Shown: piece after piece, positions 1 through 64,000 of the stretch
How positions within the stretch are numbered: position 1 is the first letter of the stretch
Layout of the letters: each line of letters begins with the position of its first letter
Made by a program: the position numbers and the translations under genes
The notes under the pieces: model-generated
What the model was told of the DNA's origin: nothing
Database searches by the model: none
Seen by the model: the letters and a program-made list of their open reading frames with translations, nothing else
Source: an uncultured bacterium
Lineage (GTDB): Bacteria; Desulfobacterota; Syntrophorhabdia; Syntrophorhabdales; JANXAF01
DNA: 64,000 nucleotides
Direction: 5' to 3'
Assembly: GCA_938084905.1 (NCBI GenBank)
Contig: CALKEQ010000002.1
Location: forward strand, 11,129-75,128

Positions 1-437
1 ACCCCGATTCTGTCGAGTGCGATTCCCTCAAAGGCAATTTCAAAATCCCTTATCGTATCTACTGCCATACCAACTCTGCCAACTTCTCCTTCAGCCATAG
101 GGTCATCCGAGTCGTAACCCATCTGTGTTGGTAAATCAAAAGCCACATTCAGTCCTGTCTGTCCGTGAGATATCATGAATTTAAAGCGCTCGTTCGTTTC
201 TTTTGGCGTACCGAATCCCGTGTACTGCCTTGTTGTCCAAGCCCTCGACCTATAGCCCAGAGGATGGATCCCGCGAGTGAAAGGATACTTTCCTGGGTCG
301 CCTAGGTCCTCCTCATAGGAGAATCCAATCTCTTCGAGATCTTTAGGAGTGTAAACAGGTTTCACATGAATGCCAGACTCGAGGATCACGTCTAGGATCT
401 GATCCTTTTCGTTCTTAATGTACCTAGCACTCGACAT
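1..437 (-). CDS. methylmalonyl-CoA mutase family, catalytic (large) subunit; N-terminal part only, 3' end runs off the window
   Basis: Reverse frame is open from ATG 437..435 to the window edge, with GGAGGAG SD at 441..447. My translation MSSARYIKNEKDQILDVILESGIHVKPVYTPKDLEEIGFSYEEDLGDPGKYPFTRGIHPLGYRSRAWTTRQYTGFGTPKETNERFKF is the conserved N-terminus of acyl-CoA mutase catalytic chains. It is absent from the ORF track because there is no in-window stop. Confidence 0.85.
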   Translation of the reverse strand, partial: MSSARYIKNEKDQILDVILESGIHVKPVYTPKDLEEIGFSYEEDLGDPGKYPFTRGIHPLGYRSRAWTTRQYTGFGTPKETNERFKFMISHGQTGLNVAFDLPTQMGYDSDDPMAEGEVGRVGMAVDTIRDFEIAFEGIALDRIG

Positions 438-446
438 ATTCTCCTC

Positions 447-845
447 CTACTTTTTCACAGATGCCTTAATCGCTTCAATGACATCATCTATCGGAGTTCC
501 ACCAGGAAATACCCCTTCTACCCCCATCTCCTTTAGCAATTTGATGTCTTTTGAGGGGATGACACCACCGACAAAGACTTTCTTATCTTGGATTCCCTTT
601 TCTTTTAACTTCTCCATGAGTTTCCTTGTAAGGGGAATGTGGGCTCCACTCATAATTGACAGACCTATAACATCCACATCTTCCTGAATCGCCATGTTCA
701 CTATTTGGTCTATCGTTTTGTGAAGACCAGAGTAAACAACCTCCATACCAGCTTCCTTTAAAGCGAGAGCTATAACTTTGGCTCCTCTGTCGTGTCCGTC
801 TAGGCCTGGCTTTGCAATAAGAACTTTTATCCTTTTCTCCTCCAT
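447..845 (-). CDS. methylmalonyl-CoA mutase B12-binding (small) subunit
   Basis: 132 aa. DxHxxG cobalamin-binding motif (LDGHDRGAKV) and Rossmann-like B12-binding domain layout. Lies immediately upstream of the catalytic subunit. Confidence 0.9.
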   Translation of the reverse strand: MEEKRIKVLIAKPGLDGHDRGAKVIALALKEAGMEVVYSGLHKTIDQIVNMAIQEDVDVIGLSIMSGAHIPLTRKLMEKLKEKGIQDKKVFVGGVIPSKDIKLLKEMGVEGVFPGGTPIDDVIEAIKASVKK

Positions 846-1792
846 TTATAGTCCTCCATTTTTCCATCTTTAAGCAATTCGGAAACAAAGTGGACTGATG
901 CAGAGTAAGGGTCGATCTTTCCGCTTTGAACTGAGTGTAGAATTTCATTGAACTTGGGATCCTCCTCCACCATCTTCTCTATCCCCCTTGACAGCTCCTC
1001 CTTTATGAAGGTAAGAAGGAGGGCTTTTACCTTTTCCCTTCTCATCCCTAATTTCTCTCGCCTTTTCTCCTCAAGAACCTCAAGAAGTAACTCTATTCCC
1101 TCTCCTTTTTTTGCTGAGCATTTTATGAAGGGAGGGGCATCCTTTTTCAGATCCCCAATGTAGGCGATTAGGTCTTTCGCCTTCTCCTCCGCATTTGGCA
1201 TATCCATTTTATTCATTACAACCACATCACCTATCTCTAAAAGTCCAGCTTTCATTAGTTGAATCTCGTCACCGAAATCTGGTGTAAATACGGTTACCAC
1301 AATGTCTGAGATGAGATAGATGCTAAGCTCAGTCTGTCCCACCCCAACACTTTCCACTATTATGATATCCTTTCCGAGGGCATCAAGCACACACTCCGCT
1401 CCAAAAGCCGCCTTTGAGATCCCACCGGAGAAGCCCCTGTGGGCCATCGATCTTATAAATACACCTTCTACCTTTTCCGCACTTTTAAACCTGAGTCTAT
1501 CACCGAAAAAGGCTCCCTTTGACTTTACACTTGTGGGATCTATTGCAATGATACCTATCTTTTTTCCACTTTTCCCATAGAGGTAGGCAAGCCTGTCGAT
1601 GATACTACTTTTGCCAGCTCCCGGAGAACCTGTTATTCCGATCTTGAAGGCCCCACCAGTTCTTGGATAAAGGGTGGAGAGCACCAAAAAACCTTCTTCT
1701 TCCCCATCCTCTATCATCGATATGACTCGGGCCGCGACGGTTTCGTCACCTGAGATTATTCTTTCAGCGAGCTCTTGAGCTTTAGGATCCAT
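827..1792 (-). CDS. meaB: methylmalonyl-CoA mutase-associated G-protein chaperone (MeaB/ArgK family)
   Basis: 321 aa. P-loop GITGSPGAGKSS and MeaB-like NKxD region (VVMNKMD). Overlaps the mutase small subunit gene by 19 nt. Confidence 0.9.
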   Translation of the reverse strand: MDPKAQELAERIISGDETVAARVISMIEDGEEEGFLVLSTLYPRTGGAFKIGITGSPGAGKSSIIDRLAYLYGKSGKKIGIIAIDPTSVKSKGAFFGDRLRFKSAEKVEGVFIRSMAHRGFSGGISKAAFGAECVLDALGKDIIIVESVGVGQTELSIYLISDIVVTVFTPDFGDEIQLMKAGLLEIGDVVVMNKMDMPNAEEKAKDLIAYIGDLKKDAPPFIKCSAKKGEGIELLLEVLEEKRREKLGMRREKVKALLLTFIKEELSRGIEKMVEEDPKFNEILHSVQSGKIDPYSASVHFVSELLKDGKMEDYKWRRKG

Positions 1793-2480
1793 TTCCCTTT
1801 ATCTTCCCCTCTTCCCTGATTTTCTCCTTTATCAGTTTTTTCCCTCTCAATATGTGCTTTTTTATTAGAGCTTCGACCTTTTTTCCCTTTTTTAATCTCA
1901 TCAGTTCTATCATCTCCCTGTGATCTCTGAGGGATATCTCGGCTAAGTTCGGGTATTTGAAGATAATTACCCGAAACCTGTATATGAAATCCCTAAGGTC
2001 GTTTATAAGGGAGCATAGGATCCTGCTCTTCGAGGCCTTATAAAGCCTTTCGTGAAATTCGGTATTCAAAGGTACAAGAGCTTCAAGGTCACCTTTTTCT
2101 AAACGTTCCTCCCCCCTTCTAACGATCTCTTCGAGAATAGAGAGCTCTTCATCCGTTATCCTTAATGTGGCAAGGTATCCTGCGTAACCCTCAAGCATGC
2201 TTCTTATTTCAAAGACTTCCTCTAGATCCTCCTCAGTTATCGATCTTACGGCAAAACCACCCTTTGGTAGTTTATATATGAGACCCTCCTTTTCCAGTTT
2301 CTGTATAGCTTCTCTAACAGGGGTCCTGCTTGTCCCGAGCTGGGCTGCAATCTTCTCTTCAACAAGCCTTGTCTGTGCCTCAAGTACACCAGTTAAAATG
2401 TTATCCTTTAGCCTTTTATAGACCTGTTCCCGTAGAGACTTTCCCCTCCTCAGTCCCTGCCGATTCTCTTCTACCTCCAT
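1782..2480 (-). CDS. GntR-family transcriptional regulator with FCD-type C-terminal domain
   Basis: N-terminal winged HTH (EEKIAAQLGTSRTPVREAIQKLEKEGLIY) and an all-helical C-terminal domain typical of the FadR/FCD subfamily. Confidence 0.85.
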   Translation of the reverse strand: MEVEENRQGLRRGKSLREQVYKRLKDNILTGVLEAQTRLVEEKIAAQLGTSRTPVREAIQKLEKEGLIYKLPKGGFAVRSITEEDLEEVFEIRSMLEGYAGYLATLRITDEELSILEEIVRRGEERLEKGDLEALVPLNTEFHERLYKASKSRILCSLINDLRDFIYRFRVIIFKYPNLAEISLRDHREMIELMRLKKGKKVEALIKKHILRGKKLIKEKIREEGKIKGNGS

Positions 2481-2490
2481 AAATTACCTC

Positions 2491-3690
2491 TCAGATTATC
2501 CTTCTCTGTTTCAGCTCTTCAATGTAAGATTTGGAATAACCCAATGTTTCGCAGTATATCTTCTCATTATGTTCACCAAATCTTGGAGGGAATTTTACCT
2601 TTTTCCCCATTGCCTTTACGTAGTCTGTGGTGTAGGGGAGAGGTGCAAGGTATATCGTGAGACCCGTTTTTTCATCTACTGATGTGAGGATTTCATCTTT
2701 TATATACGGATCCTCTATTACTTCCTCTATCGTGTTCACCTTTGAAATTGGGATTGTTGCCTCAGTGAAAAGTTTTATCAGTTCATCGGTTCTGTACGTC
2801 TTCGTGATCTCCTCTATCTTCTCGTTAAGATTTTTCACGTCCCTTATCCGGCCCTCGTTCCTTTCATACTCTGGCTTTGAAAGTACTTCAAAACCGGGTA
2901 TCTTCAGCATCCTCTCCCACTGAAGGTCATTTCCAACCGCAATGTAGACGTAACCATCCATTGTCTTGTAAACACTTACAGGAGCAAAAAATTCGTGAGT
3001 GTTTCCCCTGCGGGTTATCTTTCTGTTGAAAGACTTCGTCTGGGTTATTGGAACAGTAAGCCAAGAGACAGTGCTCTGGAACATGGATAGATCTATCCTT
3101 GCGCCTTCTCCAGTTACAGCCCTTCTGTACAGGGCCTTCATTATCAGACCGTATGCATGTTCACTCGCACCCATATCTGGCAGGGGAACACCAAGAACAT
3201 ATGGGGGTCCATCCTTTTCTCCTGTCAACTCCATCAATCCTCCCCTTGCCTGGAGGATAGGGTCATAGGCAGGTTCATTGCTATCAGGTCCGAAACCTGT
3301 AAGACCTACCCAGATTATATCCTCCTTTATAGATTTTACTGATTCGTAGTCTATGCCAAGCTTCTTATAGTTTCTTGGAAGCTGATTTGACAGGAAAATA
3401 TCCACGTTGAGTTTTCTTATCAGGTTTCTGAAGATCTCCTGACCTTCGGGAGTTGCGAGATCGAGTGTTATAGACTCCTTGTTACAGTTTATGGCTAAAA
3501 AATAGGAGTACATTCTATCCTCGTTTAACACGTTGTCCCCGACCCTCCTATTAGGGTCTCCGTAAATTGGATGCTCAATTCTTATGACCCTAGCTCCGTC
3601 CATTGCAAGTCTATATGTGAGGTAGGGAAGTACAGTCGCCTGCTCGAGAGAGAGAACTGTTATCCTCTTGAAAAGCTCATAAAAATCCAT
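2491..3690 (-). CDS. family III CoA-transferase (CaiB/BaiF/Frc-like)
   Basis: 399 aa. N-terminal VLSLEQATVLPYLTYRLAMDGARVIRIE and central GPDSNEPAYDPILQARGGLMELTG are typical of the CaiB/BaiF family. Confidence 0.85.
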   Translation of the reverse strand: MDFYELFKRITVLSLEQATVLPYLTYRLAMDGARVIRIEHPIYGDPNRRVGDNVLNEDRMYSYFLAINCNKESITLDLATPEGQEIFRNLIRKLNVDIFLSNQLPRNYKKLGIDYESVKSIKEDIIWVGLTGFGPDSNEPAYDPILQARGGLMELTGEKDGPPYVLGVPLPDMGASEHAYGLIMKALYRRAVTGEGARIDLSMFQSTVSWLTVPITQTKSFNRKITRRGNTHEFFAPVSVYKTMDGYVYIAVGNDLQWERMLKIPGFEVLSKPEYERNEGRIRDVKNLNEKIEEITKTYRTDELIKLFTEATIPISKVNTIEEVIEDPYIKDEILTSVDEKTGLTIYLAPLPYTTDYVKAMGKKVKFPPRFGEHNEKIYCETLGYSKSYIEELKQRRII

Positions 3691-3707
3691 AGAGACCCCC
3701 TTTGCTC

Positions 3708-3715
3708 TGTATACA
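3708..3715. promoter_or_regulatory. candidate GntR operator half of a repeated site (TGTATACA)
   Basis: Perfect 8-bp palindrome TGTATACA (context cTGTATACAAt), 18 nt upstream of the CoA-transferase start. It fits the GntR GT-Nx-AC operator rule, and a second copy lies 54 bp away. Confidence 0.35.
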
Positions 3716-3760
3716 ATTTTCCTTCACTATAATACTCGGAGCGGACGATTGTCAAGCTTT

Positions 3761-3770
3761 TTGTATACAA
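3761..3770. promoter_or_regulatory. candidate GntR operator (TTGTATACAA)
   Basis: Perfect 10-bp palindrome in the 178-bp divergent intergenic region. It has the same core as 3708..3715. Confidence 0.35.
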
Positions 3771-3868
3771 TCGCTTTAAGGTTAGTTGAGCACTAGAATA
3801 AGGGAAAAGTGAAATGAGAATACGGGTTTTTACGGATTGATCCCTAAGGAGCATGAGTTACCATATTA

Positions 3869-5953
3869 GTGATGCTTGAGAGAGGAATCAAAAAAACCCA
3901 GATCCTCGATAGAGCCCTCATCCCACCTTGCCAGGATGCGTGCCCCCTCCACCAGGATATAAGGGAATACGTTGACCTTATAGCCCAGGGAAGAATAATG
4001 GAAGCTCTAAAAGTGATAAGAGATAGAAATCCTTTTCCATCAATATGTGCCTATGTATGTCCACATAAATGCGAGGACAAGTGTCGCAGGGGAAGGGTGG
4101 ACAAACCTATAGCAATTAGAGCTCTTAAAAGATTCGCCGTTGAGTTCGGTGGGGACAGAATGGTCAGAAAGGAAGTGGAGGAAAGGTACTCTGAAAAAGT
4201 GGCTGTGATCGGTTCCGGTCCGGCAGGACTTTCCTGTGCTTACTACTTAAGAATTTTAGGTTATCCCGTAACAATATTTGAGGCTTACTCCGAGCCTGGA
4301 GGCATGTTAAGGGTCGGGATACCGGAGTTTAGACTTCCAAAGAAAATGCTCGACTTCGAAATAGAAAGGCTTGTGCAGATGGGTATAGAGATAAGGACAA
4401 ACACCCCTGTCACATCTCTCGATCTACTACTGGAAAAGGGATACAAAGCTATCTTTATAACTGTTGGGGCACATCAGGGAAGAAGGCTAGGGATAGAAGG
4501 CGAGGATGCAGAAGGAGTTATGGATGGGATATCCTTTCTCAGAGAGATAAATCTTGGCCTCAACCCGAAAATCAAGGATCGTGTGATTGTAGTTGGGGGT
4601 GGAGGAGTTGCAATGGATTGTGCGTTAGCCGCAGTACGGCTCGGAGCTAAGAAGGTTGACATCGTCTGCTTGGAAAAGAGAGAGGAAATGCCTGCAGGAA
4701 AGGAGGAGATTGAGTTCTGCGAGGAAGAGGGGGTGAAGATAAATCCAAGTTTTGGAGTAAAAAGAGTTATAAAGGAGGGAGGAAGGGTTGTCGGATTAGA
4801 ACTTGTAAGGTGCGTCTCTGTTTTTGACGAGAAGGGAAAGTTCAATCCAAAATTCGACGAATCGGAAAAAACCGTTATCTACGGAGATATGGTTATTTTT
4901 GCAGTAGGCCAGATGCCTAAAGTACCTGAGGAGTTCAACGTACACGTTGAAAGGGGAGGAACGATAAAGGTTGACCCTGTTACCCTGAGGACTAATAGGG
5001 AGGGGGTCTTTGCCGGTGGAGACGCTGTAACAGGTCCTGCTTCGGTTGTTGAGGCTTTGGCAACTGGTAAAAAGGCGGCAAAAAGGATTGATGATTACCT
5101 CCGCTATAGGTATCCTCTGGAGGAGACAGAAGAGAGACCGAAAATTGAACCGGAAATAAGGCAGAAGACTGTGGAAATGATAAGGAAGATTGAGAGAATC
5201 CAACCACCACTTAAGTCTGTAGAAGAAAGGATAGAAAGGTTTGAGCCTTTTGAGCTTGTTTACGACTGGGAAAGTGCGGTAAGGGAAGCAAAAAGGTGTC
5301 TAAGATGTGGGACAGGTGCTGAAATTTTCTACAAGGAAAAATGCGCAAGTTGCCTCACATGCGTCAGAGTTTGCCCTTATGGAGTTCCAGTTGTTGACGA
5401 GAAAGGTGAGATCGAGATTCCCCCTTCCGATTGTCTTGCGTGCGGCATCTGCGTAAGTGAGTGTCCTGCAAAAGCCATACTTTTGAGAAAGCCTGCGGAC
5501 AGGAGACAGGTAGATTTGGAGATTTCGGCTTTAGCGGGTGCGTCAAAAAAGGATGGTTCTCTCCACATAGTTGGTTTTGCGTGCCACTACGGTCTTTTTG
5601 GAGAGGGCAGTCTCTCTTACCTTTTCAGGACTCCAAAGGAGGGAATTTACATAGTACCGGTTCTCTGTATTGGAAAACTTGAAACAGAACACATACTTAA
5701 AGCATTCGAGCTTAAAGCTCAGGGCGTATTTATAGCCGGATGTGGAGAAGGTAGATGTGCAAGGGAGAACACAGACGCATTTGCAATAAGAAAAGCGGAA
5801 AGGGCAAAAAAGATACTTGAGAGACTCGGTCTTGAAAGGGAAAGAATAAGCGTTTTTACTGCCTCTGAGATGGACATCGAGAAAAAGCTTGAAATGTTCA
5901 TAGAAAGAATAGCCTCAATTATTCTGGAGAGGACCCTCAAGGAGGAGAAATGA
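3869..5953 (+). CDS. GltD/NfnB-like FAD/NAD(P)-dependent oxidoreductase fused to a 2x[4Fe-4S] ferredoxin domain and an MvhD/FlpD-like domain
   Basis: 694 aa. N-terminal Cys cluster (CQDACP...CAYVCPHKCEDKCRRG). Dinucleotide folds VAVIGSGPAGLSCAY and VIVVGGGGVAMDCA. CLRCGTGAE...CASCLTCVRVCPYG...CLACGICVSECPAKA. C-terminal HIVGFACHYG...VPVLCIGKLE...GVFIAGCGEGRCARENTD resembles the Mvh hydrogenase delta subunit. Start is GTG 3869 or ATG 3872. Confidence 0.8.
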   Translation: MMLERGIKKTQILDRALIPPCQDACPLHQDIREYVDLIAQGRIMEALKVIRDRNPFPSICAYVCPHKCEDKCRRGRVDKPIAIRALKRFAVEFGGDRMVRKEVEERYSEKVAVIGSGPAGLSCAYYLRILGYPVTIFEAYSEPGGMLRVGIPEFRLPKKMLDFEIERLVQMGIEIRTNTPVTSLDLLLEKGYKAIFITVGAHQGRRLGIEGEDAEGVMDGISFLREINLGLNPKIKDRVIVVGGGGVAMDCALAAVRLGAKKVDIVCLEKREEMPAGKEEIEFCEEEGVKINPSFGVKRVIKEGGRVVGLELVRCVSVFDEKGKFNPKFDESEKTVIYGDMVIFAVGQMPKVPEEFNVHVERGGTIKVDPVTLRTNREGVFAGGDAVTGPASVVEALATGKKAAKRIDDYLRYRYPLEETEERPKIEPEIRQKTVEMIRKIERIQPPLKSVEERIERFEPFELVYDWESAVREAKRCLRCGTGAEIFYKEKCASCLTCVRVCPYGVPVVDEKGEIEIPPSDCLACGICVSECPAKAILLRKPADRRQVDLEISALAGASKKDGSLHIVGFACHYGLFGEGSLSYLFRTPKEGIYIVPVLCIGKLETEHILKAFELKAQGVFIAGCGEGRCARENTDAFAIRKAERAKKILERLGLERERISVFTASEMDIEKKLEMFIERIASIILERTLKEEK

Positions 5954-6603
5954 TAGTTGCAACAAAAAAACCGATAGAGGAGATTTTAGTAGCTCTGGCT
6001 CCGTACGAGAGCGTTCTCATACTCGGATGCGGAACCTGCGTCACAGTCTGCAATGTGGGAGGTGAAAGGGAGGTCTCCCTTCTCCATTCCGCGTTGAGAG
6101 TTGCAATAGCGAACTCCTTGATGCAGCAAAAAAGATTTCACGAGTACACTGTGAAAAGGCAGTGTGACAGGGAATTTCTTGAGGCGCTAAAGGGAAAGTC
6201 TGAGGAGGTTGATGCGATTCTCTCCCTTGCCTGTGGGGTTGGGGTTCAGGTTCTTGCGGATTATTTCTCCGACATTCCATGTATTCCAGCTGTAAATACT
6301 GTCTTTATGGGTTCATCCTCTACATTTGGAATATGGGATGAAAGATGTGCCGGCTGTGGGGAATGTAGGCTTTATGAGACAGCTGGTATATGTCCTGTAA
6401 CGAGGTGTAACAAGGGGATCCTCAACGGACCATGTGGGGGAGCAAAAAACGGTAGATGTGAGGCAAATAAGGAGATGGATTGCGCATGGTTACTAATATA
6501 CGAGCGCCTACTCAAACTAGACCAGCTTGACCGTATGAGGAAATACTCTCCACCAAGAAATTACGGGAACCTAAAAAGACCGAAAAGGGTAATAATCACG
6601 TGA
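5950..6603 (+). CDS. metV: methylene-THF reductase FeS subunit MetV (copy 1)
   Basis: 217 aa. Cys-rich motifs GCGTCVTVC, CAGCGECRLYETAGICPVTRCNKGILNGPCGG, CEANKEMDCAW. ATGA overlap with the upstream gene. Followed by metF after 8 nt. Confidence 0.85.
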   Translation: MIVATKKPIEEILVALAPYESVLILGCGTCVTVCNVGGEREVSLLHSALRVAIANSLMQQKRFHEYTVKRQCDREFLEALKGKSEEVDAILSLACGVGVQVLADYFSDIPCIPAVNTVFMGSSSTFGIWDERCAGCGECRLYETAGICPVTRCNKGILNGPCGGAKNGRCEANKEMDCAWLLIYERLLKLDQLDRMRKYSPPRNYGNLKRPKRVIIT

Positions 6604-6611
6604 GGTAACCT

Positions 6612-7499
6612 ATGGCTGTCTCACTTTTTGAAGAAAAACTGAACTCTGATAAGTTTGTTGTAACAGCTGAGATCGGCCCACCAAAGGGAACGGATCTGAG
6701 TGAAATGAAAAAAAACATAGAACTACTTAAGGACAGAGTAGACGCACTAAATGTGACCGATCATCAGAGCTCTGTGATGAGGTATCCTTCCCTTGGAGGG
6801 TGTCTTCTCATAAAGGAACTAGGTGGGGAGCCTATCCTTCAGATGACAACAAGGGATAGGAATAGAATCGCCCTTCAGGCTGATCTCCTCTTCGCATATT
6901 CAAGGGGAATAAGGAACGTACTTTGTCTTACAGGAGATTCTGTGGATGTGGGTGACCATAAGGATGCAAAACCTGTCTTCGATCTCGATTCTGTCCAGCT
7001 AATAAGGATGATAAAGACACTTGAGACAGGTGTGGATATGGCTGGTAACAAACTCTCAGGCAAAGTTCAATTCTTTGTAGGTGCATCATGTAATCCTGAA
7101 GCGGACCATATAGAACCCCAGCTAATAAAGTTTGAGAAAAAGGTGAATTCAGGTGCCCGTTTCTTCCAGACCCAGGGGATATACGACGTCACTTTGCTTC
7201 GAAGATTCATGCAGTTCGCGAGGCAGTTTGGGGTGAAGATAATTGCGGGAATAATAGTTCTCTTCTCCTACAGGATGGCCACTTACATGAATGAAAATGT
7301 TCCGGGAGTTAAGGTACCTCCCCAAATCTTGGAGGAGCTTAAAGGCCTAGACAAAGAGGCGGCTTTGAGAAAAGGGATAGACATAGCTGCAAGAACTATA
7401 AGAACGATAAAAGAGGAGAAATTGTGTCACGGAGTTCACATAATGGCAATAGGCAGAGAGCATATAATACCGGAAGTTCTCGAAGCTTCCGGATTGTAA
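6612..7499 (+). CDS. metF: 5,10-methylenetetrahydrofolate reductase MetF (copy 1)
   Basis: 295 aa. VTAEIGPPKG, ALNVTDHQ, QMTTRDRNRIALQADL, NVLCLTGD are typical of MetF from MetVF-type enzymes. Confidence 0.9.
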   Translation: MAVSLFEEKLNSDKFVVTAEIGPPKGTDLSEMKKNIELLKDRVDALNVTDHQSSVMRYPSLGGCLLIKELGGEPILQMTTRDRNRIALQADLLFAYSRGIRNVLCLTGDSVDVGDHKDAKPVFDLDSVQLIRMIKTLETGVDMAGNKLSGKVQFFVGASCNPEADHIEPQLIKFEKKVNSGARFFQTQGIYDVTLLRRFMQFARQFGVKIIAGIIVLFSYRMATYMNENVPGVKVPPQILEELKGLDKEAALRKGIDIAARTIRTIKEEKLCHGVHIMAIGREHIIPEVLEASGL

Positions 7500-7511
7500 A
7501 AAGGAGGAACC

Positions 7512-8294
7512 ATGGAAAATAGAAAGAAAATAATGATCATTGACGATGAAAGGGAGTTCCTTGACGCTTTCAAGAGAACCTTAGAGGCTAGAGATTTCAC
7601 AGTTTTCGTAGCAACGAATAGGCGCGAGGCGGAGGAAATATTACTGAAAGAGGAACCCAATTTCGTTATTCTCGGAACGATAACCCCAAGAGGTGATGCC
7701 TTCCAATTGCACAGGTTCATAAGATCCAATCCTAGGCTTAAAGAGGTTCCCCTAATAATAGTCGATGCTCCTCTTGAGAGGAGGCTAGTTGAAGGATGGA
7801 GTATGGATGAAGGTATTCAGATGGACGCGGATGACTATTTGACGAAACCTATAGAGCCATCGGCTCTCATTCCAAGAATACTTGCTCTTCTCGAGAAGGC
7901 CACAAGAAGGATAAAGGTCCTTATAGTGGATGACCATACCGTTGTAAGGGATGGGATAAAGGTGGTACTCAAGCTTCAGAAGGACATAGAGGTCGTTGGA
8001 GAGGCTGAAAACGGAGAGGAGGCTGTTGAGAAGTGCTTGAGTCTTCAACCTGATGTGGTCATAATGGATATTGTCATGCCGGTTATGAATGGTCTTGAGG
8101 CAGCACGAAGGATTTTAAAGGAAAGGCCTGAAACAAAGGTTATAATGCTCACTCAGTACGACGATGAGGAAAACATCCTCATGGCGGAAAAGATTGGAGC
8201 CTACGGTTTTATTCCGAAAAGATCCGCTTCCGACAAACTTATATCAGGAATAAGACAGGTGTATATGGGTAAGCGACTGGAGCACGCTGCATAG
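7512..8294 (+). CDS. output-less tandem receiver protein (pseudo-REC + canonical NarL-type REC)
   Basis: 260 aa. REC1 has DD and K-P, but Gly (codon 7674..7676) replaces the phospho-acceptor Asp (PNFVILGTITP). REC2 is canonical (PDVVIMDIVMP). No DNA-binding domain. SD AAAGGAGG lies 12 nt after the metF stop. Confidence 0.85.
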   Translation: MENRKKIMIIDDEREFLDAFKRTLEARDFTVFVATNRREAEEILLKEEPNFVILGTITPRGDAFQLHRFIRSNPRLKEVPLIIVDAPLERRLVEGWSMDEGIQMDADDYLTKPIEPSALIPRILALLEKATRRIKVLIVDDHTVVRDGIKVVLKLQKDIEVVGEAENGEEAVEKCLSLQPDVVIMDIVMPVMNGLEAARRILKERPETKVIMLTQYDDEENILMAEKIGAYGFIPKRSASDKLISGIRQVYMGKRLEHAA

Positions 8295-8317
8295 GTATTG
8301 TTCGCTTGTGTAAAAGC

Positions 8318-8329
8318 TGGTAATATAAT
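8318..8329 (+). promoter_or_regulatory. possible internal promoter (extended -10 TGgTAATATAAT) for the kinase/regulator pair
   Basis: TG at 8318..8319 followed by TAATAT (8321..8326) and TATAAT (8324..8329) in the 51-nt gap before the kinase gene. GAGG lies 9 nt before TTG 8346. Confidence 0.3.
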
Positions 8330-8345
8330 TTAGAGGTAGTACATT

Positions 8346-9908
8346 TTGTACAATTTCTTGAATTTCATCGAGGATGAGGCATTCGTTATAAACGATTCTT
8401 ATAACATCACCTTCGCCAATGAGCCCCTGCTCAAGAGGATCCTCTCGGGAGAAGGTAGATGCTTTGAAAGAATAGAGGGAAGGGATTCTCCATGCGGTTT
8501 TCCTCTCTGGGAATGCCCTCTAAACAGGGTTATTCGGGAAAAAAGGTCATTTTCCCTTGTCCACCCCTATCCTTCAAACAACCGACCTGATCCCGTCTAC
8601 GTTAAGGTCTCAATACATCCCATCTCGGAGAATCAGTTTCTAGAAATAAGAAGGGACGTAAGTGCGGAAAGGAAACTGGAGAAACAGGTAATTCTCCATC
8701 ATAACCACCTTGATGCCATAAGCAAAATATCGTCAGCTGTAAGCGGGCTCAAGGATTTAAAAAAGGTATTGGAGATAGCAATTAACACGGTACTCGATAT
8801 ATTCACAGGATCAATAGGCGGAATCATGCTTCTCGATGAAAAGACAAAGGAGCTAAAATACGAGGTTTTAAGAGGTTTGTCGCTTGATGCTTTGGAGGGT
8901 AAAGGTGTGAAGATGGGGGAAGGGATCTCCGGAAAGGTTGCAATGGAAGGGAAACCTCTTCTTATCCCAGATCTGAAAAAAGACGAATTTCCCGGATCTA
9001 CGGTCTACGTTAAGGAGGGGATAAGGTCTCTTATAAGTGTACCTCTGAAAGCAAAGGAGAAAGTACTTGGGGTCTTAAACATAATGAGTAACATTCCAGG
9101 TAGGTTCAATAGGGAGGACATGTACCTTCTGTCTTCAGTTGGTCACCAGCTAGGTGTGGCTATGGAGCAGGCTACTCTTTACGAGAGACTAACAGCTGCA
9201 AGGGAAAGGTACAGAAAACTCCTTCAAGTAGCATTGGCAATTCAGGAAGAGGAAAGGAAAAGAATAGCAAGGGAGCTCCACGACGAGACGAGTCAAAATT
9301 TGACTGCAATTTCTCTTAACCTTCAGGCCATAAAGGAAATGATGGAGGACGAGGGTCTTACACAAGAGGTAAAGGAGCTCATCAGAAAATCCCACTCAAT
9401 AGCAGTTAGCGCAAGTGGAGAACTAACGAGAATAATAAGGGAGTTAAGACCTACCCTACTCGATACCCTCGGACTTCCTGCTGCTATAAATCACCTTGTC
9501 GAGTCTAATTTAAGATCGAGGAACATCGAGGCAGAAGTGCATTTTTCAGACCTTGGAGAAAGGCTTGCGCCCGAAATCGAGCTTGCCCTTTTTAGAATAA
9601 CGCAGGAGGCTCTCAGTAATATCGTGAGACACTCAAAGGCAAAAAGGGCAAGAATAACCTTTAGTTATGATGAGAAGGAGTACAGACTGAGGATAGAAGA
9701 CGATGGTATAGGTTTTAATGTGCAAGAGATTAAGACAATAGAGGAGGGCGGAAGGGGGGCTGGTTTATTCGGGATGAAGGAAAGGGTTAGGCTTGTTGGC
9801 GGACGGTGCCACATAGATTCAGGACCTGGAATGGGAACTCGAATAAACGTATACGTTCCAAGGGCTAAAATGGAAAGTGATGAGGAAGATAAGGGTACTA
9901 GTGGTTGA
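8346..9908 (+). CDS. sensor histidine kinase: Cys-containing PAS-like N-domain, GAF, HisKA_3, HATPase
   Basis: 520 aa with TTG start. GAF region (GGIMLLDEKTKEL...GEGISGKVAMEGKPLLIPDL...LISVPLKAKEKVLGVLNIMS). H-box RIARELHDETSQNL. ATPase boxes (NIVRHSKA, DDGIGF, GGRGAGLFGMKERV). Confidence 0.85.
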   Translation: MYNFLNFIEDEAFVINDSYNITFANEPLLKRILSGEGRCFERIEGRDSPCGFPLWECPLNRVIREKRSFSLVHPYPSNNRPDPVYVKVSIHPISENQFLEIRRDVSAERKLEKQVILHHNHLDAISKISSAVSGLKDLKKVLEIAINTVLDIFTGSIGGIMLLDEKTKELKYEVLRGLSLDALEGKGVKMGEGISGKVAMEGKPLLIPDLKKDEFPGSTVYVKEGIRSLISVPLKAKEKVLGVLNIMSNIPGRFNREDMYLLSSVGHQLGVAMEQATLYERLTAARERYRKLLQVALAIQEEERKRIARELHDETSQNLTAISLNLQAIKEMMEDEGLTQEVKELIRKSHSIAVSASGELTRIIRELRPTLLDTLGLPAAINHLVESNLRSRNIEAEVHFSDLGERLAPEIELALFRITQEALSNIVRHSKAKRARITFSYDEKEYRLRIEDDGIGFNVQEIKTIEEGGRGAGLFGMKERVRLVGGRCHIDSGPGMGTRINVYVPRAKMESDEEDKGTSG

Positions 9909-10524
9909 TGACCACACGATCGTTAGGGATGGTATAAAAACTCTTCTTGCCTTAAGCTCGGATATTGAGGTTGTTGGGGAGGCTGAGAACGGTCTTGAAG
10001 CCCAAAGAAAAGTAGGTGAGCTTAAGCCCAATGTGGTCCTTATGGACATATCTATGCCTGGAATAGATGGGATTGAGGCGGCGCGAGCAATAACATCCAA
10101 ATTCAAAGATGTAAAGGTGATAATGCTCACTCAGTACGAAGGAAAGGAAGATGTTCTGGAGGCGATAAAGGCGGGAGCAAAGGGTTTTATAAGTAAGAAG
10201 GCAGCCTCCACAGAACTTGTCCAGGCAGTAAGGGCAGTATCATCAGGAGGTGCGTACTTCTCTCCAGGTGTTGCAAAGATCTTGATGGATGAATGTATGG
10301 ATCTTATTAAAGAGAAGGCGCCCCATGAGATCCTCACACCGCGAGAGATAGAAATCTTAAAGCTCATAGGGGAGGGTTACTCTGACAAAGAAATAGCTCA
10401 GATCCTTTTTCTCTCTCCAAGAACAGTTGAGACGCATAAGGCTAAAATAATGGAAAAGCTCCACCTGAGAAAAAAGGTGGAGCTTATAAAATACGCTATA
10501 AAGAAGGGGATCGTTAAGCTCTAA
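9877..10524 (+). CDS. NarL/LuxR-family response regulator (REC + HTH)
   Basis: 215 aa. REC with PNVVLMDISMPGIDG. C-terminal LTPREIEILKLIGEGYSDKEIAQILFLSPRTVETHKAKIMEKL. Overlaps the kinase 3' end. Start is GTG 9877 or ATG 9880. Confidence 0.9.
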   Translation: MMRKIRVLVVDDHTIVRDGIKTLLALSSDIEVVGEAENGLEAQRKVGELKPNVVLMDISMPGIDGIEAARAITSKFKDVKVIMLTQYEGKEDVLEAIKAGAKGFISKKAASTELVQAVRAVSSGGAYFSPGVAKILMDECMDLIKEKAPHEILTPREIEILKLIGEGYSDKEIAQILFLSPRTVETHKAKIMEKLHLRKKVELIKYAIKKGIVKL

Positions 10525-11444
10525 AATTTAGGTCTTGGATAAAGACCTGCAGCCTGGACGATCTCGGGTACAGTCTCCTCCCACTCAATTGCCATTATGT
10601 GGACACCAGAAACCCCTTTTATCTCTTTGAGCTGATTTATTATATCGACACATATTCTTATCCCCTCTTTAGGTACCTGATCCTTAGGAACACCCTGAAG
10701 TCTCGTTATGATCTCGTCTGGAACATCCATCCCTGGGATCTTCGTTTTCATGTATTTTGCAGCACCCACAGACTTTATAGGCGCCACACCTGCAAGTATT
10801 TTTACCCTCTCATGGAGCCCGAGATCCCTTATTCTTCCCATCCACTCCTTAAACTTCTCAACGTTATAGACTATCTGGGTCTGTATAAAGTCTGCACCAG
10901 CTTCTATTTTTTTCTTCAGTCTTAAGACCCTGAATTCAAAAGGGTCAGCAAATGGGTTCTCAGCTGCTCCTATGAAAAGTCTCGGTTCGTAAGAGATTGG
11001 CTCTCCATTTTGAAATTTTCTCTCGTCCCTCATGTCCTTAACGATTTTTATCAGCTGGACAGAATCCACATCATAGACACCCTTTGCCTGAGGATGGTTT
11101 CCAAACTTCTGGTGATCACCTGTCAAGCAAAGAACGTTGTTTATACCAAGGGCCGCAATACCTAGTATATCCATTTGAAGAGCTATCCTGTTCCTGTCGC
11201 GACACGTCATTTGAACAATTGGATCTATCCCGTACTCCTTTCCAATCAGGCACGCAGCCCAGCTCGCCATTCTCACAACTGCCGTCTGACCGTCTGTTAC
11301 GTTGAAGGCATCAACGTATCCTGAAAGAACTTTTGCCTTCTTCCTTATAACTTCAGGATCTGCGCTCTGGGGAGGTCCAATCTCTGCAGTAACGGCAAAA
11401 TTCCCTCCCTCCAATACTCTTTCGAGATTACTTCTCGTTTTCAT
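10521..11444 (-). CDS. metF: 5,10-methylenetetrahydrofolate reductase MetF (copy 2)
   Basis: 307 aa. VTAEIGPPQS, AFNVTDGQ, QMTCRDRNRIALQMDI, NVLCLTGD. By eye roughly half the residues are identical to copy 1. Its stop codon overlaps the stop of the convergent regulator gene. Confidence 0.9.
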   Translation of the reverse strand: MKTRSNLERVLEGGNFAVTAEIGPPQSADPEVIRKKAKVLSGYVDAFNVTDGQTAVVRMASWAACLIGKEYGIDPIVQMTCRDRNRIALQMDILGIAALGINNVLCLTGDHQKFGNHPQAKGVYDVDSVQLIKIVKDMRDERKFQNGEPISYEPRLFIGAAENPFADPFEFRVLRLKKKIEAGADFIQTQIVYNVEKFKEWMGRIRDLGLHERVKILAGVAPIKSVGAAKYMKTKIPGMDVPDEIITRLQGVPKDQVPKEGIRICVDIINQLKEIKGVSGVHIMAIEWEETVPEIVQAAGLYPRPKF

Positions 11445-11454
11445 CTCCTACCTC

Positions 11455-12102
11455 CTAGAACCTTTTTACTGGTGGACCCGCAACAAGACTCACACTCCAG
11501 TCCTTTGGAGGAACGATCTTCTCCATTTTCTCGAGCCTTCCCAACTCCTTGAGCCTCTCGTAGATTAGGTGCCAGACACATGGGATTTCAGGGTCTACCT
11601 CACACTTTTTTCCCTGGGAGCCACCGCAAGGACCATTTAAGAGATGTTTTGAGCACCTAGATATGGGGCAGAGTCCTCCTGTGTATTCGAGGACGCAATT
11701 CCCACACTCCATACATCTTTCTGCTCCCTTCCATTCCGCATGGCCCCCTCCTGAGGAGACGGTATTACAACCTGGATGAACCATCTTTTTTACTAGCTCG
11801 GAGACAACCTGGACTCCGGCGCCGTCTGTGAATACAAGGATAGAGTCAGCCTCATCTATCTTTTTCTTGTAGTTTTTCAGCTTTAAGGCGGCAAGGGCTT
11901 TGTCGCAGAGCATGTCCACAAGAGCATACCCGGTCACAATTTTTCCACTTTCCTCAAGCCTTCTCTTCATTTCGATTATCTCTTTTTCCCCTCCACTCTC
12001 CCATCCTTCCGCACATCCCCTACATCCGACGAGAAAAACTTTACTCTCTCCATTAAGATAGCCCATTATCTCTTCAAAGGGTTTCTGTTTTGAGATAAGC
12101 AT
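11455..12102 (-). CDS. metV: methylene-THF reductase FeS subunit MetV (copy 2)
   Basis: 215 aa. GCRGCAEG, CMECGNCVLEYTGGLCPISRCSKHLLNGPCGG, CEVDPEIPCVW. Lies 12 nt after the hydrogenase large subunit and 10 nt before metF2. Both gaps contain GGAGG-type SDs. Confidence 0.85.
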   Translation of the reverse strand: MLISKQKPFEEIMGYLNGESKVFLVGCRGCAEGWESGGEKEIIEMKRRLEESGKIVTGYALVDMLCDKALAALKLKNYKKKIDEADSILVFTDGAGVQVVSELVKKMVHPGCNTVSSGGGHAEWKGAERCMECGNCVLEYTGGLCPISRCSKHLLNGPCGGSQGKKCEVDPEIPCVWHLIYERLKELGRLEKMEKIVPPKDWSVSLVAGPPVKRF

Positions 12103-12114
12103 CCCTTTCCTCCT

Positions 12115-13674
12115 TTATATAATACGAAAGACCTTTCCTTCCTTTCCGCGTGCATCTATTATGTGGATCGAACAGGCAAGGCAAGGGTCAAAGGATCTGA
12201 TCACTCTAACAATCTCAAATGGATTTTTCTCGTCTTTAACCTTCACTCCAATTAGTGCCTGTTCCATAGGACCTGGCTGGTCTTTATCGTCCTTTGGAGA
12301 AATATTCCATGTTGATGGGCTGATTACCTGGTAGTTCTCGATCTTCTTCTCTTTTATCTTTATCGCATGGCACAGCGCACCTCTAGCAGCCTCAACGAGT
12401 CCTATTCCTTCTGACTCATTAGGGATCTCGTAGGGAATGTAACTCGGTTCTCCGATCTTAAGGCTCAAGACCCATTCCTCCATTGCCTCTGCTAGAAGCT
12501 TAGTTTCTAAAGCCCTTGCAAGATGCCTTCCCATTGTGGAGAACATGTCTTGAGGCTTTAAGCCTACTTCGGATAATGCCCCATCTATAAGTTCTTTTAC
12601 CTTTTCATTCCCGTCTGCGTAATTGACCATCATCCTCGCAAGTGGACCAACCTCATAAACCATACCATCGTACCTTGGGGACTTGAGCCAGGAGTAAGCG
12701 AGAGACTTTTGAGCAACTGGAGCGGTAACCCCTTCCGTTGGATTTCTTCCGCTTGATGAGTCTTCGTAGAAAGAGTATTTCACATACTCGGCTATCTTTT
12801 GAGGATCAATCTCCTCATACTTGAGGCTTAAGGAAGTTCTACCCGCCTTGTGAAACCTCTTTCTTTTGATAAGATTTTTCTCTTTTCCATCAAGGTCGTA
12901 AGCTCCGTAAGAGAGAACCCTCCCGCATCCTTTACCGATCTGGAAGTAATCAGAATAAACCTTTGCGAGAGCAATAACATCCGGAATGTAAAAGTTCTCT
13001 ACGAAATCTCTGATTTCCCTTAATCTCCAAAGAAAATTTGAAATGCTGTCCACAGTTGGTACTGAGGCAACACCTCCTGGAAGCACACCCACATTATGAG
13101 GCATCTTCCCTCCGAAGATGGCCACCATCTCTTGCCCCTTCCTTCTCATGTGAAGGGCCTTTACATAGTGACTCACTAAAGCCTCGTTGATTTTGTCCGG
13201 AAGTCTGTAATCCCCTTCGTACCTCGGGACAAAAGGACCGAGCTCCCCCCTCTTTATGAAGTTCTTGATGGACAGAAGATCCTGATCATCTCCTTCGTAG
13301 TCCTTTATCCTTGTCACATCCACATAGTCTAGTGCACAGAGATGGTAAAAGTGGAGAATGTGGTCTGAAAGCTCTGCAGCACCAAGAATAAGATTCCTTA
13401 TGATTCTTCCATTATCTGGGATTTTGTCATCTATTCCAAAGGCACTATCCAGGTTCAATGCGGATGCCACTGCATGCGGAGCAGGACATACACCGCAGAC
13501 TCTCTGTGTGATTCTCTGGGCATCCCTAGGATCCCTTCCCTTCAGTATTATCTCCAAACCTCTAAAGAGCATACCAGAGCTTTTAGCATCGGTGACCACA
13601 CCATTTTCGATCTCCACTTCCACCTTTAGGTGGCCTTCTATCCTTGTAAGAGGATCTATTACTATCCTTCCCAT
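12115..13674 (-). CDS. [NiFe] hydrogenase large (catalytic) subunit
   Basis: 519 aa. N-terminal RIEGH and RVCGVCPAPH (RxCGxC). C-terminal DPCLACSIH followed by a 15-aa tail, the substrate of a maturation endopeptidase. Confidence 0.92.
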   Translation of the reverse strand: MGRIVIDPLTRIEGHLKVEVEIENGVVTDAKSSGMLFRGLEIILKGRDPRDAQRITQRVCGVCPAPHAVASALNLDSAFGIDDKIPDNGRIIRNLILGAAELSDHILHFYHLCALDYVDVTRIKDYEGDDQDLLSIKNFIKRGELGPFVPRYEGDYRLPDKINEALVSHYVKALHMRRKGQEMVAIFGGKMPHNVGVLPGGVASVPTVDSISNFLWRLREIRDFVENFYIPDVIALAKVYSDYFQIGKGCGRVLSYGAYDLDGKEKNLIKRKRFHKAGRTSLSLKYEEIDPQKIAEYVKYSFYEDSSSGRNPTEGVTAPVAQKSLAYSWLKSPRYDGMVYEVGPLARMMVNYADGNEKVKELIDGALSEVGLKPQDMFSTMGRHLARALETKLLAEAMEEWVLSLKIGEPSYIPYEIPNESEGIGLVEAARGALCHAIKIKEKKIENYQVISPSTWNISPKDDKDQPGPMEQALIGVKVKDEKNPFEIVRVIRSFDPCLACSIHIIDARGKEGKVFRII

Positions 13675-14538
13675 TTATACCTCCTTCGGAAATTGGGCTT
13701 CTTCTATTTTCACGTAAAGGGGTGAAACTTCGTCAAGGAAACCTTCTGAACAGCATCCTATACATGTGGATCCACATCCGACGCACCAGTTGACCTTGCC
13801 ATTCCAAAGTCTAATTGGACAATCGGCGTATGTTACTGGACCTCTACATCCAAGTTCGTAAAGGCAGCCAGGATCACCGAATTTCTTTGCAAATTTCTTT
13901 TCATCGTAATAGGCCCTTCTTGGGCAGTTTTCATGTATTGTCTGAGAAAAAAAGAGCTTTGGTCGACGAAGTTCATCAAGATCCTCCTCTTTCGGAAGTC
14001 CAAATAGCAAAACACTTGCGACTGTTCCAACGAACCAGTCAGGATGGGGAGGACATCCGGGGATATTTATATAAGGTGTTTTTATTCCGTATTCCTCAAG
14101 AACCTCCCCGACCGATTTGCAACCTGTTGGGTTGGGATTCCCCTTCGGTATACCTCCGAATGATGCACAGGACCCAAAAGCGATAACACAAAGGGCTGAA
14201 GAAGATAGATCCAAAATCCAGGAGAGCATAGTTATCGGTTTTTTGTCCCTTTCCCCAATAACCCCGTATATTCCATTATCCTTCGTGGGAATTGCCCCTT
14301 CGACGATCAAGACGTATCCCTTTTCCCTTTTAGTACTTGATAGAACCTCAAGGATTGCCTCTCCCTGTCCTGCCATTATGTTTGGATGGAATCTGAGATT
14401 CACATGTTTTTCTGGGACTACCTCGTCTATTAACAAATTTTTGATATTCGGGTAATCTGCGTTGAGGACCGAGATGGAGCAACCCGTGCAACCTGCAGCC
14501 TGGATCCATATTGCAGGAAGCTCAGTTACTTTTCCCAT
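13675..14538 (-). CDS. [NiFe] hydrogenase small subunit, no twin-arginine signal (cytoplasmic)
   Basis: 287 aa. Proximal-cluster Cys (AAGCTGCS, GSCASFGG, PGCPPHPDW). Medial/distal motifs (HENCPRR, GCLYELGCRGP, CPIRLWN, WCVGCGSTCIGC). The N-terminus MGKVTELPAIW has no RRxFxK. Confidence 0.92.
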   Translation of the reverse strand: MGKVTELPAIWIQAAGCTGCSISVLNADYPNIKNLLIDEVVPEKHVNLRFHPNIMAGQGEAILEVLSSTKREKGYVLIVEGAIPTKDNGIYGVIGERDKKPITMLSWILDLSSSALCVIAFGSCASFGGIPKGNPNPTGCKSVGEVLEEYGIKTPYINIPGCPPHPDWFVGTVASVLLFGLPKEEDLDELRRPKLFFSQTIHENCPRRAYYDEKKFAKKFGDPGCLYELGCRGPVTYADCPIRLWNGKVNWCVGCGSTCIGCCSEGFLDEVSPLYVKIEEAQFPKEV

Positions 14539-14582
14539 TTTTTCCTCCTTTAGACTGGTTGAATTACCTGGACGGCCGTCAA

Positions 14583-14612
14583 ATGTTATGCCACGTGGTG
14601 GTTTTTTGTCAA
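14583..14612 (-). promoter_or_regulatory. sigma70-like promoter of the hydS-hydL-metV-metF operon (TTGACA-N18-TAACAT)
   Basis: On the reverse strand, TTGACA lies at plus 14607..14612 and TAACAT at plus 14583..14588. The spacer contains the palindrome CCACGTGG (14591..14598). The palindrome GACGGCCGTC (14571..14580) lies in the predicted leader. SD AAGGAGG at 14544..14550. Confidence 0.4.
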
Positions 14613-14645
14613 GAAAAATGTAAAAAAAAGAACTATAATAGAAGA

Positions 14646-15740
14646 GTGGGAACTTGTATCCTTTGCGGAAAAACCGGGAAAGATATCTCCTCTTTCCTCC
14701 GTCTATGTAAAGCCTGTATCATCACAAAGGAAAATGAGTCTTATACCTTGATACAGATGGCCCACAGAGAATCGAGAAAGAGATTCGGCCTGCCTGAAGA
14801 ACCGCCAAAATCTGAAGGTGGTATTAAGTGCGCAATGTGTGTAAACGAATGTAGAATCGGTGAAAATGAGAGGGGATATTGTGGGTTAAGGGAAAGGATC
14901 GGAAATACCTTAAGTTACATGAAGGATTTTGCCAGTCTCCACTTTTACTACGATCCCCTTCCCACAAACTGCGTAGCGGACTGGGTCTGTGCTGGCGGAA
15001 CAGGAAGCGGATATCCTCAATTCTCCTACAGGAAGGGACCCGAATATGGATACAAAAATCTGGCAGTCTTCTTTCTAGCATGCTCTTTCAACTGTCTTTT
15101 CTGCCAGAATTGGCACTTTAGACTTGAAACAAAAAAAGGGATAAAATACACGAAAGAGGAACTTCTCCAAGCTATAGACGATAATACATCTTGCATCTGT
15201 TTTTTCGGTGGAGATCCTTCCTGTCAGCTTACGTACGCAATAGATTTTTCAAAACTTGCCCTTCAAAGGAAAAAAAACAAAATACTTAGGATCTGTTTCG
15301 AAACTAACGGCTCAATGGACCCTAATCTCCTCGATAGCGCCTTCCAAATTTCGCTTGAGAGTGGAGGTTGCATAAAGTTCGATTTAAAGGCCTACGATAG
15401 AAGAGTTCACGAGGCACTGACCGGATTCGGGAATGAAAGAACCCTCGATAACTTCCTTCGCGTTGCAAAAAAGTCGAAACTTCGACCAAACCCCCCTCCT
15501 GTTGTTGCAAGTACGCTAATTGTACCGGGATACGTGGAGGAGGATGAAGTGGCCTCTATAGCCAGGTTCATAGCTCAAATAAATCCCGATATTCCTTATG
15601 CGCTTCTGGCCTATTACCCTCACTTTCACATGAAGGACCTCCCCTTCGTGACAAGGGAAATGGCTAATAGATGCCTTGAGGCTGCAAAGAGGGAAGGTTT
15701 AAGAAAAGTAAGAGTTGGAAATGTCCATCTAATCGTTTAA
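14646..15740 (+). CDS. radical SAM enzyme, PflA-like (AmmeMemoRadiSam-type signature) with N-terminal CxxC...CxxC extension
   Basis: CSFNCLFCQNWHF (CxxxCxxC with the FCQNW signature) and the upstream KCAMCVNECRIGENERGYCGLRE cluster. The start is uncertain: GTG 14646 (6 nt after TATAAT 14634..14639) or ATG 14757. The track start, TTG 14511, would overlap the hydrogenase gene and its promoter. Confidence 0.75.
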   Translation: MGTCILCGKTGKDISSFLRLCKACIITKENESYTLIQMAHRESRKRFGLPEEPPKSEGGIKCAMCVNECRIGENERGYCGLRERIGNTLSYMKDFASLHFYYDPLPTNCVADWVCAGGTGSGYPQFSYRKGPEYGYKNLAVFFLACSFNCLFCQNWHFRLETKKGIKYTKEELLQAIDDNTSCICFFGGDPSCQLTYAIDFSKLALQRKKNKILRICFETNGSMDPNLLDSAFQISLESGGCIKFDLKAYDRRVHEALTGFGNERTLDNFLRVAKKSKLRPNPPPVVASTLIVPGYVEEDEVASIARFIAQINPDIPYALLAYYPHFHMKDLPFVTREMANRCLEAAKREGLRKVRVGNVHLIV

Positions 15741-15753
15741 CCTAATCTTTTCT

Positions 15754-15787
15754 TTGACAGTTGACTTAAAAGCCGATAGCCTATAAT
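15754..15787 (+). promoter_or_regulatory. sigma70-like promoter, apparently leaderless geometry
   Basis: TTGACA 15754..15759 and TTGACT 15761..15766, then perfect TATAAT 15782..15787. GTG start 15796 lies 8 nt after the -10 with no SD. Confidence 0.45.
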
Positions 15788-15795
15788 CTAATTCC

Positions 15796-16968
15796 GTGAG
15801 GGAGAGAGCAAAGAAGCTACTTGAGGAGATAAGAAAAGAGGGAAATTACAGAACCATAAGGTACGTAAAGCCTCTATCGGAAACTAAGATCCTCTACAAC
15901 GGAAGAGAATATCTAAATCTCACTTCAAATAGCTACCTTTCATTACATTTCCATCCCGAGATCGTAAGTTTCGCAAAGGAGGCTCTTAGTAGTTACGGTG
16001 TTGGATCTTGCTCATCTAGGAGTCTTTCAGGAAGTCTCGATCTTTTAAGAACCCTGGAGAGAGAATTTGCCCACTTTAAAGGTTACAAAAGATGTCTCGT
16101 CTTCTCGTGTGGATTTATGGCAAACATGGGGATTCTACCAGCTATCACCACACCTGACGATGTTATATTCACAGACGAATTGAACCACTCTAGTCTCATA
16201 CACGCAATAAGGCTCTCTAAGGCAAAAAAAGTGATTTACAGGCACAAGGATCTCGACCATCTGGAGGACTGCATAAAGAGGGAGATAAGAGGAAAGAAAA
16301 AGGGGTTTATAGTAACTGAGAGTATATTCAGCATGGATGGAGACATAGCTCCGCTAAAAGAGATCCTCCTCTTAAAAGAGAAATACGGTCTATATACAAT
16401 AGTAGATGATGCCCATGGTACGGGAGTTTTTGGGCAGAGTGGATCTGGAGTTGAGGAAGAGTTGGGAATTAAAGGTTCAGCTGACATCCATATGGCTACC
16501 TTCGGAAAAGCTTTAGGTTCATATGGAGCGGCCGTTCTTTCAGAACCTTACACCATAAGACTTCTTGTGAACAGGGCAAGATCCTTCATGTACACAACAG
16601 CTCTTCCTCCTTCAGTTATTGCCGCATCGATAGCCTCCCTTAATTTTTTAAAGAGGAACCCAAAAGTAATAAGGGAGCTTTGGGCAAACGTTGACTACGT
16701 TAGGGAGAGGCTTTCATCACTCGGCTTTGACCTCAAAGACAGTAGAGGACCAATCGTGCCTATAATTGTTGGGAGCGATAAGATGGCATTGAAGCTTCAA
16801 AGAATGCTCATGTCAAAGGGCCTTTTTATACAGGCAATAAGGCCTCCAACAGTTCCCCCAAATACATCGAGACTCAGGTTTACAGTTGTAAGAGGATACA
16901 CGAAAGAAGAGTTGGACTACATAGTAGAGACCCTTTACACTTCCGCAAAAAAATTGGGCATTATCTGA
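15796..16968 (+). CDS. alpha-oxoamine synthase family, 8-amino-7-oxononanoate synthase-like (BioF/Kbl/SPT family)
   Basis: 390 aa. LNLTSNSYLSL, DELNHSSLI, DDAHGTGVFG and the PLP-lysine context ATFGKALGSYGAAV. No other bio genes in the window, so substrate specificity is not assigned. Confidence 0.75.
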   Translation: MRERAKKLLEEIRKEGNYRTIRYVKPLSETKILYNGREYLNLTSNSYLSLHFHPEIVSFAKEALSSYGVGSCSSRSLSGSLDLLRTLEREFAHFKGYKRCLVFSCGFMANMGILPAITTPDDVIFTDELNHSSLIHAIRLSKAKKVIYRHKDLDHLEDCIKREIRGKKKGFIVTESIFSMDGDIAPLKEILLLKEKYGLYTIVDDAHGTGVFGQSGSGVEEELGIKGSADIHMATFGKALGSYGAAVLSEPYTIRLLVNRARSFMYTTALPPSVIAASIASLNFLKRNPKVIRELWANVDYVRERLSSLGFDLKDSRGPIVPIIVGSDKMALKLQRMLMSKGLFIQAIRPPTVPPNTSRLRFTVVRGYTKEELDYIVETLYTSAKKLGII

Positions 16969-16969
16969 T

Positions 16970-18682
16970 TTAATTATGCTCCTTTTCCGATCTTATTGCT
17001 TGAATTTTTTCCTCGATTGCCCTTGAAGCCTTCTGCCAGCCCTTTTCTTTATAAACCCTCTTTATAAACGAAAGAACATTAAGTCTCTCAGGATTCATGG
17101 GATCGAAGGAAGAATAGAAGTCTTCAACTTCAAATAGGAATCTGAGGGACTTCCCATAAATCCCAACTGCAGAGTAGAATTTTCCCATCTCGGTCCTTAG
17201 ATAAAGACTGAATGGATACTCCCTGTAGGCTTTCAGCAGAAGATCTTCCGCTTTATCTCTTTTTCCAGCCCTAAAAAAAAAGTTCGCTATTTCCACGTAA
17301 AGTTTTACGTCCCTGTTCATTTTGAGGGCCCTCATGTACAGTTCCCCAACGGTTCTAAAGGCTCCCTCATCCTCTATCCCCTTTATCTTAAGGGCAGAGT
17401 CTAAAATGCGGGCCATAATCAGAGGGGGCTCATCGCAAAACCAGCAAATTTGACTTGATAAAAGAAGGGTGCTGAAGCCCTCCTCAGGCTTTTGCCTCCT
17501 TATCGATTCAATTCCCCTTTTTGAGAGAAGATCTCCTAACATGGGAAGGATTGAAAAAAACAAAAGGTAGAAAAGGAGCACAAAAATGAACCACCTTTTT
17601 GCAAGGGAAATGGAAAAAAGGCGATTTCCTTTCGCACAGTAAGCACAAAGGGATAGAAAAAGGACTTGGAAGGCCGGAGCGGGGAAATTGTACTCGAACA
17701 GGTTTGGCAAAAGGAAAGATACGAGAGTCATCTTTGAAATCAGAGAAGAAGTTGGATCACGGAGTGTAACGTACAAAAAGGAGGCAAATAGGAAAAAACC
17801 AAAAATTCCGAGTTCGAGAAGAACGTTAAAAAAGATATTGTGAGCGTGGACATGGCCATGTCCAAAAAGGTTCAAAATAGGATCAGAAATCTTATCCCCA
17901 ATGTAATAAAATGAGTTCATACCGTATCCAAAAAAGGGTGCTCCCGAGAGAAGATAGGGATAGGCTCTGAACTTACTCCATCTGTCCGTCGTTAGCCCTT
18001 TTTCCACAAAGTCGTAGCTAACTGGGAGGAAACCCTCTCTTACTTTCAAAAAAAGGACGAAAAGAAGAAGACCGAGGGCAAGGAGAAAAAAAAGGGCTTT
18101 TAAGTCTTCATACCTTTTCCTTTTCGCCAAGTAAAGAAGTACGATGAAGGTACAAAGAAAGGTAGAGTATGTCCCACCTCTAGAACCGGATAGCAAAATG
18201 GAAAAGAAAAGGAATGGGATCAAATAGCCAATAATACTCATCTTTTTTTCGAGAAATAGGCTTATAGCTAAAAATAGGACTGGTGCAAGGAAGCCGGCGT
18301 AAGGGTTCCTGTTGTAAAAAAGGCCCTTTGCCTCTCCAAAGAATCCTTGAAAGAAACCGAATATGCAGTTTACGATTCCAGAGATTAAAATTGCGTAAAG
18401 TACGTACCTCAAAAGATTCTCCCTAGAGCGGAGAAGGGTTAAAAAAAGTGCACCTCCAATTAGGGCCTGGGAAAAAAGGATCGCACCCCATTTTGAGGGA
18501 GCCCAAAGTGAAGAAACCAGGGAGTAGATGGCGAAGAGAAAGTAAATCAGTGAGTCGAGCTGAATTACAATTTGGCGAAAGAAAAGGGTAAAAGAGAAAA
18601 AGGAAAGGAGAAAGAAGATACTTATTCCCCACTTCGGCGAAAAAAAGCCTCCTAGAATCCCGGAGAAAAAAACGAGGATCAT
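16970..18682 (-). CDS. O-antigen ligase-like (Wzy_C) polytopic membrane protein with C-terminal TPR-like domain
   Basis: 570 aa with more than 10 predicted TM segments. Wzy_C-type motif HGHVHAHNIFFNVLLELGIFGF. Soluble helical-repeat C-terminus of about 170 aa. Confidence 0.7.
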   Translation of the reverse strand: MILVFFSGILGGFFSPKWGISIFFLLSFFSFTLFFRQIVIQLDSLIYFLFAIYSLVSSLWAPSKWGAILFSQALIGGALFLTLLRSRENLLRYVLYAILISGIVNCIFGFFQGFFGEAKGLFYNRNPYAGFLAPVLFLAISLFLEKKMSIIGYLIPFLFFSILLSGSRGGTYSTFLCTFIVLLYLAKRKRYEDLKALFFLLALGLLLFVLFLKVREGFLPVSYDFVEKGLTTDRWSKFRAYPYLLSGAPFFGYGMNSFYYIGDKISDPILNLFGHGHVHAHNIFFNVLLELGIFGFFLFASFLYVTLRDPTSSLISKMTLVSFLLPNLFEYNFPAPAFQVLFLSLCAYCAKGNRLFSISLAKRWFIFVLLFYLLFFSILPMLGDLLSKRGIESIRRQKPEEGFSTLLLSSQICWFCDEPPLIMARILDSALKIKGIEDEGAFRTVGELYMRALKMNRDVKLYVEIANFFFRAGKRDKAEDLLLKAYREYPFSLYLRTEMGKFYSAVGIYGKSLRFLFEVEDFYSSFDPMNPERLNVLSFIKRVYKEKGWQKASRAIEEKIQAIRSEKEHN

Positions 18683-18716
18683 AGGAAGAATATCCCTCGA
18701 GCTTAAGTTTTTTCCT

Positions 18717-21026
18717 TCAGATACCTTTAGACTCTCCAGTTATTCCTCCTTTTTTTAAGGCAAAAGCGAGAATAAGACCGGAAAGAGAAAGGAGAAGTCC
18801 GAGATAAAAAGATAAGGGCCTGTATTTGAATTCCACAAGGTGAGAACCTTTTGGGACAAATATGGCACGGAAAGAAATATTGGCCCTGTAAATTGGTACT
18901 TTTTTCCCATCTACGTAAGCTTCCCATCCGGGATAGTAAGTGTCAGAGAGAAAAAGGAATCCGTCGCAAAAAGAGTTTACTTTGATCTTCACGTTATGAG
19001 GACTTTCCTCGACTATCTCTGAATAACCATTTCTGTCACAAGCCCTCATCTCTAAGAGGTTACCAGAACTAAAATGTACTATAACTCTTTTTTCCGGATC
19101 AAAGGTGCTTTTTGAAATCTCTTTTATCGCTTCATCATCTGATCTGGCGAATCTAACATCGTGATAAAGCTTTGCCCTTATGTAGTCGGGCTGAACGTAA
19201 AGATGAACCTTTTTCCTTCCCTCCTCTACCTTTAGAACTTCAGTTAAAGATGGATCCTCTATTTCCCTAGAAGATATGAGGTATTTGACCCCTCCCATTT
19301 TAAGGTACTTTTTTGCAGAGGAAAAATCGGGTGAGGACTTAATGAGTGAGAGATAAAGATTGTGCCATCTTACCCTCATAACCTCCGAACCGTCTATTGA
19401 ATAGAGCCTAAAAAGGGACGCGTAAGAAGGGTCTGGAGCTATTTTATTTTCGGGGAAGAATTTGAACTCCTCAGAGGTCCTTGGCGTAACAAAGTACCTT
19501 CCACTATCTTTCCCCTTTTTCATCTCTTTTATTATCTCCGTTTCGAGCATGTAGAGGCTCCAGGGGGCAATTCTAAAGTAACCGTAGTTGGCCAAAAAAG
19601 GATCAAGGGTAAGAATTGAGATGGCCAAAGAAAGTGTTACTCCTTTCCATTTAAGATTCGAGTAAAAGAGGGGGAATAGGCAGAAGATGAAGGCAAAAAA
19701 GAAAAACCTTCTCAGATTGTGGATGTTAAATTCTACGTCATTGAAGTGTGGCGGTTCTATACCGAAGTTTGAAAATAGAGTCCGTACTGATTCCTTAAAG
19801 AGGAGAGTGGATGAAAAACCGAGAAAAAATAAAAAACCAACGTAAAAGAAGGCCTTAGAAGCGTATAAGATTTTTCTTTCCCTGTAATCCTTGATCAGCA
19901 CATCAAGACCGAGTCCCGTTGTTGCCGATACGCAGAAAAAAAACAGAAAGAGGAACTTAACTGGGTATCTTACGCTATTCAACGGAGGGATATGGTAGAT
20001 AAACCTGTATAAAGGCGTGTTTTTGCCCAGGGCAAAAAGAACTGAGATGATCAAAAGAAGTAGGATCACCCATTTCCTTTTATCATTTGAAAGGAAATAG
20101 TACGTGGATAGGCAAAAGGGGGCAAAACCGATATAGATCGTCTTAAGCCAGCACTGGTTCTGCCAGTATCTGATATCATCTCTAAAGTAGCCGTAGAAAT
20201 CCGGTAAAAAGAAAAGGAGAAAGTCTTTGAAAGCCATGCTCCAGGTAGTAGCTTCAAAAAAGCTAAGTCCACCCCTCCTTATGCTAATTAGGTGCAATTC
20301 TAAAAAAGGGAGAAGCTGAAAGGAGGAGAGAAGTAGGAAGAGTAGAAGAGTGAAAAAGAGGGCTTTTAAGCCGTAAGCAAAATCCTTTTTCGACAAAAAA
20401 GGAAATAGAACGAAAAGGACAAAAATAGTCATAATGACGATCTCCGGTGCGCCCGCCAAAAATTGGAGTGTGAGACATATGGCTGTCGCAACAATCGAAC
20501 CCCTTTTTTTCTCCATTGACCTCAAAAAATTGAGTAGGACCAAGGGAAACCAGGAGGAGGAAAAGAGATGGGGTAGGAGATTGTGTACTGAGAGGAGGTA
20601 TCCGGAGAGCAGAAAGGTAACTCCAGATGCGAAGGAACTGAGCCTGGATGCCTTAATGTATCTCATAAAAACGTAAAGAGTAAAACCTGAGAACCAAAAG
20701 TGTAATATTATGAGCCAGTTCCAGACGTAATTAAAGGGAAGGAAAAGGAAGAGGAGATTTGGAGGATAGAACACACCGGGCTGTAATGTGGCAAGAAGTG
20801 GAATGCCCGAGTATTGATGGGGGTTCCACAGAGGTATCTTGAAGCTTTTCAGTAACTCGACCCAAAGATACCTGGGTGGTATAAAAAAAACTGAAAGGTC
20901 CCTCTCAACAAAGACGTATTTGGCAGAAAGGAGAGGGAAAAAGTAAAAAATGGAGATAAGAAGAAGAGCGAGAATGAGAAGAGAGTCTTTATAGATGGAC
21001 TTCACATCTTTTTTGAAGCTGGACAA
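18717..21026 (-). CDS. YfhO-family GT-C-type membrane glycosyltransferase-like protein
   Basis: 769 aa, polytopic N-terminal half. C-terminal hallmark YYPGWEAYVDGKKVPIYRANISFRAIFVPKGSHLVEFKYRP plus a final TM. Start is TTG 21026 (alternative GTG 21005). Confidence 0.7.
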   Translation of the reverse strand: MSSFKKDVKSIYKDSLLILALLLISIFYFFPLLSAKYVFVERDLSVFFIPPRYLWVELLKSFKIPLWNPHQYSGIPLLATLQPGVFYPPNLLFLFLPFNYVWNWLIILHFWFSGFTLYVFMRYIKASRLSSFASGVTFLLSGYLLSVHNLLPHLFSSSWFPLVLLNFLRSMEKKRGSIVATAICLTLQFLAGAPEIVIMTIFVLFVLFPFLSKKDFAYGLKALFFTLLLFLLLSSFQLLPFLELHLISIRRGGLSFFEATTWSMAFKDFLLFFLPDFYGYFRDDIRYWQNQCWLKTIYIGFAPFCLSTYYFLSNDKRKWVILLLLIISVLFALGKNTPLYRFIYHIPPLNSVRYPVKFLFLFFFCVSATTGLGLDVLIKDYRERKILYASKAFFYVGFLFFLGFSSTLLFKESVRTLFSNFGIEPPHFNDVEFNIHNLRRFFFFAFIFCLFPLFYSNLKWKGVTLSLAISILTLDPFLANYGYFRIAPWSLYMLETEIIKEMKKGKDSGRYFVTPRTSEEFKFFPENKIAPDPSYASLFRLYSIDGSEVMRVRWHNLYLSLIKSSPDFSSAKKYLKMGGVKYLISSREIEDPSLTEVLKVEEGRKKVHLYVQPDYIRAKLYHDVRFARSDDEAIKEISKSTFDPEKRVIVHFSSGNLLEMRACDRNGYSEIVEESPHNVKIKVNSFCDGFLFLSDTYYPGWEAYVDGKKVPIYRANISFRAIFVPKGSHLVEFKYRPLSFYLGLLLSLSGLILAFALKKGGITGESKGI

Positions 21027-21057
21027 AAAAAATCATGGCGGGGATTTTTCCCCCGCC
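21025..21057 (-). terminator. rho-independent terminator after the tandem pilin genes
   Basis: Reverse strand reads GGCGGGG-gaaaaat-CCCCGCC followed by atgATTTTTTTT. Stem arms lie at 21037..21043 and 21051..21057, and the T-tract corresponds to the plus A-run 21025..21032. Confidence 0.6.
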
Positions 21058-21081
21058 AAGGGGTCTTTATTTTTTCCCATT

Positions 21082-21477
21082 CTACCACTGAGGATGTCCG
21101 ACTTCCCGCACCCTAGGAAGTGTCGTTGGAGCCTGCCCGAAAGTATCTATCCCGTATGTGAATGTCTTTCCTCCTATTTTTACAGTCATCGAGTAACTGT
21201 CGATTGTGCCCGTAGTCTCCACTCCGGAGACCTGAGCTATATTGTAAATATCGAGGATCGTGTAAGTATCCGTTATTCCTTTCAGTGCCCTATCCGCGAA
21301 AAGGAGTGCATTTGCTCCCCTCATACCACCAAGTATCCTTCTTGCCGTCGCATCGATCGCCTCATTTTTTAAATCCACGTACTTTGGTATAGCTATGACT
21401 AAAATTATAGCCAAGACGATAATTACGACTATAAGCTCAATGAGAGAAAATCCCTCTATAGCCCCTTTTTTTACCAA
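21082..21477 (-). CDS. type IV pilin (second of tandem pair)
   Basis: Leader MVKKGAIEG followed by FSLIELIVVIIVLAIILVIAIPKY (G/F cleavage site, Glu5). 131 aa, no Cys. Overlaps the upstream pilin by 7 nt. Confidence 0.85.
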   Translation of the reverse strand: MVKKGAIEGFSLIELIVVIIVLAIILVIAIPKYVDLKNEAIDATARRILGGMRGANALLFADRALKGITDTYTILDIYNIAQVSGVETTGTIDSYSMTVKIGGKTFTYGIDTFGQAPTTLPRVREVGHPQW

Positions 21478-21833
21478 CCAGCTTTAAACTGACCCGGAAC
21501 ATTAGTCCCATGAGCCGTGTAAGTGTAAATATAGGCTTGCCCACCAACTGTAATTGTTCCTCCTGTTGTACCAGCGTAAGTTACTTGTACATCACCTTCC
21601 ACCTGTACATGCTCAACTACGTCCTTCAAAGTATAAGTCGTACCGTAGAGAAGAAAATTGGAAAACTTCACCAACTCCGCTCCTCTCAAAGCACCAAGAA
21701 CTGCGTTAGCAGTCGCCTTTCGCGCCTCATCCCTCAAATCCAGATACTTGGGGATAGCAGTAGCCGCCAAGATACCGAGGATGATTATGATTATTATAAG
21801 TTCTATTAGGGTGAAACCTCTCGAGCCTCTCAT
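21471..21833 (-). CDS. type IV pilin (first of tandem pair, likely major pilin)
   Basis: MRGSRG followed by FTLIELIIIIIILGILAATAIPKY. ATG 21833 is preceded by GGAGGAGG. The track start 21872 would overlap the sigma-54 promoter (21868..21883). Confidence 0.85.
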   Translation of the reverse strand: MRGSRGFTLIELIIIIIILGILAATAIPKYLDLRDEARKATANAVLGALRGAELVKFSNFLLYGTTYTLKDVVEHVQVEGDVQVTYAGTTGGTITVGGQAYIYTYTAHGTNVPGQFKAGW

Positions 21834-21867
21834 GTAACCTCCTCCAAAAATTTTTTTTATGCTTTGA

Positions 21868-21883
21868 AGCAAGTTTTATGCCA
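21868..21883 (-). promoter_or_regulatory. sigma-54 (-24/-12) promoter for the pilin genes
   Basis: Reverse strand reads TGGCATaaaacTTGCT, with GG and GC at the canonical spacing (consensus TGGCAC-N5-TTGCW). It lies about 35 nt upstream of pilin ATG 21833 and directly downstream of a sigma-54 activator gene. Confidence 0.7.
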
Positions 21884-21971
21884 TTTTTTTACCTCAACAG
21901 ACGGGGCAGATTTTAGTCTAACTTTAGCCTTTTACGACAATTTTTTGCACATATCAACAAAAATTGTAGTC

Positions 21972-23327
21972 TTAATTTTCCATTTCTTTTGAACAGATTC
22001 CGTACTTCTTTATCCTGTACCACATGCTCCTTTCAGAAATTCCAAGGATTTGAGCAGCCTTTCTCTGATTCCCTTTAGTCTTTTTTAGGGCCTCGAGTAT
22101 TTTCATCTTCTCCATCTCCTCTATAGATTTATCGAGGGGAAGATGGTGAATAAGTCCCTTTCCTTCATCCCCCACAATATGGAGGGGCAAATCCTCAATT
22201 TTTATTAGGCCATCTTCACATATTGCCGAAGCGGATGAAAGAACGGCCTTTAGTTCCCTGACATTTCCGGGCCATAAATAGCTAAGGAGCCTTTCCTTTG
22301 CAGTCTCGGCTATCTCTAATTTTTTTCCACCCTCATTTTCTAGCTGACTCAAAAAATAGTCTATGAGATAAGGGATATCCTCCCTTCTCTCCCTGAGTGG
22401 TGGAATCTTTATCGTTATTCCGGAGAGTCTATAGTAAAGGTCCTTTCTGAATCTTCCATCCCTTATCTCTTTTTCCACATCCCTGTTAGTTGCGGATATT
22501 ATCCTTACGTCGATAATCTTCCTTTCTATACCTCCCAGTCTCTCCAACTCTTTTGTTTCAACAAATCTTAAGAGCTTTGCCTGAAGGCGGTCGCTCATCT
22601 CCGCTATTTCATCGAGAAAGAGGGTACCGTTCTCTGCAAGTTCTGCCTTTCCTTTTTTCGATGTGGAAGCTCCAGTGAAGGCACCCTTCTCGTATCCAAA
22701 TAACTCACTTTCTAAGAGTGGATCGGGAAGTGAGGCACAATTTACCGGAACAAAACTCCCCTTTCTATCGGAAAGTTTATGAATTAGCATGGCAATTGCC
22801 TCTTTACCAACTCCTGTCTCCCCACACAAAAGAACGTTTATATCTTTTTTTGCTATTTTTTCCACAACCCGGAATACCTCTTTCATTGAGGAACTGGCTC
22901 CAACGATTCCATGAAAGAGAACAGAGTCGAACTTTTTTTTCTCGTCCTTTTTTAGCTCTCTCTCAAGTTCCATTTTTTTAAGTGCCCTTCTTACAACAAC
23001 TCTGAACTCTTCCACTGAGATGGGTTTTATGAAGAAGTCGTATGCGCCCTTCTTTATCGCATCAATCAAATTTTTACGCGTCCCGTAGGCACTCATGAGG
23101 ATAATCGGACAGGACGAAAGACCCCTTATCTTCTCTATTGCCGATATCCCATCTACTCCAGGTAGTTTCACATCCATGATCACAAGGTCTGAACTCTCAT
23201 TTATTGAAGAGGATGCTTCCTCAAAAGACTCGAAGGAAATTACATTTACTCCTTCCTTTTTCAGCAACTCCTCAATTAGAAATCTAACGTCAGGGTCGTC
23301 TTCAATGAGAATTACTTGGCCACCCAT
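21972..23327 (-). CDS. pilR: sigma-54-dependent response regulator (NtrC family, PilR-like)
   Basis: 451 aa. REC (DLVIMDVKLPGVDG), AAA+ domain with GETGVGKE and the GAFTGA motif (EKGAFTGAS), C-terminal Fis-type HTH (NQRKAAQILGISERSMWYRIKKYG). Confidence 0.9.
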   Translation of the reverse strand: MGGQVILIEDDPDVRFLIEELLKKEGVNVISFESFEEASSSINESSDLVIMDVKLPGVDGISAIEKIRGLSSCPIILMSAYGTRKNLIDAIKKGAYDFFIKPISVEEFRVVVRRALKKMELERELKKDEKKKFDSVLFHGIVGASSSMKEVFRVVEKIAKKDINVLLCGETGVGKEAIAMLIHKLSDRKGSFVPVNCASLPDPLLESELFGYEKGAFTGASTSKKGKAELAENGTLFLDEIAEMSDRLQAKLLRFVETKELERLGGIERKIIDVRIISATNRDVEKEIRDGRFRKDLYYRLSGITIKIPPLRERREDIPYLIDYFLSQLENEGGKKLEIAETAKERLLSYLWPGNVRELKAVLSSASAICEDGLIKIEDLPLHIVGDEGKGLIHHLPLDKSIEEMEKMKILEALKKTKGNQRKAAQILGISERSMWYRIKKYGICSKEMEN

Positions 23328-23328
23328 T

Positions 23329-24348
23329 TCACTTCGCCGGTAGCTTCACTAGAATTTCAGTCCCTTCTCTTTCGCTTTTCACCTCTATCCTTCCTTTGTG
23401 GAGTTCGATGTTCTTTTTCGCCACAAAGAGTCCTATACCTTTTCCACCTCTTCTTTTGGTGTAAAAGGGTTTAAAAATGAGATCAGTATCTTCTGCACTC
23501 AGTTGCGAACTCCTGTTAAATATTCTAACTGTAATCGGATCTCCTCCAAAGATGGTGATTTTGACGTAGCCAAAAGAATCAGATTCATATTCGAAGGCAT
23601 TTCTCAAAATGTTGTAAATTGACTGCTCGATTTTTCCTCTATCCCCATAAAAGATCACCGATGGATCACCCTCTATATCACATTTCACATCTTTAAACTC
23701 TGATAGGAGGCTATAACTCACATCCTCAACTAGACTCCGTAAGTCAAACTCCTCCATATTCAATTCTGTATCTAGAAAATCGAGGAGTTCCTTGGTGAAG
23801 GACTCGATCCTTTTTGCAGAATTTAGGATCCTTTCACCGTAAATCTTTTCCCTTTCCCCCCCATCCTCCATCAAAAGCTGAGCCATTCCTTTTATTGTAC
23901 TTAAGGGATTTTTAACTTCATGGGCAATGGTAAGTGACATGTAGCCTATTGGAATCACGTACTTTAATTTCTCTAGGTCCTCCGCAATTTCCACATCCCC
24001 ATTTTTTCGCCTTTCTTCCTCGTACTTCTTTACCCTGTCTATAAGGTTCGAAATCGTTTGGTAAAATTCGATCATCTTCCCTCTATCTTTTGGATTCGAT
24101 TCTAATTTTAAAAAAGATTCCGCCCGCTTAAGTAGATCTTTTACCGGAGCAACGATCACAAAGAGAACGAGTAATACGCATAAAGAAGAGAGAATGGAGA
24201 TTAGAAAGATCCAAATGTAAGGCTCCCTCGTGCGTGAGGCACAATTGAGGGTGAAAACCGAGACCAGAATTGAGGTAAAAAAGACTATAACTGGAATGAG
24301 CCGCAAAAGGTTGTACCTTAGGTTCTTTGGATCTTTCAAAAAATTCAA
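23329..24348 (-). CDS. membrane sensor histidine kinase (PilS-like partner)
   Basis: 339 aa. Two N-terminal TM helices, H-box TIAHEVKNPLSTI, ATPase boxes (NILRNAFEY, GGKGIGLFVAKKNIELHKG). Ends 1 nt before the regulator gene. Confidence 0.8.
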   Translation of the reverse strand: MNFLKDPKNLRYNLLRLIPVIVFFTSILVSVFTLNCASRTREPYIWIFLISILSSLCVLLVLFVIVAPVKDLLKRAESFLKLESNPKDRGKMIEFYQTISNLIDRVKKYEEERRKNGDVEIAEDLEKLKYVIPIGYMSLTIAHEVKNPLSTIKGMAQLLMEDGGEREKIYGERILNSAKRIESFTKELLDFLDTELNMEEFDLRSLVEDVSYSLLSEFKDVKCDIEGDPSVIFYGDRGKIEQSIYNILRNAFEYESDSFGYVKITIFGGDPITVRIFNRSSQLSAEDTDLIFKPFYTKRRGGKGIGLFVAKKNIELHKGRIEVKSEREGTEILVKLPAK

Positions 24349-25572
24349 CTACCCTGCCCCTCCCCTTATCGCTGCCATCATGTTCCACCAAGGGAGAAGA
24401 ACCGCAAGGGCAAGAAAAAGTATTACAACCGAAAGAGTGACCGTCATTACAGGTTCAATCCAGGCAGAAAGCCTGCTTAGTGAATATCCGACCTCCCTGT
24501 CGTAATGGGTGGATACCTCCCTCAGCATCTGCTCCAAAGAACCTGTCTCTTCCCCAGTCTGGACGAGATGGACAACGAGCGAAGGAAATATTCTACTTTC
24601 CCTCAAAGGTTTAGAGATTCCCTTACCTTTTTCTATCTTTGCCGCAATTTCCCTTATCTTCTCAGCAATGTACTCATTTCCAACTGTCCTTGAGACGATA
24701 TCGAGGCTCCTTACGATCGGAACTCCTGCCCTTACCATGTTTTCGAACATGAAGGCGAATCTACTCATGCATATCTTGAGAATTATCTGCCCTACAATTG
24801 GGATTTTGAGCTTGAGCCTATCCTTAGTTAGTCTTCCCGTCTCTGTTCTCGAATAGAGAAGGAGGATAGAGACAATGGCGAAGAAAAAAAGGAGGAAATA
24901 GGGGCCGTATGCCTGAATTAGATCGTTGATGTAAATCATCATTCTCGTGGGTAGAGGTAGCTCCATTTTAGAGCCTTTGAAAAGAACTACAAACCTTGGG
25001 ATGACGAAGGTTACAAGGACAAAGAATGCAACAAAGATCCCAACTGTTACCATAATAGGGTATCTCATGGCACTCTTTAGCATCTCCTTTGTCCTCATTT
25101 GGAATTCTAAAAGACCGGCAACCCTTTCTAGAACATCCTCAAGAACCCCTCCAACTTCTCCGGCAGCTACCATGCTTATGTAGAGTTCTGGGAATACTGA
25201 TTTATGTTTTGACATGGCCTCAGAAAGGCTCAAACCCCTGTCCACATCTTGATATATCCTCCTTATCGCCTCTCTCAGCCGACCATTGGCTGTCTGCTCT
25301 TCAAGGCTTCTTAGGCCTTGTAGCAAAGGAATACCAGCTTTTATCACTGTCTGAAGCTGCCTTGTGAAAAAGATAAGATCATCGTATCTTACCTTTTGGA
25401 ATTTTGCTAAAAGATCCTTTAGCTCAAAGGTGCTTCTTTTTCTCTCAACGGAGACTGGAATAAGCCCCATACTATCTATTTGCATGTAAACTAGTGCCTT
25501 GCTTTCAGCCTCCATCGTTCCAGTTATAAGCGTTCCCTTCTCGTCTCTTGCCCTGTAGATGAAAGTTGCCAT
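24349..25572 (-). CDS. pilC: type IV pilus platform protein PilC/GspF family
   Basis: 407 aa. Duplicated T2SSF domain with three TM segments. Confidence 0.9.
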   Translation of the reverse strand: MATFIYRARDEKGTLITGTMEAESKALVYMQIDSMGLIPVSVERKRSTFELKDLLAKFQKVRYDDLIFFTRQLQTVIKAGIPLLQGLRSLEEQTANGRLREAIRRIYQDVDRGLSLSEAMSKHKSVFPELYISMVAAGEVGGVLEDVLERVAGLLEFQMRTKEMLKSAMRYPIMVTVGIFVAFFVLVTFVIPRFVVLFKGSKMELPLPTRMMIYINDLIQAYGPYFLLFFFAIVSILLLYSRTETGRLTKDRLKLKIPIVGQIILKICMSRFAFMFENMVRAGVPIVRSLDIVSRTVGNEYIAEKIREIAAKIEKGKGISKPLRESRIFPSLVVHLVQTGEETGSLEQMLREVSTHYDREVGYSLSRLSAWIEPVMTVTLSVVILFLALAVLLPWWNMMAAIRGGAG

Positions 25573-25574
25573 AC

Positions 25575-27248
25575 TTAATCTACCTGGGTCACAGCAAGGG
25601 CCTCTTCCAGACTTGTGATTCCCAATGCGACTTTCTTTAAGGCGTCCTCTTTCATCTCCACCATCCCTCCCTCTTTTGAGGCCCTTCTTATCACATCACT
25701 TGGAGCTTTTTTAACGACAAGTTCCCTTATTGTGTCATCCATAACAAGAACCTCAAAAATACCCGTTCTTCCCCTAAAACCCGTACCTCTACAAACTGGA
25801 CAACCCTTTGCCCTGTAAATCATTTCAGGTAGACCGTAATCTTTTAAGACCTCCGGAGGTGGAAAATACGGTTCTTTACATTCATTGCAGAGCTTTCTTA
25901 TGAGTCTTTGGGCAACAACGCAGGTAACAGCAGAGGCACAAAGAAAAGGTTCGATGCCCATCTCAATTAGTCTCGTTAGGGCAGAGGGAGCATCGTTTGT
26001 GTGGAAGGTTGAGAGGACAACATGACCTGTTAAGGCTGCGTGAATTGCAATTTGTGCAGTCTCCCTATCCCTTATCTCTCCAACCATTATTATGTCTGGA
26101 TCCTGTCTCAAGATGGCCCTCAGTCCCTCGTCGAACGTAAATCCCGCTTTTACATTTATCTGTGCTTGAGTTACATTCTCGATTGTGTACTCAACAGGAT
26201 CCTCTATGGTGACGATGTTCTTTTCTGTCGTATTTAGGTAACTTATCATAGCGTAGAGAGTTGTTGTCTTTCCCGATCCTGTTGGGCCTGTGGAAAGCAC
26301 AAATCCGTAAGGTTTCTTAAGCATCTTTTTTATCTTTTCCGCATCTTCTTCCAGAAGCCCTATGCTGTCAAGTCCATAAAGGGATGATGACTTATCGAGA
26401 AGTCTTAGAACAACTTTCTCTCCATAGACGGATGGATAGGTGGAGACCCTGACACTTATCTGCCTTCCATTTTCCACTACGTCAAATCTTCCATCCTGTG
26501 GGATTCTCGTTTTAGCAATGTCCATGTTCGCCATTACTTTTATCCTCGCAACGATCGGTAAAAACATCTTTTTTGAAGGGGAGGGAACCTCCCTTAATCT
26601 TCCGTCTATCCTCATTCTAATCCTCATTGTCTTCTCGTAGGGCTCCACGTGGATATCTGATGCATTGTCGGCTATAGCCTGCGATATAAGACTATTAACG
26701 AATTTAATAACAGGCTCTTCTTCCACACCTGCCAGAATTTGGATCTCCTTTTCCTCCAACTCCTCTTCTTTTTTCTCCCCTTCTTCCCTTATCTCCTGAA
26801 GTGTCTCCTCGATTTTTGTCTTGATTCCGTAATATCTATCGAGTGCCCTTCTTATCTCTTCTTCAGAGGCTAGGTAAACATCGATTTCCATCCTCGTAAT
26901 TCTTGAAATTTCATCTAAGGCAGAAAAATCGAGTGGATCCGATGTAGCGATCTTTAAGACGTTATTATGCCTACCTATGGGAAAGACCATAAAATCATTG
27001 ACAAGTTCCTTGGGAACAAGTCCTAAAACCTTCTCATCCACCTCCAATTTATCGAGATTGATTACAGGGATCTTAAGTTGAGAACTTAAAGCCTCAAGTA
27101 TTTCCCTTTCTGAAAGGATGCCCATTCTGACAAGCACCTTTCCAAGTTTCTCACCGTACTTTTTCTGTTCCGAAAGAGCTCTTTGAAGGTCCTCTTCCTT
27201 TATCTTTTTTGCCTCAAGGAGGATCTCACCAAGTCTCTTCCTTACCAT
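25575..27248 (-). CDS. pilB: type IV pilus assembly ATPase PilB/MshE (GspE family)
   Basis: 557 aa. T2SSE_N domain, Walker A STGPTGSGKTTT, tetracysteine CNECK...CPVCRGTG. Tandem MshEN-like motifs at residues 5-57. Confidence 0.92.
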   Translation of the reverse strand: MVRKRLGEILLEAKKIKEEDLQRALSEQKKYGEKLGKVLVRMGILSEREILEALSSQLKIPVINLDKLEVDEKVLGLVPKELVNDFMVFPIGRHNNVLKIATSDPLDFSALDEISRITRMEIDVYLASEEEIRRALDRYYGIKTKIEETLQEIREEGEKKEEELEEKEIQILAGVEEEPVIKFVNSLISQAIADNASDIHVEPYEKTMRIRMRIDGRLREVPSPSKKMFLPIVARIKVMANMDIAKTRIPQDGRFDVVENGRQISVRVSTYPSVYGEKVVLRLLDKSSSLYGLDSIGLLEEDAEKIKKMLKKPYGFVLSTGPTGSGKTTTLYAMISYLNTTEKNIVTIEDPVEYTIENVTQAQINVKAGFTFDEGLRAILRQDPDIIMVGEIRDRETAQIAIHAALTGHVVLSTFHTNDAPSALTRLIEMGIEPFLCASAVTCVVAQRLIRKLCNECKEPYFPPPEVLKDYGLPEMIYRAKGCPVCRGTGFRGRTGIFEVLVMDDTIRELVVKKAPSDVIRRASKEGGMVEMKEDALKKVALGITSLEEALAVTQVD

Positions 27249-27249
27249 C

Positions 27250-28290
27250 TTACCCTCTCAAAAACTCTACTATCCTCGCTACTTTCGTTGCCTCTTCCCT
27301 TGTTATAAGCCTCTTTTTTAAAAGGTCGTTCAGAGATTCTTCCATAGTCTGCATTCCATGTTCCTTTCCCAGCTCAATTGAGGAGTAGAGCTGATAGGTC
27401 TTTCCTTCCCTTATAAGGTTTCTTACTGCAGGCGTCGCAATAAGTATTTCACAGGCTGGAATTCGGCCACCTCCCACCTTCTTTATGAGCCTCTGGGTTA
27501 TAACGGCTTCCAATGTTATTGAGAGCTGGGAACGAATTTGGGGTTGCTGGTATGGAGGAAAAACGTCTATTATTCTGTCCACAGTCTGGGGAGCTGAGGT
27601 TGTATGAAGCGTTGAAAAGACGAGATGGCCAGTCTCCGCTGCTGTTATCGCGGCCTGCATTGTCTCCAGGTCCCTCATCTCTCCTATTAGTATAACATCT
27701 GGATCCTGCCTTAAGACGTGCTTCAAAGCCATCTGAAAAGAATTCGTATCCTCACCAACTTCCCTCTGGGAGATAATAGATTTTTTTGGCCTGTAGACGT
27801 ACTCTATTGGATCCTCAATTGTAACTATGTGGAGAGACCTTTCCTCGTTTATAAGATCGATCATTGAGGCGAGTGTCGTCGATTTTCCAGAACCTGTCGG
27901 GCCTGTAACAAGGATCAAGCCGTTCGGCTTTCTCGTAAGATCCCTAAGGATTAACGGTAAATTGAGATCTTCCAGTTTTGGAATTTCGTATGGAATGTGT
28001 CTTACGGCAAATGCAAGACTCCCTCTCTGTACGTAAATGTTTATTCTGAAACGGGCCCTTCCCTTAAACTCGTATCCAAAATCCAGTTCCTTTTCCCTAA
28101 GGAATCTCCTCTTTTTCTCCTCCGGAACTATCTCATCTAAGAAGCCAATAAGATCGGATTTTGATATCGAGACGGACCCAAGTGGAAATAAATCTCCGTC
28201 TATTCTCACAGTTGGGGGAAGACCCTCTAACAGGTGAAGGTCTGAAGCTTTCAACTTTACCGTTTCTTCGAGAAGATCTACGATACTCAT
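27250..28290 (-). CDS. pilT: twitching-motility retraction ATPase PilT
   Basis: 346 aa. GPTGSGKSTT, DVILIGEMRD, TGHLVFSTLHT, AVRNLIREGK. Confidence 0.9.
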   Translation of the reverse strand: MSIVDLLEETVKLKASDLHLLEGLPPTVRIDGDLFPLGSVSISKSDLIGFLDEIVPEEKKRRFLREKELDFGYEFKGRARFRINIYVQRGSLAFAVRHIPYEIPKLEDLNLPLILRDLTRKPNGLILVTGPTGSGKSTTLASMIDLINEERSLHIVTIEDPIEYVYRPKKSIISQREVGEDTNSFQMALKHVLRQDPDVILIGEMRDLETMQAAITAAETGHLVFSTLHTTSAPQTVDRIIDVFPPYQQPQIRSQLSITLEAVITQRLIKKVGGGRIPACEILIATPAVRNLIREGKTYQLYSSIELGKEHGMQTMEESLNDLLKKRLITREEATKVARIVEFLRG

Positions 28291-28292
28291 CT

Positions 28293-29843
28293 TCAGAAAA
28301 ACCTCATGTTCCGAAAAATTATCTCCCTTATGTTTTTATCGAACGTTAAAGCTACAATCTTTACGTATTTTCCCCTCAGGTGCTCTGGAATCTTAACGGT
28401 TATCGTATGCCATTCATCATCGAATAGCAATTCAAGCGGGGGTTTTGGAAATTCAGCCTCCTCTGAAGAGTTAAGAACGACTGAGATATGAAATCTGAAC
28501 CCCTCCTTTACAGATTTCAGATCCTTGATTAGGTACTCTGCGGAGAAAAATGAACCAAGAGGGAAACTCATCTTTTTTCCGTGCATAATTGAGTAATCTG
28601 CGATGAAATGGGTTTTGGCGTTTGCGCGAAAAAGTCCCTCCCTGAAGAGGAGTCCAGAAGGAGTGAAAAGAAGAATCCCAGAAGAGTCCAGATATTCGAT
28701 TTGGGATGTATCGAGCTCGTAGAGTATGGTCTCCTTCTCTATGTCCAGAGAACCCTTTTTTATGTAAGAGATGGGCCTTCTAGGTTCAATGTCCTTTATC
28801 TTCTCTATAAAGATCCTCTCTTCTTTTGCGTAATCTATGGCCTCTGGAATGGCAACAAGACCCTTTTTTGCAAGCTCGAGGATTGACGCATCAAATTTAA
28901 TCATTCCGTCCCTTTTTTGGGATTCCATTATGAATGGGATCTGGTGAATCTTTCCTTCCCTTATCAGATTCCTTACAGCATCAGTGACTTTGAGGATTTC
29001 CGTCGCACATACAAAGCCATGCCTGTCTAGTCTCGGGATAAGTCTCTGAGAGCAAACCCCAAGAAGAACTTCAGATAAGATGGAAAAAACCTTACCTTTT
29101 TCCTCATCTGGGAAGAAGTCAACAATCCTATTTACCGTCTGTACAGCATCCCTTGTGTGTAAAGTTGAGAAGACGAGGTGGCCTGTTTCGGCAAGCTGTA
29201 AGACAACTTCCATCGTTTCCGAGTCTCTTATCTCTCCAACGAATATGACATCAGGGTCTTCCCTTAAAATCCTCTTTAGTGCGGCGGAAAAAGAGAAAGT
29301 ATCCCTCCCTACTTCCCTTTGACTAATTATCGCTTTCTTCGGTTTAAAAATAAACTCTATGGGGTCTTCGACTGTGATTATATGGCATGCCCTCTCTTTG
29401 TTGATCAACTCCAAAAGGCATGCGGAAGTTGTGGACTTACCTGAACCTGTAGGACCGGTCACAAGAAAGAGACCTTTTTCCTCCCTTGTAAAATCTTTAA
29501 GAACAGGGGGAAGCATGAGATCATCAAGGTCGGGGATCTCATCAGGAATAGGTCTAAGGACGAGACCAAAAGATCCATTTCTCGAAAAACCGTTAACCCT
29601 AAATCTGAGAAGGGGACCAAAATCCACACTGAAGTCTATTTCCTTTTTTTTCTTGAAATTGTCTAATTGCCAATCTGTCATGGTTTTTTGCATGAACTCC
29701 TCTATCTCCTCTCTTTTTATCGGGGGCCCAACTCCCTTTATTGTTCCTGCACCTTTAAAATAGGCAGGAAGGTTTTCAAAAAGAAAGATGCTTTTTGCCC
29801 CCTCTTTTTTCGCTACCTCAACGACCCTCTGAAATTTCCTCAA
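28293..29843 (-). CDS. PilT-family ATPase with a ~170-aa C-terminal domain of unknown function
   Basis: 516 aa. Residues 1-345 carry all PilT boxes (GPTGSGKSTT, DVIFVGEIRD, TGHLVFSTLHT, AVRNLIREGK). I could not assign residues 346-516 to any family. Confidence 0.8.
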   Translation of the reverse strand: MRKFQRVVEVAKKEGAKSIFLFENLPAYFKGAGTIKGVGPPIKREEIEEFMQKTMTDWQLDNFKKKKEIDFSVDFGPLLRFRVNGFSRNGSFGLVLRPIPDEIPDLDDLMLPPVLKDFTREEKGLFLVTGPTGSGKSTTSACLLELINKERACHIITVEDPIEFIFKPKKAIISQREVGRDTFSFSAALKRILREDPDVIFVGEIRDSETMEVVLQLAETGHLVFSTLHTRDAVQTVNRIVDFFPDEEKGKVFSILSEVLLGVCSQRLIPRLDRHGFVCATEILKVTDAVRNLIREGKIHQIPFIMESQKRDGMIKFDASILELAKKGLVAIPEAIDYAKEERIFIEKIKDIEPRRPISYIKKGSLDIEKETILYELDTSQIEYLDSSGILLFTPSGLLFREGLFRANAKTHFIADYSIMHGKKMSFPLGSFFSAEYLIKDLKSVKEGFRFHISVVLNSSEEAEFPKPPLELLFDDEWHTITVKIPEHLRGKYVKIVALTFDKNIREIIFRNMRFF

Positions 29844-30852
29844 GGTACTTTATCCTCTCTAAAACCCTCTTTCTCTCTTCCTTCGTTCCCCCTTCTCTCA
29901 GAAAGGCCCTGTAAAACTTCACAGCCTCCTTTAACTCACCTTTTTCATCTTTGATCAAAGCATAAGCAAGCACAAGATGAGGCTCCCTTATTCCCTTTTC
30001 TATAAAAGGTCTAACTAACCTCTCCGCCTCTTCGTACCTCCTCTCCCCTATAAGCAGGCTCAAAAGGTTGACAAGGGATCCAACCTCTCCTCCAAGTTCA
30101 AATGCCTTTCTGAAATACTCCTCAGCCACTTTTTTTTCCCCTTCAGAGAGGAGGATAATTCCAAGGTTAGTATAAGCCTTCGGGTAATCGTTTTTTATAT
30201 TCAGAATCTTCCTAAAGGTCTGGATCGCCTCGTTCTTCCTTCCCTCCTTCATGTATATTAGTCCAAGATTATTGAGGCTTTCCAAATGATCAGGCTTCTC
30301 AGCTAATATTGCAAGGTAGATTTTCTTTGCCGCCTCAAGATCGTTCCTCTCGAAAAGGGAAGTGGCCTCGTTGAAAAGGGAGTTTATTTTTTCCGTATCA
30401 AGTCTTTTAACAGAAACTACCTCCTCTTTTGTGGAAAAAGTATCCTTCTCCAGAGGCTTTCTTTCCTCCTTATTTTCTTTCCTCTCAGGAGTCAAAAAGG
30501 CTTTTAGTATTTTCCTTCTCTGAGGCGATGGCTTCTTAGCCTTATCTTTATCCTCTTTTCTTTGGGAAGGTTCCTCTCTTTTTGGTTCAATATTGTACAA
30601 TTCAGGTTCCTTTAAGACTGGAGACACAGGAATCTGCTCCCTGGCCTCGATCCTTCTTTCAGGCTGACTGGGGAGATTCTTTTTGAATGCAAGAATCGTA
30701 AAACCCATCCCCAAAAAAATCACGAAAAATACGGTGAAAAGCCTATACAAATTTTTTTTAGGAGAGGGAGGTGTGATCTGGAATGGTACCTTCGATGAAA
30801 TTTCCTTTCTTTCTTTTTCAGCCTTCCTTAGAGCTTCAAGAATAAAGCTCAT
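29818..30852 (-). CDS. membrane-anchored TPR-repeat protein (MshN/PilF-like; GspB-like N-terminus)
   Basis: 344 aa. N-terminal MSFILEALRKAEKERKE, one TM helix, a K/E/P-rich linker and several TPR repeats. Confidence 0.65.
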   Translation of the reverse strand: MSFILEALRKAEKERKEISSKVPFQITPPSPKKNLYRLFTVFFVIFLGMGFTILAFKKNLPSQPERRIEAREQIPVSPVLKEPELYNIEPKREEPSQRKEDKDKAKKPSPQRRKILKAFLTPERKENKEERKPLEKDTFSTKEEVVSVKRLDTEKINSLFNEATSLFERNDLEAAKKIYLAILAEKPDHLESLNNLGLIYMKEGRKNEAIQTFRKILNIKNDYPKAYTNLGIILLSEGEKKVAEEYFRKAFELGGEVGSLVNLLSLLIGERRYEEAERLVRPFIEKGIREPHLVLAYALIKDEKGELKEAVKFYRAFLREGGTKEERKRVLERIKYLEEISEGR

Positions 30853-32306
30853 TACCCTTCCTTCTCGTAAATGATCCTTGGTGTAAGAAAAATCACAAGC
30901 TCTGTTTTTACGCTCTCATTTGTCTTTGCCTTAAAAAGGCTGCCAAGTAGTGGAATCTGCATTGCTCCTTTTATTCCCGTCTCCGTACTCGTGGTTTTAT
31001 CCTTTATGAGTCCTCCTATTATTACCGATTCTCCCTCCTTCACCCTTATTACCGTGTCAACCTCTCTTACAGCTAAAATTGGCGCAGTCACAATTGTTCC
31101 ACCCTCTCCACTTCTCGCCTCTCCGATTTTTTCCGTTAGAACAGGATGAATGTTCATCGTTATATACCCTTCCCTGTCGATGTGTGGTGTTACATCCAAG
31201 ATAAGCCCAACGGTCACATATCTAGGGGTAGTAGTCGTTGTTGCCGGAGCACCTACGGTAACAGTCGTTGTCGATTCAAAAAATACGTCCTCTGTTGCAA
31301 CTTTTATAATAGCCCTCTGATTGTTCAAAGTTGCAACTTTAGGACTCGATATTACGTTAACTTTCCCATAAGTCCTTAAAAGATCCACAAAGGCCTCAAA
31401 TTTCTTTCCACTTATCACTCCAAAACGGAAGTACCTTTCCGGAGGGGGTGGGAGGCTACTTATATCGACCTTCGGTATGTTGAAATACCTCGTTTGGGGA
31501 GAAACGAGGGCCTGCTCCAAGTTGGCGAGTGTGTCTCCCCACTTGGCGCCAATGTAAGCCCAGTTTACCCCCTCTTTCGAATTCTCGTTCAGTTCAACTT
31601 CCACGATCTTTGCTTCTATCATTACCTGCCTTTTTATGGATGATTGGATCGCCTCTAAGAATTGCTCTATATTCCTTAGGTTTTTCGGATAATCCATAAC
31701 CACAAAGAGGGAGGCCTCCCTATTTGGAATCATTTTACCGGAGGGAGATAGAAAACTTTTCAAGTTTTCCTCCAAGGTTTTGAATATGTCCCTTTCCGTT
31801 TCAGTCTCCATTCTCACCGCCTCTTCCTTTGTGGTCCTTTCAGTGCCAGTCGTTCCTTTTAGTGTACTCAGTCCTCTTTTCTTTAGGGCAACATAATCTA
31901 TGGCGAATATCCTCGTTTCAATTTTTGGTTTTGATACATAGATCGTCCTCTCCTCCAATTTATAAGTGTAGTTGAGGGGATCGAGCATGTATTCGAGGGC
32001 CTTATCAAGGGTTAAGTTCTTGAGATCCATAGTTATCTTGCCAGTAACATCCGGTTCAATAACAACGTTGTAATTTGTCTGTTTTGCTATTGCCCTAAGA
32101 ACGTCCCTTATATCCGCATCCCTAAGTGAGAAGGAGAAGACCTCCTTTGGACCCTCGACCACTATCTCCTTTTTCTTTTCAGGCAAAGGAACATATGGCA
32201 ATGGAATCTCAGGAGGTTTCACCTCAGTTCTTTTAAGTAGAGGCTCCCTTTCCGTTGCGCAGGAAAAGAGAGTAAATAGAAGAATGAAGATGATTCTCTT
32301 CATCAT
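30852..32306 (-). CDS. secretin (MshL/PilQ-type), predicted lipoprotein
   Basis: 484 aa. Signal peptide with lipobox-like LFSC. C-terminal secretin core (VISSPKVATLNNQRAIIKV...PLLGSLFK...TELVIFLTPRII). Confidence 0.88.
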   Translation of the reverse strand: MMKRIIFILLFTLFSCATEREPLLKRTEVKPPEIPLPYVPLPEKKKEIVVEGPKEVFSFSLRDADIRDVLRAIAKQTNYNVVIEPDVTGKITMDLKNLTLDKALEYMLDPLNYTYKLEERTIYVSKPKIETRIFAIDYVALKKRGLSTLKGTTGTERTTKEEAVRMETETERDIFKTLEENLKSFLSPSGKMIPNREASLFVVMDYPKNLRNIEQFLEAIQSSIKRQVMIEAKIVEVELNENSKEGVNWAYIGAKWGDTLANLEQALVSPQTRYFNIPKVDISSLPPPPERYFRFGVISGKKFEAFVDLLRTYGKVNVISSPKVATLNNQRAIIKVATEDVFFESTTTVTVGAPATTTTTPRYVTVGLILDVTPHIDREGYITMNIHPVLTEKIGEARSGEGGTIVTAPILAVREVDTVIRVKEGESVIIGGLIKDKTTSTETGIKGAMQIPLLGSLFKAKTNESVKTELVIFLTPRIIYEKEG

Positions 32307-32312
32307 ACCCCC

Positions 32313-32762
32313 CTAATCCTTCTCCAGATTGATTACCCTCTTTGCGTCCTCCGACTGAAGTACTACACTATCCTTTGTTATTTCCACCACTCTCTCTCCA
32401 GTTTTTATGATCTCACCCTTTCCGACTATTTCCTCTCCAAGTATGGCCATCTTTCCTTTTTCCCCTTCAACGATCGCGTAAAGTCTGAGAGCTGGTTTGA
32501 CTTCCTTTTTCCTTTCCGCATTCTGCTTGAGAAGATCCTTAGGAATCAAAAATGGATCTCTTACCCATTTTGAGAATTCAGTAGGTTCCTTCGCAGATAA
32601 CCCAAAAGGTGCATCTATCTTTTCTGTTTTTGAAAAAGATGGCTTCTCCGGATACTTTTCCTCCATCTTTACCTTCTTGACTTTAGAATCGGAAGAAAAA
32701 AGGTAGATTGAAAGAGCAAGGGAGCCTATAAAAACGAGTAAAACAGGTTTACTGACCTTCAT
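32313..32762 (-). CDS. PilP/MshK-like pilus assembly protein
   Basis: 149 aa. One TM helix, RDPF motif and a C-terminal beta-domain pattern (LRLYAIVEGEKGKMAILGEEIVGKGEII...VVEITKDSVVL). Position between the PilO-like gene and the secretin supports the call. Confidence 0.55.
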   Translation of the reverse strand: MKVSKPVLLVFIGSLALSIYLFSSDSKVKKVKMEEKYPEKPSFSKTEKIDAPFGLSAKEPTEFSKWVRDPFLIPKDLLKQNAERKKEVKPALRLYAIVEGEKGKMAILGEEIVGKGEIIKTGERVVEITKDSVVLQSEDAKRVINLEKD

Positions 32763-33310
32763 CTTTTCTCTCTAGAGGTTCTAAGTTCCACGGTAATTTT
32801 AGCCCTAATGTAAGGATAGTCATTCTCGTCTAAGGCAAGATTCGCTTTTAATACCCCCTTTACAGACCTATCCTCCTGTAAGCCCTCCAAAAACCTTCCA
32901 ATTTCTAAAAACTTCGCCTTTAGAGCCATCTCAAAAGTGGGATAGGAAAAACTATCTTTCTGGATATCTTTTAGGGAGCTAAACTGGCTACTTATCCTTT
33001 GGACCTCAACACCTTTCTTCCTTGCAGTCTGAATCGTATCCCGCAGAAAGTTGGTGGTCTGTTCAAAGGAGATGATCTTAAGTTCTTTAAGCCTCTCCTC
33101 TATTTCCTTTACTCTTTTTTGAGTCTCAAGGAGGGCCAAAACTTGTCCTTCCAATTTTTCGTTTTCTCTTTTTAAGTCCGAAAGCTTAAGCTTCATCCCT
33201 TTAACATCACTGCTCAAAGGATAAAAGAAGAGAAGGAGCCACAAAAGGAGAAGGAAAAATGGAAAAAGGAGGTAGATATGAGATTTTTTAAGTTTCAACC
33301 CTTTCCTCAC
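32759..33310 (-). CDS. PilO/MshJ-like pilus assembly protein
   Basis: 183 aa. N-terminal TM helix, coiled coil and a ferredoxin-like C-terminus. The call rests mainly on gene order. Confidence 0.5.
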   Translation of the reverse strand: MRKGLKLKKSHIYLLFPFFLLLLWLLLFFYPLSSDVKGMKLKLSDLKRENEKLEGQVLALLETQKRVKEIEERLKELKIISFEQTTNFLRDTIQTARKKGVEVQRISSQFSSLKDIQKDSFSYPTFEMALKAKFLEIGRFLEGLQEDRSVKGVLKANLALDENDYPYIRAKITVELRTSREKR

Positions 33311-34787
33311 ACTCCCCTCTTATGACGAATTCGAGGACCTTCCTTTTCCCAAAATCTTTAAAGTTCTTTTCAACGAGTTGGGGATTCCTTAAAATACCTT
33401 TCCTTTCAAGTAAGAGCAAAAAATTGAGCAAAGGAGACTCAATTTCCGCATCTCCTCCGACGGAGATCCCTTTTATTTCCACAAGATAGATCTTTTTGTC
33501 ACTTAGTCTTTCAAAGTTCAGTTCCTTTAAATAAAGGTTATCAGGCGTAAAAGAGGAGAGGGATTTAAGTAGGGAAAGGAAGGTTACATCCCTCGTGGCA
33601 AGTTCCATATACGTCCGTTCCAAATCCTTTAGTTTGCCAGTTAAAATCTCCGCGTTTTTTGAGATAAAAGCCCTTTTTTCCTCGATCTTTCTGATTTCCT
33701 CCTTTACCTTAAGATCGAGCTCCTTTTTTTGGCCGTACATATGAAAGGAGTAAAGGGAGGCAAAAAGAACGAGGGCCACAGAAGAAAGGAGGGCTATCCT
33801 CAAAGATCTTTTTTCCTTTCTCCATTCCAGTTTCTCTTTAGGAAAAAGATTGAGGATTGGATCTGAAGTTGCGGCAAAATAGGCGGGAAGATAATCCTCT
33901 TCGACCTGAAAATAATTTGAGAGACGTTCCACAGAAATGGGCAAATATTCTTTGAGTTTTTCATGAAGCCCCTTTAGGTGGGCCCCTCCTCCTGTTAGAA
34001 ATAGTAATTCGCATGGATCTTCCGGAAAGCTCCTGTTGTAAACGGCAATTGTTCTGTCTATTTCTCCTGTTAGCCTCTCAAAAGGTGGAAGAAGGTACGA
34101 ATGAAGATTTTCACTGAACCCCTCCTCCCTTTTATAATTCTCCGCATCAGGAAGAGACAAATTGAGTCCTGAAGCCAGGGCCTCTGTAAAACTATCTCCT
34201 GAGGTCAAAATTTCTCTCACCATGCGAAGTACTCCATCCCTGAATATGTACAAGTCCGTATGCTTACATCCAATATCTAAAATAGCAAAAGTCCTTTTTA
34301 CTTTTTTTAGTTCACGAGCGATGTGAATGAACGATGCCATTACATCGCTTATATATGAGACTGTACTGAATCCCTCTTCTTCAAATTTTTGAACAAACTT
34401 CTCTATCATCTCCCTCTTTGCGCCAAAAAAGTACATCTCCTGTCTTCTTATCCCTTTTTCTTCAACAAAGCCTAGCCGCCCGAAAATGTAGATGTACTCG
34501 TCCAGTGGTTCTGAAAGCATCTTAGATAGCGACCATTTTGCCGCCTCTTCCAACTCCTCCTTGGGAAGGACAGGAAGAGTGAAGGTTTTCTTTATAATCT
34601 CAACTGTGGTAAGGAGAACTCTCACATCCATTGATAATCCCACATCTTTCCTTATCTGCTGAAGAAGGGGACCTATATCTTCAAGATCGCCACTGAAGGG
34701 AAGCTTTTTGGAGACTACAGGCCTTCTCTTTTTCGTAAGTACGTACTTAATCGAAGAAGTACCGATATCGATCCCGAGAACATTCAC
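33288..34787 (-). CDS. PilM-PilN fusion (MshI-like): actin-like ATPase domain + TM/coiled-coil PilN-like part
   Basis: 499 aa. N-terminal MNVLGIDIGTSSIKYV and ILDIGCKHTDL (ASKHA fold), LFLTGGGAHL, then TM (LRIALLSSVALVLFASLY) and a coiled coil. Confidence 0.75.
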   Translation of the reverse strand: MNVLGIDIGTSSIKYVLTKKRRPVVSKKLPFSGDLEDIGPLLQQIRKDVGLSMDVRVLLTTVEIIKKTFTLPVLPKEELEEAAKWSLSKMLSEPLDEYIYIFGRLGFVEEKGIRRQEMYFFGAKREMIEKFVQKFEEEGFSTVSYISDVMASFIHIARELKKVKRTFAILDIGCKHTDLYIFRDGVLRMVREILTSGDSFTEALASGLNLSLPDAENYKREEGFSENLHSYLLPPFERLTGEIDRTIAVYNRSFPEDPCELLFLTGGGAHLKGLHEKLKEYLPISVERLSNYFQVEEDYLPAYFAATSDPILNLFPKEKLEWRKEKRSLRIALLSSVALVLFASLYSFHMYGQKKELDLKVKEEIRKIEEKRAFISKNAEILTGKLKDLERTYMELATRDVTFLSLLKSLSSFTPDNLYLKELNFERLSDKKIYLVEIKGISVGGDAEIESPLLNFLLLLERKGILRNPQLVEKNFKDFGKRKVLEFVIRGECEERVET

Positions 34788-34841
34788 ACCTAAATTTTAC
34801 TCTAAGTTATAGAAAAATCAATCTAATTTGAGACGAACGTT

Positions 34842-35771
34842 TTACAGTATGCCTATGTCAAAACTCAAGATGCTAACCTGTGGATTATCTAAAGAGGGGT
34901 TGTCAGCCCAGAATATTTTCAGGTTGTACCTACCTTTTACTGCAGCATGACTAAACTCTAGGATCTCGGTGGATATACCGGTTTGGAGGACGTAGTACTT
35001 TGGAAAAACATTGAATATGAGCGTTGCATCTCCGTATTGACCTCCAGGTTCGGGTATCTCAATCCCCCTAAGGAGGTTCTTACATGGCGCAATTCCACAG
35101 GGAGGGCAAGAACTCTCATATCTGCAGGTTTGGTCTGGAGGGTAACTGTACACAATCGTTTCTATTCCTTCCTTTCTAAAGGCTATCGTCCGAATGTAAT
35201 CCCGGTTACTGCCTGGTTGATCCTTGATATTTATGTGAATCTTGAAGATGTAAATCGGACGATCAAGGTTATTAAAAAGAGGAACAAATACCTTTTTCGG
35301 ATCTTCCCCTTGACCTGGACCCACCCCCCCTCCTCTATAGGGCTGTAAACCAGGTACAAGACTTACCCCACCCTGTATGTATCCTGTAAAGTTTTTTACC
35401 TTTACTTCTCTTTTGGTTTGGTCTTTTATACCTCTGCTAATAAGAACGTTTCCTTCCGGATCGTAACTTATCTCAAAATATCCTCCGTCCAATTTACCCG
35501 ATTTATAATCGGGCGGAGGGGGTATCACACTTTTAGGATCTTGGAAAAAAGCGTCCCTTCTCTCATGGACGTACCTTATGGCAAACTCAACTCCCGCATT
35601 TGCAAGGTTTAGGGCCTGGTAACTCTTAACCTCAAGAGGATATCCCCTGAGCTTTGAACCAATAAATGAGACAAGACCTGAGGCTAAAATTCCGACTCCG
35701 AGAATGATTATGATGAGAAGAATCAGCGATATGCCTTTTTTCTCAGTAAATAACTTCCTCATAGTTCCCAT
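34842..35771 (-). CDS. PilX/GspK-like minor pilin lacking Glu5
   Basis: 309 aa. KKGISLILLIIIILGVGILASG hydrophobic N-terminus without Glu at +5. Start is ATG 35771 or 35762. Confidence 0.5.
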   Translation of the reverse strand: MGTMRKLFTEKKGISLILLIIIILGVGILASGLVSFIGSKLRGYPLEVKSYQALNLANAGVEFAIRYVHERRDAFFQDPKSVIPPPPDYKSGKLDGGYFEISYDPEGNVLISRGIKDQTKREVKVKNFTGYIQGGVSLVPGLQPYRGGGVGPGQGEDPKKVFVPLFNNLDRPIYIFKIHINIKDQPGSNRDYIRTIAFRKEGIETIVYSYPPDQTCRYESSCPPCGIAPCKNLLRGIEIPEPGGQYGDATLIFNVFPKYYVLQTGISTEILEFSHAAVKGRYNLKIFWADNPSLDNPQVSILSFDIGIL

Positions 35772-36351
35772 GGAAATGCCTGCCCCTAAAGAAATACTGG
35801 TAAGAGGGGGGTCCGTATGAGTTTTTTGGGGATACTGTAGTAGTTAAACTCAAAGTATGGGTTCCGTTCCCAAGGGTCAAATATATTCCGAAGGTGTGGT
35901 CCTGCGTTGAAGTATGTCCTTGGCCGTACTTTACAAAAAAATTTAGAACATTTCTAGAAAGAGGCTTTCCCGGTCCGTATGGAGGCGATGGCATATAACT
36001 GTATGAAGCTCTACGAATCTCGTTGTTTTGAAGAAAAAAAACAACGTACCTATTACTGTCTTTTGGCGTCACATGGGATTTTTCGAAAAGGAGCACATCT
36101 GAGCCCTCGATCTTATGGTTCGGGATAAAATTAGGCTCATCGTCTTTAATCATCAATTTCGCATCTCTAAGCTCCCTCGTTATCCGCTCGAGAACGTATG
36201 TGGCCTCCTCATGGAGCTCCCTCTGGATTGCCATTTCTCTATAAGTTTTTGCATAGGAGTAAAAGAAATTGAACGTAAAGATCGCTATAATTGAAAGGAC
36301 AGTAATGACAAGAACGATCTCAAATAAGGTTAAACCGCCCTTATTGTTCAT
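35743..36351 (-). CDS. PilW-like minor pilin (prepilin-type N-terminus)
   Basis: MNNKGG followed by LTLFEIVLVITVLSIIAIFTF. 202 aa. Confidence 0.65.
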   Translation of the reverse strand: MNNKGGLTLFEIVLVITVLSIIAIFTFNFFYSYAKTYREMAIQRELHEEATYVLERITRELRDAKLMIKDDEPNFIPNHKIEGSDVLLFEKSHVTPKDSNRYVVFFLQNNEIRRASYSYMPSPPYGPGKPLSRNVLNFFVKYGQGHTSTQDHTFGIYLTLGNGTHTLSLTTTVSPKNSYGPPSYQYFFRGRHFHGNYEEVIY

Positions 36352-36763
36352 CTAGTGGTCTCTTTGTAACAACCGTCGAAACCCTGTATTCAATGTTTTT
36401 TGGACTGTTCTTTACCCAAACGGTTATCCTCTTGTAGTTAGTTGGAATGGTCGAATCTCCTATTTCGATCGTTCCTCCGTATTCATCGTATCTTGCGTAT
36501 CTTATCTCCCATTTCCACATATATCCAGGATTCCCAGGTACCTCGTAGTAACCGGTGCTTCCAACGAGAATCCTATCAAATACGTCACTTGTGATCTCCT
36601 CTATCTTCGTCTCAGCCAGAAACCTCGCTTTGGTATAAACCTCAGGTGTTACTGCCTCCGTAAGGACGGAACTGAAGGCATAGTATGAGAAAGGGACGAA
36701 TATTCCTGCTACTATGATAAACACGAGGAGTTCGATGAGGCTTATCCCCTTTTTATTCAACAT
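36341..36763 (-). CDS. PilV-like minor pilin (prepilin-type N-terminus)
   Basis: MLNKKG followed by ISLIELLVFIIVAGIFVPF. The track start at 36778 adds 5 residues and is the alternative. Confidence 0.65.
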   Translation of the reverse strand: MLNKKGISLIELLVFIIVAGIFVPFSYYAFSSVLTEAVTPEVYTKARFLAETKIEEITSDVFDRILVGSTGYYEVPGNPGYMWKWEIRYARYDEYGGTIEIGDSTIPTNYKRITVWVKNSPKNIEYRVSTVVTKRPLDEQ

Positions 36764-37157
36764 TTCCCGTAAGTGCATAGATTTTTATTTTCCCTCCATC
36801 TGAAAAGTAAATGAACCTGTCGAAATTGTCGGGAAATACAGGCTCACCTATGCTGTTGAAGGTAAGAGTATGGGATGGTAGAGTTGTGGTGGTAAAGACA
36901 ACGCCTGCCGGTAAATTTTTTTCCTCCCCATCTAATACATATTTAGACGATCCAGGATGGAACGTAATCGACTTTGGATAAGAGACTGCCATTGCCAGAA
37001 TCTGAGTGTACTTTATATCAGCTATGACCTGGTCAGAGGCTACTTTTGAAGAGAACAAATTTTTTGAAAAATGTCTGTGGGTAAGAGCGAAAAAGAGAAT
37101 GGAGATGGAAATTATCACGATTACAAGCTCAAGAAGAGTAAAACCTTTTTTGTTCAT
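36753..37157 (-). CDS. FimT/GspH-like minor pilin (prepilin-type N-terminus)
   Basis: MNKKG followed by FTLLELVIVIISISILFFAL. The alternative start is ATG 37175. Confidence 0.65.
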   Translation of the reverse strand: MNKKGFTLLELVIVIISISILFFALTHRHFSKNLFSSKVASDQVIADIKYTQILAMAVSYPKSITFHPGSSKYVLDGEEKNLPAGVVFTTTTLPSHTLTFNSIGEPVFPDNFDRFIYFSDGGKIKIYALTGNVE

Positions 37158-37242
37158 CAAAAAAAATCGTACCATACGTGAAACATGTTCTACAATAGGA
37201 ATTTATTGCACTCTTCGATCATTTTTTGTAAAAATAGACCTA

Positions 37243-38202
37243 GTGGAAGCTCCTTATCTTGAGTACTTTCGTCTCAGAGAGAAACCCTTCAGTGACACAC
37301 CAGATACTTCCTTTTTTTTTCAGTCAAAGGGGCATAGTCGTGTTCTTGAGTATCTTAGGTACTTTTTACGGCAGAGAGAGGGCATGGCACTAGTCTGTGG
37401 AGAGGTTGGGCTTGGAAAGACGATAACCTCGCGAGTCTTTGTCAGCTCTCTGGATAAAGAAAAGTACAACTCCGCTCTCATATTGAACCCTGTCTTGGAT
37501 GAGGTGGAGTTCTTAAAAGAGCTTTTAAGGGAGTTTAGAGTAAATGTGGATAAGGAAGGTTCACTTAGGGATCTTCTCGAATTTCTGCAAACCTATCTAA
37601 TTGACGAATACAAAAAGGGTAAATCAGCCGTCTGCGTTATAGATGAGGCCCAACTTATTCCAGAAAGAACCCTTCATTTTATAAGGCTCCTTTCCAATTT
37701 TGAGACGGACAAGCAAAAATTGATCCAAATAGTCTTTTTTGCTCAAAAGGAGTTTGAGTTAAAGATAAAGAGGGAGGAATTTAAGGCGATCGCCCAGAGG
37801 ATCACAGTTAAAGTTGATCTGGAGCCCCTATCTAAGGACGAAATACTTCCCTATATTAGCTACCGCATATTCAAGGCAGGGATTTCAGGCACAGTCTTCT
37901 GTGATAAGAGTAGTGTGGACCCAATATACAGATTTTCCCTTGGAGTTCCAAGGCTAATCAATCTAATATGCGACAGGGCATTACTCTTTCTCTTCCTCCA
38001 TTCGAAAAATACTATAGACGGACACGTAATAAATAGAGTTGTAAATGAGGCAAGTTTAAGGCACCTATTTCCGAAGAAGAAAAGAATTGGTAGTTACGCG
38101 AGGAAATCTTTCATCCTCTCCCTTCTTTTTGCCATCTTGCTTTACATCCTTCAGAGAACAAAAATTCTGTCATCTTTTTTAGTACTTTTTTGGACTGAAT
38201 AG
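37243..38202 (+). CDS. ExeA/GspA/MshM-like AAA ATPase
   Basis: YLEYFRLREKPFSDTPDTSFFF, Walker A GEVGLGKT, Walker B VCVIDEAQ, C-terminal TM helix. The start is set to in-frame GTG 37243, because the track start 37006 would overlap the reverse-strand pilin gene by about 150 nt. Confidence 0.78.
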   Translation: MEAPYLEYFRLREKPFSDTPDTSFFFQSKGHSRVLEYLRYFLRQREGMALVCGEVGLGKTITSRVFVSSLDKEKYNSALILNPVLDEVEFLKELLREFRVNVDKEGSLRDLLEFLQTYLIDEYKKGKSAVCVIDEAQLIPERTLHFIRLLSNFETDKQKLIQIVFFAQKEFELKIKREEFKAIAQRITVKVDLEPLSKDEILPYISYRIFKAGISGTVFCDKSSVDPIYRFSLGVPRLINLICDRALLFLFLHSKNTIDGHVINRVVNEASLRHLFPKKKRIGSYARKSFILSLLFAILLYILQRTKILSSFLVLFWTE

Positions 38203-38204
38203 GG

Positions 38205-38666
38205 ATGGGAGGAAAGAAAGCAGTTGTTTTAGGAGTTGGAAATTTACTCCTCTCTGATGAAGGGGTTGGAATCCATGTGGTCAAAGAACTGATGGAAATG
38301 GATCTTCCTCCAGGTGTCTCAGTTGTGGATGGAGGTACTCATGGATTCGGACTCTTAGACTTCATAACAGATGCGGACCGCTTGATCATAATAGATGCGG
38401 TAAAAGGAGGGGGAGAACCGGGAACAGTATACACTTTTAAAATAGATAATCTTGAAAACCACATTGGAGAAATAAAACTATCCGTTCATCAGTTTGGCAT
38501 CCTAGAGATGTTAAATCTTGCTACCCTCTTTGGAAGAGTTCCGGAAACGACTGTAATTGGAATTGAACCTAAATCAGTAGATTTCGGGACGGAACTCTCA
38601 TACGAAGTAAGGAGTAAGATACATAAGGTGATAGAGCTTGTTATGGAGGAACTCAAGAATAAGTAG
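38205..38666 (+). CDS. [NiFe] hydrogenase maturation endopeptidase (HybD/HoxM/HycI family)
   Basis: 153 aa. VLGVGNLLLSDEGVGIHVV, IIIDAV, HQ motifs. Starts 2 nt after the ExeA-like gene. Confidence 0.88.
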   Translation: MGGKKAVVLGVGNLLLSDEGVGIHVVKELMEMDLPPGVSVVDGGTHGFGLLDFITDADRLIIIDAVKGGGEPGTVYTFKIDNLENHIGEIKLSVHQFGILEMLNLATLFGRVPETTVIGIEPKSVDFGTELSYEVRSKIHKVIELVMEELKNK

Positions 38667-38667
38667 C

Positions 38668-38697
38668 TTGACAGAGTTCATCTCCAAAATGTAGAAT
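38668..38697 (+). promoter_or_regulatory. sigma70-like promoter of rpmB (TTGACA-N18-TAGAAT)
   Basis: TTGACA 38668..38673, TAGAAT 38692..38697, then the GGAGGAGG SD and ATG 38716. Confidence 0.5.
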
Positions 38698-38715
38698 AGT
38701 TGGCCCGGAGGAGGT

Positions 38716-38907
38716 ATGGCGAGAGCCTGCGAAATATGTGGGAAGGGAAGACAGGTAGGTTACAATGTGAGCCACGCAAACAACAGAACTAAACGTGTCT
38801 GGCTTCCCAATTTACAATACATCACAGTAATCGAAGGTAAAAGCAGAAAGAGACTTCGGGTATGCACAAAATGTATAAAGAAGGGGAAAGTTCAAAAGGC
38901 CGTATAG
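38716..38907 (+). CDS. rpmB: 50S ribosomal protein L28
   Basis: 63 aa. [34 protein letters not shown]. Confidence 0.95.
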
Positions 38908-41037
38908 CTATCCTCTAATTCTTTCAACCCTTCTTACCCCTTTTACCTTCATTATTTCCTTTATCATCGTGTTTAGCTGAGAAAGGTTTTCTATCTCAAC
39001 CTCGTAAATACCGACGGCAGTTTTGTCGGGATTGGTTGTTGTATAAGCATTTACTATGTTGACTTTATTCTGGCTTATTACCGTACTTATGTCAGACAGA
39101 AGCCCTTTTCTGTCCATTCCGTATACCTTCAATTTGACTGGATAGGTCTTCCCCTCCTGACCATTCCATATTACCTCCACCTTCCTCTGTTCATCGTACG
39201 TGTGGACATTAGGACAGTCCTCACTGTGGATTGTAAGGCCCCTTCCCCTTGTTATGAAGCCGAAAATTCTATCTCCGGGAATAGGGTTACAACATTTGGC
39301 AAATCTGACGACAAGCCCATCAACCCCCTCTACCTTTACGCGCGTTTCCCCTCCCTTCGTTACTTTTCTTACAAGCCTTTTCAGAGTACTCTGTTTTTGG
39401 ACCTCAGGGATGAACTTCCCAAGTACCTGTAAGGGTGTGTAGAGACCGTACCCTACTGCGGCAAAGAGATCCTCAGTTTTCTCAAAACCAAACTCTCTTG
39501 CAACTTCCTCCAGCTCTCCGTTTTTCACAATCCTTGAAAGACTGATGCCCCTTTTTGTACTCTCCTTCTCCAGTAGCTCCTTTCCAAGCTGAATACTCCT
39601 CTCCCTCTGTTTCGCTTTAAGAAACTGGCGAATTTTAGTTTTCGCCCTTGAGGTCTTAACAAATGTCAACCAGTCCTTGCTAGGTGTCTGCGAGGGCGAT
39701 GTGAGTATCTCAACTGTATCTCCACTTTTCAGTTTGTACCTTAAGGGAACGAGCCTTCCATTTACCTTAGCTCCCACGCAGTGGTGTCCTAGCTCGGTGT
39801 GGATGGCGTAAGCAAAATCAACAGGTGTAGAATCTTTTGGCAATTCCTTCACTTCACCCTTTGGAGTGAAAACGTATATCTCTTCAGGAAAGAGATCTTG
39901 AGCAAAAACCTCCATTATTTCCTTTCCATCTTTAAGTTCACTTATAGACTCAATGGTTCTTCTAAGCCAGGAGAAAAGCTTCCCCTCCTTTGAATCGAAA
40001 GGCTTCCCCTCCTTATACTTCCAGTGAGCTGCAATCCCTTCCTCCGCCACCCGGTGCATCTCGTACGTCCTTATCTGAACCTCAATTTTTTCCCCGTGTA
40101 GTCCAATAACCTTCGTATGGAGGGACTGGTACATGTTTGACTTTGGCATGTATATGTAATCTGTGAATTTACCAGGGATGGGCTTGAAAATGGAGTGGAT
40201 TATTCCTAGAGCCAAATAGCATTCCTTAACTGTGTTGACGAGAACCCTGAAAGCAATAAGATCATAGATCTCGTCAATATCCTTATTTTCCTGAATCATC
40301 TTCCTATAGATGCTGTAAACCCTCTTTGCCCTTCCCTGTATTTCAGCTTTAAGCCCGTACTGGTCAAATTTCTCTTTTAGAACTTCTATCACCTCTTTTA
40401 TGTAGTTTTCCCTTTCGCTTCTCGTCTTCTGAAGCTTCGTCACAATCTCCCTGTACTCTTTTGGATGAAGGTATTTGAAAGCCAAATCTTCCAGTTCTCC
40501 CTTTAACCATTCAATACCCAACCTGTGGGCGAGAGGTGCGTATATTTCAAGGGTCTCTTTGGCTATCTCAATTTGCTTCTCCCATGGGACGAAGTTTAGG
40601 GTCTGCATGTTGTGGTATCTGTCAGCTAGCTTTATCAATACAACCCTTATATCCTTTCCCATCGCAAGGATCATTTTCCTCAAAGTTTCGGCCCTTACAT
40701 CCTCATCAGGCCTCACCTGAATTTTTGAAAACTTTGTTACTCCGTCAACGAGGGAGGCAATTTCACTACCAAATTTCTCTTCCAGATCTTCCTTTTTTGT
40801 GTCTGTGTCCTCCAATGTATCGTGTAAAAGACCGGCTATAATCGTTGGAAGGTCCAGGTTCATTTTTGCCAAGATATGGGCAACAGCTAATGGATGGACA
40901 AGGTAAGGTTCGCCTGATAGTCTGGTTTTTCCCTTATGTGCCTGGGCTGAAAATATGTAGGCTTTTTTGAGTAAGTCTAGATCAGCCTGGGGATTGTACT
41001 TCTCTATCTCTTCAACTATGTCATTAAATCTGACCAT
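38908..41037 (-). CDS. rel: bifunctional (p)ppGpp synthetase/hydrolase (RelA/SpoT homologue)
   Basis: 709 aa with HD, RelA_SpoT, TGS and ACT domains. HD hydrolase motif (HPLAVAHIL...LHDTLEDT), synthetase region (RAKRVYSIYRKM...YQSLHT). Confidence 0.93.
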   Translation of the reverse strand: MVRFNDIVEEIEKYNPQADLDLLKKAYIFSAQAHKGKTRLSGEPYLVHPLAVAHILAKMNLDLPTIIAGLLHDTLEDTDTKKEDLEEKFGSEIASLVDGVTKFSKIQVRPDEDVRAETLRKMILAMGKDIRVVLIKLADRYHNMQTLNFVPWEKQIEIAKETLEIYAPLAHRLGIEWLKGELEDLAFKYLHPKEYREIVTKLQKTRSERENYIKEVIEVLKEKFDQYGLKAEIQGRAKRVYSIYRKMIQENKDIDEIYDLIAFRVLVNTVKECYLALGIIHSIFKPIPGKFTDYIYMPKSNMYQSLHTKVIGLHGEKIEVQIRTYEMHRVAEEGIAAHWKYKEGKPFDSKEGKLFSWLRRTIESISELKDGKEIMEVFAQDLFPEEIYVFTPKGEVKELPKDSTPVDFAYAIHTELGHHCVGAKVNGRLVPLRYKLKSGDTVEILTSPSQTPSKDWLTFVKTSRAKTKIRQFLKAKQRERSIQLGKELLEKESTKRGISLSRIVKNGELEEVAREFGFEKTEDLFAAVGYGLYTPLQVLGKFIPEVQKQSTLKRLVRKVTKGGETRVKVEGVDGLVVRFAKCCNPIPGDRIFGFITRGRGLTIHSEDCPNVHTYDEQRKVEVIWNGQEGKTYPVKLKVYGMDRKGLLSDISTVISQNKVNIVNAYTTTNPDKTAVGIYEVEIENLSQLNTMIKEIMKVKGVRRVERIRG

Positions 41038-42007
41038 TATCAGCGAATCTATAATATACAGTTGGGATCATATCTTCCCTTAGAGAGATGACTCCCGCTT
41101 TTTCAAAGGAAAACGGTCTTTGTAACCTCGCCTTTGTCTCCTCACTTATAAGGATCTCCCAAGGACCTGCTATCTTCTGCAACCTTGCGGCCAAATTTAC
41201 GGGAATACCGAATGCAGTGTACTCTCTTTTTTTTCCTGAGCCGAAGATACCGGTTATCGCGTAGCCAGTGCTTATACCAATACCTATCTTTATCGTTTCC
41301 TGACTCTCCCTCATCCTTTTTACCATCTCTATAGCGCAAAGGACGGCGGACTCCTCATGTCTGTCCATGTAAACGGGAGCTCCGAATATCGCCATGATGC
41401 TGTCACCTATGTACTTGTCTAAAAGCCCGTTGTACTTTGCGATTATTTCACTTAGAGGCTCAAAGTAAGTTGTATTTAAAATCTCGGCCAGCTCTGAAGG
41501 ATGGATCTTTGAGGCAAGCTGGGTAAATCCCCTTATGTCAGAGAAGAGAACCGTAACATGAGAGAGCTTTGGCAAAAGGTGCTCGGGCTCCTTTATAAGT
41601 TTGTCCATTATATCTGGCTGTATAAACTGCTTCATCCTTCTTTTTATGTAACATTCCTTCACCTTTAACTTGAGGAGCCTATTTTCAAAAGGTTTGGTGA
41701 TAAAACCATCCACACCAAGTTCTATGGCCTTTATACTCATTTCTATGGTACCGTAACCTGTGATAACTATTTTCGCAAGGCCGTAATCGAGCTTGTTCAA
41801 TTCTTCTATAGTTTTTAATCCGTCTATGCCAGGCATGATAAGGTCGCAGATTATGACGTCTATGGCCTGAGGATTCTCTTTAACCGTTGATATCCCTTCC
41901 TCTCCGCTCTTTGCAGTGTAAACTCTGTAACCCTCTTCCTCAAGTAGCCTCTTTAGGGCCCTCCTTATCCCTTCCTCATCGTCGATTATTAAGATCCCGA
42001 GACTCAT
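41024..42007 (-). CDS. response regulator receiver fused to class III nucleotidyl cyclase domain
   Basis: 327 aa. REC (IDVIICDLIMPGIDG). Cyclase motifs VLFSDIRGFT, DKYIGDSIMAIFGAP, GIPVNLAARL. Overlaps rel by 14 nt. Confidence 0.88.
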   Translation of the reverse strand: MSLGILIIDDEEGIRRALKRLLEEEGYRVYTAKSGEEGISTVKENPQAIDVIICDLIMPGIDGLKTIEELNKLDYGLAKIVITGYGTIEMSIKAIELGVDGFITKPFENRLLKLKVKECYIKRRMKQFIQPDIMDKLIKEPEHLLPKLSHVTVLFSDIRGFTQLASKIHPSELAEILNTTYFEPLSEIIAKYNGLLDKYIGDSIMAIFGAPVYMDRHEESAVLCAIEMVKRMRESQETIKIGIGISTGYAITGIFGSGKKREYTAFGIPVNLAARLQKIAGPWEILISEETKARLQRPFSFEKAGVISLREDMIPTVYYRFADNGQI

Positions 42008-42018
42008 GGACTTTCTAA

Positions 42019-42047
42019 ATAATATCTCACAGAGCCGAAAATGACAA
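42019..42047 (-). promoter_or_regulatory. sigma70-like promoter (TTGTCA-N17-TATTAT) of the REC-cyclase/rel operon
   Basis: On the reverse strand, TTGTCA lies at plus 42042..42047 and TATTAT at plus 42019..42024. ATG 42007 follows 11 nt downstream with no SD. Confidence 0.45.
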
Positions 42048-42095
42048 GCTACCTTACATTTTAAAAATCCGAAAATCTCACTTATAATTTAGGCC

Positions 42096-43916
42096 ATGGA
42101 GGAAAGAAAACTTGAGGAAGTAGTAGAGAGTCTCAAAAAGAGGATTTTAGAGCTTGAAAAGTCCCTTGAGGATTTGAAATCCAGGGAAAAGGAACTAGAA
42201 GAAGCTGAAAAGATTTATAAGGTGGCGGTTGAACATTCCAACGATGGTGTGGCAATGATAGGTGGATCGAAGCATCTTTACGTAAACAGGAGATTTGTTC
42301 AGATTTTTGAGTATGAAAGTCCGGAAGAGATAATCGGCAAGCCTGTAACCTTCGTCGTCCATCCAGATGACTTCAACCTGGTAAAGAGTATAAGTGAAAG
42401 AAGGATGAGGGGGGATGAGGTTCCAGAAAGGTACGAGTTTAAGGGGTTAACGAAGACAGGGAAAATAATCTATTTGGAAGTTTCAGCGGCGAGTGCGAGC
42501 TTTAAGGGCGAGCCTGTTTACCTTGTTTTTCTGAGAGATGTAACTGAGAGGAAGGAGTCTGAAAAATTACTCACAGAGGAAAAAGAGAGACTGAATACCC
42601 TTTTAGAGAACGCGCCAATAGGCATTGCTCTCGTTGACGAAAAAGGGGTTTTTAGGTACGTAAATCCAAAATTCACTGAGATCTTCGGATACGAAAGTAG
42701 GGAAGTACCTGACGGAAGGACCTTTTTAAGGAAGCTCTTTCCTGACCAATCGTACAGAAGAAAGGTAATCTCAGACTGGATCGATAACGTAAAAACCAAG
42801 CAGGTTGGGCAGAGATTTCCAAGGATTTTCACCATCCATACAAAGGATGGGAAGAAGAAGATTGTTAACTTCATTCCAGTGAGGCTTGCCACAGGAGAGC
42901 ATATTATAACCTTCGAAGATATAACTGAAAGGATTGAGGCGGAGGAGGCCTTAAGACAGTCGAAGGAGCAACTCGAACGGTTAAACGTTCTAAAGTCAAA
43001 GGCAATAGATCACATATCCCATGAGCTCAAAACTCCTGCCTCAGTCCTTTTGGGTAGCTTAAGAATTTTAAAAAGGAAGCTTTCAGAAATGAATATCACC
43101 CGTTCCTTTGAAAAGATCCTGGGTGCAATGGAAAGGAACGTGTCGAGAATTCTTGAGATATCAAAGGAGACTGATGAGATATTCAGGTCCCAGGCTGAAT
43201 TGGAAAGTGTTTCTTTAACGATGGAGATGGAGGATTTACTAATCCGTCTCGAGAGGATGGTTGAAGTACCTGAATCCATAAAGTTCCATTGGAAAGCGAT
43301 AAGGGAATGGCTGCTTAAAACCTTCTCAGAGGAAAAGGAGGATAATGAGGACATCGAACTCTTCTCCTTTTTGGAGAACACCTTAGAGAGGATAAGGGGA
43401 AAGATAGGTGCCAGAAGAGTCCATCTTAGATTGATAGGCGAAAAAGGGCTCGCAATCAGGATAAATCCAAAAGTACTCCAAAGTACAATTGAAGGGATAA
43501 TAAAGAACGCCATTGAGAATACACCTGACGGTGGGTATGTGGAAGTGTTTACAGAAAAGAGGGATGAAAGGGTTCTAGTCCACATAAAGGACACAGGGGT
43601 CGGAATAACAGAGGAGAACCTTCCCCATCTATTCGATGGCCTTTTTCACACAGAGGCAACTGACCTTTACAGATCAAAGAAGCCTTACGAATTCGGTGCA
43701 GGTGGAAAGGGACTGGAACTATTCACAATAAAAAGATACGCACTTAAGTACGGATTTGAAATAAGTGTGAAGAGTAAAAGGTGTGTACATCTTCCAACTG
43801 AAAGGGATTTGTGTCCTGGAGATGTAAAGCTCTGCAAGTACCTTTCTGATCCTGAAGAATGTAAGGAAAAAGGAGGGACGACCTTTACCTTATCCTTCGT
43901 TCTCCCAAACCCTTAA
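42096..43916 (+). CDS. cytoplasmic PAS-PAS sensor histidine kinase
   Basis: 606 aa. N-terminal coiled coil, two PAS domains, H-box HISHELKTPAS, HATPase (NAIENTPDGG, DTGVGI, GGKGLELF) with a 4-Cys insertion before the last strand. Confidence 0.85.
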   Translation: MEERKLEEVVESLKKRILELEKSLEDLKSREKELEEAEKIYKVAVEHSNDGVAMIGGSKHLYVNRRFVQIFEYESPEEIIGKPVTFVVHPDDFNLVKSISERRMRGDEVPERYEFKGLTKTGKIIYLEVSAASASFKGEPVYLVFLRDVTERKESEKLLTEEKERLNTLLENAPIGIALVDEKGVFRYVNPKFTEIFGYESREVPDGRTFLRKLFPDQSYRRKVISDWIDNVKTKQVGQRFPRIFTIHTKDGKKKIVNFIPVRLATGEHIITFEDITERIEAEEALRQSKEQLERLNVLKSKAIDHISHELKTPASVLLGSLRILKRKLSEMNITRSFEKILGAMERNVSRILEISKETDEIFRSQAELESVSLTMEMEDLLIRLERMVEVPESIKFHWKAIREWLLKTFSEEKEDNEDIELFSFLENTLERIRGKIGARRVHLRLIGEKGLAIRINPKVLQSTIEGIIKNAIENTPDGGYVEVFTEKRDERVLVHIKDTGVGITEENLPHLFDGLFHTEATDLYRSKKPYEFGAGGKGLELFTIKRYALKYGFEISVKSKRCVHLPTERDLCPGDVKLCKYLSDPEECKEKGGTTFTLSFVLPNP

Positions 43917-44714
43917 AGTTTCCATTTTCTCCCTCTTAAGTTTACCCGTATAATCTCTTAGATCCACAACTACGACCGTGATGTTATCCGTTGAACCTAG
44001 CCTTAAGGCTTCCCTTGTTACATACTCTGCTATAGTTTGGGCCTCCATTTTCTTTCTCGCCAGGTTTATGGCATCTTCTGGTTCAATTACATCCCAAACC
44101 CCATCGCAGGCGATGATGGCATAATCGTTCTCCCTTGAAAGGTAACCTTCCACTATGAAAGGATTAGCTATAACGTATGGTTTAAGTGAAGGGTTACCGA
44201 GAGCCCTCGAGATGGCAAGAATCCCTTGAACCCTAGGAATGTCATAGGTTATGACCCTTCCTCCTTTTTTTTCGATCCTTTGTCTTTCATTCGGCAGATA
44301 AGGTTTATGGTCCTTTGTCAAAACCTTCACCCCGTCTTCCGTTCCTATTACGATTCTGGAATCACCCGCATTCGAAGCAAAGAACCTCTCCCCAATTACG
44401 TAAAAAAGGGCAGCTGTGGTCCCGCTTCTTATTCCTCTCTCAATCAAGTAAGTATCGACAGCAAGATAGGATTCTTCTATCATCCTAATTACATCTTCAT
44501 CTCCTTTCGATTTGAGAAGGTTGAGAAAATAGGGTGTTAACATCTCGGATGCAATCTCCGCCGCTTTATGCCCCCCATGCCCATCGTATATTTCCGCACT
44601 GAAAAAGGAGAGGTTTTCGACTCTGTATATGGCGTAACTATCCTCGTAGCTTTCCCTAAGGCCAATCTCTTCACATACACCCGTCTTTATCAGATCTACA
44701 GATGGGAAAATCAA
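43890..44714 (-). CDS. PP2C-family Ser/Thr protein phosphatase
   Basis: 274 aa. YDGHGGHKAA, ACDGVWDV, DNITVVVVDL. Confidence 0.88.
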   Translation of the reverse strand: MIFPSVDLIKTGVCEEIGLRESYEDSYAIYRVENLSFFSAEIYDGHGGHKAAEIASEMLTPYFLNLLKSKGDEDVIRMIEESYLAVDTYLIERGIRSGTTAALFYVIGERFFASNAGDSRIVIGTEDGVKVLTKDHKPYLPNERQRIEKKGGRVITYDIPRVQGILAISRALGNPSLKPYVIANPFIVEGYLSRENDYAIIACDGVWDVIEPEDAINLARKKMEAQTIAEYVTREALRLGSTDNITVVVVDLRDYTGKLKREKMETLRVWENEG

Positions 44715-46552
44715 GATTTGTCCTTTTTTATTTTAAATTCCTTGTTTTCGTAAAGGGGGAGAGCCTTTGACATGAACTCGATCCATATGGGAAGTGCGGC
44801 CTGAGCTCCAGACTCATTAGGTCCAAGCACCTTTTCCCTATCGTATCCAACCCAGACAAGACAGAGAAGATCTGAAGAGAATCCAACAAACCAGGCATCA
44901 CGGAAGTCATCTGTAGTCCCGGTCTTTCCAGCCAGTGGATATGGGAGAGTAGCCGCCTTTTTGGCGGTCCCATTTTTTATTACACCTTCCATCATTGTGA
45001 TAAGTTTGTATGCTACTTCCTCGTCAACCACCGCTTCTCCTTCCGGATCAAAGGCCACAAATAGAGTCTCACCATTTAGGTTGGTAATTTCCTTTACGGC
45101 TCTCAAGGGTATTCTTGAGCCCATTCTAGCGATAGTGAGGTAAGCCTGAGCGAGCTCAATAGGGCTAACCTCTGATGTGCCTAAAGCAATGGAAAGGTTA
45201 GGGCTAAGCTGGCTTTCGATCCCCAGCCTTCTTCCCATGTCAAGAACGCTCTCTATTCCAACTGCTTCAAGGAGTCTTACTGTGGCTGTGTTAAGGGATA
45301 ACTCCAATGCTCTTTTCATAGTCACATATCCGTGATACTCGTTCCTGTAGTTCCTCGGTGTCCAGACCTTTTTCGTGTAAGGGTTTGTGTAAGAGATTGG
45401 AGCATCGAGAAGGATATGATCCGTTGAAAATCCCTTCTCAAGCGCTGCAAGGTAAATGATAGGTTTGAAAGCGCTACCAGGCTGCCTTTTTGCCTGCCAT
45501 ACGCGGTTAAACGGGGAAGTGGAAAAGTCCCTCCCCCCTATCATCACCTTTATATCTCCAGTTTTCACTTCAACTGCCAAAAGTGCAACCTGTGGAAGTT
45601 CCTTTACCCCTGGATGCCTTTCTTTATAAAGTTTTAATCCCTTTGAGATGGCCTCGTATGCGTACTCAGTCATCTTTAGATTCACAGTAGTTTTTATATT
45701 CATTCCTGCGGTGAAAATGTGATCCTCTCTCTCCACGTAATCCTCTAGAATCGACTTGACATACTCTATGAAGTAACCCATCTTCTTTTCATGTATCCGC
45801 TGAGGAACTACCTTAAGTGGAGAAAGGACGGCTTTTTCGAATTCCTCCCTACTTATCATGCCTGCCTCGTACATTCTTTTTAAAACATGGTTCCTTCTCA
45901 TCAAAACTCTTTCAGGGTTCTTCAAGGGAGAAAGTATTGAAGGAGATTTTGTTAGGGCAGCAAGCGTTGCAGATTCTTCTAATGTTAGATCCTTTGCTCT
46001 CTTTCCAAAATACGTGTAACTTGCCGCTTCAACTCCGTAACAACCCTCACCAAGGTATATGAGGTTCAAATACATTGCCAGGATTTCGTCCTTTGAGTAC
46101 GTTCTCTCCATCTCAATGGCTAAAATTGCCTCTTCTATCTTTCTCTTTAGGCTTTTTTTCGGAGTTAAAAAGAGATTGCGGGCAAGCTGCTGGGTTATGG
46201 TTGAGGCCCCCTCCACAATTTTCCCTTTCCTAATATTATTCCACGTTGCCCTCAAAATGCCCCTCAAATCTATGCCAAAATGCTTGTAAAACCTTACATC
46301 CTCTGCGGCAATAAAGGCGTCTCTTAGATGTTTCGGCATCTGACTCAAAGGAATTGGAATTCTCTTCTCTGTAAAAAGTTCTGCGAAAAGCGTTCCACAA
46401 TCAGCGTAGAGCCTTGTTGCCGACTTTGGAGTAAAATTCTCAAGCTGTTTTACGTCTGGGATCTCAAGGTAGTTCAATAGGGAATAGGCAAACCCTGCAC
46501 CTAATAGCGAGGGAAGTAAAAAGAGGATCAGTAGAATTCTTACAGTGTGCAT
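44711..46552 (-). CDS. class A penicillin-binding protein (PBP1A-type transglycosylase/transpeptidase)
   Basis: 613 aa. GT51 motifs (AAEDVRFYKHFGID, GASTITQQLA). Transpeptidase motifs SAFKP, SLN, KTGTT. 4-nt overlap with the PP2C gene. Confidence 0.9.
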   Translation of the reverse strand: MHTVRILLILFLLPSLLGAGFAYSLLNYLEIPDVKQLENFTPKSATRLYADCGTLFAELFTEKRIPIPLSQMPKHLRDAFIAAEDVRFYKHFGIDLRGILRATWNNIRKGKIVEGASTITQQLARNLFLTPKKSLKRKIEEAILAIEMERTYSKDEILAMYLNLIYLGEGCYGVEAASYTYFGKRAKDLTLEESATLAALTKSPSILSPLKNPERVLMRRNHVLKRMYEAGMISREEFEKAVLSPLKVVPQRIHEKKMGYFIEYVKSILEDYVEREDHIFTAGMNIKTTVNLKMTEYAYEAISKGLKLYKERHPGVKELPQVALLAVEVKTGDIKVMIGGRDFSTSPFNRVWQAKRQPGSAFKPIIYLAALEKGFSTDHILLDAPISYTNPYTKKVWTPRNYRNEYHGYVTMKRALELSLNTATVRLLEAVGIESVLDMGRRLGIESQLSPNLSIALGTSEVSPIELAQAYLTIARMGSRIPLRAVKEITNLNGETLFVAFDPEGEAVVDEEVAYKLITMMEGVIKNGTAKKAATLPYPLAGKTGTTDDFRDAWFVGFSSDLLCLVWVGYDREKVLGPNESGAQAALPIWIEFMSKALPLYENKEFKIKKDKS

Positions 46553-46652
46553 TGAACTTTCTATATTTTAATACGCCAGCCTAATAAAAATCCAAATTTC
46601 GTCTTTGCCTTTGCAGTTCCTTTGCGCTATAGGCATGTGATAATATCTTTCT

Positions 46653-47579
46653 GTGGCAAGCTCAGAACTGAAAAAAATAATAGTGATAGGTGGTCCTACC
46701 TGCTCGGGAAAATCAGATCTCGGTCTTTATCTGGCAAAGAGGTTTAACGGAGAAATAGTTAACGCAGATTCAATGCAGGTCTACAGGCATTTCAATATAG
46801 GTACCGCCAAACCAAAGGAAAGTGTAAGGAAAAAGATTCTTCATCACCTCATAGACGTTGTAGATCCAGATGAGCCTTTTGACGCAAAGAGATTCGTTGA
46901 CCTGGCGGACAACGCCATAGATAGTATCGTTAAGAAGGGCAAAATCCCAATAGTTGTTGGTGGAACAGGCCTTTACATAAGAGCACTTCTTTACGGTCTT
47001 TTCGAGGCAAAAAAAGATGAGGACATTCGGAGAAGACTTTACGATGAGTATAGGAGAGACCCTCTCTCTCTTTATGAAAGGTTATCAAGCATAGATGAAG
47101 AATACGCAAGAAGGATCAGTCCAAAAGATAAGATAAGGGTTGTGAGGGCTTTAGAGGTCTACGAGATTACAGGGAAAAAAATGTCAGAATGGGAGAGAAT
47201 CCACGGTTTCAAAAACCCAAGGTACGATGCCTTATTCTTAGGTTTAAAGCGGGAGAGGAAGGAACTCTATTCTAGAATAGGGGAAAGGGTAGAAAGGATG
47301 ATCAAGGATGGCTGGGTTGAGGAGGTAAAAGGTATCCTTTCTCTTGGGTATAGCGAGGACTTGAAACCTTTTAAGGGAATAGGTTACGCAGAGATAATAC
47401 GTTACATAAAGGGTGAACTCGAATACGGAGATATGGTAAAAATAATTAAAAAGAGGACACGCAACTACGCGAAGAGGCAACTCGTTTGGTTCTCAAAGGA
47501 GAAGGGGGTAAAGTGGTTTCTCTTCCCTGAGCAGAAGGGGGAAATAGAGGAGGAGGTTAAAAAATTTCTGCGATTTTAA
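46653..47579 (+). CDS. miaA: tRNA dimethylallyltransferase
   Basis: 308 aa with GTG start. IVIGGPTCSGKSDL, NADSMQVYRHFNIGTAKP, PIVVGGTGLYIRALL. Confidence 0.92.
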   Translation: MASSELKKIIVIGGPTCSGKSDLGLYLAKRFNGEIVNADSMQVYRHFNIGTAKPKESVRKKILHHLIDVVDPDEPFDAKRFVDLADNAIDSIVKKGKIPIVVGGTGLYIRALLYGLFEAKKDEDIRRRLYDEYRRDPLSLYERLSSIDEEYARRISPKDKIRVVRALEVYEITGKKMSEWERIHGFKNPRYDALFLGLKRERKELYSRIGERVERMIKDGWVEEVKGILSLGYSEDLKPFKGIGYAEIIRYIKGELEYGDMVKIIKKRTRNYAKRQLVWFSKEKGVKWFLFPEQKGEIEEEVKKFLRF

Positions 47580-47582
47580 AGG

Positions 47583-48113
47583 ATGGATCTTAAATCAATT
47601 TTGGAAGCCGTACTTTTTGTTAGTAGTAAGCCTCTTTCCTTGAACGTAATTTCCAAGAAGCTTCCAGAATTTAAGAAGGAGGATATTCTTTATGCGATAA
47701 GGGCCCTAAAAGAAGAGTACACAAGAAAAGGGGGGCCAATTGAGATTGTGGAAGTAGCAAGGGGTTACCAGATGAGGACGAAGACAGAATACGGCTCTTA
47801 TCTCAAAAGATTCGTAAAATCTCGGAAGCCATTTCTAACAAAACCACTGATCGAGACCCTTGCCATAGTTGCATATAGGCAGCCCGTATCAAAAAAGGAG
47901 ATAGATAGGATGAGGGGTGTGGACTCATCGAGGGCTTTGAGGGAGTTACTCGAAAGAAAGCTCATAAAGGTCTCGGGAAGAAAGAAGCCGCTCTCCTCCC
48001 TCCTATTTGAAACAACAGATCGGTTTCTCGAATATTTCGGTCTAAAAAACCTGGACGATTTGCCAGATTTTGGAGAAATTGAAGAATTGGAAAACTCCTA
48101 TTCGGGGAGGTAA
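47583..48113 (+). CDS. scpB: segregation and condensation protein B
   Basis: 176 aa. ILEAVLFVSSKPLS, ETLAIVAYRQPVSKKEIDRMRGVDS. Confidence 0.88.
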   Translation: MDLKSILEAVLFVSSKPLSLNVISKKLPEFKKEDILYAIRALKEEYTRKGGPIEIVEVARGYQMRTKTEYGSYLKRFVKSRKPFLTKPLIETLAIVAYRQPVSKKEIDRMRGVDSSRALRELLERKLIKVSGRKKPLSSLLFETTDRFLEYFGLKNLDDLPDFGEIEELENSYSGR

Positions 48114-48115
48114 AG

Positions 48116-49147
48116 ATGGATATTTCTGAACTTTTAATTTTTATGGTCGAGAACAAAGGGTCAGATCTCCACCTTTCCGCAGGTGAACCCCCTATGATAA
48201 GGATCCACGGAGATATGGTGAAAGTTGATATGCCGCCACTAGACAAGGATGAGGTTCATAGAATGATCTACGATATAATGAATGATCAGCAGAGAAAGAT
48301 ATACGAGGAGAATCTGGAACTCGACTTCTCCTTTGCCTTAGGGGATATAGCAAGGTTCAGGGTAAATGTGTTTAGGCAGTTGCGGGGTGAGGCTGCTGTT
48401 TTTAGAACGATTCCGACCAAAATTCCAACTTTTGAGGAGCTCAATCTTCCAAAAGTCCTTATGGACATCGCCAGACTTGAGAAGGGTCTTGTCCTTGTTA
48501 CAGGCCCAACTGGAAGTGGAAAATCAACGACCCTTGCGGCAATTATAGATTTTATCAATACCGAGCAAAAAGGACACATCCTCACAATAGAGGATCCAAT
48601 CGAGTTCGTTCACAAATCAAAAAACTGCTTAGTAAACCAGCGAGAACTTGGACCCCATACGAAGAGTTTTGCAAATGCATTAAGAAGTGCATTGCGCGAG
48701 GATCCGGACGTGATTCTGGTTGGAGAAATGAGGGACTTAGAGACCATATCACTCGCTCTAACAGCCGCAGAAACTGGCCATCTAGTTTTCGGAACCCTTC
48801 ATACAATGGGTGCCCCAAAGACCGTTGACAGAATCATAGACGTCTTTCCACCGGCTCAGCAGGCTCAGGTGAGAGCAATGTTCGCTGAGTCGATTCAGGC
48901 TATTATTTCACAGGCCCTTTTTAAAAGAAAAGATGGGAAGGGAAGGGTTGCGGCCTTTGAAATCATGCTGGGAACTCCTGCAATAAGGAACCTAATCAGA
49001 GAGGCAAAAATAGCTCAGATTCCCTCAATAATGCAGACGAGCAGAGCAATAGGTATGCAGACAATGGAAGTAGCTGTCCAGGAACTTTTGGCAAAGAATC
49101 TGGTAACAAGGGAAGAGGTTGCATTCTACCTACCTCCCGGGAGGTAA
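48116..49147 (+). CDS. pilT: twitching-motility ATPase PilT (second locus)
   Basis: 343 aa. SDLHLSAGEPPMIRIHG, GPTGSGKSTT, TGHLVFGTLHT, AIRNLIREAK. Confidence 0.92.
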   Translation: MDISELLIFMVENKGSDLHLSAGEPPMIRIHGDMVKVDMPPLDKDEVHRMIYDIMNDQQRKIYEENLELDFSFALGDIARFRVNVFRQLRGEAAVFRTIPTKIPTFEELNLPKVLMDIARLEKGLVLVTGPTGSGKSTTLAAIIDFINTEQKGHILTIEDPIEFVHKSKNCLVNQRELGPHTKSFANALRSALREDPDVILVGEMRDLETISLALTAAETGHLVFGTLHTMGAPKTVDRIIDVFPPAQQAQVRAMFAESIQAIISQALFKRKDGKGRVAAFEIMLGTPAIRNLIREAKIAQIPSIMQTSRAIGMQTMEVAVQELLAKNLVTREEVAFYLPPGR

Positions 49148-49149
49148 CT

Positions 49150-50277
49150 ATGGAAAGGGAGATTAAAAAATACCTTCAATACATGGTGGAAAAGGATGCC
49201 TCCGACATTTATCTTACAGTTGGTGTCCCTCCCATGTTCAGGATTGAAGGGGAAACTCTCCCTTACGATGAGGAACCACTAACCCCAGAAGATACGGAAA
49301 AGATAGCCTTCTCAATAATGAACGAGAGACAAAAGGATGAGTTTTTAAGAGAACTTGAGATGAATTTGGCCCTATACTATCCAGAGCTCGGAAGATTCAG
49401 AGTCAACATATTCAGGCAGAGATCTTATATCGGTCTTGTGATAAGACAGATAAAGACAAAAATAAAAACTATAGATGAGCTTGGTCTGCCGCAGATCTTC
49501 AAAGAAATAGCGATGAGTAAAAGGGGCCTTGTACTCGTCGTTGGAGGTACTGGCAGTGGGAAGTCCACAACCCTTGCCGCAATGATAGATTACAGGAATT
49601 CTAACCAGAGAGGGCATATAGTCACAATTGAAGACCCTATAGAGTTCGTCCACGAGCACAAGATGAGCGTTGTAACTCAGAGGGAGGTTGGCTTTGACAC
49701 CCACTCCTTTTTCAATGCCCTAAAAAACACTCTAAGACAGGCACCAGATGTGATACTTATAGGTGAGATAAGGGACAGGGAGACAATGGAGCATGCTATT
49801 ACCTTCGCTGAGACAGGCCACCTCTGCATGGGCACACTTCACGCAAACAACGCCAATCAGGCAATTGAGAGGATCATTAATTTCTTTCCCACAGAGAGGC
49901 ACTTCCAGATATACATGCAACTCTCGTTAAATTTAAGGGCAATCATATCTCAAAGGCTCATACCAGGTGTCGATGGAAAAAGGGTGGCTGCCGTTGAAAT
50001 TCTGCTCGATTCACCAAGGGTCAAGGACCTCATACTTAAGGGTGAGATAGGCCTTTTAAAAGAGACAATGGCTCAATCTTACAATGAGGGGATGCAGACA
50101 TTCGACCAACACATATTCGAGTTGTATAGGCAAGGAAAGATAGATCAGAATAACGCTATTGCTTACGCTGACAGTCCAAATGACGTAAGGCTAAGAATAA
50201 AGATGGCTCAAATTTCAAAGGAAGAAGCGGAAAAGAAGGAAGTTGGCCTTAGACTTAAAATGGATGTGAAAGAGTAA
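49150..50277 (+). CDS. pilU: PilU-like PilT-family ATPase
   Basis: 375 aa. GGTGSGKSTT, TGHLCMGTLHANNA, longer C-terminus typical of PilU. Confidence 0.85.
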   Translation: MEREIKKYLQYMVEKDASDIYLTVGVPPMFRIEGETLPYDEEPLTPEDTEKIAFSIMNERQKDEFLRELEMNLALYYPELGRFRVNIFRQRSYIGLVIRQIKTKIKTIDELGLPQIFKEIAMSKRGLVLVVGGTGSGKSTTLAAMIDYRNSNQRGHIVTIEDPIEFVHEHKMSVVTQREVGFDTHSFFNALKNTLRQAPDVILIGEIRDRETMEHAITFAETGHLCMGTLHANNANQAIERIINFFPTERHFQIYMQLSLNLRAIISQRLIPGVDGKRVAAVEILLDSPRVKDLILKGEIGLLKETMAQSYNEGMQTFDQHIFELYRQGKIDQNNAIAYADSPNDVRLRIKMAQISKEEAEKKEVGLRLKMDVKE

Positions 50278-50303
50278 ATTAAAGGTTCACTAGAACACCA
50301 ATT

Positions 50304-52290
50304 CTATACGCCAAAAATCCACAGCCAAAAGTACTTCCAGCTTCCCATCTCAGATTTTAGAACGGCTGTTGTGGGAATGCATGGAATGAAGAGCATAAGT
50401 ATGACGAGAAAGGAGAGTAAGGAGGCAGGGCTCACATTCTCTCTGATGACTTTCCTTAACCCCTCATCTGCCGCTCCATAAAGTACTCCAAGGGTAGCTA
50501 CGCTGTTCTCTTTTGCAATCACACTCGATATAAGGGCAACCGTCAGCCTCCAGTCCAGACCTATGTAACTTCCAGCTTTCTCCAAACCTTTTCCCAATTT
50601 TGCAAGGTAGCTTTCCTCAACTGTCTTTCCCGGAAAGGTGGAGAAGAGCCATAGGAAAACTGAAAAGATAAGAATGATACTTCCGGCCCTTTTAACAAAG
50701 GAAAGGATCCTTTGTGAAACTGTGTTCAAAACGTTTTTTAGGTTCGGTTTGTGATAAAGGGGATTGGCTCTAACTTTAAAAACCGGCTTAAGAGGAGACC
50801 GAAAATTACAAGGACAGCAATATTTACTGTTACAAGGAGCCACATGATGAAGGGGGCCTTCTCAAAGAAGACCGCTCCAGCAAGAAAGGTTAAAACCCCA
50901 AGCCTACCCACGCAAGGCACAAAGGGGCAAGAAACTCTTCCCATGTAATCCCATTATATGCATGAATCTGTCCATAACAAATGCAACCCTTGCTATGTAT
51001 CCTGTATCCTCAAGAAGTGCAAGGGCGAGAAAAAAAATGAAGAGTATGGGGATAAAGGAGAGGACAGAACCGACCCCTCCTATCACTCCCTCAAGTATGA
51101 GTCCTCTAAACCATCCATCGAATGATCCAAGCCTTGGCTCGAGAGTCTTACCAAATTGAACAAATAGGTTTTCCAAAAGGCTTTGGAGTGGAAGACCGAT
51201 CTTGTACGTGGTCAAAAAGATCAGGCCAAGAACACAGATAAGGACAGGGATTCCAACTAGGGGGTTTGTAAGAAGATGGTCAATTCTGTCAGTCATTAAA
51301 ACCTGGCCCCGCCTGAACCTCTTTATTGCAGACCTGGTCACATCCTCTATCCAATCGTACCTTCCACCCACAACTGCCCTCAAAGCATCTTCGTGCTCGG
51401 AAAGTGTGCTCTTTATTTGGCTCCAAACATCGGGAGGGATAGTCCTCTCCATCTCCTCTATCACATCTTTATCTCCCTCCATAAGCTTAATTGCGCACCA
51501 ACTTTTAGGTCTGTCAATTTATGAAAGATCTCCGCATGATTCTTTGCAACCTCTGGCATCCTAGGTTTTTAAAAGGTCTTTTTTTCAGTAAGATTCTCTA
51601 TCTCCTGCACAAGCTCCCTAATTCCCCTGTTCTTTGACGCAACCATAGGAACAACAGGTATGCCAAGAGAATCTCTTAGTGCCTTAACGTCTATGTTTAT
51701 TCCCTGTGCCTCGGCAACATCGAGCATATTTACAGCTAAGACAACAGGAGGACCGAGGAGTAAAAGCTCGGAAAGAAGGTAAAGGCTTCTTTCCAGTGCG
51801 GCTCCGTTCACTATAAGTGCGATAACGTCGGGCTTCTCTCTCAGGATAAAGTCCCTTGCGATCCTTTCCTCCTCAGAAAAAGAGCTGAGACTGTAAGTTC
51901 CAGGAAGATCAACGATCCTCATGATCAGATTGTCTTTTTCGTAAATCCCCTCCTTCTTTTCAACGGTCTTTCCAGGCCAGTTACCGACATGTTGGGAAAG
52001 CCCTGTGAGAACGTTGAAAACGGTGGATTTACCAACATTGGGCTGGCCGGCAAGGGCAACAAGTAAGTACTTCCTTTCCCTCTTTCTCTCCTCCCTTTTT
52101 TCACTTCTTTTGACCATTATCTTTTTCGCCTCTCCCCTTCCCAGAACAACTCTCGTAAATTTTACGACTCCTTCCGTTATTCCGAGTCCGGCAAGCCTAG
52201 TGAGAAGGCGCTCTCCGCCTAAAATCTCCTCAACAGTTCCTTCCTCACCCTCTTCGAGAAAAAAAAGGGGACTAAATCATCACTCTTCAT
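50304..52290 (-). pseudogene. feoB: degraded ferrous-iron transporter locus feoA-feoB
   Basis: The FeoA-like SH3 remnant and the FeoB G-domain (AGQPNVGKST) are in one frame but lack a start. ATG 52290 is out of frame because of a T7 run (plus A7 52260..52266). There is an in-frame TAA at 51569..51571. The membrane domain is split over three ORFs in alternating frames (50904..51482, 50738..50944, 50304..50843). Confidence 0.75.
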
Positions 52291-52291
52291 T

Positions 52292-53500
52292 TTAAACCTC
52301 AAATTCCTTCAATTTTCTTGCAAAATTTTTCCCAAAATCGTAACACCTTTTTTCATCCTCATCTCTTAGAGCGTAATTCACCTCTACGCCTGGTTCCACT
52401 GTTTCCAAACCCATTTTTTTCAGAAGTTCATAAGCCTCCTTTACCGCTCCTCCTGACCATCCGTAACTTCCGAAAGCTCCTGCTATTTTCATCTTCGGTT
52501 TTAGCCCGAAAAGGTGGTGCAGAAATTCAGCAACAGATGGAAACATGGAATTGTTCAAAGTCGGGGTTCCCACAAGCAGACCCCTAAGTTTTGAGACTTC
52601 CTTTATTGCGTAACTTGAGGGGGTAGATCTAAGCTTAATGGCTTTCACTCTTACACCCTCATCAGCAATTCCCCTCATAATTGGAAAGACCATTCGTTCT
52701 GTCGTACCCCACATAGTATCGTAAACAATAATTGCGCCCATCTCTGATTTACAATTTGCCAGATCCAGGTAAATATTTATGGCCTTCTTTGGATCCTTCC
52801 TCCAAACTACACCATGATCTGGAGCTATGACCTCTAAATCTACCCCCAATTTTCCTAGCTCCTCAATCTTTGCCTTTATAAGGTTTCCAAAGGGCATAAG
52901 TATATTGGCGTAGTAATCGTAAACTGCATCTTCAAGCTCAAAGGAAGAGTAAGTCTCCACAAATTCGTCATCGAATCTGCATGTTGAGGCGAAATGGATA
53001 CCGAATATGTCCTGTGAAATTAGTGTCCTTAACTCCTTTACGTATGTAACCATCGAGTCGGGCCAGTGGAGCATGGGTGTTTCAATGAAAAGGAGATTGT
53101 AGATCCCAGTATTTAAGATCTCACCTGTTTTAACTACCTTCACTCTTGATGGTTCAACGTTGAACATTCTCTCAAGTCCTTTTTTCCCTCTCTCCGTTAT
53201 GTAAATTTTACAGTTGGGCATCTCCCTCAAAAAAGCTTCAAAAGCTCCAAGATGATCTGGCTCTATGTGATTTATAACGAAATTTTTTATCTTATTCGGT
53301 TCCACTATCCTTCTTACGTTGTCAATGCTGTAACTGAAAAAGTCTCTATGAACGGAATCGAAAAGGGTTATATCTCTGTCCAAAAGGAGATAGTTGTTGT
53401 AGGTGGTGCCATTTCTCGTCACGTAACCATGAAAATCCCTAACACCCCAGTCTATCGCTCCAACCCAGTAAAGGTCCTCCTTTACCTTTATAGGCTCCAT
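52292..53500 (-). CDS. flavodiiron protein (FprA/ROO-type O2/NO reductase)
   Basis: Metallo-beta-lactamase-like di-iron domain (INHIEPDHLG) plus a C-terminal flavodoxin domain. ATG 53500 is preceded by GGAGG. The track start 53599 adds 33 unlikely residues. Confidence 0.88.
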   Translation of the reverse strand: MEPIKVKEDLYWVGAIDWGVRDFHGYVTRNGTTYNNYLLLDRDITLFDSVHRDFFSYSIDNVRRIVEPNKIKNFVINHIEPDHLGAFEAFLREMPNCKIYITERGKKGLERMFNVEPSRVKVVKTGEILNTGIYNLLFIETPMLHWPDSMVTYVKELRTLISQDIFGIHFASTCRFDDEFVETYSSFELEDAVYDYYANILMPFGNLIKAKIEELGKLGVDLEVIAPDHGVVWRKDPKKAINIYLDLANCKSEMGAIIVYDTMWGTTERMVFPIMRGIADEGVRVKAIKLRSTPSSYAIKEVSKLRGLLVGTPTLNNSMFPSVAEFLHHLFGLKPKMKIAGAFGSYGWSGGAVKEAYELLKKMGLETVEPGVEVNYALRDEDEKRCYDFGKNFARKLKEFEV

Positions 53501-53613
53501 ACGAACCTCCTTTTTTTTACAAAAATGATAAAGGAAAGGGGGGAAAATATCAAGAAACTGAAAATTCTGGACTTTTTCAGATGACCGTGGTAGAGACAAT
53601 CTAAAACCGGGGT

Positions 53614-54471
53614 ATGAGCTTAAAGAGGATTAGGCGCATCTTCAAAATCTCCCTCCTTCCCATAACCATAATGGTTGTCCCTCATGCAAAGATGAAGCCT
53701 AAAAAAATAGAAATCCCATTTTGCCTACTTCTCTTTCTATTCACTTTTTTCCTGGTTGGTGTTCTTTACACGTTCTCAACTGCCACAAAGTCGATTGAAT
53801 ACAGAAGGATGAAGAGGATGGTTGAGTATTACAAAGGTGAGTTTGAATCGTTGAACACAAAAGTGAAATCTCTCAACGATACTCAGAATGAGCTTGCAAG
53901 ACTCCTTGCACTTAGATCTAAAAAAAAGATCTTTGAGACCATTGAAGATTCCGACACTGATTCCACAGACATCCAGTCTATAAAGAGGGAGATTGATAAG
54001 GCAATTGAAAGTGTATGGGAGATAAAAAAGTACTTAAGGGAAGAAAAGGACAGATATTTTTCAACTCCCATTGGTTGGCCGGTTCGGGGGAAGATAACTT
54101 CCCGTTTCGGCTCAAGGGAACATCCATTAACGAAAAGTGATTCCTTCCACTCCGGAATAGATATAAGTGTTCCAGAAGGAACTCCAATCCGGGCTACAGC
54201 ATCCGGTATAGTTGTGTATTCTGGCTGGTCATACGGAAAGGGTAACACCGTTGTAATCGAACACGGACATTCCTTTACCACTCTTTACGCCCACAATAAG
54301 AAGAACCTTGTAACAGTAGGTCAAAGAGTTAAAAGGGGAGATGTTATCGCCATTTCTGGCTCATCGGGAGACACAACAGGACCTCACGTCCATTACGAAG
54401 TCTGGAAAAACGGTAGACCTGTCAATCCAGAGAGATATTTGGCGTGGGAAGGGAATGTTTATAAAGAATAA
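53614..54471 (+). CDS. M23 family (LytM-domain) peptidoglycan metallopeptidase, membrane-anchored
   Basis: 285 aa. TM helix, coiled coil, HSGIDISVPEGTPI and TGPHVHYEV motifs. Confidence 0.85.
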   Translation: MSLKRIRRIFKISLLPITIMVVPHAKMKPKKIEIPFCLLLFLFTFFLVGVLYTFSTATKSIEYRRMKRMVEYYKGEFESLNTKVKSLNDTQNELARLLALRSKKKIFETIEDSDTDSTDIQSIKREIDKAIESVWEIKKYLREEKDRYFSTPIGWPVRGKITSRFGSREHPLTKSDSFHSGIDISVPEGTPIRATASGIVVYSGWSYGKGNTVVIEHGHSFTTLYAHNKKNLVTVGQRVKRGDVIAISGSSGDTTGPHVHYEVWKNGRPVNPERYLAWEGNVYKE

Positions 54472-54847
54472 GCAGCAAATAGAGGTAATAATAGGTCCTA
54501 AAACTCAACTGAAGGGTGATCTTGTTACAAAGGGATTAGCCCGCATAGACGGTCAGGTTGAGGGAAATGTGGATGCAGATTGGGTCATACTTGGAGAAAC
54601 AGGATCTATAAAGGGAAACATAAATTCGAGGGGTGCTATCATAGACGGAAAGGTTGAGGGAAATATAAGGACAAGCGAAATAGTAGAAATAAAATCTCGT
54701 GGACAAGTAAGGGGCGATATTTCAACCCCAAGACTTACCGTTTCTGAAGGTGCTTTCTTTGAGGGTCATTCTCACATGTTGAAAAAAGAGGGGGATGAAA
54801 AAAGGACTGTATTGCCTCTTTCTCAGAAAGATAAAGATGTGAATTGA
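54455..54847 (+). CDS. bactofilin
   Basis: Repetitive beta-helix pattern (GDLVTKGLARIDGQVEGNVDADWVILGETGSIKGNINSRGAIIDGKVEGNI). ATG 54455 overlaps the M23 gene by 17 nt. Confidence 0.85.
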   Translation: MFIKNKQQIEVIIGPKTQLKGDLVTKGLARIDGQVEGNVDADWVILGETGSIKGNINSRGAIIDGKVEGNIRTSEIVEIKSRGQVRGDISTPRLTVSEGAFFEGHSHMLKKEGDEKRTVLPLSQKDKDVN

Positions 54848-54872
54848 AGATCATACGGCAAAATAGGAGAAC

Positions 54873-56138
54873 CTATTTCCCCCTCAGAGAGTCCCAGCTT
54901 TTCAGTATCTGGAGCGCAACGTACAGCTGGAGGTCCTCTCCGTCTGTTTTCGAATCTGAATCCCCGTTTCTTCTAATCTCCCTTTTTTCTCCTTGATCCT
55001 TCTGTTTTTGACGATCCTGGACTTTTGCCTTATGGAAGCTCTCTCCAATTGTTATGTCTGGGGTTATACCCTCCGTCTGTATGGACCTACCCTTTGGAGT
55101 GAAGTACTTCGCCGTTGTAAGTTTTACTGCCGAACCATCCCCTAAAGGGAAAATGGTCTGAACGGAACCTTTCCCAAATGTTTTTGTTCCAACGATTATA
55201 GCCCTTTTGTGGTCCTGGAGAGCCCCTGCCACAATCTCTGAAGCACTAGCACTTCCCTCATTCACAAGTACAACGAGAGGCCCAAAATAAACATCCTCCT
55301 TTTCAGCGAAGAACCTCATCTTGTTTTCCCTATTCTTTCCCTCTATCGACACTATAAGACCCTGCGTAATAAACCCGTCTGCTACTGCCACTGCCTGGTC
55401 TAGGAGGCCACCCGGGTTATTTCGCAAATCGAGAACTACCCCTTTAAGCTGGTTAACATTCTTTTTAAGCTCAGCAAAGGCCTTTTTTAAATCCTCAAAG
55501 GTCCTCTCCTGGAACTGGGTTATCTTTACGTATCCGTATCCATCTTCCAGTACTTTGAACTTAACGCTTTTTACCTTTATTATGTCCCTTACAATCGTCA
55601 CATCCTGGGGGACGGTGAATCCCTCCCTCATTATTGTCAGTGTTACCGCCTTTCCCTTCTCTCCCCTTATCATTCTTACAACTTCGAGGAGGCCCATGTT
55701 TTTTGTTGGCTTACCATCTATTTTAATAATGTGATCACCAGGTTTGAGCCCTGCTTTGCTTGCTGGGGTATCCTCTATTGGAGTGATGACAGTTGGAAAT
55801 CCGTCCTTTATGGTGAGCTCTATCCCAATTCCTCCAAATTCTCCCTTTGTTTCTGTCTGCATCTCTTTGTACATTTCCGAATCGAGAAAGGCTGAGTAAG
55901 GGTCCAAGGACTCAAGAATCCCTTTTATAGCGGAATAAACTATCTGCCTGTCATTGACCTCTTCAACGTAGTTTTTCTTTACGAGTTCTATCACGTGGGA
56001 AAAGGTTCTCAGATATTCGTACATTTCACCTTCTGGGAGGTGCTTATCGGATCTTTTGCCCTGAACTCCAAGTATGAAACCGAAAAGAAAGATGAGACAA
56101 AAGGACAAGCCAACCAAAACCTTCATTTTATTGTTCAT
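54873..56138 (-). CDS. carboxy-terminal processing protease (S41 family) with PDZ domain
   Basis: 421 aa. GIGIEL, PDZ (AGLKPGDHIIKIDG), LVNEGSASASEI, TFGKGSVQ. Confidence 0.9.
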   Translation of the reverse strand: MNNKMKVLVGLSFCLIFLFGFILGVQGKRSDKHLPEGEMYEYLRTFSHVIELVKKNYVEEVNDRQIVYSAIKGILESLDPYSAFLDSEMYKEMQTETKGEFGGIGIELTIKDGFPTVITPIEDTPASKAGLKPGDHIIKIDGKPTKNMGLLEVVRMIRGEKGKAVTLTIMREGFTVPQDVTIVRDIIKVKSVKFKVLEDGYGYVKITQFQERTFEDLKKAFAELKKNVNQLKGVVLDLRNNPGGLLDQAVAVADGFITQGLIVSIEGKNRENKMRFFAEKEDVYFGPLVVLVNEGSASASEIVAGALQDHKRAIIVGTKTFGKGSVQTIFPLGDGSAVKLTTAKYFTPKGRSIQTEGITPDITIGESFHKAKVQDRQKQKDQGEKREIRRNGDSDSKTDGEDLQLYVALQILKSWDSLRGK

Positions 56139-56199
56139 AAATTTCCTCTCCTTTCGAAAAAATAATACACGAATCCGATCCTCCGTTTCAATCCCGTTG

Positions 56200-56228
56200 T
56201 TGACTATTGTGGGCTTTTCTATTAAGAT
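56200..56228 (+). promoter_or_regulatory. sigma70-like promoter of ffh (TTGACT-N17-TAAGAT), leaderless geometry
   Basis: TTGACT 56200..56205 and TAAGAT 56223..56228. ATG 56237 lies 8 nt after the -10 with no SD. Confidence 0.45.
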
Positions 56229-56236
56229 ATTCAGTC

Positions 56237-57568
56237 ATGTTTGAAAGACTCCAAGAGAGATTCGAAACCCTATTCAAAAAGATAAAAGGTCAAGGTAAGC
56301 TCACAGAGGAAAATATAAAAGAGGCCCTAAGGGATGTGAGGATAGCCTTACTTGAAGCGGATGTGAACTACAAGGTTGTTAAAGATTTTCTCGAAAAGGT
56401 AAAGGAGAAGGCGATAGGTCAGGGAGTCTTAACCAGCATAACCCCAGGTCAGCTATTCATCAAGATAGTGTACGATGAGTTGACCCAACTTCTTGGAAGT
56501 TCACACTCCCCTTTGAATCTTGGCGGGCCTCCTCCTCATCCTATAATGTTAATCGGACTTCAGGGCTCAGGAAAGACAACCACAGCGGGAAAGTTGGCCC
56601 TTTTTTTGAGAAAAAAGGGGAAAAGACCTCTTCTCATCTCTACAGATACTCGCCGTCCGGCAGCAATGGAACAACTAAAAAAAATTTCTTCTCAGATTGA
56701 TGTTCCTTTCTTCTCTTTTGAGGGCCAAAAAGACCCCCTATCAATATGTAAGGATGCCAGGCAGTATGCGATAAAGACCTATAGTGATGTCCTCATATTT
56801 GACACTGCGGGAAGACTCCACATCGATGAAGATTTACTGGAGGAGCTTGTCGAACAGAAAAAGGCCATATCCCCCTGCGAGGTTCTCTTAACTGTTGATG
56901 GTATGACTGGTCAGGACGCTTTAAACATTGCAAAGGCTTTTGACGAGAAAATAGGCGTAACAGGCTTTATACTGACAAAAATGGATGGGGATGCACGGGG
57001 AGGGGCGGCTCTTTCGATCAAGGCGGTAACTGGTAAACCAATTAAGTTCATAGGAACGGGAGAAAAACTTGACTGTTTGGAACAGTTCCATCCCGAAAGG
57101 ATAGCTTCAAGGATCCTTGGAATGGGTGATATAGTCTCCCTTGTTGAAAAGGCTCAAGAGGCATTTGAGGAAAAGAAGGCAAAGGAATTGGAGAGGAAGC
57201 TTCGTACCGATCAGTTCACCCTTGAAGATTTCAGGGAACAGCTAAGACAGGTAAAAAAGCTCGGTTCTATTGAGTCGATACTCAGTATGATCCCGGGTTT
57301 TTCAAAGTTTAGAAGTAGTTTAGATCTCTCCGAAACGGAAAAGGAACTGAAAAAAATGGAAGCCATTTTGAATTCGATGACTAAAAAGGAAAGGCTCAAT
57401 CCCCAAATAATAGATGGAAGCAGAAGACTGAGAATTGCAAAAGGCAGTGGAACGACCGTTCAAGACGTAAATGAACTCCTAAGGAAGTATAACGAGCTAA
57501 AAAAGCTGATGAGAAAACTGACAAGGGGAGAATTAAAAGGGTTCAAGCCGGGGATATTCTTTCGTTGA
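56237..57568 (+). CDS. ffh: signal recognition particle protein Ffh
   Basis: MFERLQERFETLFKKIKG is a canonical Ffh N-terminus. GLQGSGKTTT, DTAGRL, TKMDGDARGG, Met-rich M domain. The track start 56207 adds 10 residues. Confidence 0.95.
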   Translation: MFERLQERFETLFKKIKGQGKLTEENIKEALRDVRIALLEADVNYKVVKDFLEKVKEKAIGQGVLTSITPGQLFIKIVYDELTQLLGSSHSPLNLGGPPPHPIMLIGLQGSGKTTTAGKLALFLRKKGKRPLLISTDTRRPAAMEQLKKISSQIDVPFFSFEGQKDPLSICKDARQYAIKTYSDVLIFDTAGRLHIDEDLLEELVEQKKAISPCEVLLTVDGMTGQDALNIAKAFDEKIGVTGFILTKMDGDARGGAALSIKAVTGKPIKFIGTGEKLDCLEQFHPERIASRILGMGDIVSLVEKAQEAFEEKKAKELERKLRTDQFTLEDFREQLRQVKKLGSIESILSMIPGFSKFRSSLDLSETEKELKKMEAILNSMTKKERLNPQIIDGSRRLRIAKGSGTTVQDVNELLRKYNELKKLMRKLTRGELKGFKPGIFFR

Positions 57569-57580
57569 GGAGGTGTAAAA

Positions 57581-57838
57581 TTGGCTATAAGGTTCAGGCT
57601 TGCTCGCTTTGGAACGAAAAAAAGACCTTTTTACCGGATCGTTGTTGCTGACTCGAGAGCCCCAAGGGATGGAAGATTTATCGAGAAGGTGGGGACTTAC
57701 GATCCACTTCAAAACCCGGAGAAGATCACTCTTGACAGGGAAAAGATTTTTATGTGGTACAAAAGAGGAGCCCGTCCTACTGAGACGGTAAAAAACATCT
57801 TCAAAAAAGAAGGGATATTGAGCGAACTATCAAAATAA
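57581..57838 (+). CDS. rpsP: 30S ribosomal protein S16
   Basis: [38 protein letters not shown] start preceded by the GAGGAGG SD. Confidence 0.95.
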
Positions 57839-57839
57839 T

Positions 57840-58091
57840 ATGGATGGAGGTGGAGCCGTGTTAAAAGAGTTGATCGAGTACATTGCAAAGGCATTGGTGG
57901 ATCATCCCGATCAGGTTAAAGTTTCGGAAATCGAGGGAGAAAAAACGTCTGTGATCGAGCTCAACGTCTCCAAGGAAGACCTCGGAAAGGTTATTGGGAA
58001 ACAGGGAAGAACGGCAAGGGCGATGAGGACCATTCTGAGTGCAGCCTCAACTAAGGTTAAAAAGAGAGCTGTACTCGAAATAATTGAATGA
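57840..58091 (+). CDS. KH-domain RNA-binding protein (YlqC/UPF0109 family)
   Basis: [21 protein letters not shown]...[18 protein letters not shown]. Conserved position between rpsP and rimM. Confidence 0.85.
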
Positions 58092-58585
58092 GCCTCTATA
58101 TACCGGTTGGCCGGATTAGATCTGCCCACGGTATAAAGGGAGAGGTTAAATTCCAGTATTACAATGAGGTGTACGAGGATTTTCTCAAATACACCTCATT
58201 GTACCACGATGAGAAAGGTGAAAAATCCCGACTAACCCTTAAAAGAGTAAGAATTAGGGGTTCGACTTTCATTCTCCAATTTGAAGAAATCAAGGATCGC
58301 GACAGTGCGGAAAAACTAAAGGGGAAGGTCCTCTACGTTAGGGAAGAGGATCTTCCTGAACTTGAAGAGGGTGAGTACTACATTTACCAGATAATGGATA
58401 TGGAAGTCAAAAATGAAAGGGGGGATCTCCTCGGAAGGGTAAAAGAGGTGATAAACACCGGGACTCATCATGTTCTCGATGTTGTAGGCAAAAGAGAGGT
58501 ACTCATCCCGATGGTGGAGGGATTCATAATCTCCGTGGATTTAAAAAGCAAGGAGCTTATAGTTAGAGAGCCTGAGTACCTGTGA
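58088..58585 (+). CDS. rimM: 16S rRNA processing protein RimM
   Basis: 165 aa. [18 protein letters not shown]-barrel C-terminus. ATGA overlap with the KH gene. Confidence 0.9.
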
Positions 58586-58589
58586 ATCT

Positions 58590-58770
58590 TTAAGTGTTAT
58601 CCATTATAAATCTCCTAATTGATCTGTCATACGTTTTCTCGGCCTCTTTTGAAAAGAAACATCCAGGTATCTCTCTTCTTGACCTGTGGTACTCAACGCA
58701 CTCGCAGCATCTACCCTTCTTGGAACAGGGTTCATAAGTACAAGTACATAAACTTCTGTTTTTCTCAATG

Positions 58771-58781
<11 letters not shown>
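58590..58781 (-). CDS. small Cys-rich protein of unknown function (8 Cys in 63 aa)
   Basis: [43 protein letters not shown]... ATG 58781 is preceded by GGAGGAG. Overlaps the LarA-like gene by 11 nt. From memory it resembles a widespread uncharacterised ~60-aa family. Confidence 0.55.
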
Positions 58782-61322
<2,541 letters not shown>

Positions 61323-61336
61323 TCATGTCAAAATTC

Positions 61337-62347
61337 TCAACATATCCTCGGAAGAGGGTTACCCGAAAGCATGTTTAGCCTCCTCGTTCCCCCGATTTGC
61401 GTCCTCATAAATAGATCGCCTCTTCCCTCTTTTACGATACCTATTACGGAAGCCCAATTAAGGTTAAGCCCATTTTTCATAAAATCAAGAAGATCTTTCG
61501 ATAAGCTCGATTCGACAAAAATCACGAACTTCCCTTCATTTGCAAGATAAAGAGGGTCAAGACCCAAAATCTCACAGACCCCCCTTACTTCCTTTTCAAC
61601 GGGGATCTTCTCCTCCTCTAGGAAGATGTCTATAATCCCAGATGAATTGGCAATCTCTTTTAGGCATGTGGCAAGTCCTCCCCTCGTTAGATCCCTCATG
61701 TACTTGATACCTTCTCCAAATTCCATAAGTATCCTTTCAATGATCGAGTTTAGGGGGGCACAGTCGCTCTTTATATTCGATTTGAAACTGAAATTTCCCC
61801 TATTTAGGAGTATGCATAGGCCGTGATTTCCAATTGGCCCGTTGACTATCACTTCATCTCCCGGTTTGATTAAATTCTTTCCAAGTTTCACACCTTCCAT
61901 TTGGACTCCCACACCCGTAGTGGTTATGAATATTTTGTCCGCCTGATTCTTTCCCACAACCTTTGTATCCCCTGCTACTATCTGTACCTTTGCCTCCCTA
62001 CACGCCTCAGACATTGAAATTACGACCCTTTCAAGAGTTGATAGGGGAAGACCTTCTTCAATTATAAAGGAGGCCGCAATGTAGAGGGGTTTTGCACCTG
62101 AGACTGAAAGATCGTTAACTGTTCCGTAAACCGAAAGCTTCCCTATGTCTCCTCCTGGGAAGAATATGGGATCTACAACGTAGCTATCCGTTGTTATAAG
62201 AACCCTTTTCCCTCTCAGAATCACAGATGTAGCATCATCCATGCTTTCAAGAAGTGGATTCCCTATATGGGGGACGAAGTACTTTTCTATTAGATTATGC
62301 GTAAGAAGGCCCCCATCCCCATGAGAAAGGAGAATCAAATCTTCCAT
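61337..62347 (-). CDS. hypE: hydrogenase maturation protein HypE
   Basis: 336 aa. PurM-like fold and the C-terminal PRIC motif. Confidence 0.93.
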   Translation of the reverse strand: MEDLILLSHGDGGLLTHNLIEKYFVPHIGNPLLESMDDATSVILRGKRVLITTDSYVVDPIFFPGGDIGKLSVYGTVNDLSVSGAKPLYIAASFIIEEGLPLSTLERVVISMSEACREAKVQIVAGDTKVVGKNQADKIFITTTGVGVQMEGVKLGKNLIKPGDEVIVNGPIGNHGLCILLNRGNFSFKSNIKSDCAPLNSIIERILMEFGEGIKYMRDLTRGGLATCLKEIANSSGIIDIFLEEEKIPVEKEVRGVCEILGLDPLYLANEGKFVIFVESSLSKDLLDFMKNGLNLNWASVIGIVKEGRGDLFMRTQIGGTRRLNMLSGNPLPRIC

Positions 62348-62350
62348 TTA

Positions 62351-63436
62351 CTAAACCCCAAAATGGTAATAGGCAGAACATGCACCTTCCTGCGAAACCA
62401 TGCAAGGGCCATAAGGCTCCGAAGGATTGCAAACTTTCTCAAAAAGCTTACACTCTGGAGGTTTCTTTTTCCCTTTTATTATTTCCCCGCATATGCATCC
62501 ATTTTTCCTCTCTACCATCTCTATTGCTGGCAGCTCAAATTTCCTTGATGCGTCGTAGTCCGCATACTCTTCCCTTATACTTAAACCGCTTTCCGGAATT
62601 TCTCCGAAACCCCTCCAGGAAACGGAACATGGTTCAAAGACCTCTTCAATCATTTTTTGAGCCTTTACATTTCCCTCTTCTTTTACAAGCCTTCTATAAC
62701 CAATCTGAACCTCAGGTGCTCCTTTCAGTATCTGCAAAAGTACCATTCCTATTGCCTCGATCACATCTTCTGGTTCAAATCCGGAGATACAAGAGGGAAG
62801 ATTGAAATCCCTAGCTACAAAATCGAAAGCCTTCCTTCCAGTAATTGTGCATACGTGCCCTGGTAGAATGAGTCCATCAAGTGAGAGCTCAGGATCATCG
62901 AGCAGTACTCTCATAGCTGGAGGAAGCGTCTTGTGCAGGGAAAGAACTGAAAAGTTCTTTATTCCCCATTCCTTTGCTAGGAGGATCGAATGGGATACGA
63001 TTGGCGCGGTGGTCTCAAATCCCACACCTATGAAGACCACCTCCCTTTCAGGGTGTTTTTCTGCGTACTTTAATGAATCGAGTGGGGAATAGAAAACTTC
63101 CACATTTGCTCCTTTTGCCCTTTCCTTCTCTAATGAGGAGAAACTTCCGGGTACCTTAATCATATCGCCAAATGTTGATATAGTTAAACCTTTTTTCCGT
63201 GCGAAAAAAATCACTCTGTCAATGTCTCTCTGGTCTGTCACACATACAGGACAGCCCGGTCCGCTCAAGAGTTCAATTGAATCAGCAAAGAGGGCTCTTA
63301 TACCGCTTTTCGAAATTACCATCGTATGAGTTCCACAAACCTCCATTAATTTTATTTTCCTTCCCATTCTTTCCCTGACCTTTCTTGCCAGGTTTATAAC
63401 TTCCCTCAAAAGATCGCTCTCATTCCATTTTTCCAT
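62351..63436 (-). CDS. hypD: hydrogenase maturation protein HypD
   Basis: 361 aa. EVCGTHT, GPGCPVCV, C-terminal Cys cluster (CICGEII...CKLF...CNPSEPYGPCMVSQEGAC). Confidence 0.93.
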   Translation of the reverse strand: MEKWNESDLLREVINLARKVRERMGRKIKLMEVCGTHTMVISKSGIRALFADSIELLSGPGCPVCVTDQRDIDRVIFFARKKGLTISTFGDMIKVPGSFSSLEKERAKGANVEVFYSPLDSLKYAEKHPEREVVFIGVGFETTAPIVSHSILLAKEWGIKNFSVLSLHKTLPPAMRVLLDDPELSLDGLILPGHVCTITGRKAFDFVARDFNLPSCISGFEPEDVIEAIGMVLLQILKGAPEVQIGYRRLVKEEGNVKAQKMIEEVFEPCSVSWRGFGEIPESGLSIREEYADYDASRKFELPAIEMVERKNGCICGEIIKGKKKPPECKLFEKVCNPSEPYGPCMVSQEGACSAYYHFGV

Positions 63437-63656
63437 ATGCCATTATCTCCTCTATTAACCTTCGCCTTTCTTCTGCTTCTTCCCTTTCTATTTTTCCTAT
63501 TGCAAAACCTGCGTGAATTATAACACAGTCCCCTTCCTTAACTTTCTCATCGAGGATTCCTATTTGAACTGTGAATATTGCTCCGTTAGAGTCAACGAGC
63601 GCCGACTTTTCATCTTCCCTAACTTCAAGAACAAAGGCCGGTATTCCAAGGCACAT
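63420..63656 (-). CDS. hypC: hydrogenase maturation chaperone HypC
   Basis: 78 aa. N-terminal MCLGIPA. Confidence 0.9.
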   Translation of the reverse strand: MCLGIPAFVLEVREDEKSALVDSNGAIFTVQIGILDEKVKEGDCVIIHAGFAIGKIEREEAEERRRLIEEIMAYGKME

Positions 63657-63666
63657 AAAGAACCTC

Positions 63667-64000
63667 CTATATCTTCGACAGTGCTATCATTGCCTGTCCA
63701 AGGGCTATACCACCATCGTTTGTTGGAACTTTCTCGTGTGTATAGACCTCATACCCGTTCGAAGATAAAAGCCTCTTCAGCTTTATGAGGATATATTCGT
63801 TGTGAAAGGTACCCCCGCTAAACACAACCTTATTTATACCGAATCTTCTCGATGCTTTCTCAACGCATTCCTTTACAATTTGGATGATTGTATTGTGGAA
63901 TTTCAAGGATATAAGATAAGGGGAGAGACCTTTTTCCTTGTCCTTTATGATGGCGAGGATAGTCTTTTCAGGCAAAATAACCTCTTCTCTTATTTCGTAC
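63667..64000 (-). CDS. hypF: carbamoyltransferase HypF, C-terminal part only (5' end off-window)
   Basis: The frame stays open to the window edge (YEIREEVILPEKTILAII...). VVFSGGTFHNEYI and NDGGIALGQA are typical of the HypF C-terminus. Confidence 0.88.
   Translation of the reverse strand, partial: YEIREEVILPEKTILAIIKDKEKGLSPYLISLKFHNTIIQIVKECVEKASRRFGINKVVFSGGTFHNEYILIKLKRLLSSNGYEVYTHEKVPTNDGGIALGQAMIALSKI

Follow-up and report, generated by a model that had tools for sequence, protein, structure and literature searches.

A fusion gene coupled to metVF

How does a MetVF-type methylene-tetrahydrofolate (methylene-THF) reductase obtain its electrons when no Hdr gene stands beside it? The question is raised by a 64,000-nucleotide stretch of DNA from an uncultured member of the Desulfobacterota (the window), in which a GltD-like flavoprotein fused to ferredoxin and MvhD domains is encoded directly before metV and metF. 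The features concerned are:

3869..5953, forward strand: fusion gene, GltD-ferredoxin-MvhD protein of 694 aa from GTG 3869 (ORF, translation)
5950..6603, forward strand: metV1, 217 aa, FeS subunit of MetVF (PF12225, 4.3e-35)
6612..7499, forward strand: metF1, 295 aa, MetVF-type methylene-THF reductase subunit carrying flavin (PF02219, 3.6e-40)
7512..8294, forward strand: tandem-receiver gene, 12 nt 3' of metF1, with its own Shine-Dalgarno (Pfam Response_reg x2)
8346..9908, forward strand: GAF/HisKA_3 sensor kinase (Pfam)
9877..10524, forward strand: NarL/LuxR-type response regulator (Pfam)
10521..14538, reverse strand: convergently oriented operon encoding both [NiFe]-hydrogenase subunits, small and large, plus metV2 and metF2 (Pfam, tblastn)

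The fusion gene, metV1 and metF1 are a tightly coupled three-gene operon. Consistently with the initial annotation, the junction sequences placed the metV1 start over the fusion stop in an ATGA at 5950..5953 (AGGAGGAG directly 5' of it) and metF1 8 nt downstream (metV1 stop 6601-6603, metF1 ATG 6612). Each cassette gene start that was read, all but that of metF1, had its own Shine-Dalgarno, and inspection of the junctions found no terminator-like site between the cassette genes. The probable true start of the fusion is ATG 3872, giving 693 aa, and an identical 693-aa protein record (P0004) exists. The metF1 product resembled E. coli-type MetF only weakly, by models and structures alike.

Genes within 16 kb encoded MeaB, GntR, a CoA-transferase, regulators and the hydrogenase-MetVF operon. 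No Hdr gene was present on the window's contig (C2), where none of the genome's 17 CCG (HdrB) domain hits fell, in agreement with the earlier statement that HdrA, HdrB and HdrC are not adjacent. That the locus is one of two MetVF modules was also correct: a further metVF pair lies at 10521..12102 on the reverse strand (tblastn, Pfam), MetV2 forms a separate, very divergent clade in the MetV tree, and hydrogenase-metV2-metF2 is the other module, with a different electron input.

Domains, cluster ligands and coenzyme motif of the fusion protein

The 694-aa protein, on the forward strand throughout, is organised as follows:

3923..4147, forward strand: N-terminal FeS region Fer4_20, residues 19-93 (Pfam E = 1.4e-20)
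4196..5068, forward strand: Pyr_redox_2, FAD and NAD(P) Rossmann domains, residues 110-400 (Pfam E = 2.8e-31)
4667..4675, forward strand: specificity triplet C267-L268-E269, at the site of Y-R-R in NfnB, StnC and DsrL-2 (translation)
5297..5308, forward strand: C477-x2-C480 after the flavin domain, invariant in 119 sequences
5333..5479, forward strand: 2x[4Fe-4S] ferredoxin domain, residues 489-537 (Pfam Fer4_9, Fer4_7, Fer4_10)
5567..5899, forward strand: MvhD/FlpD domain, residues 567-677 (Pfam FlpD E = 5.7e-19)

All four domains exceeded the curated Pfam cut-offs (the 4Fe-4S dicluster domain at residues 491-537 with E = 2.8e-07), NCBIfam HdrA2 matched residues 488-684, and both CxxCxxCxxxCP motifs were present (C492/495/498/502-P and C522/525/528/532-P), which bears out the annotated fusion of a GltD/NfnB-like FeS-FAD-NAD(P) region with ferredoxin and MvhD. 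The AlphaFold model was mediocre (mean pLDDT 68.7, pTM 0.43, linker 419-481 below 50) and carries no inter-domain geometry.

By sequence and fold, the closest solved relatives were NfnA of NfnABC (9bov_A, 2e-108; 9n5u_A) and StnC of Sporomusa ovata (8oh5_C, 4.5e-97), the best matches over residues 19-533. NfnB/NfnL ranked behind them over the N-terminal 400 residues (4ylf_B, 1.2e-71; 5jca_L, 5.6e-71; fold matches too), and NfnL and GltD were also among the best solved relatives of the flavin domains. StnC, NfnA and the fusion share a PPCxxxCP start, a Lys ligand in LKRF and a CxxC behind the flavin domain; StnC and NfnA, the NADPH-input modules of Bfu-type transhydrogenases, are prolonged by NuoG-/formate-dehydrogenase-like domains and dock onto a bifurcating module of the HydBC-like kind, whereas the fusion ends in ferredoxin and MvhD.

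Twenty cysteines were invariant across 119 fusion orthologues, a number sufficient to ligate four [4Fe-4S] clusters plus a single [2Fe-2S] cluster. In the N-terminal FeS region these were C21, C25, C60, C64, C68 and C72; K87 (nt 4127-4129), invariant as well, aligned with StnC Lys170 and NfnB Glu117, the ligand position of the FAD-proximal cluster (9bov_A, 9n5u_A alignment). Lys170 is a strictly conserved cluster ligand in StnC (PMC10482914) and NfnB has Glu117 at the same position (ligand identities: PMC10482914, PMC7596348). C477-x2-C480, aligned with RCLECG of 9bov_A and 9n5u_A, would provide the remaining ligands for the GltD-like module's second [4Fe-4S] cluster; in StnC this module spans residues 102-565 and contains two clusters (PMC10482914). 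C572, C600, C625 and C630 of the MvhD domain were invariant, the cysteines align with those of the PDB MvhD 5odc_D (5e-13), and the domain is presumed to be a [2Fe-2S] adaptor to MetV.

NADH is the predicted nucleotide because C-L-E stands in place of the NADPH-binding YRR, a call based on one three-residue motif. YRR contacts the NADPH 2'-phosphate in NfnB, and DsrL also splits into YRR and non-YRR forms, the NADP(H)-specific DsrL-2 and the NAD(H)-using DsrL-1 (PMC7596348); StnC and NfnA have YRR and use NADPH, whereas the fusion has C-L-E. Among the 119 orthologues the triplet was YRR in 85, CLE in 33 and YSR in one; YRR orthologues formed a single derived clade in the tree, mostly Chloroflexi, and all paralogues had C-L/I-E at the site. 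The NAD(P)H link first suggested is supported as pyridine-nucleotide input, and the motif narrows it, as a prediction, to NADH.

Parts of a type IV enzyme in a proposed type III-like reductase

A type IV-like locus of the same phylum (L060) encodes a 1317-aa HdrA-like protein, then a separate MvhD, then MetV, with MetF found by tblastn. Residues 2-477 of the HdrA-like protein were 42% identical to fusion residues 24-502, and its C-terminal ferredoxin (residues 1250-1312) was 56% identical to residues 492-555. It has an additional second FAD domain; the HdrA flavin core (thioredoxin-reductase-like domain) was absent from the fusion in both the domain search and the L060 comparison. The fusion corresponds to both termini of a Moorella-type HdrA (its GltD domain and its C-terminal ferredoxin) with MvhD attached. 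Moorella HdrA is reported to contain a GltD domain for NAD(P)H (PMC9430772). Another 12 Desulfobacterota loci have a ferredoxin-MvhD stretch immediately 5' of metV, which favours MvhD as the adaptor.

In the type IV enzyme, MetFV-HdrCBA-MvhD of Moorella thermoacetica and Sporomusa ovata (Mock et al. 2014; PMC9430772), MvhD stands beside MetV, as here, and Moorella HdrA combines a GltD-type NAD(P)H/FAD domain with a C-terminal ferredoxin, both kinds of part recurring in the fusion. In contrast, the fusion is without the presumed bifurcation site (the HdrA thioredoxin-reductase-like flavin domain or domains), HdrB and HdrC, and the parts kept are fused into one 694-aa chain. The type III enzyme, RnfC2-MetV-MetF of Acetobacterium woodii (Bertsch et al. 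2015, summarised in PMC8760232), likewise has three co-encoded subunits, a MetVF core unable to bind NAD(P)H plus one FeS flavoprotein with a pyridine-nucleotide site, but the input subunits are unrelated, RnfC2 being FMN-binding and RnfC-like with a MetV-like N-terminus and the fusion consisting of GltD/NfnB-like FAD, ferredoxin and MvhD parts. The extra NADH-binding subunit renders MetVF of A. woodii NADH-dependent without bifurcation (PMC8760232), and a soluble, non-bifurcating, NADH-dependent methylene-THF reduction would be expected here too.

We propose, with a probability of about 0.6, that the three coupled genes specify one soluble three-subunit methylene-THF reductase, a linear NADH:methylene-THF oxidoreductase that would be type III-like in function and made of type IV parts (GltD domain, C-terminal ferredoxin and MvhD, minus the HdrA flavin core and HdrBC), with the fusion as its electron-input subunit. 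NADH would donate a hydride to the GltD-like module's FAD, from which single electrons would pass via the two [4Fe-4S] clusters of that module to the two of the ferredoxin domain, on to the [2Fe-2S] of the MvhD domain, then to the FeS clusters of MetV and finally to the MetF flavin, where methylene-THF would be reduced to methyl-THF. Such a chain, linear and non-bifurcating, would be the functional equal of NADH-dependent RnfC2-MetVF.

Direction of the reaction and genome context

The sequence does not reveal the direction, and the same enzyme could instead pass electrons from methyl-THF to NAD+, yielding methylene-THF, and so belong to a methyl-group/acetyl-CoA oxidation tied to sulfate reduction and not to a CO2-reducing pathway. 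We consider this unlikely, although the best placed of the alternatives. DsrAB is encoded in the genome (contig C4), relatives with the cassette have ACS, complete-oxidising sulfate reducers use the Wood-Ljungdahl pathway in reverse (PMC2702500), and the A. woodii type III enzyme is reversible upon product removal (PMC8760232). However, NAD+-dependent methyl-THF oxidation is endergonic by ~23 kJ/mol, the neighbouring hydrogenase-MetVF module is thermodynamically sensible mainly when reductive, and no FolD that could draw the reaction onward was detected in this assembly. Since the genome search of this 98%-complete assembly found no ACS, FHS (FTHFS) or FolD, the pathway and physiological role of the enzyme in this organism are uncertain.

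Linear or bifurcating electron flow

The initial annotation had called the module possibly bifurcating. This is now the less likely option, because the fusion lacks the flavin domain with which HdrA bifurcates, and its GltD module most resembles the StnC/NfnA type, which does not bifurcate. It would require a minimal electron-bifurcating or confurcating reductase whose GltD-like FAD behaves as the NfnB bifurcating FAD: a high-potential route would take one electron to MetVF and methylene-THF, while a low-potential FeS branch would deliver the second to ferredoxin (2 NADH + Fd(ox) + CH2-THF -> 2 NAD+ + Fd(red) + CH3-THF; methyl-group oxidation would run this backwards). The GltD FAD is indeed homologous to that of NfnB, as are the N-terminal 400 residues to NfnB/NfnL; the fusion and NfnB/NfnL of bifurcating NfnAB (NfnSL) (4ylf, 5jca) have in common the FAD/NAD(P) fold with its two [4Fe-4S] clusters, and they share the FRLP-motif Arg, here the invariant R155, which we take to be the equivalent of NfnB R201. 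They differ in that the fusion has no YRR and lacks the N-terminal CxxC of NfnB/NfnL, with the invariant CxxC behind the flavin domain instead. MvhD is attached to a bifurcating system in every characterised complex, and the related Moorella complex, which alone showed no NADH-dependent methylene-THF reduction, appears to require a second acceptor, which was read as hinting that bifurcation is obligate (PMC8760232). Electron transfer from NADH to methylene-THF releases ~23 kJ/mol (PMC9430772), and conserving it would benefit an energy-limited anaerobe.

Against this, the fusion has no NfnA-like partner and has Lys for the Glu cluster ligand; the only further flavin is that of MetF, and there is no counterpart of the thioredoxin-reductase-like HdrA domain responsible for bifurcation in Hdr complexes. 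The FAD of StnC is non-bifurcating and supplies a linear cluster chain, and StnC/NfnA share the Lys ligand (PMC10482914). Judged by homology to StnC and to the pairing of MvhD with the C-terminal ferredoxin of HdrA, all five clusters can be accommodated in a single chain, and the three-subunit A. woodii enzyme works without bifurcation (PMC8760232). We regard bifurcation as doubtful, somewhat more so than a reversed reaction.

Conserved synteny and probable dedication to MetVF

The fusion-metV-metF order was kept in all ten orthologous loci examined, from Desulfobacterota and Chloroflexi/Dehalococcoidia MAGs (G000, G001, G403, G093, L016/17, L018, L051-L054), and because it recurs across these two phyla the association is more than chance. 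MetV proteins from fusion loci formed one clade (support 100/100), by which MetV is judged to be co-inherited with the fusion. A tandem-receiver gene lay 3' of metF wherever gene tables were inspected, in six loci (L016-L018, L051-L054), and a pair of GAF kinase and NarL-type regulator flanked the operon in Chloroflexi MAG loci and L053; these co-inherited proteins, the tandem-receiver protein included, probably control cassette expression. Cross-phylum synteny, translational coupling and the MetV clade, together with the 20 invariant cysteines and the homology of parts to the type IV locus, support the original proposal of a compact NAD(P)H-linked MetVF input replacing Hdr/Mvh partners.

Checked for co-occurrence, no orthologue was unlinked to metVF (0/10), and six of eight more distant paralogues of the same architecture did not adjoin it. 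A paralogous fusion in G001 sits before [NiFe]-hydrogenase small and large subunit genes, which suggests that the module is a general pyridine-nucleotide input/output for MvhD-docking partners. Up to the ferredoxin domain the fusion has the body plan of DsrL, the NAD(P)H:acceptor oxidoreductase partner of DsrAB (N-terminal 2x[4Fe-4S], FAD and NAD(P) domains, flexible linker, C-terminal 2x[4Fe-4S] ferredoxin; PMC7596348); DsrL has no MvhD and is encoded with dsrAB, whereas here the partner genes are metVF and dsrAB is on another contig. [quoted passage not shown]

Our literature search found no published description of a fusion-MetVF module. If the linear NADH:methylene-THF oxidoreductase proposed here is correct, it would represent an uncharacterised yet widespread means of powering a key step in anaerobic one-carbon metabolism.

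A fusion gene translationally coupled to metV and metF

The reading frame put forward in the initial annotation was confirmed, with 694 codons open from a GTG; an ATG at 3872, one codon past the GTG, gives the 693-aa form recorded in the public protein collection. The genes of the operon and the domains of the fusion protein were as follows.

Genes of the fusion operon (positions in the window).
3869..5953, forward strand, GltD-ferredoxin-MvhD fusion gene
5950..6603, forward strand, metV1
6612..7499, forward strand, metF1

Pfam domains of the fusion protein, all above cut-off.
Residues 19-93, Fer4_20
Residues 110-400, Pyr_redox_2
Residues 491-537, 4Fe-4S dicluster domain
Residues 567-677, FlpD/MvhD (PF02662), 5.7e-19

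These four domains bear out the FeS, FAD/NAD(P), ferredoxin and MvhD parts that had been described from the sequence beforehand. NCBIfam models of the GltD/NfnB-like "NAD(P)-binding protein" type matched residues 14-539, and HdrA models matched residues 488-684 only, i.e. the ferredoxin and MvhD tail; identification of the protein as an HdrA was rejected on this coverage. By Pfam, MvhD is part of the protein encoded upstream of MetV and has no separate gene.

The junctions also agreed with the initial annotation: the fusion gene and metV1 overlap by ATGA at 5950..5953, the overlap being preceded by AGGAGGAG, and metF1 starts 8 nt past the end of metV1. A tandem-receiver gene begins 12 nt after metF1 with its own Shine-Dalgarno sequence, and no terminator-like sites were found between the fusion, metV1, metF1 and tandem-receiver genes. 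No Hdr gene is adjacent, as had been noted, and the 17 CCG-domain matches of the genome all lie off this contig (C2), on C1, C3, C4, C8 and C10. Of the promoter-like matches in the region, the best (window 3726-3755, reverse strand, TTGACA-18-TATAGT, 11/12) faces the divergent CoA-transferase/GntR/MeaB genes, away from the fusion gene, upstream of which no match of comparable quality was found.

MetV1 matched PF12225 (4.3e-35) and MetF1 matched PF02219 (3.6e-40). Against the E. coli-type equivalog TIGR00676, MetF1 scored 71.6 bits for a cut-off of 293.7 and is thus not of the E. coli NAD(P)H-binding type; its matches to MetF structures in the PDB were weak (best 5e-11), and no MetV structure was found there. 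Both features of a MetVF-type (type II) core were present, namely a MetV gene directly adjoining that of a MetF not of the E. coli type.

Linkage to metVF among orthologues and paralogues

The association of the fusion with MetVF is more than chance. In the public protein collection, well over 100 clusters at 90% identity, most of them from Chloroflexi/Dehalococcoidia MAGs, comprise proteins of about 700 aa with the domains of the fusion and 56-83% identity to it. For all six orthologues looked up on their contigs, metV, metF and then a tandem-receiver gene lay downstream, with a GAF/HisKA_3 kinase nearby in each case and a LuxR-type regulator too in five. Within the phylum sample of 401 genomes, four carried an orthologue at the threshold of at least 56% identity (the host genome G000, its sister genome G001, G403 and G093), each with metV-metF directly downstream. 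Genomic co-occurrence, a check proposed in the initial annotation, was found in all ten loci examined, the orthologue preceding metV-metF in two phyla. In a MetV tree, the ten fusion-linked MetVs formed a single clade (support 100/100), apart from the MetVs linked to Hdr genes and from MetV2, the very divergent one linked to the hydrogenase. A single-protein scan of genome contigs with the fusion matched only an unrelated Streptococcus flavoprotein. At a metagenome locus with a 70% identical fusion (L053), the fusion operon is preceded, at a distance of a few kb, by a stand-alone POR gamma subunit gene, cysS and a gene for a 339-aa protein without a Pfam match (positions 1-2608).

Homologues unlinked to metVF had been counted beforehand as evidence against the proposed role; this did not apply to the orthologues (10/10 linked), whereas among eight same-architecture paralogues, 34-40% identical, only two had metVF downstream and six were unlinked. 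Directly downstream of one paralogue of the sister genome (724 aa, 35% identical; L015, G001:C23, 3978-8606, reverse strand) are genes for the small (PF01058) and large (PF00374) subunits of a [NiFe]-hydrogenase, an arrangement suggestive of an Mvh-type hydrogenase that is NAD(P)-linked and lacks HdrA; a gene for a 726-aa catalase-peroxidase-like protein lies upstream. Some other paralogues adjoin NifS/IscR/NifU genes. Two paralogues of the same length (L057 in G358, L058 in G309), whose genes are convergent to a CN-hydrolase gene, have kept the GltD and ferredoxin cysteines but only one of the four in the MvhD domain, which may be degenerate. When the representatives of 50%-identity clusters were searched exhaustively, the metVF-linked orthologues fell into one cluster. 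Since about 40 further clusters among the best 150 representatives had the full-length architecture, as against this single metVF-linked cluster, GltD-ferredoxin-MvhD proteins constitute a broader family of input/output modules, with the MetVF-dedicated group as one well-defined branch.

Cluster ligands, solved relatives and coenzyme motif

Alignment of 119 orthologues revealed 20 invariant cysteines.

Invariant cysteines of the fusion protein.
GltD-like body: C21, C25, C60, C64, C68, C72, C477, C480
Ferredoxin domain: C492, C495, C498, C502; C522, C525, C528, C532
MvhD domain: C572, C600, C625, C630

Two [4Fe-4S] clusters are predicted in the GltD-like body, where the post-flavin CxxC would stand in for the N-terminal CxxC of NfnB; the ferredoxin domain would bind two further [4Fe-4S] clusters and MvhD one [2Fe-2S] cluster, the MvhD cysteines being aligned with those of a solved MvhD structure, 5odc_D. 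Among solved structures, residues 19-533 came closest by sequence and fold to NfnA of NfnABC (9bov_A, 2e-108; 9n5u_A) and StnC (8oh5_C, 4.5e-97); NfnB/NfnL (about 1e-71), together with dihydropyrimidine dehydrogenase and GltD, ranked behind these. An AlphaFold2 model from a 42-sequence alignment (mean pLDDT 68.7, pTM 0.43, with a low-confidence linker at 419-481) was used for the domain-level fold search only.

The GltD-like module of StnC from Sporomusa ovata binds NADPH and FAD; it was shown not to bifurcate and to pass electrons into a linear chain of clusters, and a strictly conserved Lys ligates its proximal cluster (PMC10482914). NfnB has Glu117 at that ligand position (PMC7596348). K87 of the fusion (in LKRF) is invariant and aligned with the LKRF Lys of StnC/NfnA modules, at the NfnB Glu117 position. 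The fusion resembles the StnC/NfnA input module in its GltD-like fold, two predicted [4Fe-4S] clusters and proximal Lys, but StnC and NfnA continue into a NuoG/FdhF-like domain with a HydBC-like partner, whereas the fusion ends in ferredoxin and MvhD at 694 aa; near its gene, no HydBC-like or NuoG/FdhF-like genes were found. Bifurcating NfnAB (NfnSL), in contrast, combines the Glu ligand with YRR where the fusion has K87 and C-L-E, and no NfnA/NfnS partner ([2Fe-2S] and FAD) was found beside the fusion gene, its neighbours being metV, metF and regulators. DsrL has the same order of N-terminal ferredoxin, FAD/NAD(P), linker and C-terminal ferredoxin, but is encoded with dsrAB, which here lie at C4:136056-138211, the fusion being on C2. 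In known systems MvhD/FlpD partners an MvhAG hydrogenase and HdrA, neither of which is in the fusion operon.

In NfnB, StnC and DsrL-2, a Y-R-R triplet holds the NADPH 2'-phosphate, and DsrL proteins without YRR use NAD(H) (PMC7596348). The fusion has C267-L268-E269 at this position (nt 4667-4675); the triplet is YRR in 85 of the 119 orthologues, CLE in 33 and YSR in one, and all eight paralogues have C-L/I-E. In a paralogue-rooted tree, the YRR forms grouped in a single derived clade (SH-aLRT 100) within the CLE forms, and both forms are metVF-linked (three context look-ups each). From the identity of the motif alone at the 2'-phosphate site, the fusion of the window is predicted to use NADH, and most Dehalococcoidia orthologues NADPH. 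Two Desulfobacterota genomes (G403 and G093; loci L021 and L022, family f50) carry a YRR fusion, and their MetV is nested in a Chloroflexi-like assembly clade, which suggests that the whole cassette may have moved laterally between phyla.

Relation to type IV and type III enzymes

Many Desulfobacterota have a ferredoxin-MvhD stretch directly upstream of metV, located at the end of an HdrA-like reading frame of 1000-1650 aa or just after it. One such Hdr-type (type IV-like) locus, L060, encodes a 1317-aa HdrA-like protein with a GltD-like stretch (residues 2-477) that shares 42% identity with residues 24-502 of the fusion. This protein has a second FAD domain around residues 905-950, and its C-terminal ferredoxin domain shares 56% identity with residues 492-555 of the fusion; downstream come a separate MvhD, then MetV and MetF (MetF by tblastn). 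A GltD NAD(P)H/FAD domain is described for Moorella thermoacetica HdrA, and the type IV MTHFR layout agrees with that of L060 (PMC9430772, PMC8760232). Given this part-by-part identity and the published description of the Moorella protein, the fusion corresponds to the two ends of a Moorella-type HdrA and MvhD in one chain. As in the type IV cluster (MetFV-HdrCBA-MvhD), MvhD is next to metV, but here it is fused; type IV has the thioredoxin-reductase-like flavin core of HdrA, which is absent from the fusion, whose sole flavin domain is GltD-like; and HdrB and HdrC, present in the type IV cluster, are missing from the fusion operon and from contig C2. An RnfC-type domain, the type III feature, was not among the Pfam and NCBIfam matches of the fusion. 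In the type IV-like loci L026-L047, many HdrA-like/MvhD frames upstream of metVF have one or two in-frame TGA, which may be selenocysteine codons; selenocysteine has been reported in mvhD and hdrA of Desulfococcus multivorans (PMC5109826).

Proposed electron path and the question of bifurcation

We consider a linear path from NADH to methylene-THF through the fusion, MetV and MetF to be the most likely mechanism (probability about 0.6). Electrons from NADH would enter at the FAD of the GltD-like module and pass through the two [4Fe-4S] clusters of its body to the two of the ferredoxin domain, then through the MvhD [2Fe-2S] cluster to MetV, and from there via the MetF flavin to methylene-THF. 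Functionally this would equal the NADH-dependent, non-bifurcating type III enzyme of Acetobacterium woodii, in which an additional subunit likewise contributes the NADH-binding site absent from MetVF (PMC8760232). By analogy, independence of ferredoxin is predicted.

Alternatively, fusion-MetVF might be the smallest electron-bifurcating methylene-THF reductase, in which the NfnB-like FAD would split the electron pair of NADH between ferredoxin and methylene-THF, the latter branch running via MvhD, MetV and MetF. Conservation of the NfnB-like fold and of the Arg of the FRLP motif (R155) would fit this scheme, as would the apparent need of the Moorella complex for a second acceptor. However, the fusion lacks the Hdr flavin and has no branch resembling NfnA, its GltD module is of the StnC/NfnA type and all clusters fit one chain, so that bifurcation appears improbable and less likely than the linear path. 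If it did occur, the three proteins would form a system conserving the energy of the methylene-THF step, the coupling of which has been an open question since 1977.

A second MetVF operon and the host genome

Convergent to the fusion operon lies a second, hydrogenase-linked operon.

Genes of the second operon (positions in the window).
10521-14538, reverse strand, one operon of [NiFe]-hydrogenase small (287 aa) and large (519 aa) subunit genes, metV2 and metF2
10521..12102, reverse strand, metV2/metF2 pair, behind the hydrogenase subunit genes

MetV2 is 35% identical to MetV1 and forms, with its counterpart in the sister genome, a separate and very long branch. A two-component system lies between the fusion-MetVF and hydrogenase-MetVF operons and is shared by the two; the sister genome (L014) has both modules with the regulators between them in the same arrangement. 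The opposed operons with shared regulators suggest a regulated choice of H2 or NADH as reductant, and the reductive direction would be the more natural one in vivo because the hydrogenase-MetVF operon adjoins.

The host assembly (1.54 Mb, 16 contigs C1-C16, 98% complete) encodes DsrAB, GlyA, FolP, three formyl-transferases and a CooS-like gene. Domain searches of this genome found no ACS (PF03598), FTHFS (PF01268) or FolD (PF02882), no MetE (PF01717) and no MetH homocysteine domain (PF02574). ACS was present in all five other genomes tested, four of which carry the fusion-metVF locus; ACS and FolD genes lie less than about 6 kb apart in G001 and G002, and in G001 they belong to one cluster of about 16 kb without counterpart in the host genome. 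Since ACS and FolD share this one cluster and the formyl-transferase genes persist, a single missing contig fits the data as well as real loss, and an organism without the Wood-Ljungdahl pathway was not adopted as an explanation; the persisting formyl-THF users argue for an assembly gap rather than loss. A lone Pterin_bind protein was rejected as a methyl-THF methyltransferase, its gene following ftsH and the protein resembling FolP.

Significance

The 2021 classification comprises four MTHFR types (PMC8760232), and the fusion-MetVF module is none of them; in the openly accessible full-text literature searched, no description of the fusion-metV-metF subunit combination was found. [quoted passage not shown] Within the family, the single switch from C-L-E to YRR provides a natural NADH/NADPH pair for studies of coenzyme choice. 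As the module is widespread among uncultured Dehalococcoidia, how the metabolism of subsurface Chloroflexi is reconstructed depends on its role.

Follow-up and report, generated by a model that had tools for sequence, protein, structure and literature searches.

Ten genes in two convergent MetVF modules

The window, meaning the whole stretch of 64,000 nucleotides that was analysed, holds a locus at which ten open reading frames were confirmed on the strands and at the coordinates listed here. Domains were assigned by Pfam and NCBIfam searches.

3869-5953, + strand: NfnB/GltD-like flavoprotein-ferredoxin-MvhD fusion, 694 aa, predicted electron input of module 1 (Pfam/NCBIfam, PDB matches, motifs)
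5950-6603, + strand: MetV1, flavoprotein-type iron-sulfur subunit (PF12225, E 4e-35)
6612-7499, + strand: MetF1, methylene-THF reductase catalytic subunit, clade B (PF02219, E 4e-40)
7512-8294, + strand: output-less tandem receiver protein, REC1 + REC2 (two Response_reg domains)
8346-9908, + strand: soluble sensor histidine kinase with PAS-like, GAF, HisKA_3 and HATPase_c domains (Pfam)
9877-10524, + strand: NarL/LuxR-type response regulator, REC and GerE helix-turn-helix (Pfam, NCBIfam)
10521-11444, - strand: MetF2, catalytic subunit of the hydrogenase-linked module, clade A (PF02219, E 3e-44)
11455-12102, - strand: MetV2, hydrogenase-type iron-sulfur subunit (PF12225, E 2.5e-34)
12115-13674, - strand: HydL, [NiFe] hydrogenase large subunit, group-1a-like (NF033181, 720 bits, cut-off 600)
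13675-14538, - strand: HydS, [NiFe] small subunit with no Tat signal or membrane anchor (Pfam)

The first six genes form one operon (unit 1, or module 1) that meets hydS-hydL-metV2-metF2 (unit 2, or module 2) tail to tail. This reproduced the layout of the initial annotation, including two finer points that it had made. The metF1 stop codon (TAA, 7497-7499) is followed by 12 nt, aaaggaggaacc, and then by the ATG at 7512, so that a 12-nt gap with AAAGGAGG couples the tandem-REC gene to metF1. Where the modules meet at 10521-10524, the TAA of the regulator gene (10522-10524) and the TAG of metF2 (10521-10523, reverse strand) overlap by two bases. At the start of module 1, the flavoprotein gene and metV1 overlap by 4 nt.

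MetV1 and MetV2 were 35% identical and MetF1 and MetF2 44% identical, in line with the 35-50% that had been estimated by eye. Judged by the trees and these low identities, the MetVF pairs are anciently diverged and not duplicates made in this lineage, as the initial annotation had held in denying a recent duplication. The whole 1.54-Mb genome contains just two MetV genes and two MetF genes, all at this locus. No FolD, Fhs, ACS, AcsE, MetH, MetE or MtrH was detectable in the genome. This lack counts against the preferred reading given below, as it makes the substrate flow and even the physiological direction of both modules (presumably methylene-THF reduction) tentative.

Module 2 encodes a Tat-less hydrogenase with MetVF

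HydSL is the sole true [NiFe] hydrogenase of the genome. The best structural-sequence relatives of HydL were the group 1a periplasmic [NiFe]/[NiFeSe] uptake hydrogenases, with the [NiFeSe] enzymes of Desulfovibrio vulgaris (Hys, 5jsu) and Desulfomicrobium baculatum (1cc1) as best PDB matches. HydSL shares with them the Ni-binding motifs (RxCGVC and DPCxxCxxH, both invariant in HydL), the small-subunit FeS domains, a C-terminal extension for protease processing and a HycI-type protease. It differs in having Cys instead of Sec, in lacking a Tat signal, cytochrome or membrane partner, and in being encoded with MetVF in all evaluable loci. The protease gene is present in a single copy, 24 kb away from hydSL, and in most other phyla hycI is placed between hydL and metV.

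38205-38666, + strand: HycI-type hydrogenase maturation endopeptidase (PF01750, E 7.5e-32)

The HydS N-terminus begins with MGKVTELPAIWIQAAGCTGC, its open reading frame has no possible upstream extension, and the alignment starts at about model position 40-50. Since HydS has neither a Tat signal nor a membrane anchor, it is predicted to be cytoplasmic. Tat-lessness co-varied perfectly with MetV linkage: the signal was missing in every scorable MetV-linked HydS (about 90), three of which would, if extended upstream, contain a chance RR but no hydrophobic stretch, whereas RRxFLK was present in 11/11 HydS homologues not linked to MetV.

Among relatives with a HydL identity of at least 57%, hydSL adjoined metV/metF in all evaluable cases, that is, in 16/19 loci within the phylum (the other three were cut by contig ends) and in about 75 of 80 named loci (the remainder being incomplete); the adjacency was not found among HydL relatives below 53% identity. 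Cassette loci numbered about 100 and were spread over Chloroflexota, Desulfobacterota, Nitrospirota and Actinomycetota, and in the tree one branch separated all MetVF-linked HydLs from the others. The HydL of module 2 nests inside Dehalococcoidia, and MetF2 nests within the hydrogenase-linked MetFs of that class (73-81% identity). This nesting suggests that module 2 was acquired horizontally.

Module 1 is built on an NfnB-like flavoprotein

The 694-residue protein at the head of module 1 has Fer4_20 and Pyr_redox_2 domains of GltD/NfnB type, a 2x[4Fe-4S] ferredoxin domain and a C-terminal FlpD/MvhD domain ([2Fe-2S]). It contains two dinucleotide motifs, VAVIGSGPAG and VIVVGGGGVA (FAD and NAD(P)H domain), and its PDB matches were StnA/NfnB-type chains (9bov, 9n5u, 8oh5, 4ylf and 5jca) and, for MvhD, 5odc. 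The initial annotation's idea of different electron-input modules was upheld by these domains and matches on one side and by the Tat-less hydrogenase on the other.

The MetV cysteine patterns differed with the partner type. The N-terminal pattern of MetV1 (C27, C30, C34, C72 and C95) was common to 11/11 aligned flavoprotein-linked MetVs, and MetV2 has the hydrogenase-type pattern, in which C27, C30 and C66 were present in 75/75 aligned hydrogenase-linked MetVs and C112 in 66/75. MetF1 grouped in the tree with Desulfobacterota orthologues (61-73% identity), which occur in many families of that phylum and in each case behind a flavoprotein and MetV; about 18 of 28 such loci were flavoprotein-MetV-MetF-REC-REC-kinase units. 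One locus, L089, carries a natural NfnB-Fd-MvhD-MetV fusion.

A pseudo-receiver, a cysteine-bearing kinase and a NarL-type regulator

REC1 of the tandem receiver protein is a pseudo-receiver in which the phospho-acceptor Asp is replaced by Gly (VILGTITP), and REC2 is canonical. The Gly is kept in G001, G093 and G403, and thus across families. Stand-alone REC genes 3' of metF in other phyla were best matched by REC1 (62-87 bits, compared with 36-55 for REC2), and REC2 was 53-56% identical to the REC of the NarL regulator. By these matches, REC1 is a homologue of the stand-alone receivers linked to metF, and REC2 of the REC in the NarL regulator.

No hydrophobic segment was found when the kinase sequence was scanned. 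Its N-terminus gave a weak full-length match to PAS_4 (E 0.045) and contains a cysteine triad (C39, C50 and C57). G001 and the orthologue in G093 both keep this triad, in the form C-x10/11-C-x6-CPL, so that it too is conserved across families.

Promoter elements and the shared 3' ends

The regions at both outer ends of the locus and the point of convergence were compared among the genome studied (G000) and two other genomes of the family, G001 and G002. The six-gene block is present in G000 and G001 and missing in G002.

3691-3868, no strand: intergenic spacer separating the divergent CoA-transferase (-) and module 1 (+) operons (sequence comparison)
3815-3840, + strand: conserved box TGAGaATACGGGTTTTTACGGATTGA, containing TACGGGT-N3-TACGGAT (G000/G001 comparison)
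10456-10485, - strand: hairpin with an 11-bp stem within the 3' end of the regulator gene (RNA fold z-score -3.7)
14583-14612, - strand: sigma-70-like promoter TTGACA-N18-TAACAT of hydS-hydL-metV2-metF2 (scanner, 10/12)

Two TGTATACA palindromes lie in the divergent region, at about 3708-3715 and 3762-3769. They are kept in 3/3 genomes of the family including G002, which has no module 1, and therefore fit the CoA-transferase/GntR side better. The box at 3815-3840 was the only promoter element restricted to the two block-carrying genomes. It was identical at 25/26 positions between G000 and G001, the two genomes on which it rests, in a spacer that had otherwise diverged. The bare pattern TACGGGT-N3-TACGGAT is not rare (3 genome matches compared with 2.1 expected). 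The box is a candidate cis element of the module 1 operon and possibly a site for the NarL regulator.

The core of the hydrogenase promoter is kept in all three genomes, and thus also where the two-component system is missing. Comparison of this promoter across G000, G001 and G002 showed no element specific to carriers of the two-component system, and its palindromes in G000 were not conserved.

The hairpin in the regulator gene is followed by UUUUCCAUUAUUUU on the - strand, so that intrinsic termination of the hydrogenase-MetVF transcript is likely here; it was not listed by the consensus scanner, and it is also present in the G002 relic. Given the overlapping stop codons and the position of this likely terminator within the regulator gene, the mRNAs of the two operons are expected to share at least about 65-70 nt.

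Conservation and loss of the six-gene block

The initial annotation had called for a search for the arrangement in related genomes, and one further genus of this family keeps the tail-to-tail order. The sister genus (G002) has deleted exactly the six-gene block. Relics of both block ends remain, among them the decayed 3' end of the NarL regulator gene, and hydSL-metV2F2 is retained with an unchanged promoter and without the flavoprotein. In another family, f50, the kinase, NarL regulator, flavoprotein, MetV, MetF and REC-REC protein recur as one unit, and this unit and the hydrogenase-MetVF cassette lie on different contigs. The recurrence in f50 and the loss of the block with unit 2 kept place the two-component system in unit 1. 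The earlier view of this system as a hub of both modules was not supported, since the six genes travel without the cassette in f50, the MetF1 orthologues lie in kinase units of their own, G002 retained module 2 and its promoter after losing the block, and the conserved box occurs 5' of module 1 only.

Elsewhere, kinase/receiver genes were found in 14/15 two-metF clusters compared with 10/39 single-metF clusters, a count that is inflated by related genomes and represents roughly seven independent lineages. Such genes often lie within the hydrogenase-metVF operon in other phyla (hydS-hydL-hycI-metV-HK-metF-REC-REC), so signalling is not exclusive to flavoprotein modules generally. One cluster in Anaerolineales carries, all in the same direction, the genes for flavoprotein, metV, hydSL, kinase, metF, REC, REC, metV and metF. 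At least seven separate Chloroflexota/Desulfobacterota lineages had hydSL clustered with two metVF sets, flavoprotein-MvhD and kinase/receiver genes.

Comparison with known systems

NreB-NreC of Staphylococcus carnosus combines a soluble HisKA_3 kinase, which has a Cys-bearing PAS sensor, with a NarL-type regulator, and the pair in module 1 has the same composition. In NreB, four Cys ligate a [4Fe-4S] cluster and there is no GAF domain, whereas the kinase described here has three conserved Cys followed by a GAF domain.

Both modules resemble the 2S-type MetFV of Clostridium ljungdahlii, C. formicoaceticum and Thermoanaerobacter kivui, whose characterised enzymes use free reduced ferredoxin (PMC8515935), in that MetV (PF12225; NGPCGG motif and, towards the C-terminus, eight invariant Cys) is encoded directly 5' of MetF (PF02219), and in their presumed chemistry, methylene-THF reduction. 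They differ in that each MetVF has a dedicated input, a [NiFe] hydrogenase in one case and an NfnB-Fd-MvhD flavoprotein in the other, and in that the N-terminal Cys pattern of MetV varies with this partner. Neither input type is among the published E. coli, 2S, 3S, 6S and X classes. As far as the 6S-type MetFV-HdrABC-MvhD of Moorella thermoacetica is described in secondary accounts (Mock et al. 2014, via PMC8515935 and PMC5736913), module 1 shares with it MetVF, an MvhD domain and an FAD/pyridine-nucleotide flavoprotein with FeS clusters, and it could plausibly be driven by NAD(P)H, perhaps with bifurcation. On the same accounts, module 1 departs from it in that the flavoprotein is NfnB/GltD-like and not HdrA, the cluster lacks HdrB and HdrC (CCG-domain) genes, MvhD and the ferredoxin domain are fused to the flavoprotein, and the module also includes genes for a kinase, for a NarL regulator and for a REC-REC protein.

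Adjacency of a hydrogenase and MetVF has been mentioned once, in passing, for Ca. Bipolaricaulia and is so far uncharacterised (PMC11287216). The hdrABC-mvhD-metVF cluster of marine Anaerolineae (Sewell et al. 2017, PMC5736913) likewise has two diverged metV/metF sets (about 41-43% similar) and a two-component system, a flanking 'phoBR' pair, beside one metF. However, that cluster has no reported hydrogenase, no function was proposed for its signalling genes, and its kinase is of HisKA (PhoR-like) type, in contrast to the HisKA_3 kinase, NarL regulator and fused pseudo-REC/REC protein here. The architecture of the latter, an N-terminal pseudo-receiver and a functional C-terminal receiver without an output domain, is that of DrdR of Xanthomonas campestris, which binds and modulates enzymes (PMC13507683). 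DrdR is a precedent for the proposed action of the REC-REC protein by protein contact, although the targets of DrdR are pilus ATPases and not redox enzymes, and REC1 belongs to a metF-tied receiver family.

Interpretation of the locus

The reading that we consider probable, by a modest measure, is that the locus holds two independently conserved MetVF-type methylene-tetrahydrofolate reductase modules, with the signalling set in module 1 and no reciprocal toggle. Module 2 would combine MetVF with a cytoplasmic, Tat-less, group-1a-derived [NiFe] hydrogenase, and electrons from H2 would pass along the HydS FeS chain to MetV2 and on to the MetF2 flavin, which would make it an H2:methylene-THF oxidoreductase. 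With its strong, conserved sigma-70-type promoter, it appears functional without the two-component system. In module 1, the NfnB-like flavoprotein with its ferredoxin and MvhD domains would take electrons from NAD(P)H, possibly with bifurcation to ferredoxin, and deliver them through MetV1 to MetF1. The Cys-PAS/GAF HisKA_3 kinase may sense an intracellular redox or metabolite cue and phosphorylate two paralogous receivers, the REC of the NarL regulator and REC2 of the REC-REC protein. The regulator could then autoregulate the module 1 operon at the box at 3815-3840, and REC1, which would belong with the receivers encoded after metF in various phyla, could act on the reductase complex by protein contact. 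On balance, the cell would use the hydrogen route by default and add or tune the NAD(P)H route on a signal.

The initial annotation had proposed that a regulatory switch, set by a signal read by the kinase, could select an H2-type or an NAD(P)H-type donor for the same C1 reduction step. As a true toggle, the two-component system would choose between the modules reciprocally. It could do so by way of the NarL regulator acting at both promoters, or by convergent transcription with antisense overlap where the 3' ends are shared. The tail-to-tail layout in two genera, the overlapping stops with the predicted mRNA overlap, and the enrichment of kinase/receiver genes in two-metF clusters all fit a switch of this kind, and the joint loss of the two-component system and module 1 in G002 is what a regulator needed only with two options would undergo. 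Nevertheless, a reciprocal toggle seems rather unlikely: the two-component system belongs to a unit that is unlinked to the hydrogenase cassette in f50, the hydrogenase promoter has no carrier-specific element or conserved palindromes and is unchanged in G002, and the enrichment reflects few independent lineages. Chance neighbourhood, with a horizontally acquired hydrogenase-MetVF cassette beside a functionally and regulatorily unrelated, resident sensor-linked MetVF operon, would agree with the contrasting tree positions of HydL and MetF2 on one hand and MetF1 on the other, with the unlinked units of f50 and with the loss of unit 1 alone in one genus. Yet we hold it quite improbable, as coincidence would hardly account for the recurrent clustering in the Chloroflexota and Desulfobacterota lineages.

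The established role of MvhD, in Mvh-Hdr, is to bridge a [NiFe] hydrogenase and a bifurcating flavoprotein. By analogy, and given the 5odc match, the MvhD domain of the flavoprotein could dock the sole [NiFe] hydrogenase of the genome, and one bifurcating/confurcating complex, or a methylene/methyl-THF redox loop, would then couple H2, NAD(P)(H), ferredoxin and methylene-THF. A single co-directional cluster does exist in Anaerolineales, and a loop would explain how both modules persist without a recognisable methyl-THF consumer in the genome. But G002 has hydSL-metVF without the flavoprotein, the units of f50 lie on separate contigs, and the Moorella-type MetFV-Hdr-MvhD complexes employ MvhD without a hydrogenase (PMC8515935), and we regard a single redox machine as likewise quite improbable. 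Under the preferred reading of two independently conserved modules, some coordination between them is nevertheless plausible, given the enrichment of kinase/receiver genes in two-metF clusters.

Layout of the locus and divergence of the two MetVF pairs

The ten ORFs of the locus had the positions, strands and domains described in the initial annotation, which had read them as two diverged MetVF pairs with different electron-input modules converging on an embedded two-component system. The source genome is 1.54 Mb in 16 contigs and 98% complete, and the features considered here are the following:

3869-10524, + strand, module 1, first gene: NfnB/GltD-like flavoprotein extended by two [4Fe-4S] sites and, at the C-terminus, by an MvhD domain, assigned from profile domains
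3869-10524, + strand, module 1, following genes: MetV1, MetF1, a two-REC protein, a GAF-HisKA_3-HATPase kinase and a REC-GerE (NarL-type) regulator
10521-14538, - strand, module 2: MetF2, MetV2, [NiFe] large subunit (HydL) and [NiFe] small subunit (HydS)
38205-38666: HycI protease, the only one in the genome

Genes within the operons overlapped or were 0-12 nt apart, with gaps of 8 and 10 nt between metV and metF, and the sole exception was a 51-nt gap ahead of the kinase gene. A 12-nt gap with AAAGGAGG does precede the REC-REC gene, and stop codons do overlap at 10521-10524. Both proteins encoded by the MetV genes matched PF12225 (E 4e-35 and E 2.5e-34) and contained LNGPCGG, each metV lay directly upstream of metF, and the two MetF copies matched PF02219 across the full profile length (E 3.6e-40 and E 2.7e-44). 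On these subunits, MetV1-MetF1 and MetV2-MetF2 both classify as putative methylene-THF reductases of the MetFV type. No further MetV, MetF or true [NiFe] hydrogenase was found in the genome.

The two copies were as diverged as first noticed, with 35% identity between the MetVs and 44% between the MetFs. A recent duplication was ruled out by these values, by two deep clades in the MetF tree (100/100 support) and by the differing phylogenetic neighbours of the copies. In the three-genome family to which the source genome belongs, MetF2 and HydL nested within Dehalococcoidia with support of 95-99, apart from other Desulfobacterota, and MetF1 grouped with Desulfobacterota orthologues. HydL, HydS, MetV2 and MetF2 were 67-81% identical to their counterparts at the Dehalococcoidia loci L070-L085; within the phylum the identity for HydL, HydS and MetV2 was 50-63%, and the hydrogenase-adjacent MetFs there belonged to the other MetF clade. 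These affinities suggest an inter-phylum transfer of the hydrogenase-MetVF cassette, so that the apparent paralogue pairs look like a resident unit and a horizontally acquired cassette.

A cytoplasmic hydrogenase cassette dedicated to MetVF

Periplasmic uptake hydrogenases of group 1 (1a) carry a twin-arginine signal on the small subunit, and HydS differs from them in this respect. The protein starts with MGKVTELPAIWIQAAGCTGC, the longest ORF begins MGKVTELPAIW, a signal peptide would not fit and the RRxF motif is absent. None of the scorable MetV-linked HydS sequences had a Tat signal, compared to 11 of 11 unlinked homologues with RRxFLK. The Ni-binding motifs of group 1 (1a) large subunits (RxCGxC and DPCxxCxxH) were retained in HydL, and R58, C60, G61, V62 and C63 as well as D496, P497, C498, C501 and H504 were invariant in 12 HydL sequences. 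HydL exceeded the cut-off of NF033181, its C-terminal extension was intact, and its nearest solved structures were periplasmic group 1a [NiFeSe] and [NiFe] enzymes. Assignment to the Mvh type of group 3c was ruled out by scores of 114 bits for VhuA and 28.5 bits for VhuG against cut-offs of 800 and 450.

The link to MetVF held wherever it could be followed. Among 401 genomes sampled from the phylum, HydL relatives with at least 57% identity were followed by metV-metF in all cases where the contig permits, and none of those with 53% identity or less was. A scan with one genome per species gave 80 loci at 59-84% identity, with metV/metF beside hydSL in all save truncated loci; hydL and metV were frequently separated by a gene for a HycI protease. 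Their hosts were chiefly Dehalococcoidia and Anaerolineae, and also Syntrophaceae, Desulfobacteraceae, Thermodesulfovibrionales/Nitrospirota and Actinomycetota. A FastTree phylogeny of 112 HydL sequences placed all 101 linked members on one side of a single branch (SH-like support 92). The hydrogenase module is thus a widespread, cytoplasmic cassette dedicated to MetVF.

Several neighbouring features were observed in these loci. In many Dehalococcoidia loci (L073:2387-5070, similarly L070-L085 and L116), genes for a NuoF-like protein and a CbiA/MinD-like ATPase precede hydSL and a DUF3786 gene follows metF; some have two tandem metV genes. In the source genome, the lone HycI gene is followed at 38908-42007 by genes for a RelA/SpoT homologue and a fusion of REC with an adenylate/guanylate cyclase, and kinases with a cNMP-binding domain occur within hydrogenase-metVF clusters of other phyla. 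A radical SAM (activase-like) ORF, listed at 14511-15740, overlaps the start of hydS. The alignment with homologues of this ORF begins only at residue 23-32, which puts its probable true start further downstream, at about 14577-14606. This gene and the BioF/Kbl-like gene next to it are syntenic in all three family genomes.

The input subunit of module 1 and known reductase types

The flavoprotein of module 1 was matched best by NfnB/GltD models, with 489 bits for PRK12771 compared to 109 bits for HdrA2, and the latter match was confined to the C-terminal part. The Moorella enzyme of the 6S type, MetFV-HdrABC-MvhD, has HdrA, HdrB and HdrC beside metFV, a set that was not found here, and a search of the ten genes for a CCG (HdrB) domain found none. 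The MvhD component of that enzyme is also present here, as an FlpD/MvhD domain at residues 567-677 of the flavoprotein (E 5.7e-19), which also matched PDB 5odc_D. The published classes of methylene-THF reductase (MTHFR) are the E. coli type, 2S, 3S, 6S and a speculative NuoEFG class 'X' (PMC8515935), and a hydrogenase type is missing from that classification (PMC8515935).

A Dehalococcoidia locus (L089:9032-11128) was observed to encode a single 698-aa protein composed of NfnB-like, ferredoxin, MvhD and MetV parts, followed by a GAF kinase gene and metF. This natural fusion argues for a complex between the flavoprotein and MetV. Among 100 MetVs from the fetched loci, including those at 5950-6603 and 11455-12102, eight C-terminal cysteines were invariant. 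The N-terminal pattern was C27, C30, C34, C72 and C95 in the flavoprotein-linked MetVs, and C27, C30 and C66, with Cys or Asp at 93 and C112 in 66 of 75, in the hydrogenase-linked ones. These patterns depend systematically on the partner and thus fit a partner-specific entry of electrons. A comparison of the MetV2 sequence with solved structures found no relative. Domain content and conservation support the reading that the two modules use different electron donors.

Assignment of the two-component system to module 1

The initial annotation had proposed a two-component switch between both modules and had asked for the same arrangement in relatives. The entire ten-gene arrangement was syntenic in one family member, G001, but the sister genus, G002, has module 2 only, in the order CoA-transferase, metF2-metV2-hydL-hydS and radical SAM, with no second MetV in its whole genome. 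The 684-nt spacer between the CoA-transferase gene and metF2 (L026:10777-11460) contained decayed pieces of the flavoprotein gene and the last 70 NarL codons (75% nucleotide identity, E 2.6e-24) with in-frame stops. These relics show that the ancestor had the six-gene block and that G002 lost it by deletion.

Outside the family, MetF1 orthologues (61-73% identity) occurred in many families of the phylum, nearly always with flavoprotein and MetV genes upstream; REC, REC and kinase genes come next downstream in about 18 of 28 loci. In G093, a genome of family f50, the same six genes are found at 45-73% identity in the order kinase-NarL-flavoprotein-MetV-MetF-REC-REC, on a different contig from its hydL-metV-metF-hycI cassette. 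Judged by this gene order, the deletion in G002 and the promoters described below, the two-component system is part of module 1. The proposed switch was only partly supported: the signalling genes go with the NAD(P)H-type unit, and module 2 manages without them in the sister genus.

In several lineages, hydSL and two metF genes are again clustered with a flavoprotein/MvhD gene and with genes for a kinase and receivers. Among 54 loci outside the family with at least 5 kb downstream of hydL, kinase or receiver genes were present in 14 of the 15 with two metF genes compared to 10 of the 39 with one (Fisher p = 7e-6, for loci that are phylogenetically non-independent and represent about seven lineages). 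Marine Anaerolineae have previously been shown to carry two metVF sets with a flanking 'phoBR' pair, which was left uninterpreted (Sewell et al., PMC5736913).

Signalling proteins

The kinase (HisKA_3 E 7.6e-14, HATPase_c E 3e-17) and the regulator (REC E 6.8e-31, GerE E 1.7e-19) have the domains of a NarL/HisKA_3 two-component system. The kinase is soluble, and its N-terminal PAS-like domain, where the PAS_4 match was below threshold (E 0.045), contains three cysteines (C39, C50 and C57) that are conserved in the family and in f50. In NreB-type Fe-S PAS sensor kinases, four PAS cysteines ligate a [4Fe-4S] cluster.

The REC-REC protein ends past its second receiver and has no output domain. 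In REC1 a Gly replaces the phospho-acceptor Asp in both G000, the source genome, and G001, in G093, and in G403, a further genome with an orthologue. Stand-alone receivers that follow metF in Chloroflexota, Nitrospirota and other Desulfobacterota scored 62-87 bits with REC1 compared to 36-55 with REC2 and, unlike REC1, retain the Asp. REC2 has the motif VVIMD and is a close paralogue of the NarL receiver (53-56% identity); this identity and the gene adjacency point to a putative phosphotransfer from the kinase to both the NarL receiver and REC2. The same architecture, an N-terminal pseudo-receiver and a canonical C-terminal receiver without output, is known from DrdR of X. campestris, which works by binding enzymes (PMC13507683), and the likeness extends to the mechanism by analogy only. 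Though we consider it improbable, phospho-signalling could act directly on the enzyme: REC1, a member of the receiver family whose genes adjoin metF in several phyla, would bind the MetVF complex or its input subunit, and electron entry would be gated when the Cys-PAS/GAF kinase phosphorylates REC2, so that the choice between H2 and NAD(P)H as donor, or bifurcation, would be set post-translationally alongside transcriptional control by NarL.

C1 metabolism and a model for the two modules

The model that we favour by a little has an H2-linked MTHFR as the default and an NAD(P)H-linked MTHFR under control of a signal. With the cytoplasmic [NiFe] hydrogenase, H2 would drive the methylene-THF couple directly, and the NfnB-type NAD(P)H module might allow bifurcation. 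The E0' of H2 is -414 mV and that of the methylene-THF reduction couple is -200 mV. All ten genes of the locus were intact and the genome encodes SHMT, but FolD, Fhs, ACS/CdhC, an AcsE-like or MetH pterin-binding methyltransferase, the S-methyltransferase domain of MetH, MetE and MtrH were not detectable in it. In G001 and G002 a 16.5-kb acs/fhs cluster and other C1 genes are located at unlinked sites, and none has an orthologue in the source genome. An assembly gap is an unlikely cause of the missing Wood-Ljungdahl genes: the whole G001 acs/fhs cluster is without orthologues, and the source genome likewise lacks two more G001 loci from different contigs, which hold a 285-aa pterin-binding gene and a weak MetE-like gene.

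Methylene-THF reduction is the step of the Wood-Ljungdahl pathway whose electron donor and energy coupling are least settled, and two further solutions for electron input adjoin here in one small genome. Both unit types recur in public MAGs and have been touched on in the literature in passing. A literature search on H2-dependent MTHFR found no paper, and for metVF with NiFe only a passing remark was found, on group 1a HysAB adjoining MetVF in Ca. Bipolaricaulia (PMC11287216). Of the two units, the NfnB-type one comes with its own sensor kinase, DNA-binding regulator and receiver protein lacking an output domain. Should the model be right, signals would control a central C1 redox step in many anaerobes, as yet uncultured, from the Desulfobacterota and Chloroflexota. 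The locus is also a compact gene set suited to a direct biochemical test.

Promoters, palindromes and the shared 3' end

Upstream of module 1, the box TGAGaATACGGGTTTTTACGGATTGA (3815-3840) was common to the source genome and G001 and gone from G002. Two TGTATACA palindromes at 3708-3715 and 3762-3769, 54 bp apart, were conserved in all three family genomes. As operators of module 1 they were rejected since they are still present in G002, which lacks that module; this fits the CoA-transferase/GntR side better, where they probably serve the divergent CoA-transferase/GntR/MeaB operon as operators. TACGG-N5-TACGG was rejected as a genome-wide regulon motif, with 3 matches compared to 2.1 expected, of which the hydrogenase promoter has none. 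In the G093 unit, other repeats that resemble GGGATTTCC occupy the intergenic region.

The hydrogenase promoter, TTGACA-N18-TAACAT, was kept in all three family genomes, and the three-genome comparison revealed no element in it that is confined to genomes with the two-component system. Its palindromes in the source genome, CCACGTGG and GACGGCCGTC, were discarded as regulator sites because neither G001 nor G002 conserves them. At the other end of the operon, a hairpin with an 11-bp stem lies within the NarL gene at 10456-10485, with a U-run next to it on the - strand. It folds well and is kept in the G002 relic, and it was not among the terminators listed by a consensus terminator scan. The hydrogenase operon likely terminates at this hairpin, a possible reason for the survival of the NarL relic in G002, and with such a terminator inside the NarL gene the 3' ends of the two mRNAs should overlap.

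Follow-up and report, generated by a model that had tools for sequence, protein, structure and literature searches.

A [NiFe] hydrogenase–MetVF operon as a candidate soluble H2-dependent methylene-tetrahydrofolate reductase system in an uncultured Syntrophorhabdales bacterium

The physiological electron donor of the type II MetVF methylene-tetrahydrofolate (methylene-THF) reductases (MTHFRs) is still debated (PMC8760232). A 64,000-nucleotide stretch of contig CALKEQ010000002.1 from an uncultured Syntrophorhabdales bacterium (hereinafter the window) encodes a MetV–MetF pair in the same operon as a complete [NiFe] hydrogenase, raising the question of whether H2 itself serves this role. We posit, with a probability of roughly 60%, that the four genes encode a single soluble cytoplasmic enzyme system transferring electrons from H2 to 5,10-methylene-THF. 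The operon and its putative promoter comprise the following:

13675..14538, minus strand: hydS, 287 aa, with PF01058 and PF14720
12115..13674, minus strand: hydL, 519 aa, with PF00374 (E 4e-155) and NF033181
11455..12102, minus strand: metV2, 215 aa, with PF12225
10521..11444, minus strand: metF2, 307 aa, with full-length PF02219
14583..14612, minus strand: sigma-70-like promoter candidate by consensus match only (TTGACA, 18-nt spacer, TAACAT)

What the original prediction reported as observation is correct in every detail that could be checked. The genes lie on one strand in the order hydS-hydL-metV2-metF2 with gaps of 0, 12 and 10 nt; each of the four ATG codons has a Shine–Dalgarno sequence in front of it (AAGGAGG, GGAGG, AGGAGG and GAGG...GGAG); and no terminator-like site was found on the minus strand within the operon, the hydL/metV2 junction included. 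This gene order suggests that all four are co-transcribed. The proposed promoter, situated in a divergent intergenic region of about 100 nt, matches the consensus at 10 of 12 positions and is the best such match of the region, which has seven in total as against 6.3 expected by chance. The −35 block of this site is also kept where HydL is 81% and 74% identical to that of the window; it reads TTGACA in the related loci L081 and L082 and ATGACA in L083.

By sequence, HydSL is a periplasmic-type enzyme of the group 1a/[NiFeSe]-like kind. The best PDB matches of both subunits are periplasmic [NiFeSe] and [NiFe] enzymes (E 1e-139 and 9e-76), and HydL scores 720 bits against NCBIfam NF033181 (cut-off 600). 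An Mvh-like hydrogenase was considered and rejected, with HydL being group-1-like and reaching 114 bits with the VhuA model as against its cut-off of 800. HydL has Cys rather than Sec and displays the motifs claimed for it, namely RVCGVCP and DPCLACSIH followed by a 15-residue tail (IIDARGKEGKVFRII). All metal ligands of the [NiFe] site and the FeS clusters are intact, with the three clusters of HydS conserving C17/C20/C124/C162, H202/C205/C225/C231 and C240/C252/C259/C262; of these, the medial cluster has four Cys ligands and the distal one is His-ligated. The reported absence of a Tat signal is borne out as well: the HydS ORF is not extendable upstream of its ATG at 14538, and its alignment starts at the mature region of its relatives, with residue 6 aligning with residue 7 of the mature Desulfomicrobium baculatum small subunit (1cc1_S) and residue 42 of the Desulfovibrio vulgaris chain 2wpn_A (317 aa, compared with 283 aa for the enzyme's second deposited chain). 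Judging from these alignments, HydS starts at the mature-protein start of its exported relatives, with exactly the signal peptide missing. The sole clade signature that we detected in HydS is a loop insertion at positions 38–47, with about 6 extra residues at about 42–47.

HydL was previously argued to be catalytic rather than sensory, and the reasoning holds because it retains a C-terminal tail and because 25 of 43 related loci have a gene for a maturation protease within the cluster. In the window, maturation genes are found elsewhere:

38205..38666, plus strand: HycI-family maturation endopeptidase (PF01750, E 7.5e-32), unlinked to the operon
61337..64000, minus strand: hypF (C-terminal part, running off the window), hypC, hypD and hypE, for [NiFe] cofactor maturation

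The window protease shares 35–46% identity with the one whose gene sits between hydL and metV at related loci and, as we infer, probably processes the HydL tail. HypD (PF01924, E 3e-143) and HypE (AIRS and AIRS_C domains) are recognized by their domains, while we presume HypC and HypF from motifs familiar to us, i.e., the MCLGIP start of the former and the HypF-like NDGGIALGQ end of the last ORF.

MetF2 is covered by PF02219 over model positions 2–287 of 287 and is 44% identical to MetF1, the product of a second metVF pair (metV1F1) in the same window. MetV2 has eight invariant Cys (C-terminal domain). The hydrogenase-linked MetV proteins constitute a group of their own, in which alone Trp124 is invariant, and the subclade of the window has Asp instead of Cys at position 93. 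We propose that MetV2 might function as the adaptor to HydS.

The pairing is not peculiar to this genome. In a sample of 80 related loci from species-representative genomes, metV and metF adjoin the hydrogenase in every one of the 42 signal-less loci whose flanking sequence was long enough, as compared to none of the 27 signal-bearing ones, confirming a linkage beyond chance. The linked loci span about a dozen phylum-level labels, including Chloroflexota, Planctomycetota, Actinomycetota, Spirochaetota, Omnitrophota and Bipolaricaulia, all from uncultured anaerobes, and their hydrogenases group as a single clade by neighbour joining. The closest relatives (81% and 74% identity) keep the four-gene operon with an identical 12-nt spacing, and one of them has no second MTHFR locus nearby. 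Across loci, the consistent members are only HydS, HydL, MetV and MetF, joined by the maturation protease in the 25 of 43 loci mentioned above. The module frequently sits inside Wood–Ljungdahl clusters (CODH/ACS, fhs, folD): some have the form acsB-acsC-nuoEF-cooC...fdhA, and other loci have folD, fhs and acsE nearby. Pairwise distances correlate at r = 0.89 for HydS–HydL, 0.86 for HydS–MetV and 0.43 for HydS–MetF; thus, the co-variation of HydS with MetV is nearly as close as that with HydL, whereas MetF does not follow HydS in this way, bearing in mind that such correlation can also come from plain co-inheritance of neighbouring genes.

MetVF enzymes are known to take electrons via MetV from varied partners (PMC8760232). 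In the mechanism that we envisage, the [NiFe] site of HydL would split H2 and the electrons would run along the three-cluster wire of HydS, first to the proximal, then to the medial and last to the His-ligated distal cluster. They would then pass to the FeS clusters of MetV, with MetV in the place that a cytochrome occupies in the exported relatives, and the flavin of MetF would reduce methylene-THF to methyl-THF in the methyl branch of the Wood–Ljungdahl pathway. A physical complex with HydS docked on MetV, direct cluster-to-cluster transfer and operation in the uptake direction are all predicted from sequence. The four-gene operon and the recurrence of the same pairing across about a dozen phylum-level labels point to a direct H2 route into this pathway and lend support to the original prediction of an H2-dependent methylene-THF reductase. 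A literature search found no description of such a module; hence, it is apparently an undescribed way of feeding H2 straight into the Wood–Ljungdahl pathway. By Nernst calculation, the standard driving force from H2 to methylene-THF is about 214 mV (about −41 kJ/mol), while at sediment-like H2 of 0.1–1 Pa the H+/H2 couple lies at about −236 to −266 mV. In this range methylene-THF is the sole Wood–Ljungdahl acceptor that H2 could reduce without energy input, with the reaction being near equilibrium. At high H2, the approximately 41 kJ/mol would be lost uncoupled, which argues for either an extra coupling partner or use in low-H2 niches only.

The alternative that survives best, which we nevertheless regard as unlikely, is that the two enzymes are co-regulated but uncoupled: HydSL would reduce a diffusible cytoplasmic carrier (for example, ferredoxin, flavodoxin or thioredoxin) for MetVF to re-oxidise, with the operon reflecting a shared regulon. 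Purified MetVF enzymes indeed accept reduced ferredoxin in vitro (PMC8760232). Moreover, we found no naturally occurring protein in which a hydrogenase subunit is joined to MetV or MetF among the 80 loci or the best 120 MetV homologues, and comparison with relatives detected no clade-specific change around the HydS distal cluster, the expected docking area. However, the module has no conserved gene for a carrier, and on established thermodynamics the reduction of ferredoxin by low-pressure H2 needs energy input. Further, the invariable linkage and the tracking of HydS by MetV, but not MetF, exceed what co-regulation requires.

Ranking next, and also improbable in our estimation, is a larger bifurcating assembly, in which HydSL docks via MvhD on a GltD/HdrA-like flavoprotein, much like MvhAGD on HdrABC, with H2 being split between methylene-THF and ferredoxin or NAD(P), thereby avoiding the above energetic waste at high H2. 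Here, the original prediction stands in part: the operon contains no gene for cytochrome b, a diaphorase, HdrABC or MvhD, but the claim understated an MvhD-domain protein encoded 4.6 kb away, on the opposite strand and ahead of metV1F1. This 694-aa protein is a fusion of a GltD-like region, two [4Fe4S] units and MvhD; among the annotated genes of the window's first 22 kb, none for HdrB or HdrC was found. With this flavoprotein and its own MetVF encoded so close by, a larger assembly may exist in the source genome. An identical layout is seen in L081, and in three Anaerolineae loci (L015, L016 and L062) hydSL is directly flanked on one side by a giant HdrA/GltD-like gene together with MvhD and metV, and on the other by metF. 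Against this, the 8-kb flanks of the 43 linked loci, which we searched for another redox partner, have MvhD-like segments in just 6 and GltD-like segments in 8, with no cytochrome or HoxFU-type set being conserved, and L083, the 74% relative, has neither an MvhD-like nor a GltD-like segment within 10 kb. Likewise, the fusion gene of the window belongs to a separate operon, and the hydrogenase is group-1-like rather than Mvh-like.

Lower in our ranking, and doubtful, is that the complex runs mainly in reverse, oxidising methyl-THF and venting the electrons as H2 while methyl groups or acetate are being oxidised, with a partner holding H2 extremely low. At about 0.1 Pa H2 the couple comes close to the above-mentioned −236 mV, and the four-Cys medial cluster of HydS is comparable to that of the all-[4Fe4S] wire of [NiFeSe]-like enzymes, which are good H2 producers. 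Further, many lineages that host the module, such as Dehalococcoidia, Bipolaricaulia and sediment Planctomycetota, have been proposed to be oxidative users of the pathway or fermenters. However, by our calculation a couple at −200 mV would evolve H2 only when this gas is below about 1e-7 bar at equal substrate and product, which is below typical sediment levels, and the clusters with CODH/ACS and formate dehydrogenase fit reductive use equally well. Finally, a regulatory H2 sensor of the HupUV/HoxBC type, controlling metVF through the response-regulator and kinase genes that flank the operon (and occur in 11 of 43 related loci), would share the signal-less small subunit but is very improbable, given that sensor large subunits have no C-terminal tail, that HydL has its affinity to catalytic group 1a and not group 2 (the chains of Mycobacterium smegmatis 'Hydrogenase-2' (Huc), presumably of group 2a, match much more weakly), and that the flanking kinases have GAF or cNMP-binding domains in place of the PAS domain carried by the HoxJ kinase.

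HydSL-MetVF is a candidate fifth type of MTHFR, predicted to be a soluble H2:methylene-THF oxidoreductase. As in the type II enzymes of Clostridium ljungdahlii, Thermoanaerobacter kivui and Eubacterium callanderi, a PF12225 MetV with eight invariant Cys adjoins a PF02219 MetF and a pyridine-nucleotide site is lacking; in C. ljungdahlii, MetV was measured to hold two [4Fe4S] clusters, and type II MetF has FMN (PMC8760232). Unlike in type II, the operon supplies an obvious donor in the hydrogenase. An electron-input module in the same cluster as the MetVF core is shared with the type IV HdrCBA-MvhD-MetVF of Moorella thermoacetica and Sporomusa ovata and the type III RnfC2-MetVF of Acetobacterium woodii, but the input here would be HydSL using H2, as opposed to HdrA or RnfC2 using NADH. 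The metV1F1 pair of the window, in turn, differs from type IV in having the GltD-like–MvhD fusion instead of HdrB/HdrC. The net reaction from H2 and methylene-THF to methyl-THF is also that of S. ovata membranes; there, however, a periplasmic Tat-exported hydrogenase is anchored by cytochrome b and electrons reach an Hdr/MvhD-type MTHFR by way of quinone and the membrane, with energy being conserved (PMC9430772), while HydSL-MetVF has no signal peptide, cytochrome or membrane subunit.

With the enzymes of D. baculatum (1CC1) and D. vulgaris (5JSU/2WPN), HydSL shares the ligand sets, including the four-Cys medial and His-ligated distal clusters, and the large-subunit tail. It departs from them in the lack of the Tat signal, Cys for Sec, the insertion and partner genes that are metVF rather than those for cytochrome c3 or b. 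In the hydrogen-dependent CO2 reductase (HDCR) known from A. woodii and T. kivui, a hydrogenase is wired via small FeS subunits to a Wood–Ljungdahl enzyme with no soluble carrier; the proposed direct reduction of a pathway intermediate by H2 would follow the same principle, although HDCR combines an [FeFe] hydrogenase with a formate dehydrogenase, neither related in sequence to HydSL or MetVF. The MvhAGD-HdrABC system of methanogens likewise pairs a cytoplasmic, signal-less [NiFe] hydrogenase with an FeS adaptor to a partner oxidoreductase, but it is of group 3c, with MvhD as the adaptor and bifurcation at the HdrA FAD, unlike HydSL with its scores far below the Vhu cut-offs and an operon devoid of MvhD. 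Although Ech1 of T. kivui is a membrane-bound group 4 enzyme whose cluster lacks MetF, two small FeS proteins encoded in this [NiFe]-hydrogenase cluster resemble the MetV N-terminus and offer a precedent for MetV-like adaptors (PMC4320612).

The hydrogenase genes hydS and hydL and the methylene-THF reductase (MTHFR) genes metV2 and metF2 were recovered as open reading frames (ORFs) with Pfam and NCBIfam matches, and a consensus scan placed a promoter-like site upstream of them:

13675..14538, minus strand: hydS, small subunit of a [NiFe] hydrogenase, 287 aa (PF01058 and PF14720)
12115..13674, minus strand: hydL, its large subunit, 519 aa (PF00374, E 4e-155; NF033181, 720 bits vs a cut-off of 600)
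11455..12102, minus strand: metV2, 215 aa (PF12225, E 2.5e-34)
10521..11444, minus strand: metF2, 307 aa (PF02219, E 2.7e-44, residues 7-300 spanning profile positions 2-287 of 287)
14612..14583, minus strand: promoter-like site TTGACA-18-TAACAT

As originally predicted, the four genes fill 10521..14538: the hydS stop codon directly abuts the hydL ATG, the remaining gaps measure 12 nt (hydL-metV2) and 10 nt (metV2-metF2), and a GGAGG-type site lies ahead of each of the four start codons. The scan likewise recovered the single sigma70-like candidate promoter upstream and detected no minus-strand terminator-like site inside the hydS-metF2 operon. Promoter consensus matches are no more frequent in the region than in shuffled sequence, the candidate at 14612..14583 being the best of them, and its -35 block is kept in the closest relatives. 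The observation on the operon made in the original prediction is thereby confirmed. An Rfam scan of 3500..16000 matched no family, and hence no riboswitch is placed in this interval. Divergent from hydS, 14511..16968 on the plus strand holds a radical-SAM gene and a class I/II aminotransferase gene, a pair kept in the closest relative only. The radical-SAM gene resembles AmmeMemoRadiSam and glycyl-radical activase models only weakly, with every score under the cut-off; its TTG start at 14511, which overlaps hydS, is probably too far upstream, since the homologue in the related locus L081 has 365 aa.

The best PDB relatives of HydL (E 1e-139) and HydS (E 9e-76) are periplasmic [NiFeSe]/[NiFe] enzymes of Desulfovibrio and Desulfomicrobium. 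The Mvh, Frh, NAD-reducing (5xf9) and Mycobacterium smegmatis 'Hydrogenase-2' (Huc) chains, the last of which we take to be group 2a, are far weaker matches to HydSL (HydL vs Huc, E 5e-65; vs group 1a, E 1e-139). Judged from the nearest PDB and NCBIfam matches, the subgroup is probably group 1a or [NiFeSe]-type. A group 3c Mvh/Vhu hydrogenase was rejected, with VhuA scoring 114 bits vs a cut-off of 800 and VhuG 28.5 bits vs 450. The cluster ligands of HydS are as follows:

C17, C20, C124, C162: proximal cluster
H202, C205, C225, C231: distal cluster
C240, C252, C259, C262: medial cluster, four Cys as in [NiFeSe] enzymes

Each of the 12 ligands is thus found in HydS, and conservation in the clade is 100% at every position save for C252 at 70%. 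The catalytic features expected of HydL can all be read in the sequence: the RxCGxC and DPCxxCxxH motifs occur as RVCGVCP and DPCLACSIH, neither of which varies across the family alignment, Cys and not Sec occupies both active-site positions, and His504 is followed by a 15-residue tail of a type predicted to be removed by an endopeptidase. HydSL thus has the catalytic and cluster features of group 1, and lacks those of export and partnership. In the PDB alignments, position 6 of HydS falls opposite residue 7 of the mature D. baculatum small subunit and opposite residue 42 of D. vulgaris 2wpn_A (317 aa; the other deposited chain has 283 aa), and no upstream extension of the hydS ORF is possible. 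Because the alignment begins at the mature N-terminus and the ORF cannot be extended, it is exactly the Tat signal peptide that is absent from HydS, bearing out its predicted absence. The C-terminus of HydS is short and has no TM helix, and no cytochrome b/c partner or membrane anchor is found in the operon or is conserved across 43 related loci. The sole clade signature detected in HydS is an insertion of ~6 residues at 42-47; no clade-specific residues were found near the distal cluster, and the net charge does not differ from that of exported relatives.

Maturation genes lie elsewhere in the window:

38205..38666, plus strand: HycI-family maturation protease (PF01750)
61337..64000, minus strand: hypE, hypD, hypC and the end of hypF, an operon in the order hypF-hypC-hypD-hypE, with hypF continuing past the window edge and present as its C-terminal end only

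The protease gene, 24 kb from hydSL, stands directly after an AAA_22 gene, beside type IV pilus and type II secretion genes. Most relatives have a HycI-type protease between hydL and metV, and it is absent from the operon in L081 and L083 too, the closest relatives with context. The cluster-encoded family was recognised by motif, the PF01750 evidence coming from the window's homologue, which is 35-46% identical to those ORFs. Also in the window, FeoB is apparently split into three minus-strand ORFs (50304..52117), namely a FeoB_N G-domain (51569..52117) and two Gate-domain pieces (50904..51482 and 50304..50843). Taken together, the group affinity, the missing signal, the ligands, the tail and the maturation genes indicate that HydSL is a catalytic, cytoplasmic and soluble hydrogenase descended from a periplasmic type.

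HydL belongs to a family with many tightly conserved 519-aa homologues (64-87% identity) in MAGs labelled Desulfobacterota, Dehalococcoidia and Chloroflexota. To follow its context, 80 related loci from a scan of one genome per GTDB species were annotated by tblastn and ORF calling. Tat signals were called with a regular expression and five loci were then corrected by eye: two false positives in non-coding sequence (L005, L037) and three false negatives with RK/KK-type signal peptides (L048, L051, L075). Among signal-less loci with at least 1.5 kb of downstream sequence, to which the count was limited, metV and metF stand beside the hydrogenase in 42/42, as against metV or metF nearby in 0/27 signal-bearing relatives; every metVF-linked relative lacks the signal, and the unlinked ones have it. 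The synteny on which the original prediction depended is therefore recurrent. Its order is hydS-hydL-(protease)-metV-metF in 39 of the 42 linked loci; in three Anaerolineae loci metV is directly upstream of hydS and metF downstream. The hydL-metV spacing is bimodal: 13 loci resemble the window with 10-62 nt, and 26 have 450-950 nt, the wider gap being filled, in the loci sampled, by an ORF with HycI/HybD-type maturation protease motifs. Both of the closest relatives with context (HydL 81% and 74% identical) have the same four-gene operon with the 12-nt spacing; one shares the window's wider neighbourhood, and within 10 kb of the other there is neither a second MTHFR locus nor an MvhD gene.

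The linked loci are labelled Dehalococcoidia, Anaerolineae, Actinomycetota, Aerophobetes, Spirochaetota, Phycisphaerae, Pirellulales, Bipolaricaulia, Hebobacteria, Armatimonadota, Omnitrophota, Thermotogae and one delta-proteobacterium. The hydSL-metVF module is widespread, yet restricted to uncultured lineages within the sample examined. A 3.2-kb contig (L084) is deposited under Candidatus Bathyarchaeia; its archaeal label is probably a binning error, since its HydL (74% identical to that of the window) is identical to that on the 35-kb contig of L083, where the gene lies among bacterial ones (class A penicillin-binding protein, FtsH, TilS). In a neighbour-joining tree the linked HydL proteins form one clade with the signal-bearing enzymes outside, except for a subclade of three (L026, L031, L055). 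These three lack metVF, have hydL-hydS order and carry on HydS both a Tat signal and a C-terminal membrane anchor; their nesting within the linked clade may be an artefact of the tree or mark a secondary regain of periplasmic location.

MetV2 and MetF2 show the sequence features of the MetVF type, with full-length PF02219, PF12225 and metV directly upstream. Pairwise distance matrices from the 38 loci with all four proteins were compared (Mantel p = 0.0005 for each pair):

HydS-HydL: r 0.89
HydS-MetV: r 0.86
HydL-MetV: r 0.79
HydS-MetF: r 0.43
HydL-MetF: r 0.33

Linked MetV proteins are always nearer the window's MetV2 than its MetV1, and linked MetF proteins are MetF1-like in 30 loci and MetF2-like in seven. 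From the correlations and these affinities it follows that MetV travels and diverges with the hydrogenase, while MetF is exchanged. This pattern fits MetV as the subunit that would contact HydS, though co-inheritance alone could give part of the signal. Across 52 MetV sequences eight C-terminal Cys never vary, and Trp124 is fixed in the hydrogenase-linked MetV alone. In the window's MetV subclade C27, C30 and C66 are invariant, and two Cys conserved elsewhere are replaced (Cys34 by Trp, Cys93 by Asp), so the N-domain cluster may there be lost or Asp-ligated. MetV has no sequence relative in the PDB. An AlphaFold2 model of MetV2 (mean pLDDT 71) is confident in the N-domain and poor in the Cys-rich C-domain; Foldseek against the PDB returned only generic alpha/beta (periplasmic-binding-protein-like) matches, which have no bearing on docking. 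Neither the 80 related loci nor the top 120 MetV homologues contain a protein in which HydS or HydL is fused to MetV or MetF.

Clustering of all ORFs around 43 linked loci found MetV (43), MetF (43), HydS (42) and HydL (42) consistently present, with the protease-type family in 25 of the clusters. These flanks share no conserved cytochrome, HoxFU-type set or ferredoxin gene; the search of them for another consistent redox partner thus did not refute the original prediction. Wood-Ljungdahl genes occur nearby in a minority of the 43: folD in nine, fhs in eight, acsB, acsC and cooC in seven each, and acsE in five. L003 reads acsB-acsC-nuoE-nuoF-cooC-hydS-hydL-hycI-metV-metF, and a GltD-like/formate-dehydrogenase fusion comes next. 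This 1349-aa protein (12546..16595 of that locus, within the CODH/ACS cluster) joins a [2Fe2S] domain, a GltD-like flavoprotein and a molybdopterin formate-dehydrogenase catalytic subunit. Response-regulator and histidine-kinase genes lie near the module in 11 of the 43 loci, two of which (L005, L062) have them inside the cluster, with kinases carrying a cNMP-binding domain. In the window, 7512..10524 (plus strand), between the two MTHFR loci, encodes a double-receiver response regulator, a GAF-HisKA_3 kinase and a LuxR-type regulator, whose stop codon overlaps the convergent metF2 stop by 4 nt.

One possible alternative is that hydrogenase and MTHFR are two co-regulated enzymes exchanging electrons through a diffusible carrier. 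MetVF does accept reduced ferredoxin in vitro (PMC8760232); however, no carrier gene is conserved with the module, and low-pressure H2 is too weak a reductant for ferredoxin. A larger bifurcating assembly, joined via an MvhD flavoprotein, would be a minority arrangement: in Anaerolineae loci hydSL is interleaved with HdrA-like, MvhD and metV genes, but MvhD-like segments occur in only 6/43 linked loci (GltD-like ones in 8/43). The window itself offers a potential component in its second MTHFR locus, 4.6 kb from the operon:

3869..7499, plus strand: fusion-metV1-metF1, the fusion gene overlapping the metV1 start
3869..5953, plus strand: fusion gene
5950..6603, plus strand: metV1
6612..7499, plus strand: metF1

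The 694-aa fusion combines a GltD/NfnB-like FAD/NAD(P) domain, two [4Fe4S] clusters and an MvhD/FlpD domain. No HdrB/HdrC (CCG) domain was found in the ORFs scanned at 827..18682. The fusion and MetV1F1 look like a compact NAD(P)H-linked MetVF variant, with a layout that L081 shares and L053 resembles.

The interpretation that these comparisons support, as far as sequence can carry it, is a soluble H2:methylene-THF oxidoreductase in which HydS would pass electrons directly to MetV. The sequences show the gene identities, the ligands, the location and the linkage. We infer that HydSL and MetVF form a complex in which H2 would be oxidised at the [NiFe] site, electrons would pass through the three HydS clusters to those of MetV, and thence to the MetF flavin for methylene-THF reduction; measurements on the C. 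ljungdahlii enzyme gave two [4Fe4S] clusters (PMC8760232). With E0' of -414 mV for H+/H2 and ~-200 mV for methylene-THF/methyl-THF (PMC8760232, PMC4320612), the standard driving force is ~214 mV, or ~-41 kJ/mol. By Nernst calculation the H+/H2 couple stands at ~-266 mV at 1 Pa H2 and ~-236 mV at 0.1 Pa, giving ~-13 to -7 kJ/mol. In low-H2 sediments, then, the methylene-THF step would be the sole reductive step of the pathway that H2 could drive directly, with little waste; at high H2 an uncoupled enzyme would be wasteful, and so a bifurcating variant stays in play. Operation in reverse, from methyl-THF to H2 evolution, would be thermodynamically demanding. A regulatory, group 2b H2 sensor is contradicted by the HydL tail, the protease and an affinity with group 1a rather than group 2, which uphold the predicted catalytic role.

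The physiological donor of MetVF and the energy coupling of this most exergonic Wood-Ljungdahl step are debated in acetogen bioenergetics (PMC8760232, PMC9430772). A hard-wired hydrogenase-MetVF module would name the donor for many uncultured Chloroflexota, Planctomycetota, Bipolaricaulia, Omnitrophota and others, and would rationalise H2 use at the very low partial pressures of sediments, where H2 no longer reduces NAD+ or ferredoxin. It would also represent a periplasmic-type group 1 hydrogenase relocated to the cytoplasm by signal-peptide loss, with a new partner; metagenome surveys would score such genes as respiratory uptake hydrogenases, which affects how they are read. As four genes, the module is a directly expressible and assayable target. 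The fullest reading, an unrecognised fifth MTHFR type widespread in uncultured subsurface and sediment anaerobes, admitting H2 into the Wood-Ljungdahl pathway at nanomolar H2 and conserving energy by flavin-based bifurcation to ferredoxin at the MetF flavin or an MvhD flavoprotein, is in our estimation improbable as a whole, at roughly one chance in eight; if true, it would answer for these lineages how the step is coupled.

The Müller-lab scheme recognises four MTHFR types, namely MetF alone, MetVF, MetVF with RnfC2, and MetVF with HdrCBA and MvhD, and hypothesises membrane Rnf-MetVF or Ech-MetVF couplings (PMC8760232). Unlike the last of the four types, the hydSL-metV2F2 operon has no hdrA, hdrB, hdrC or mvhD, and HydSL-MetVF is a candidate fifth, H2-linked type made of known modules. 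No description of the module was found in the literature searched, with an earlier mention in subscription journals being possible. Ech1 of T. kivui encodes two proteins resembling the MetV N-terminus (PMC4320612). Membranes of S. ovata catalyse H2-dependent methylene-THF reduction by a route that runs from a periplasmic cytochrome-b hydrogenase via quinone to an Hdr-type MTHFR (PMC9430772), whereas HydSL is signal-less and without a cytochrome. By function, the closest parallel is the hydrogen-dependent CO2 reductase, whose hydrogenase is connected directly to a pathway enzyme through FeS subunits.
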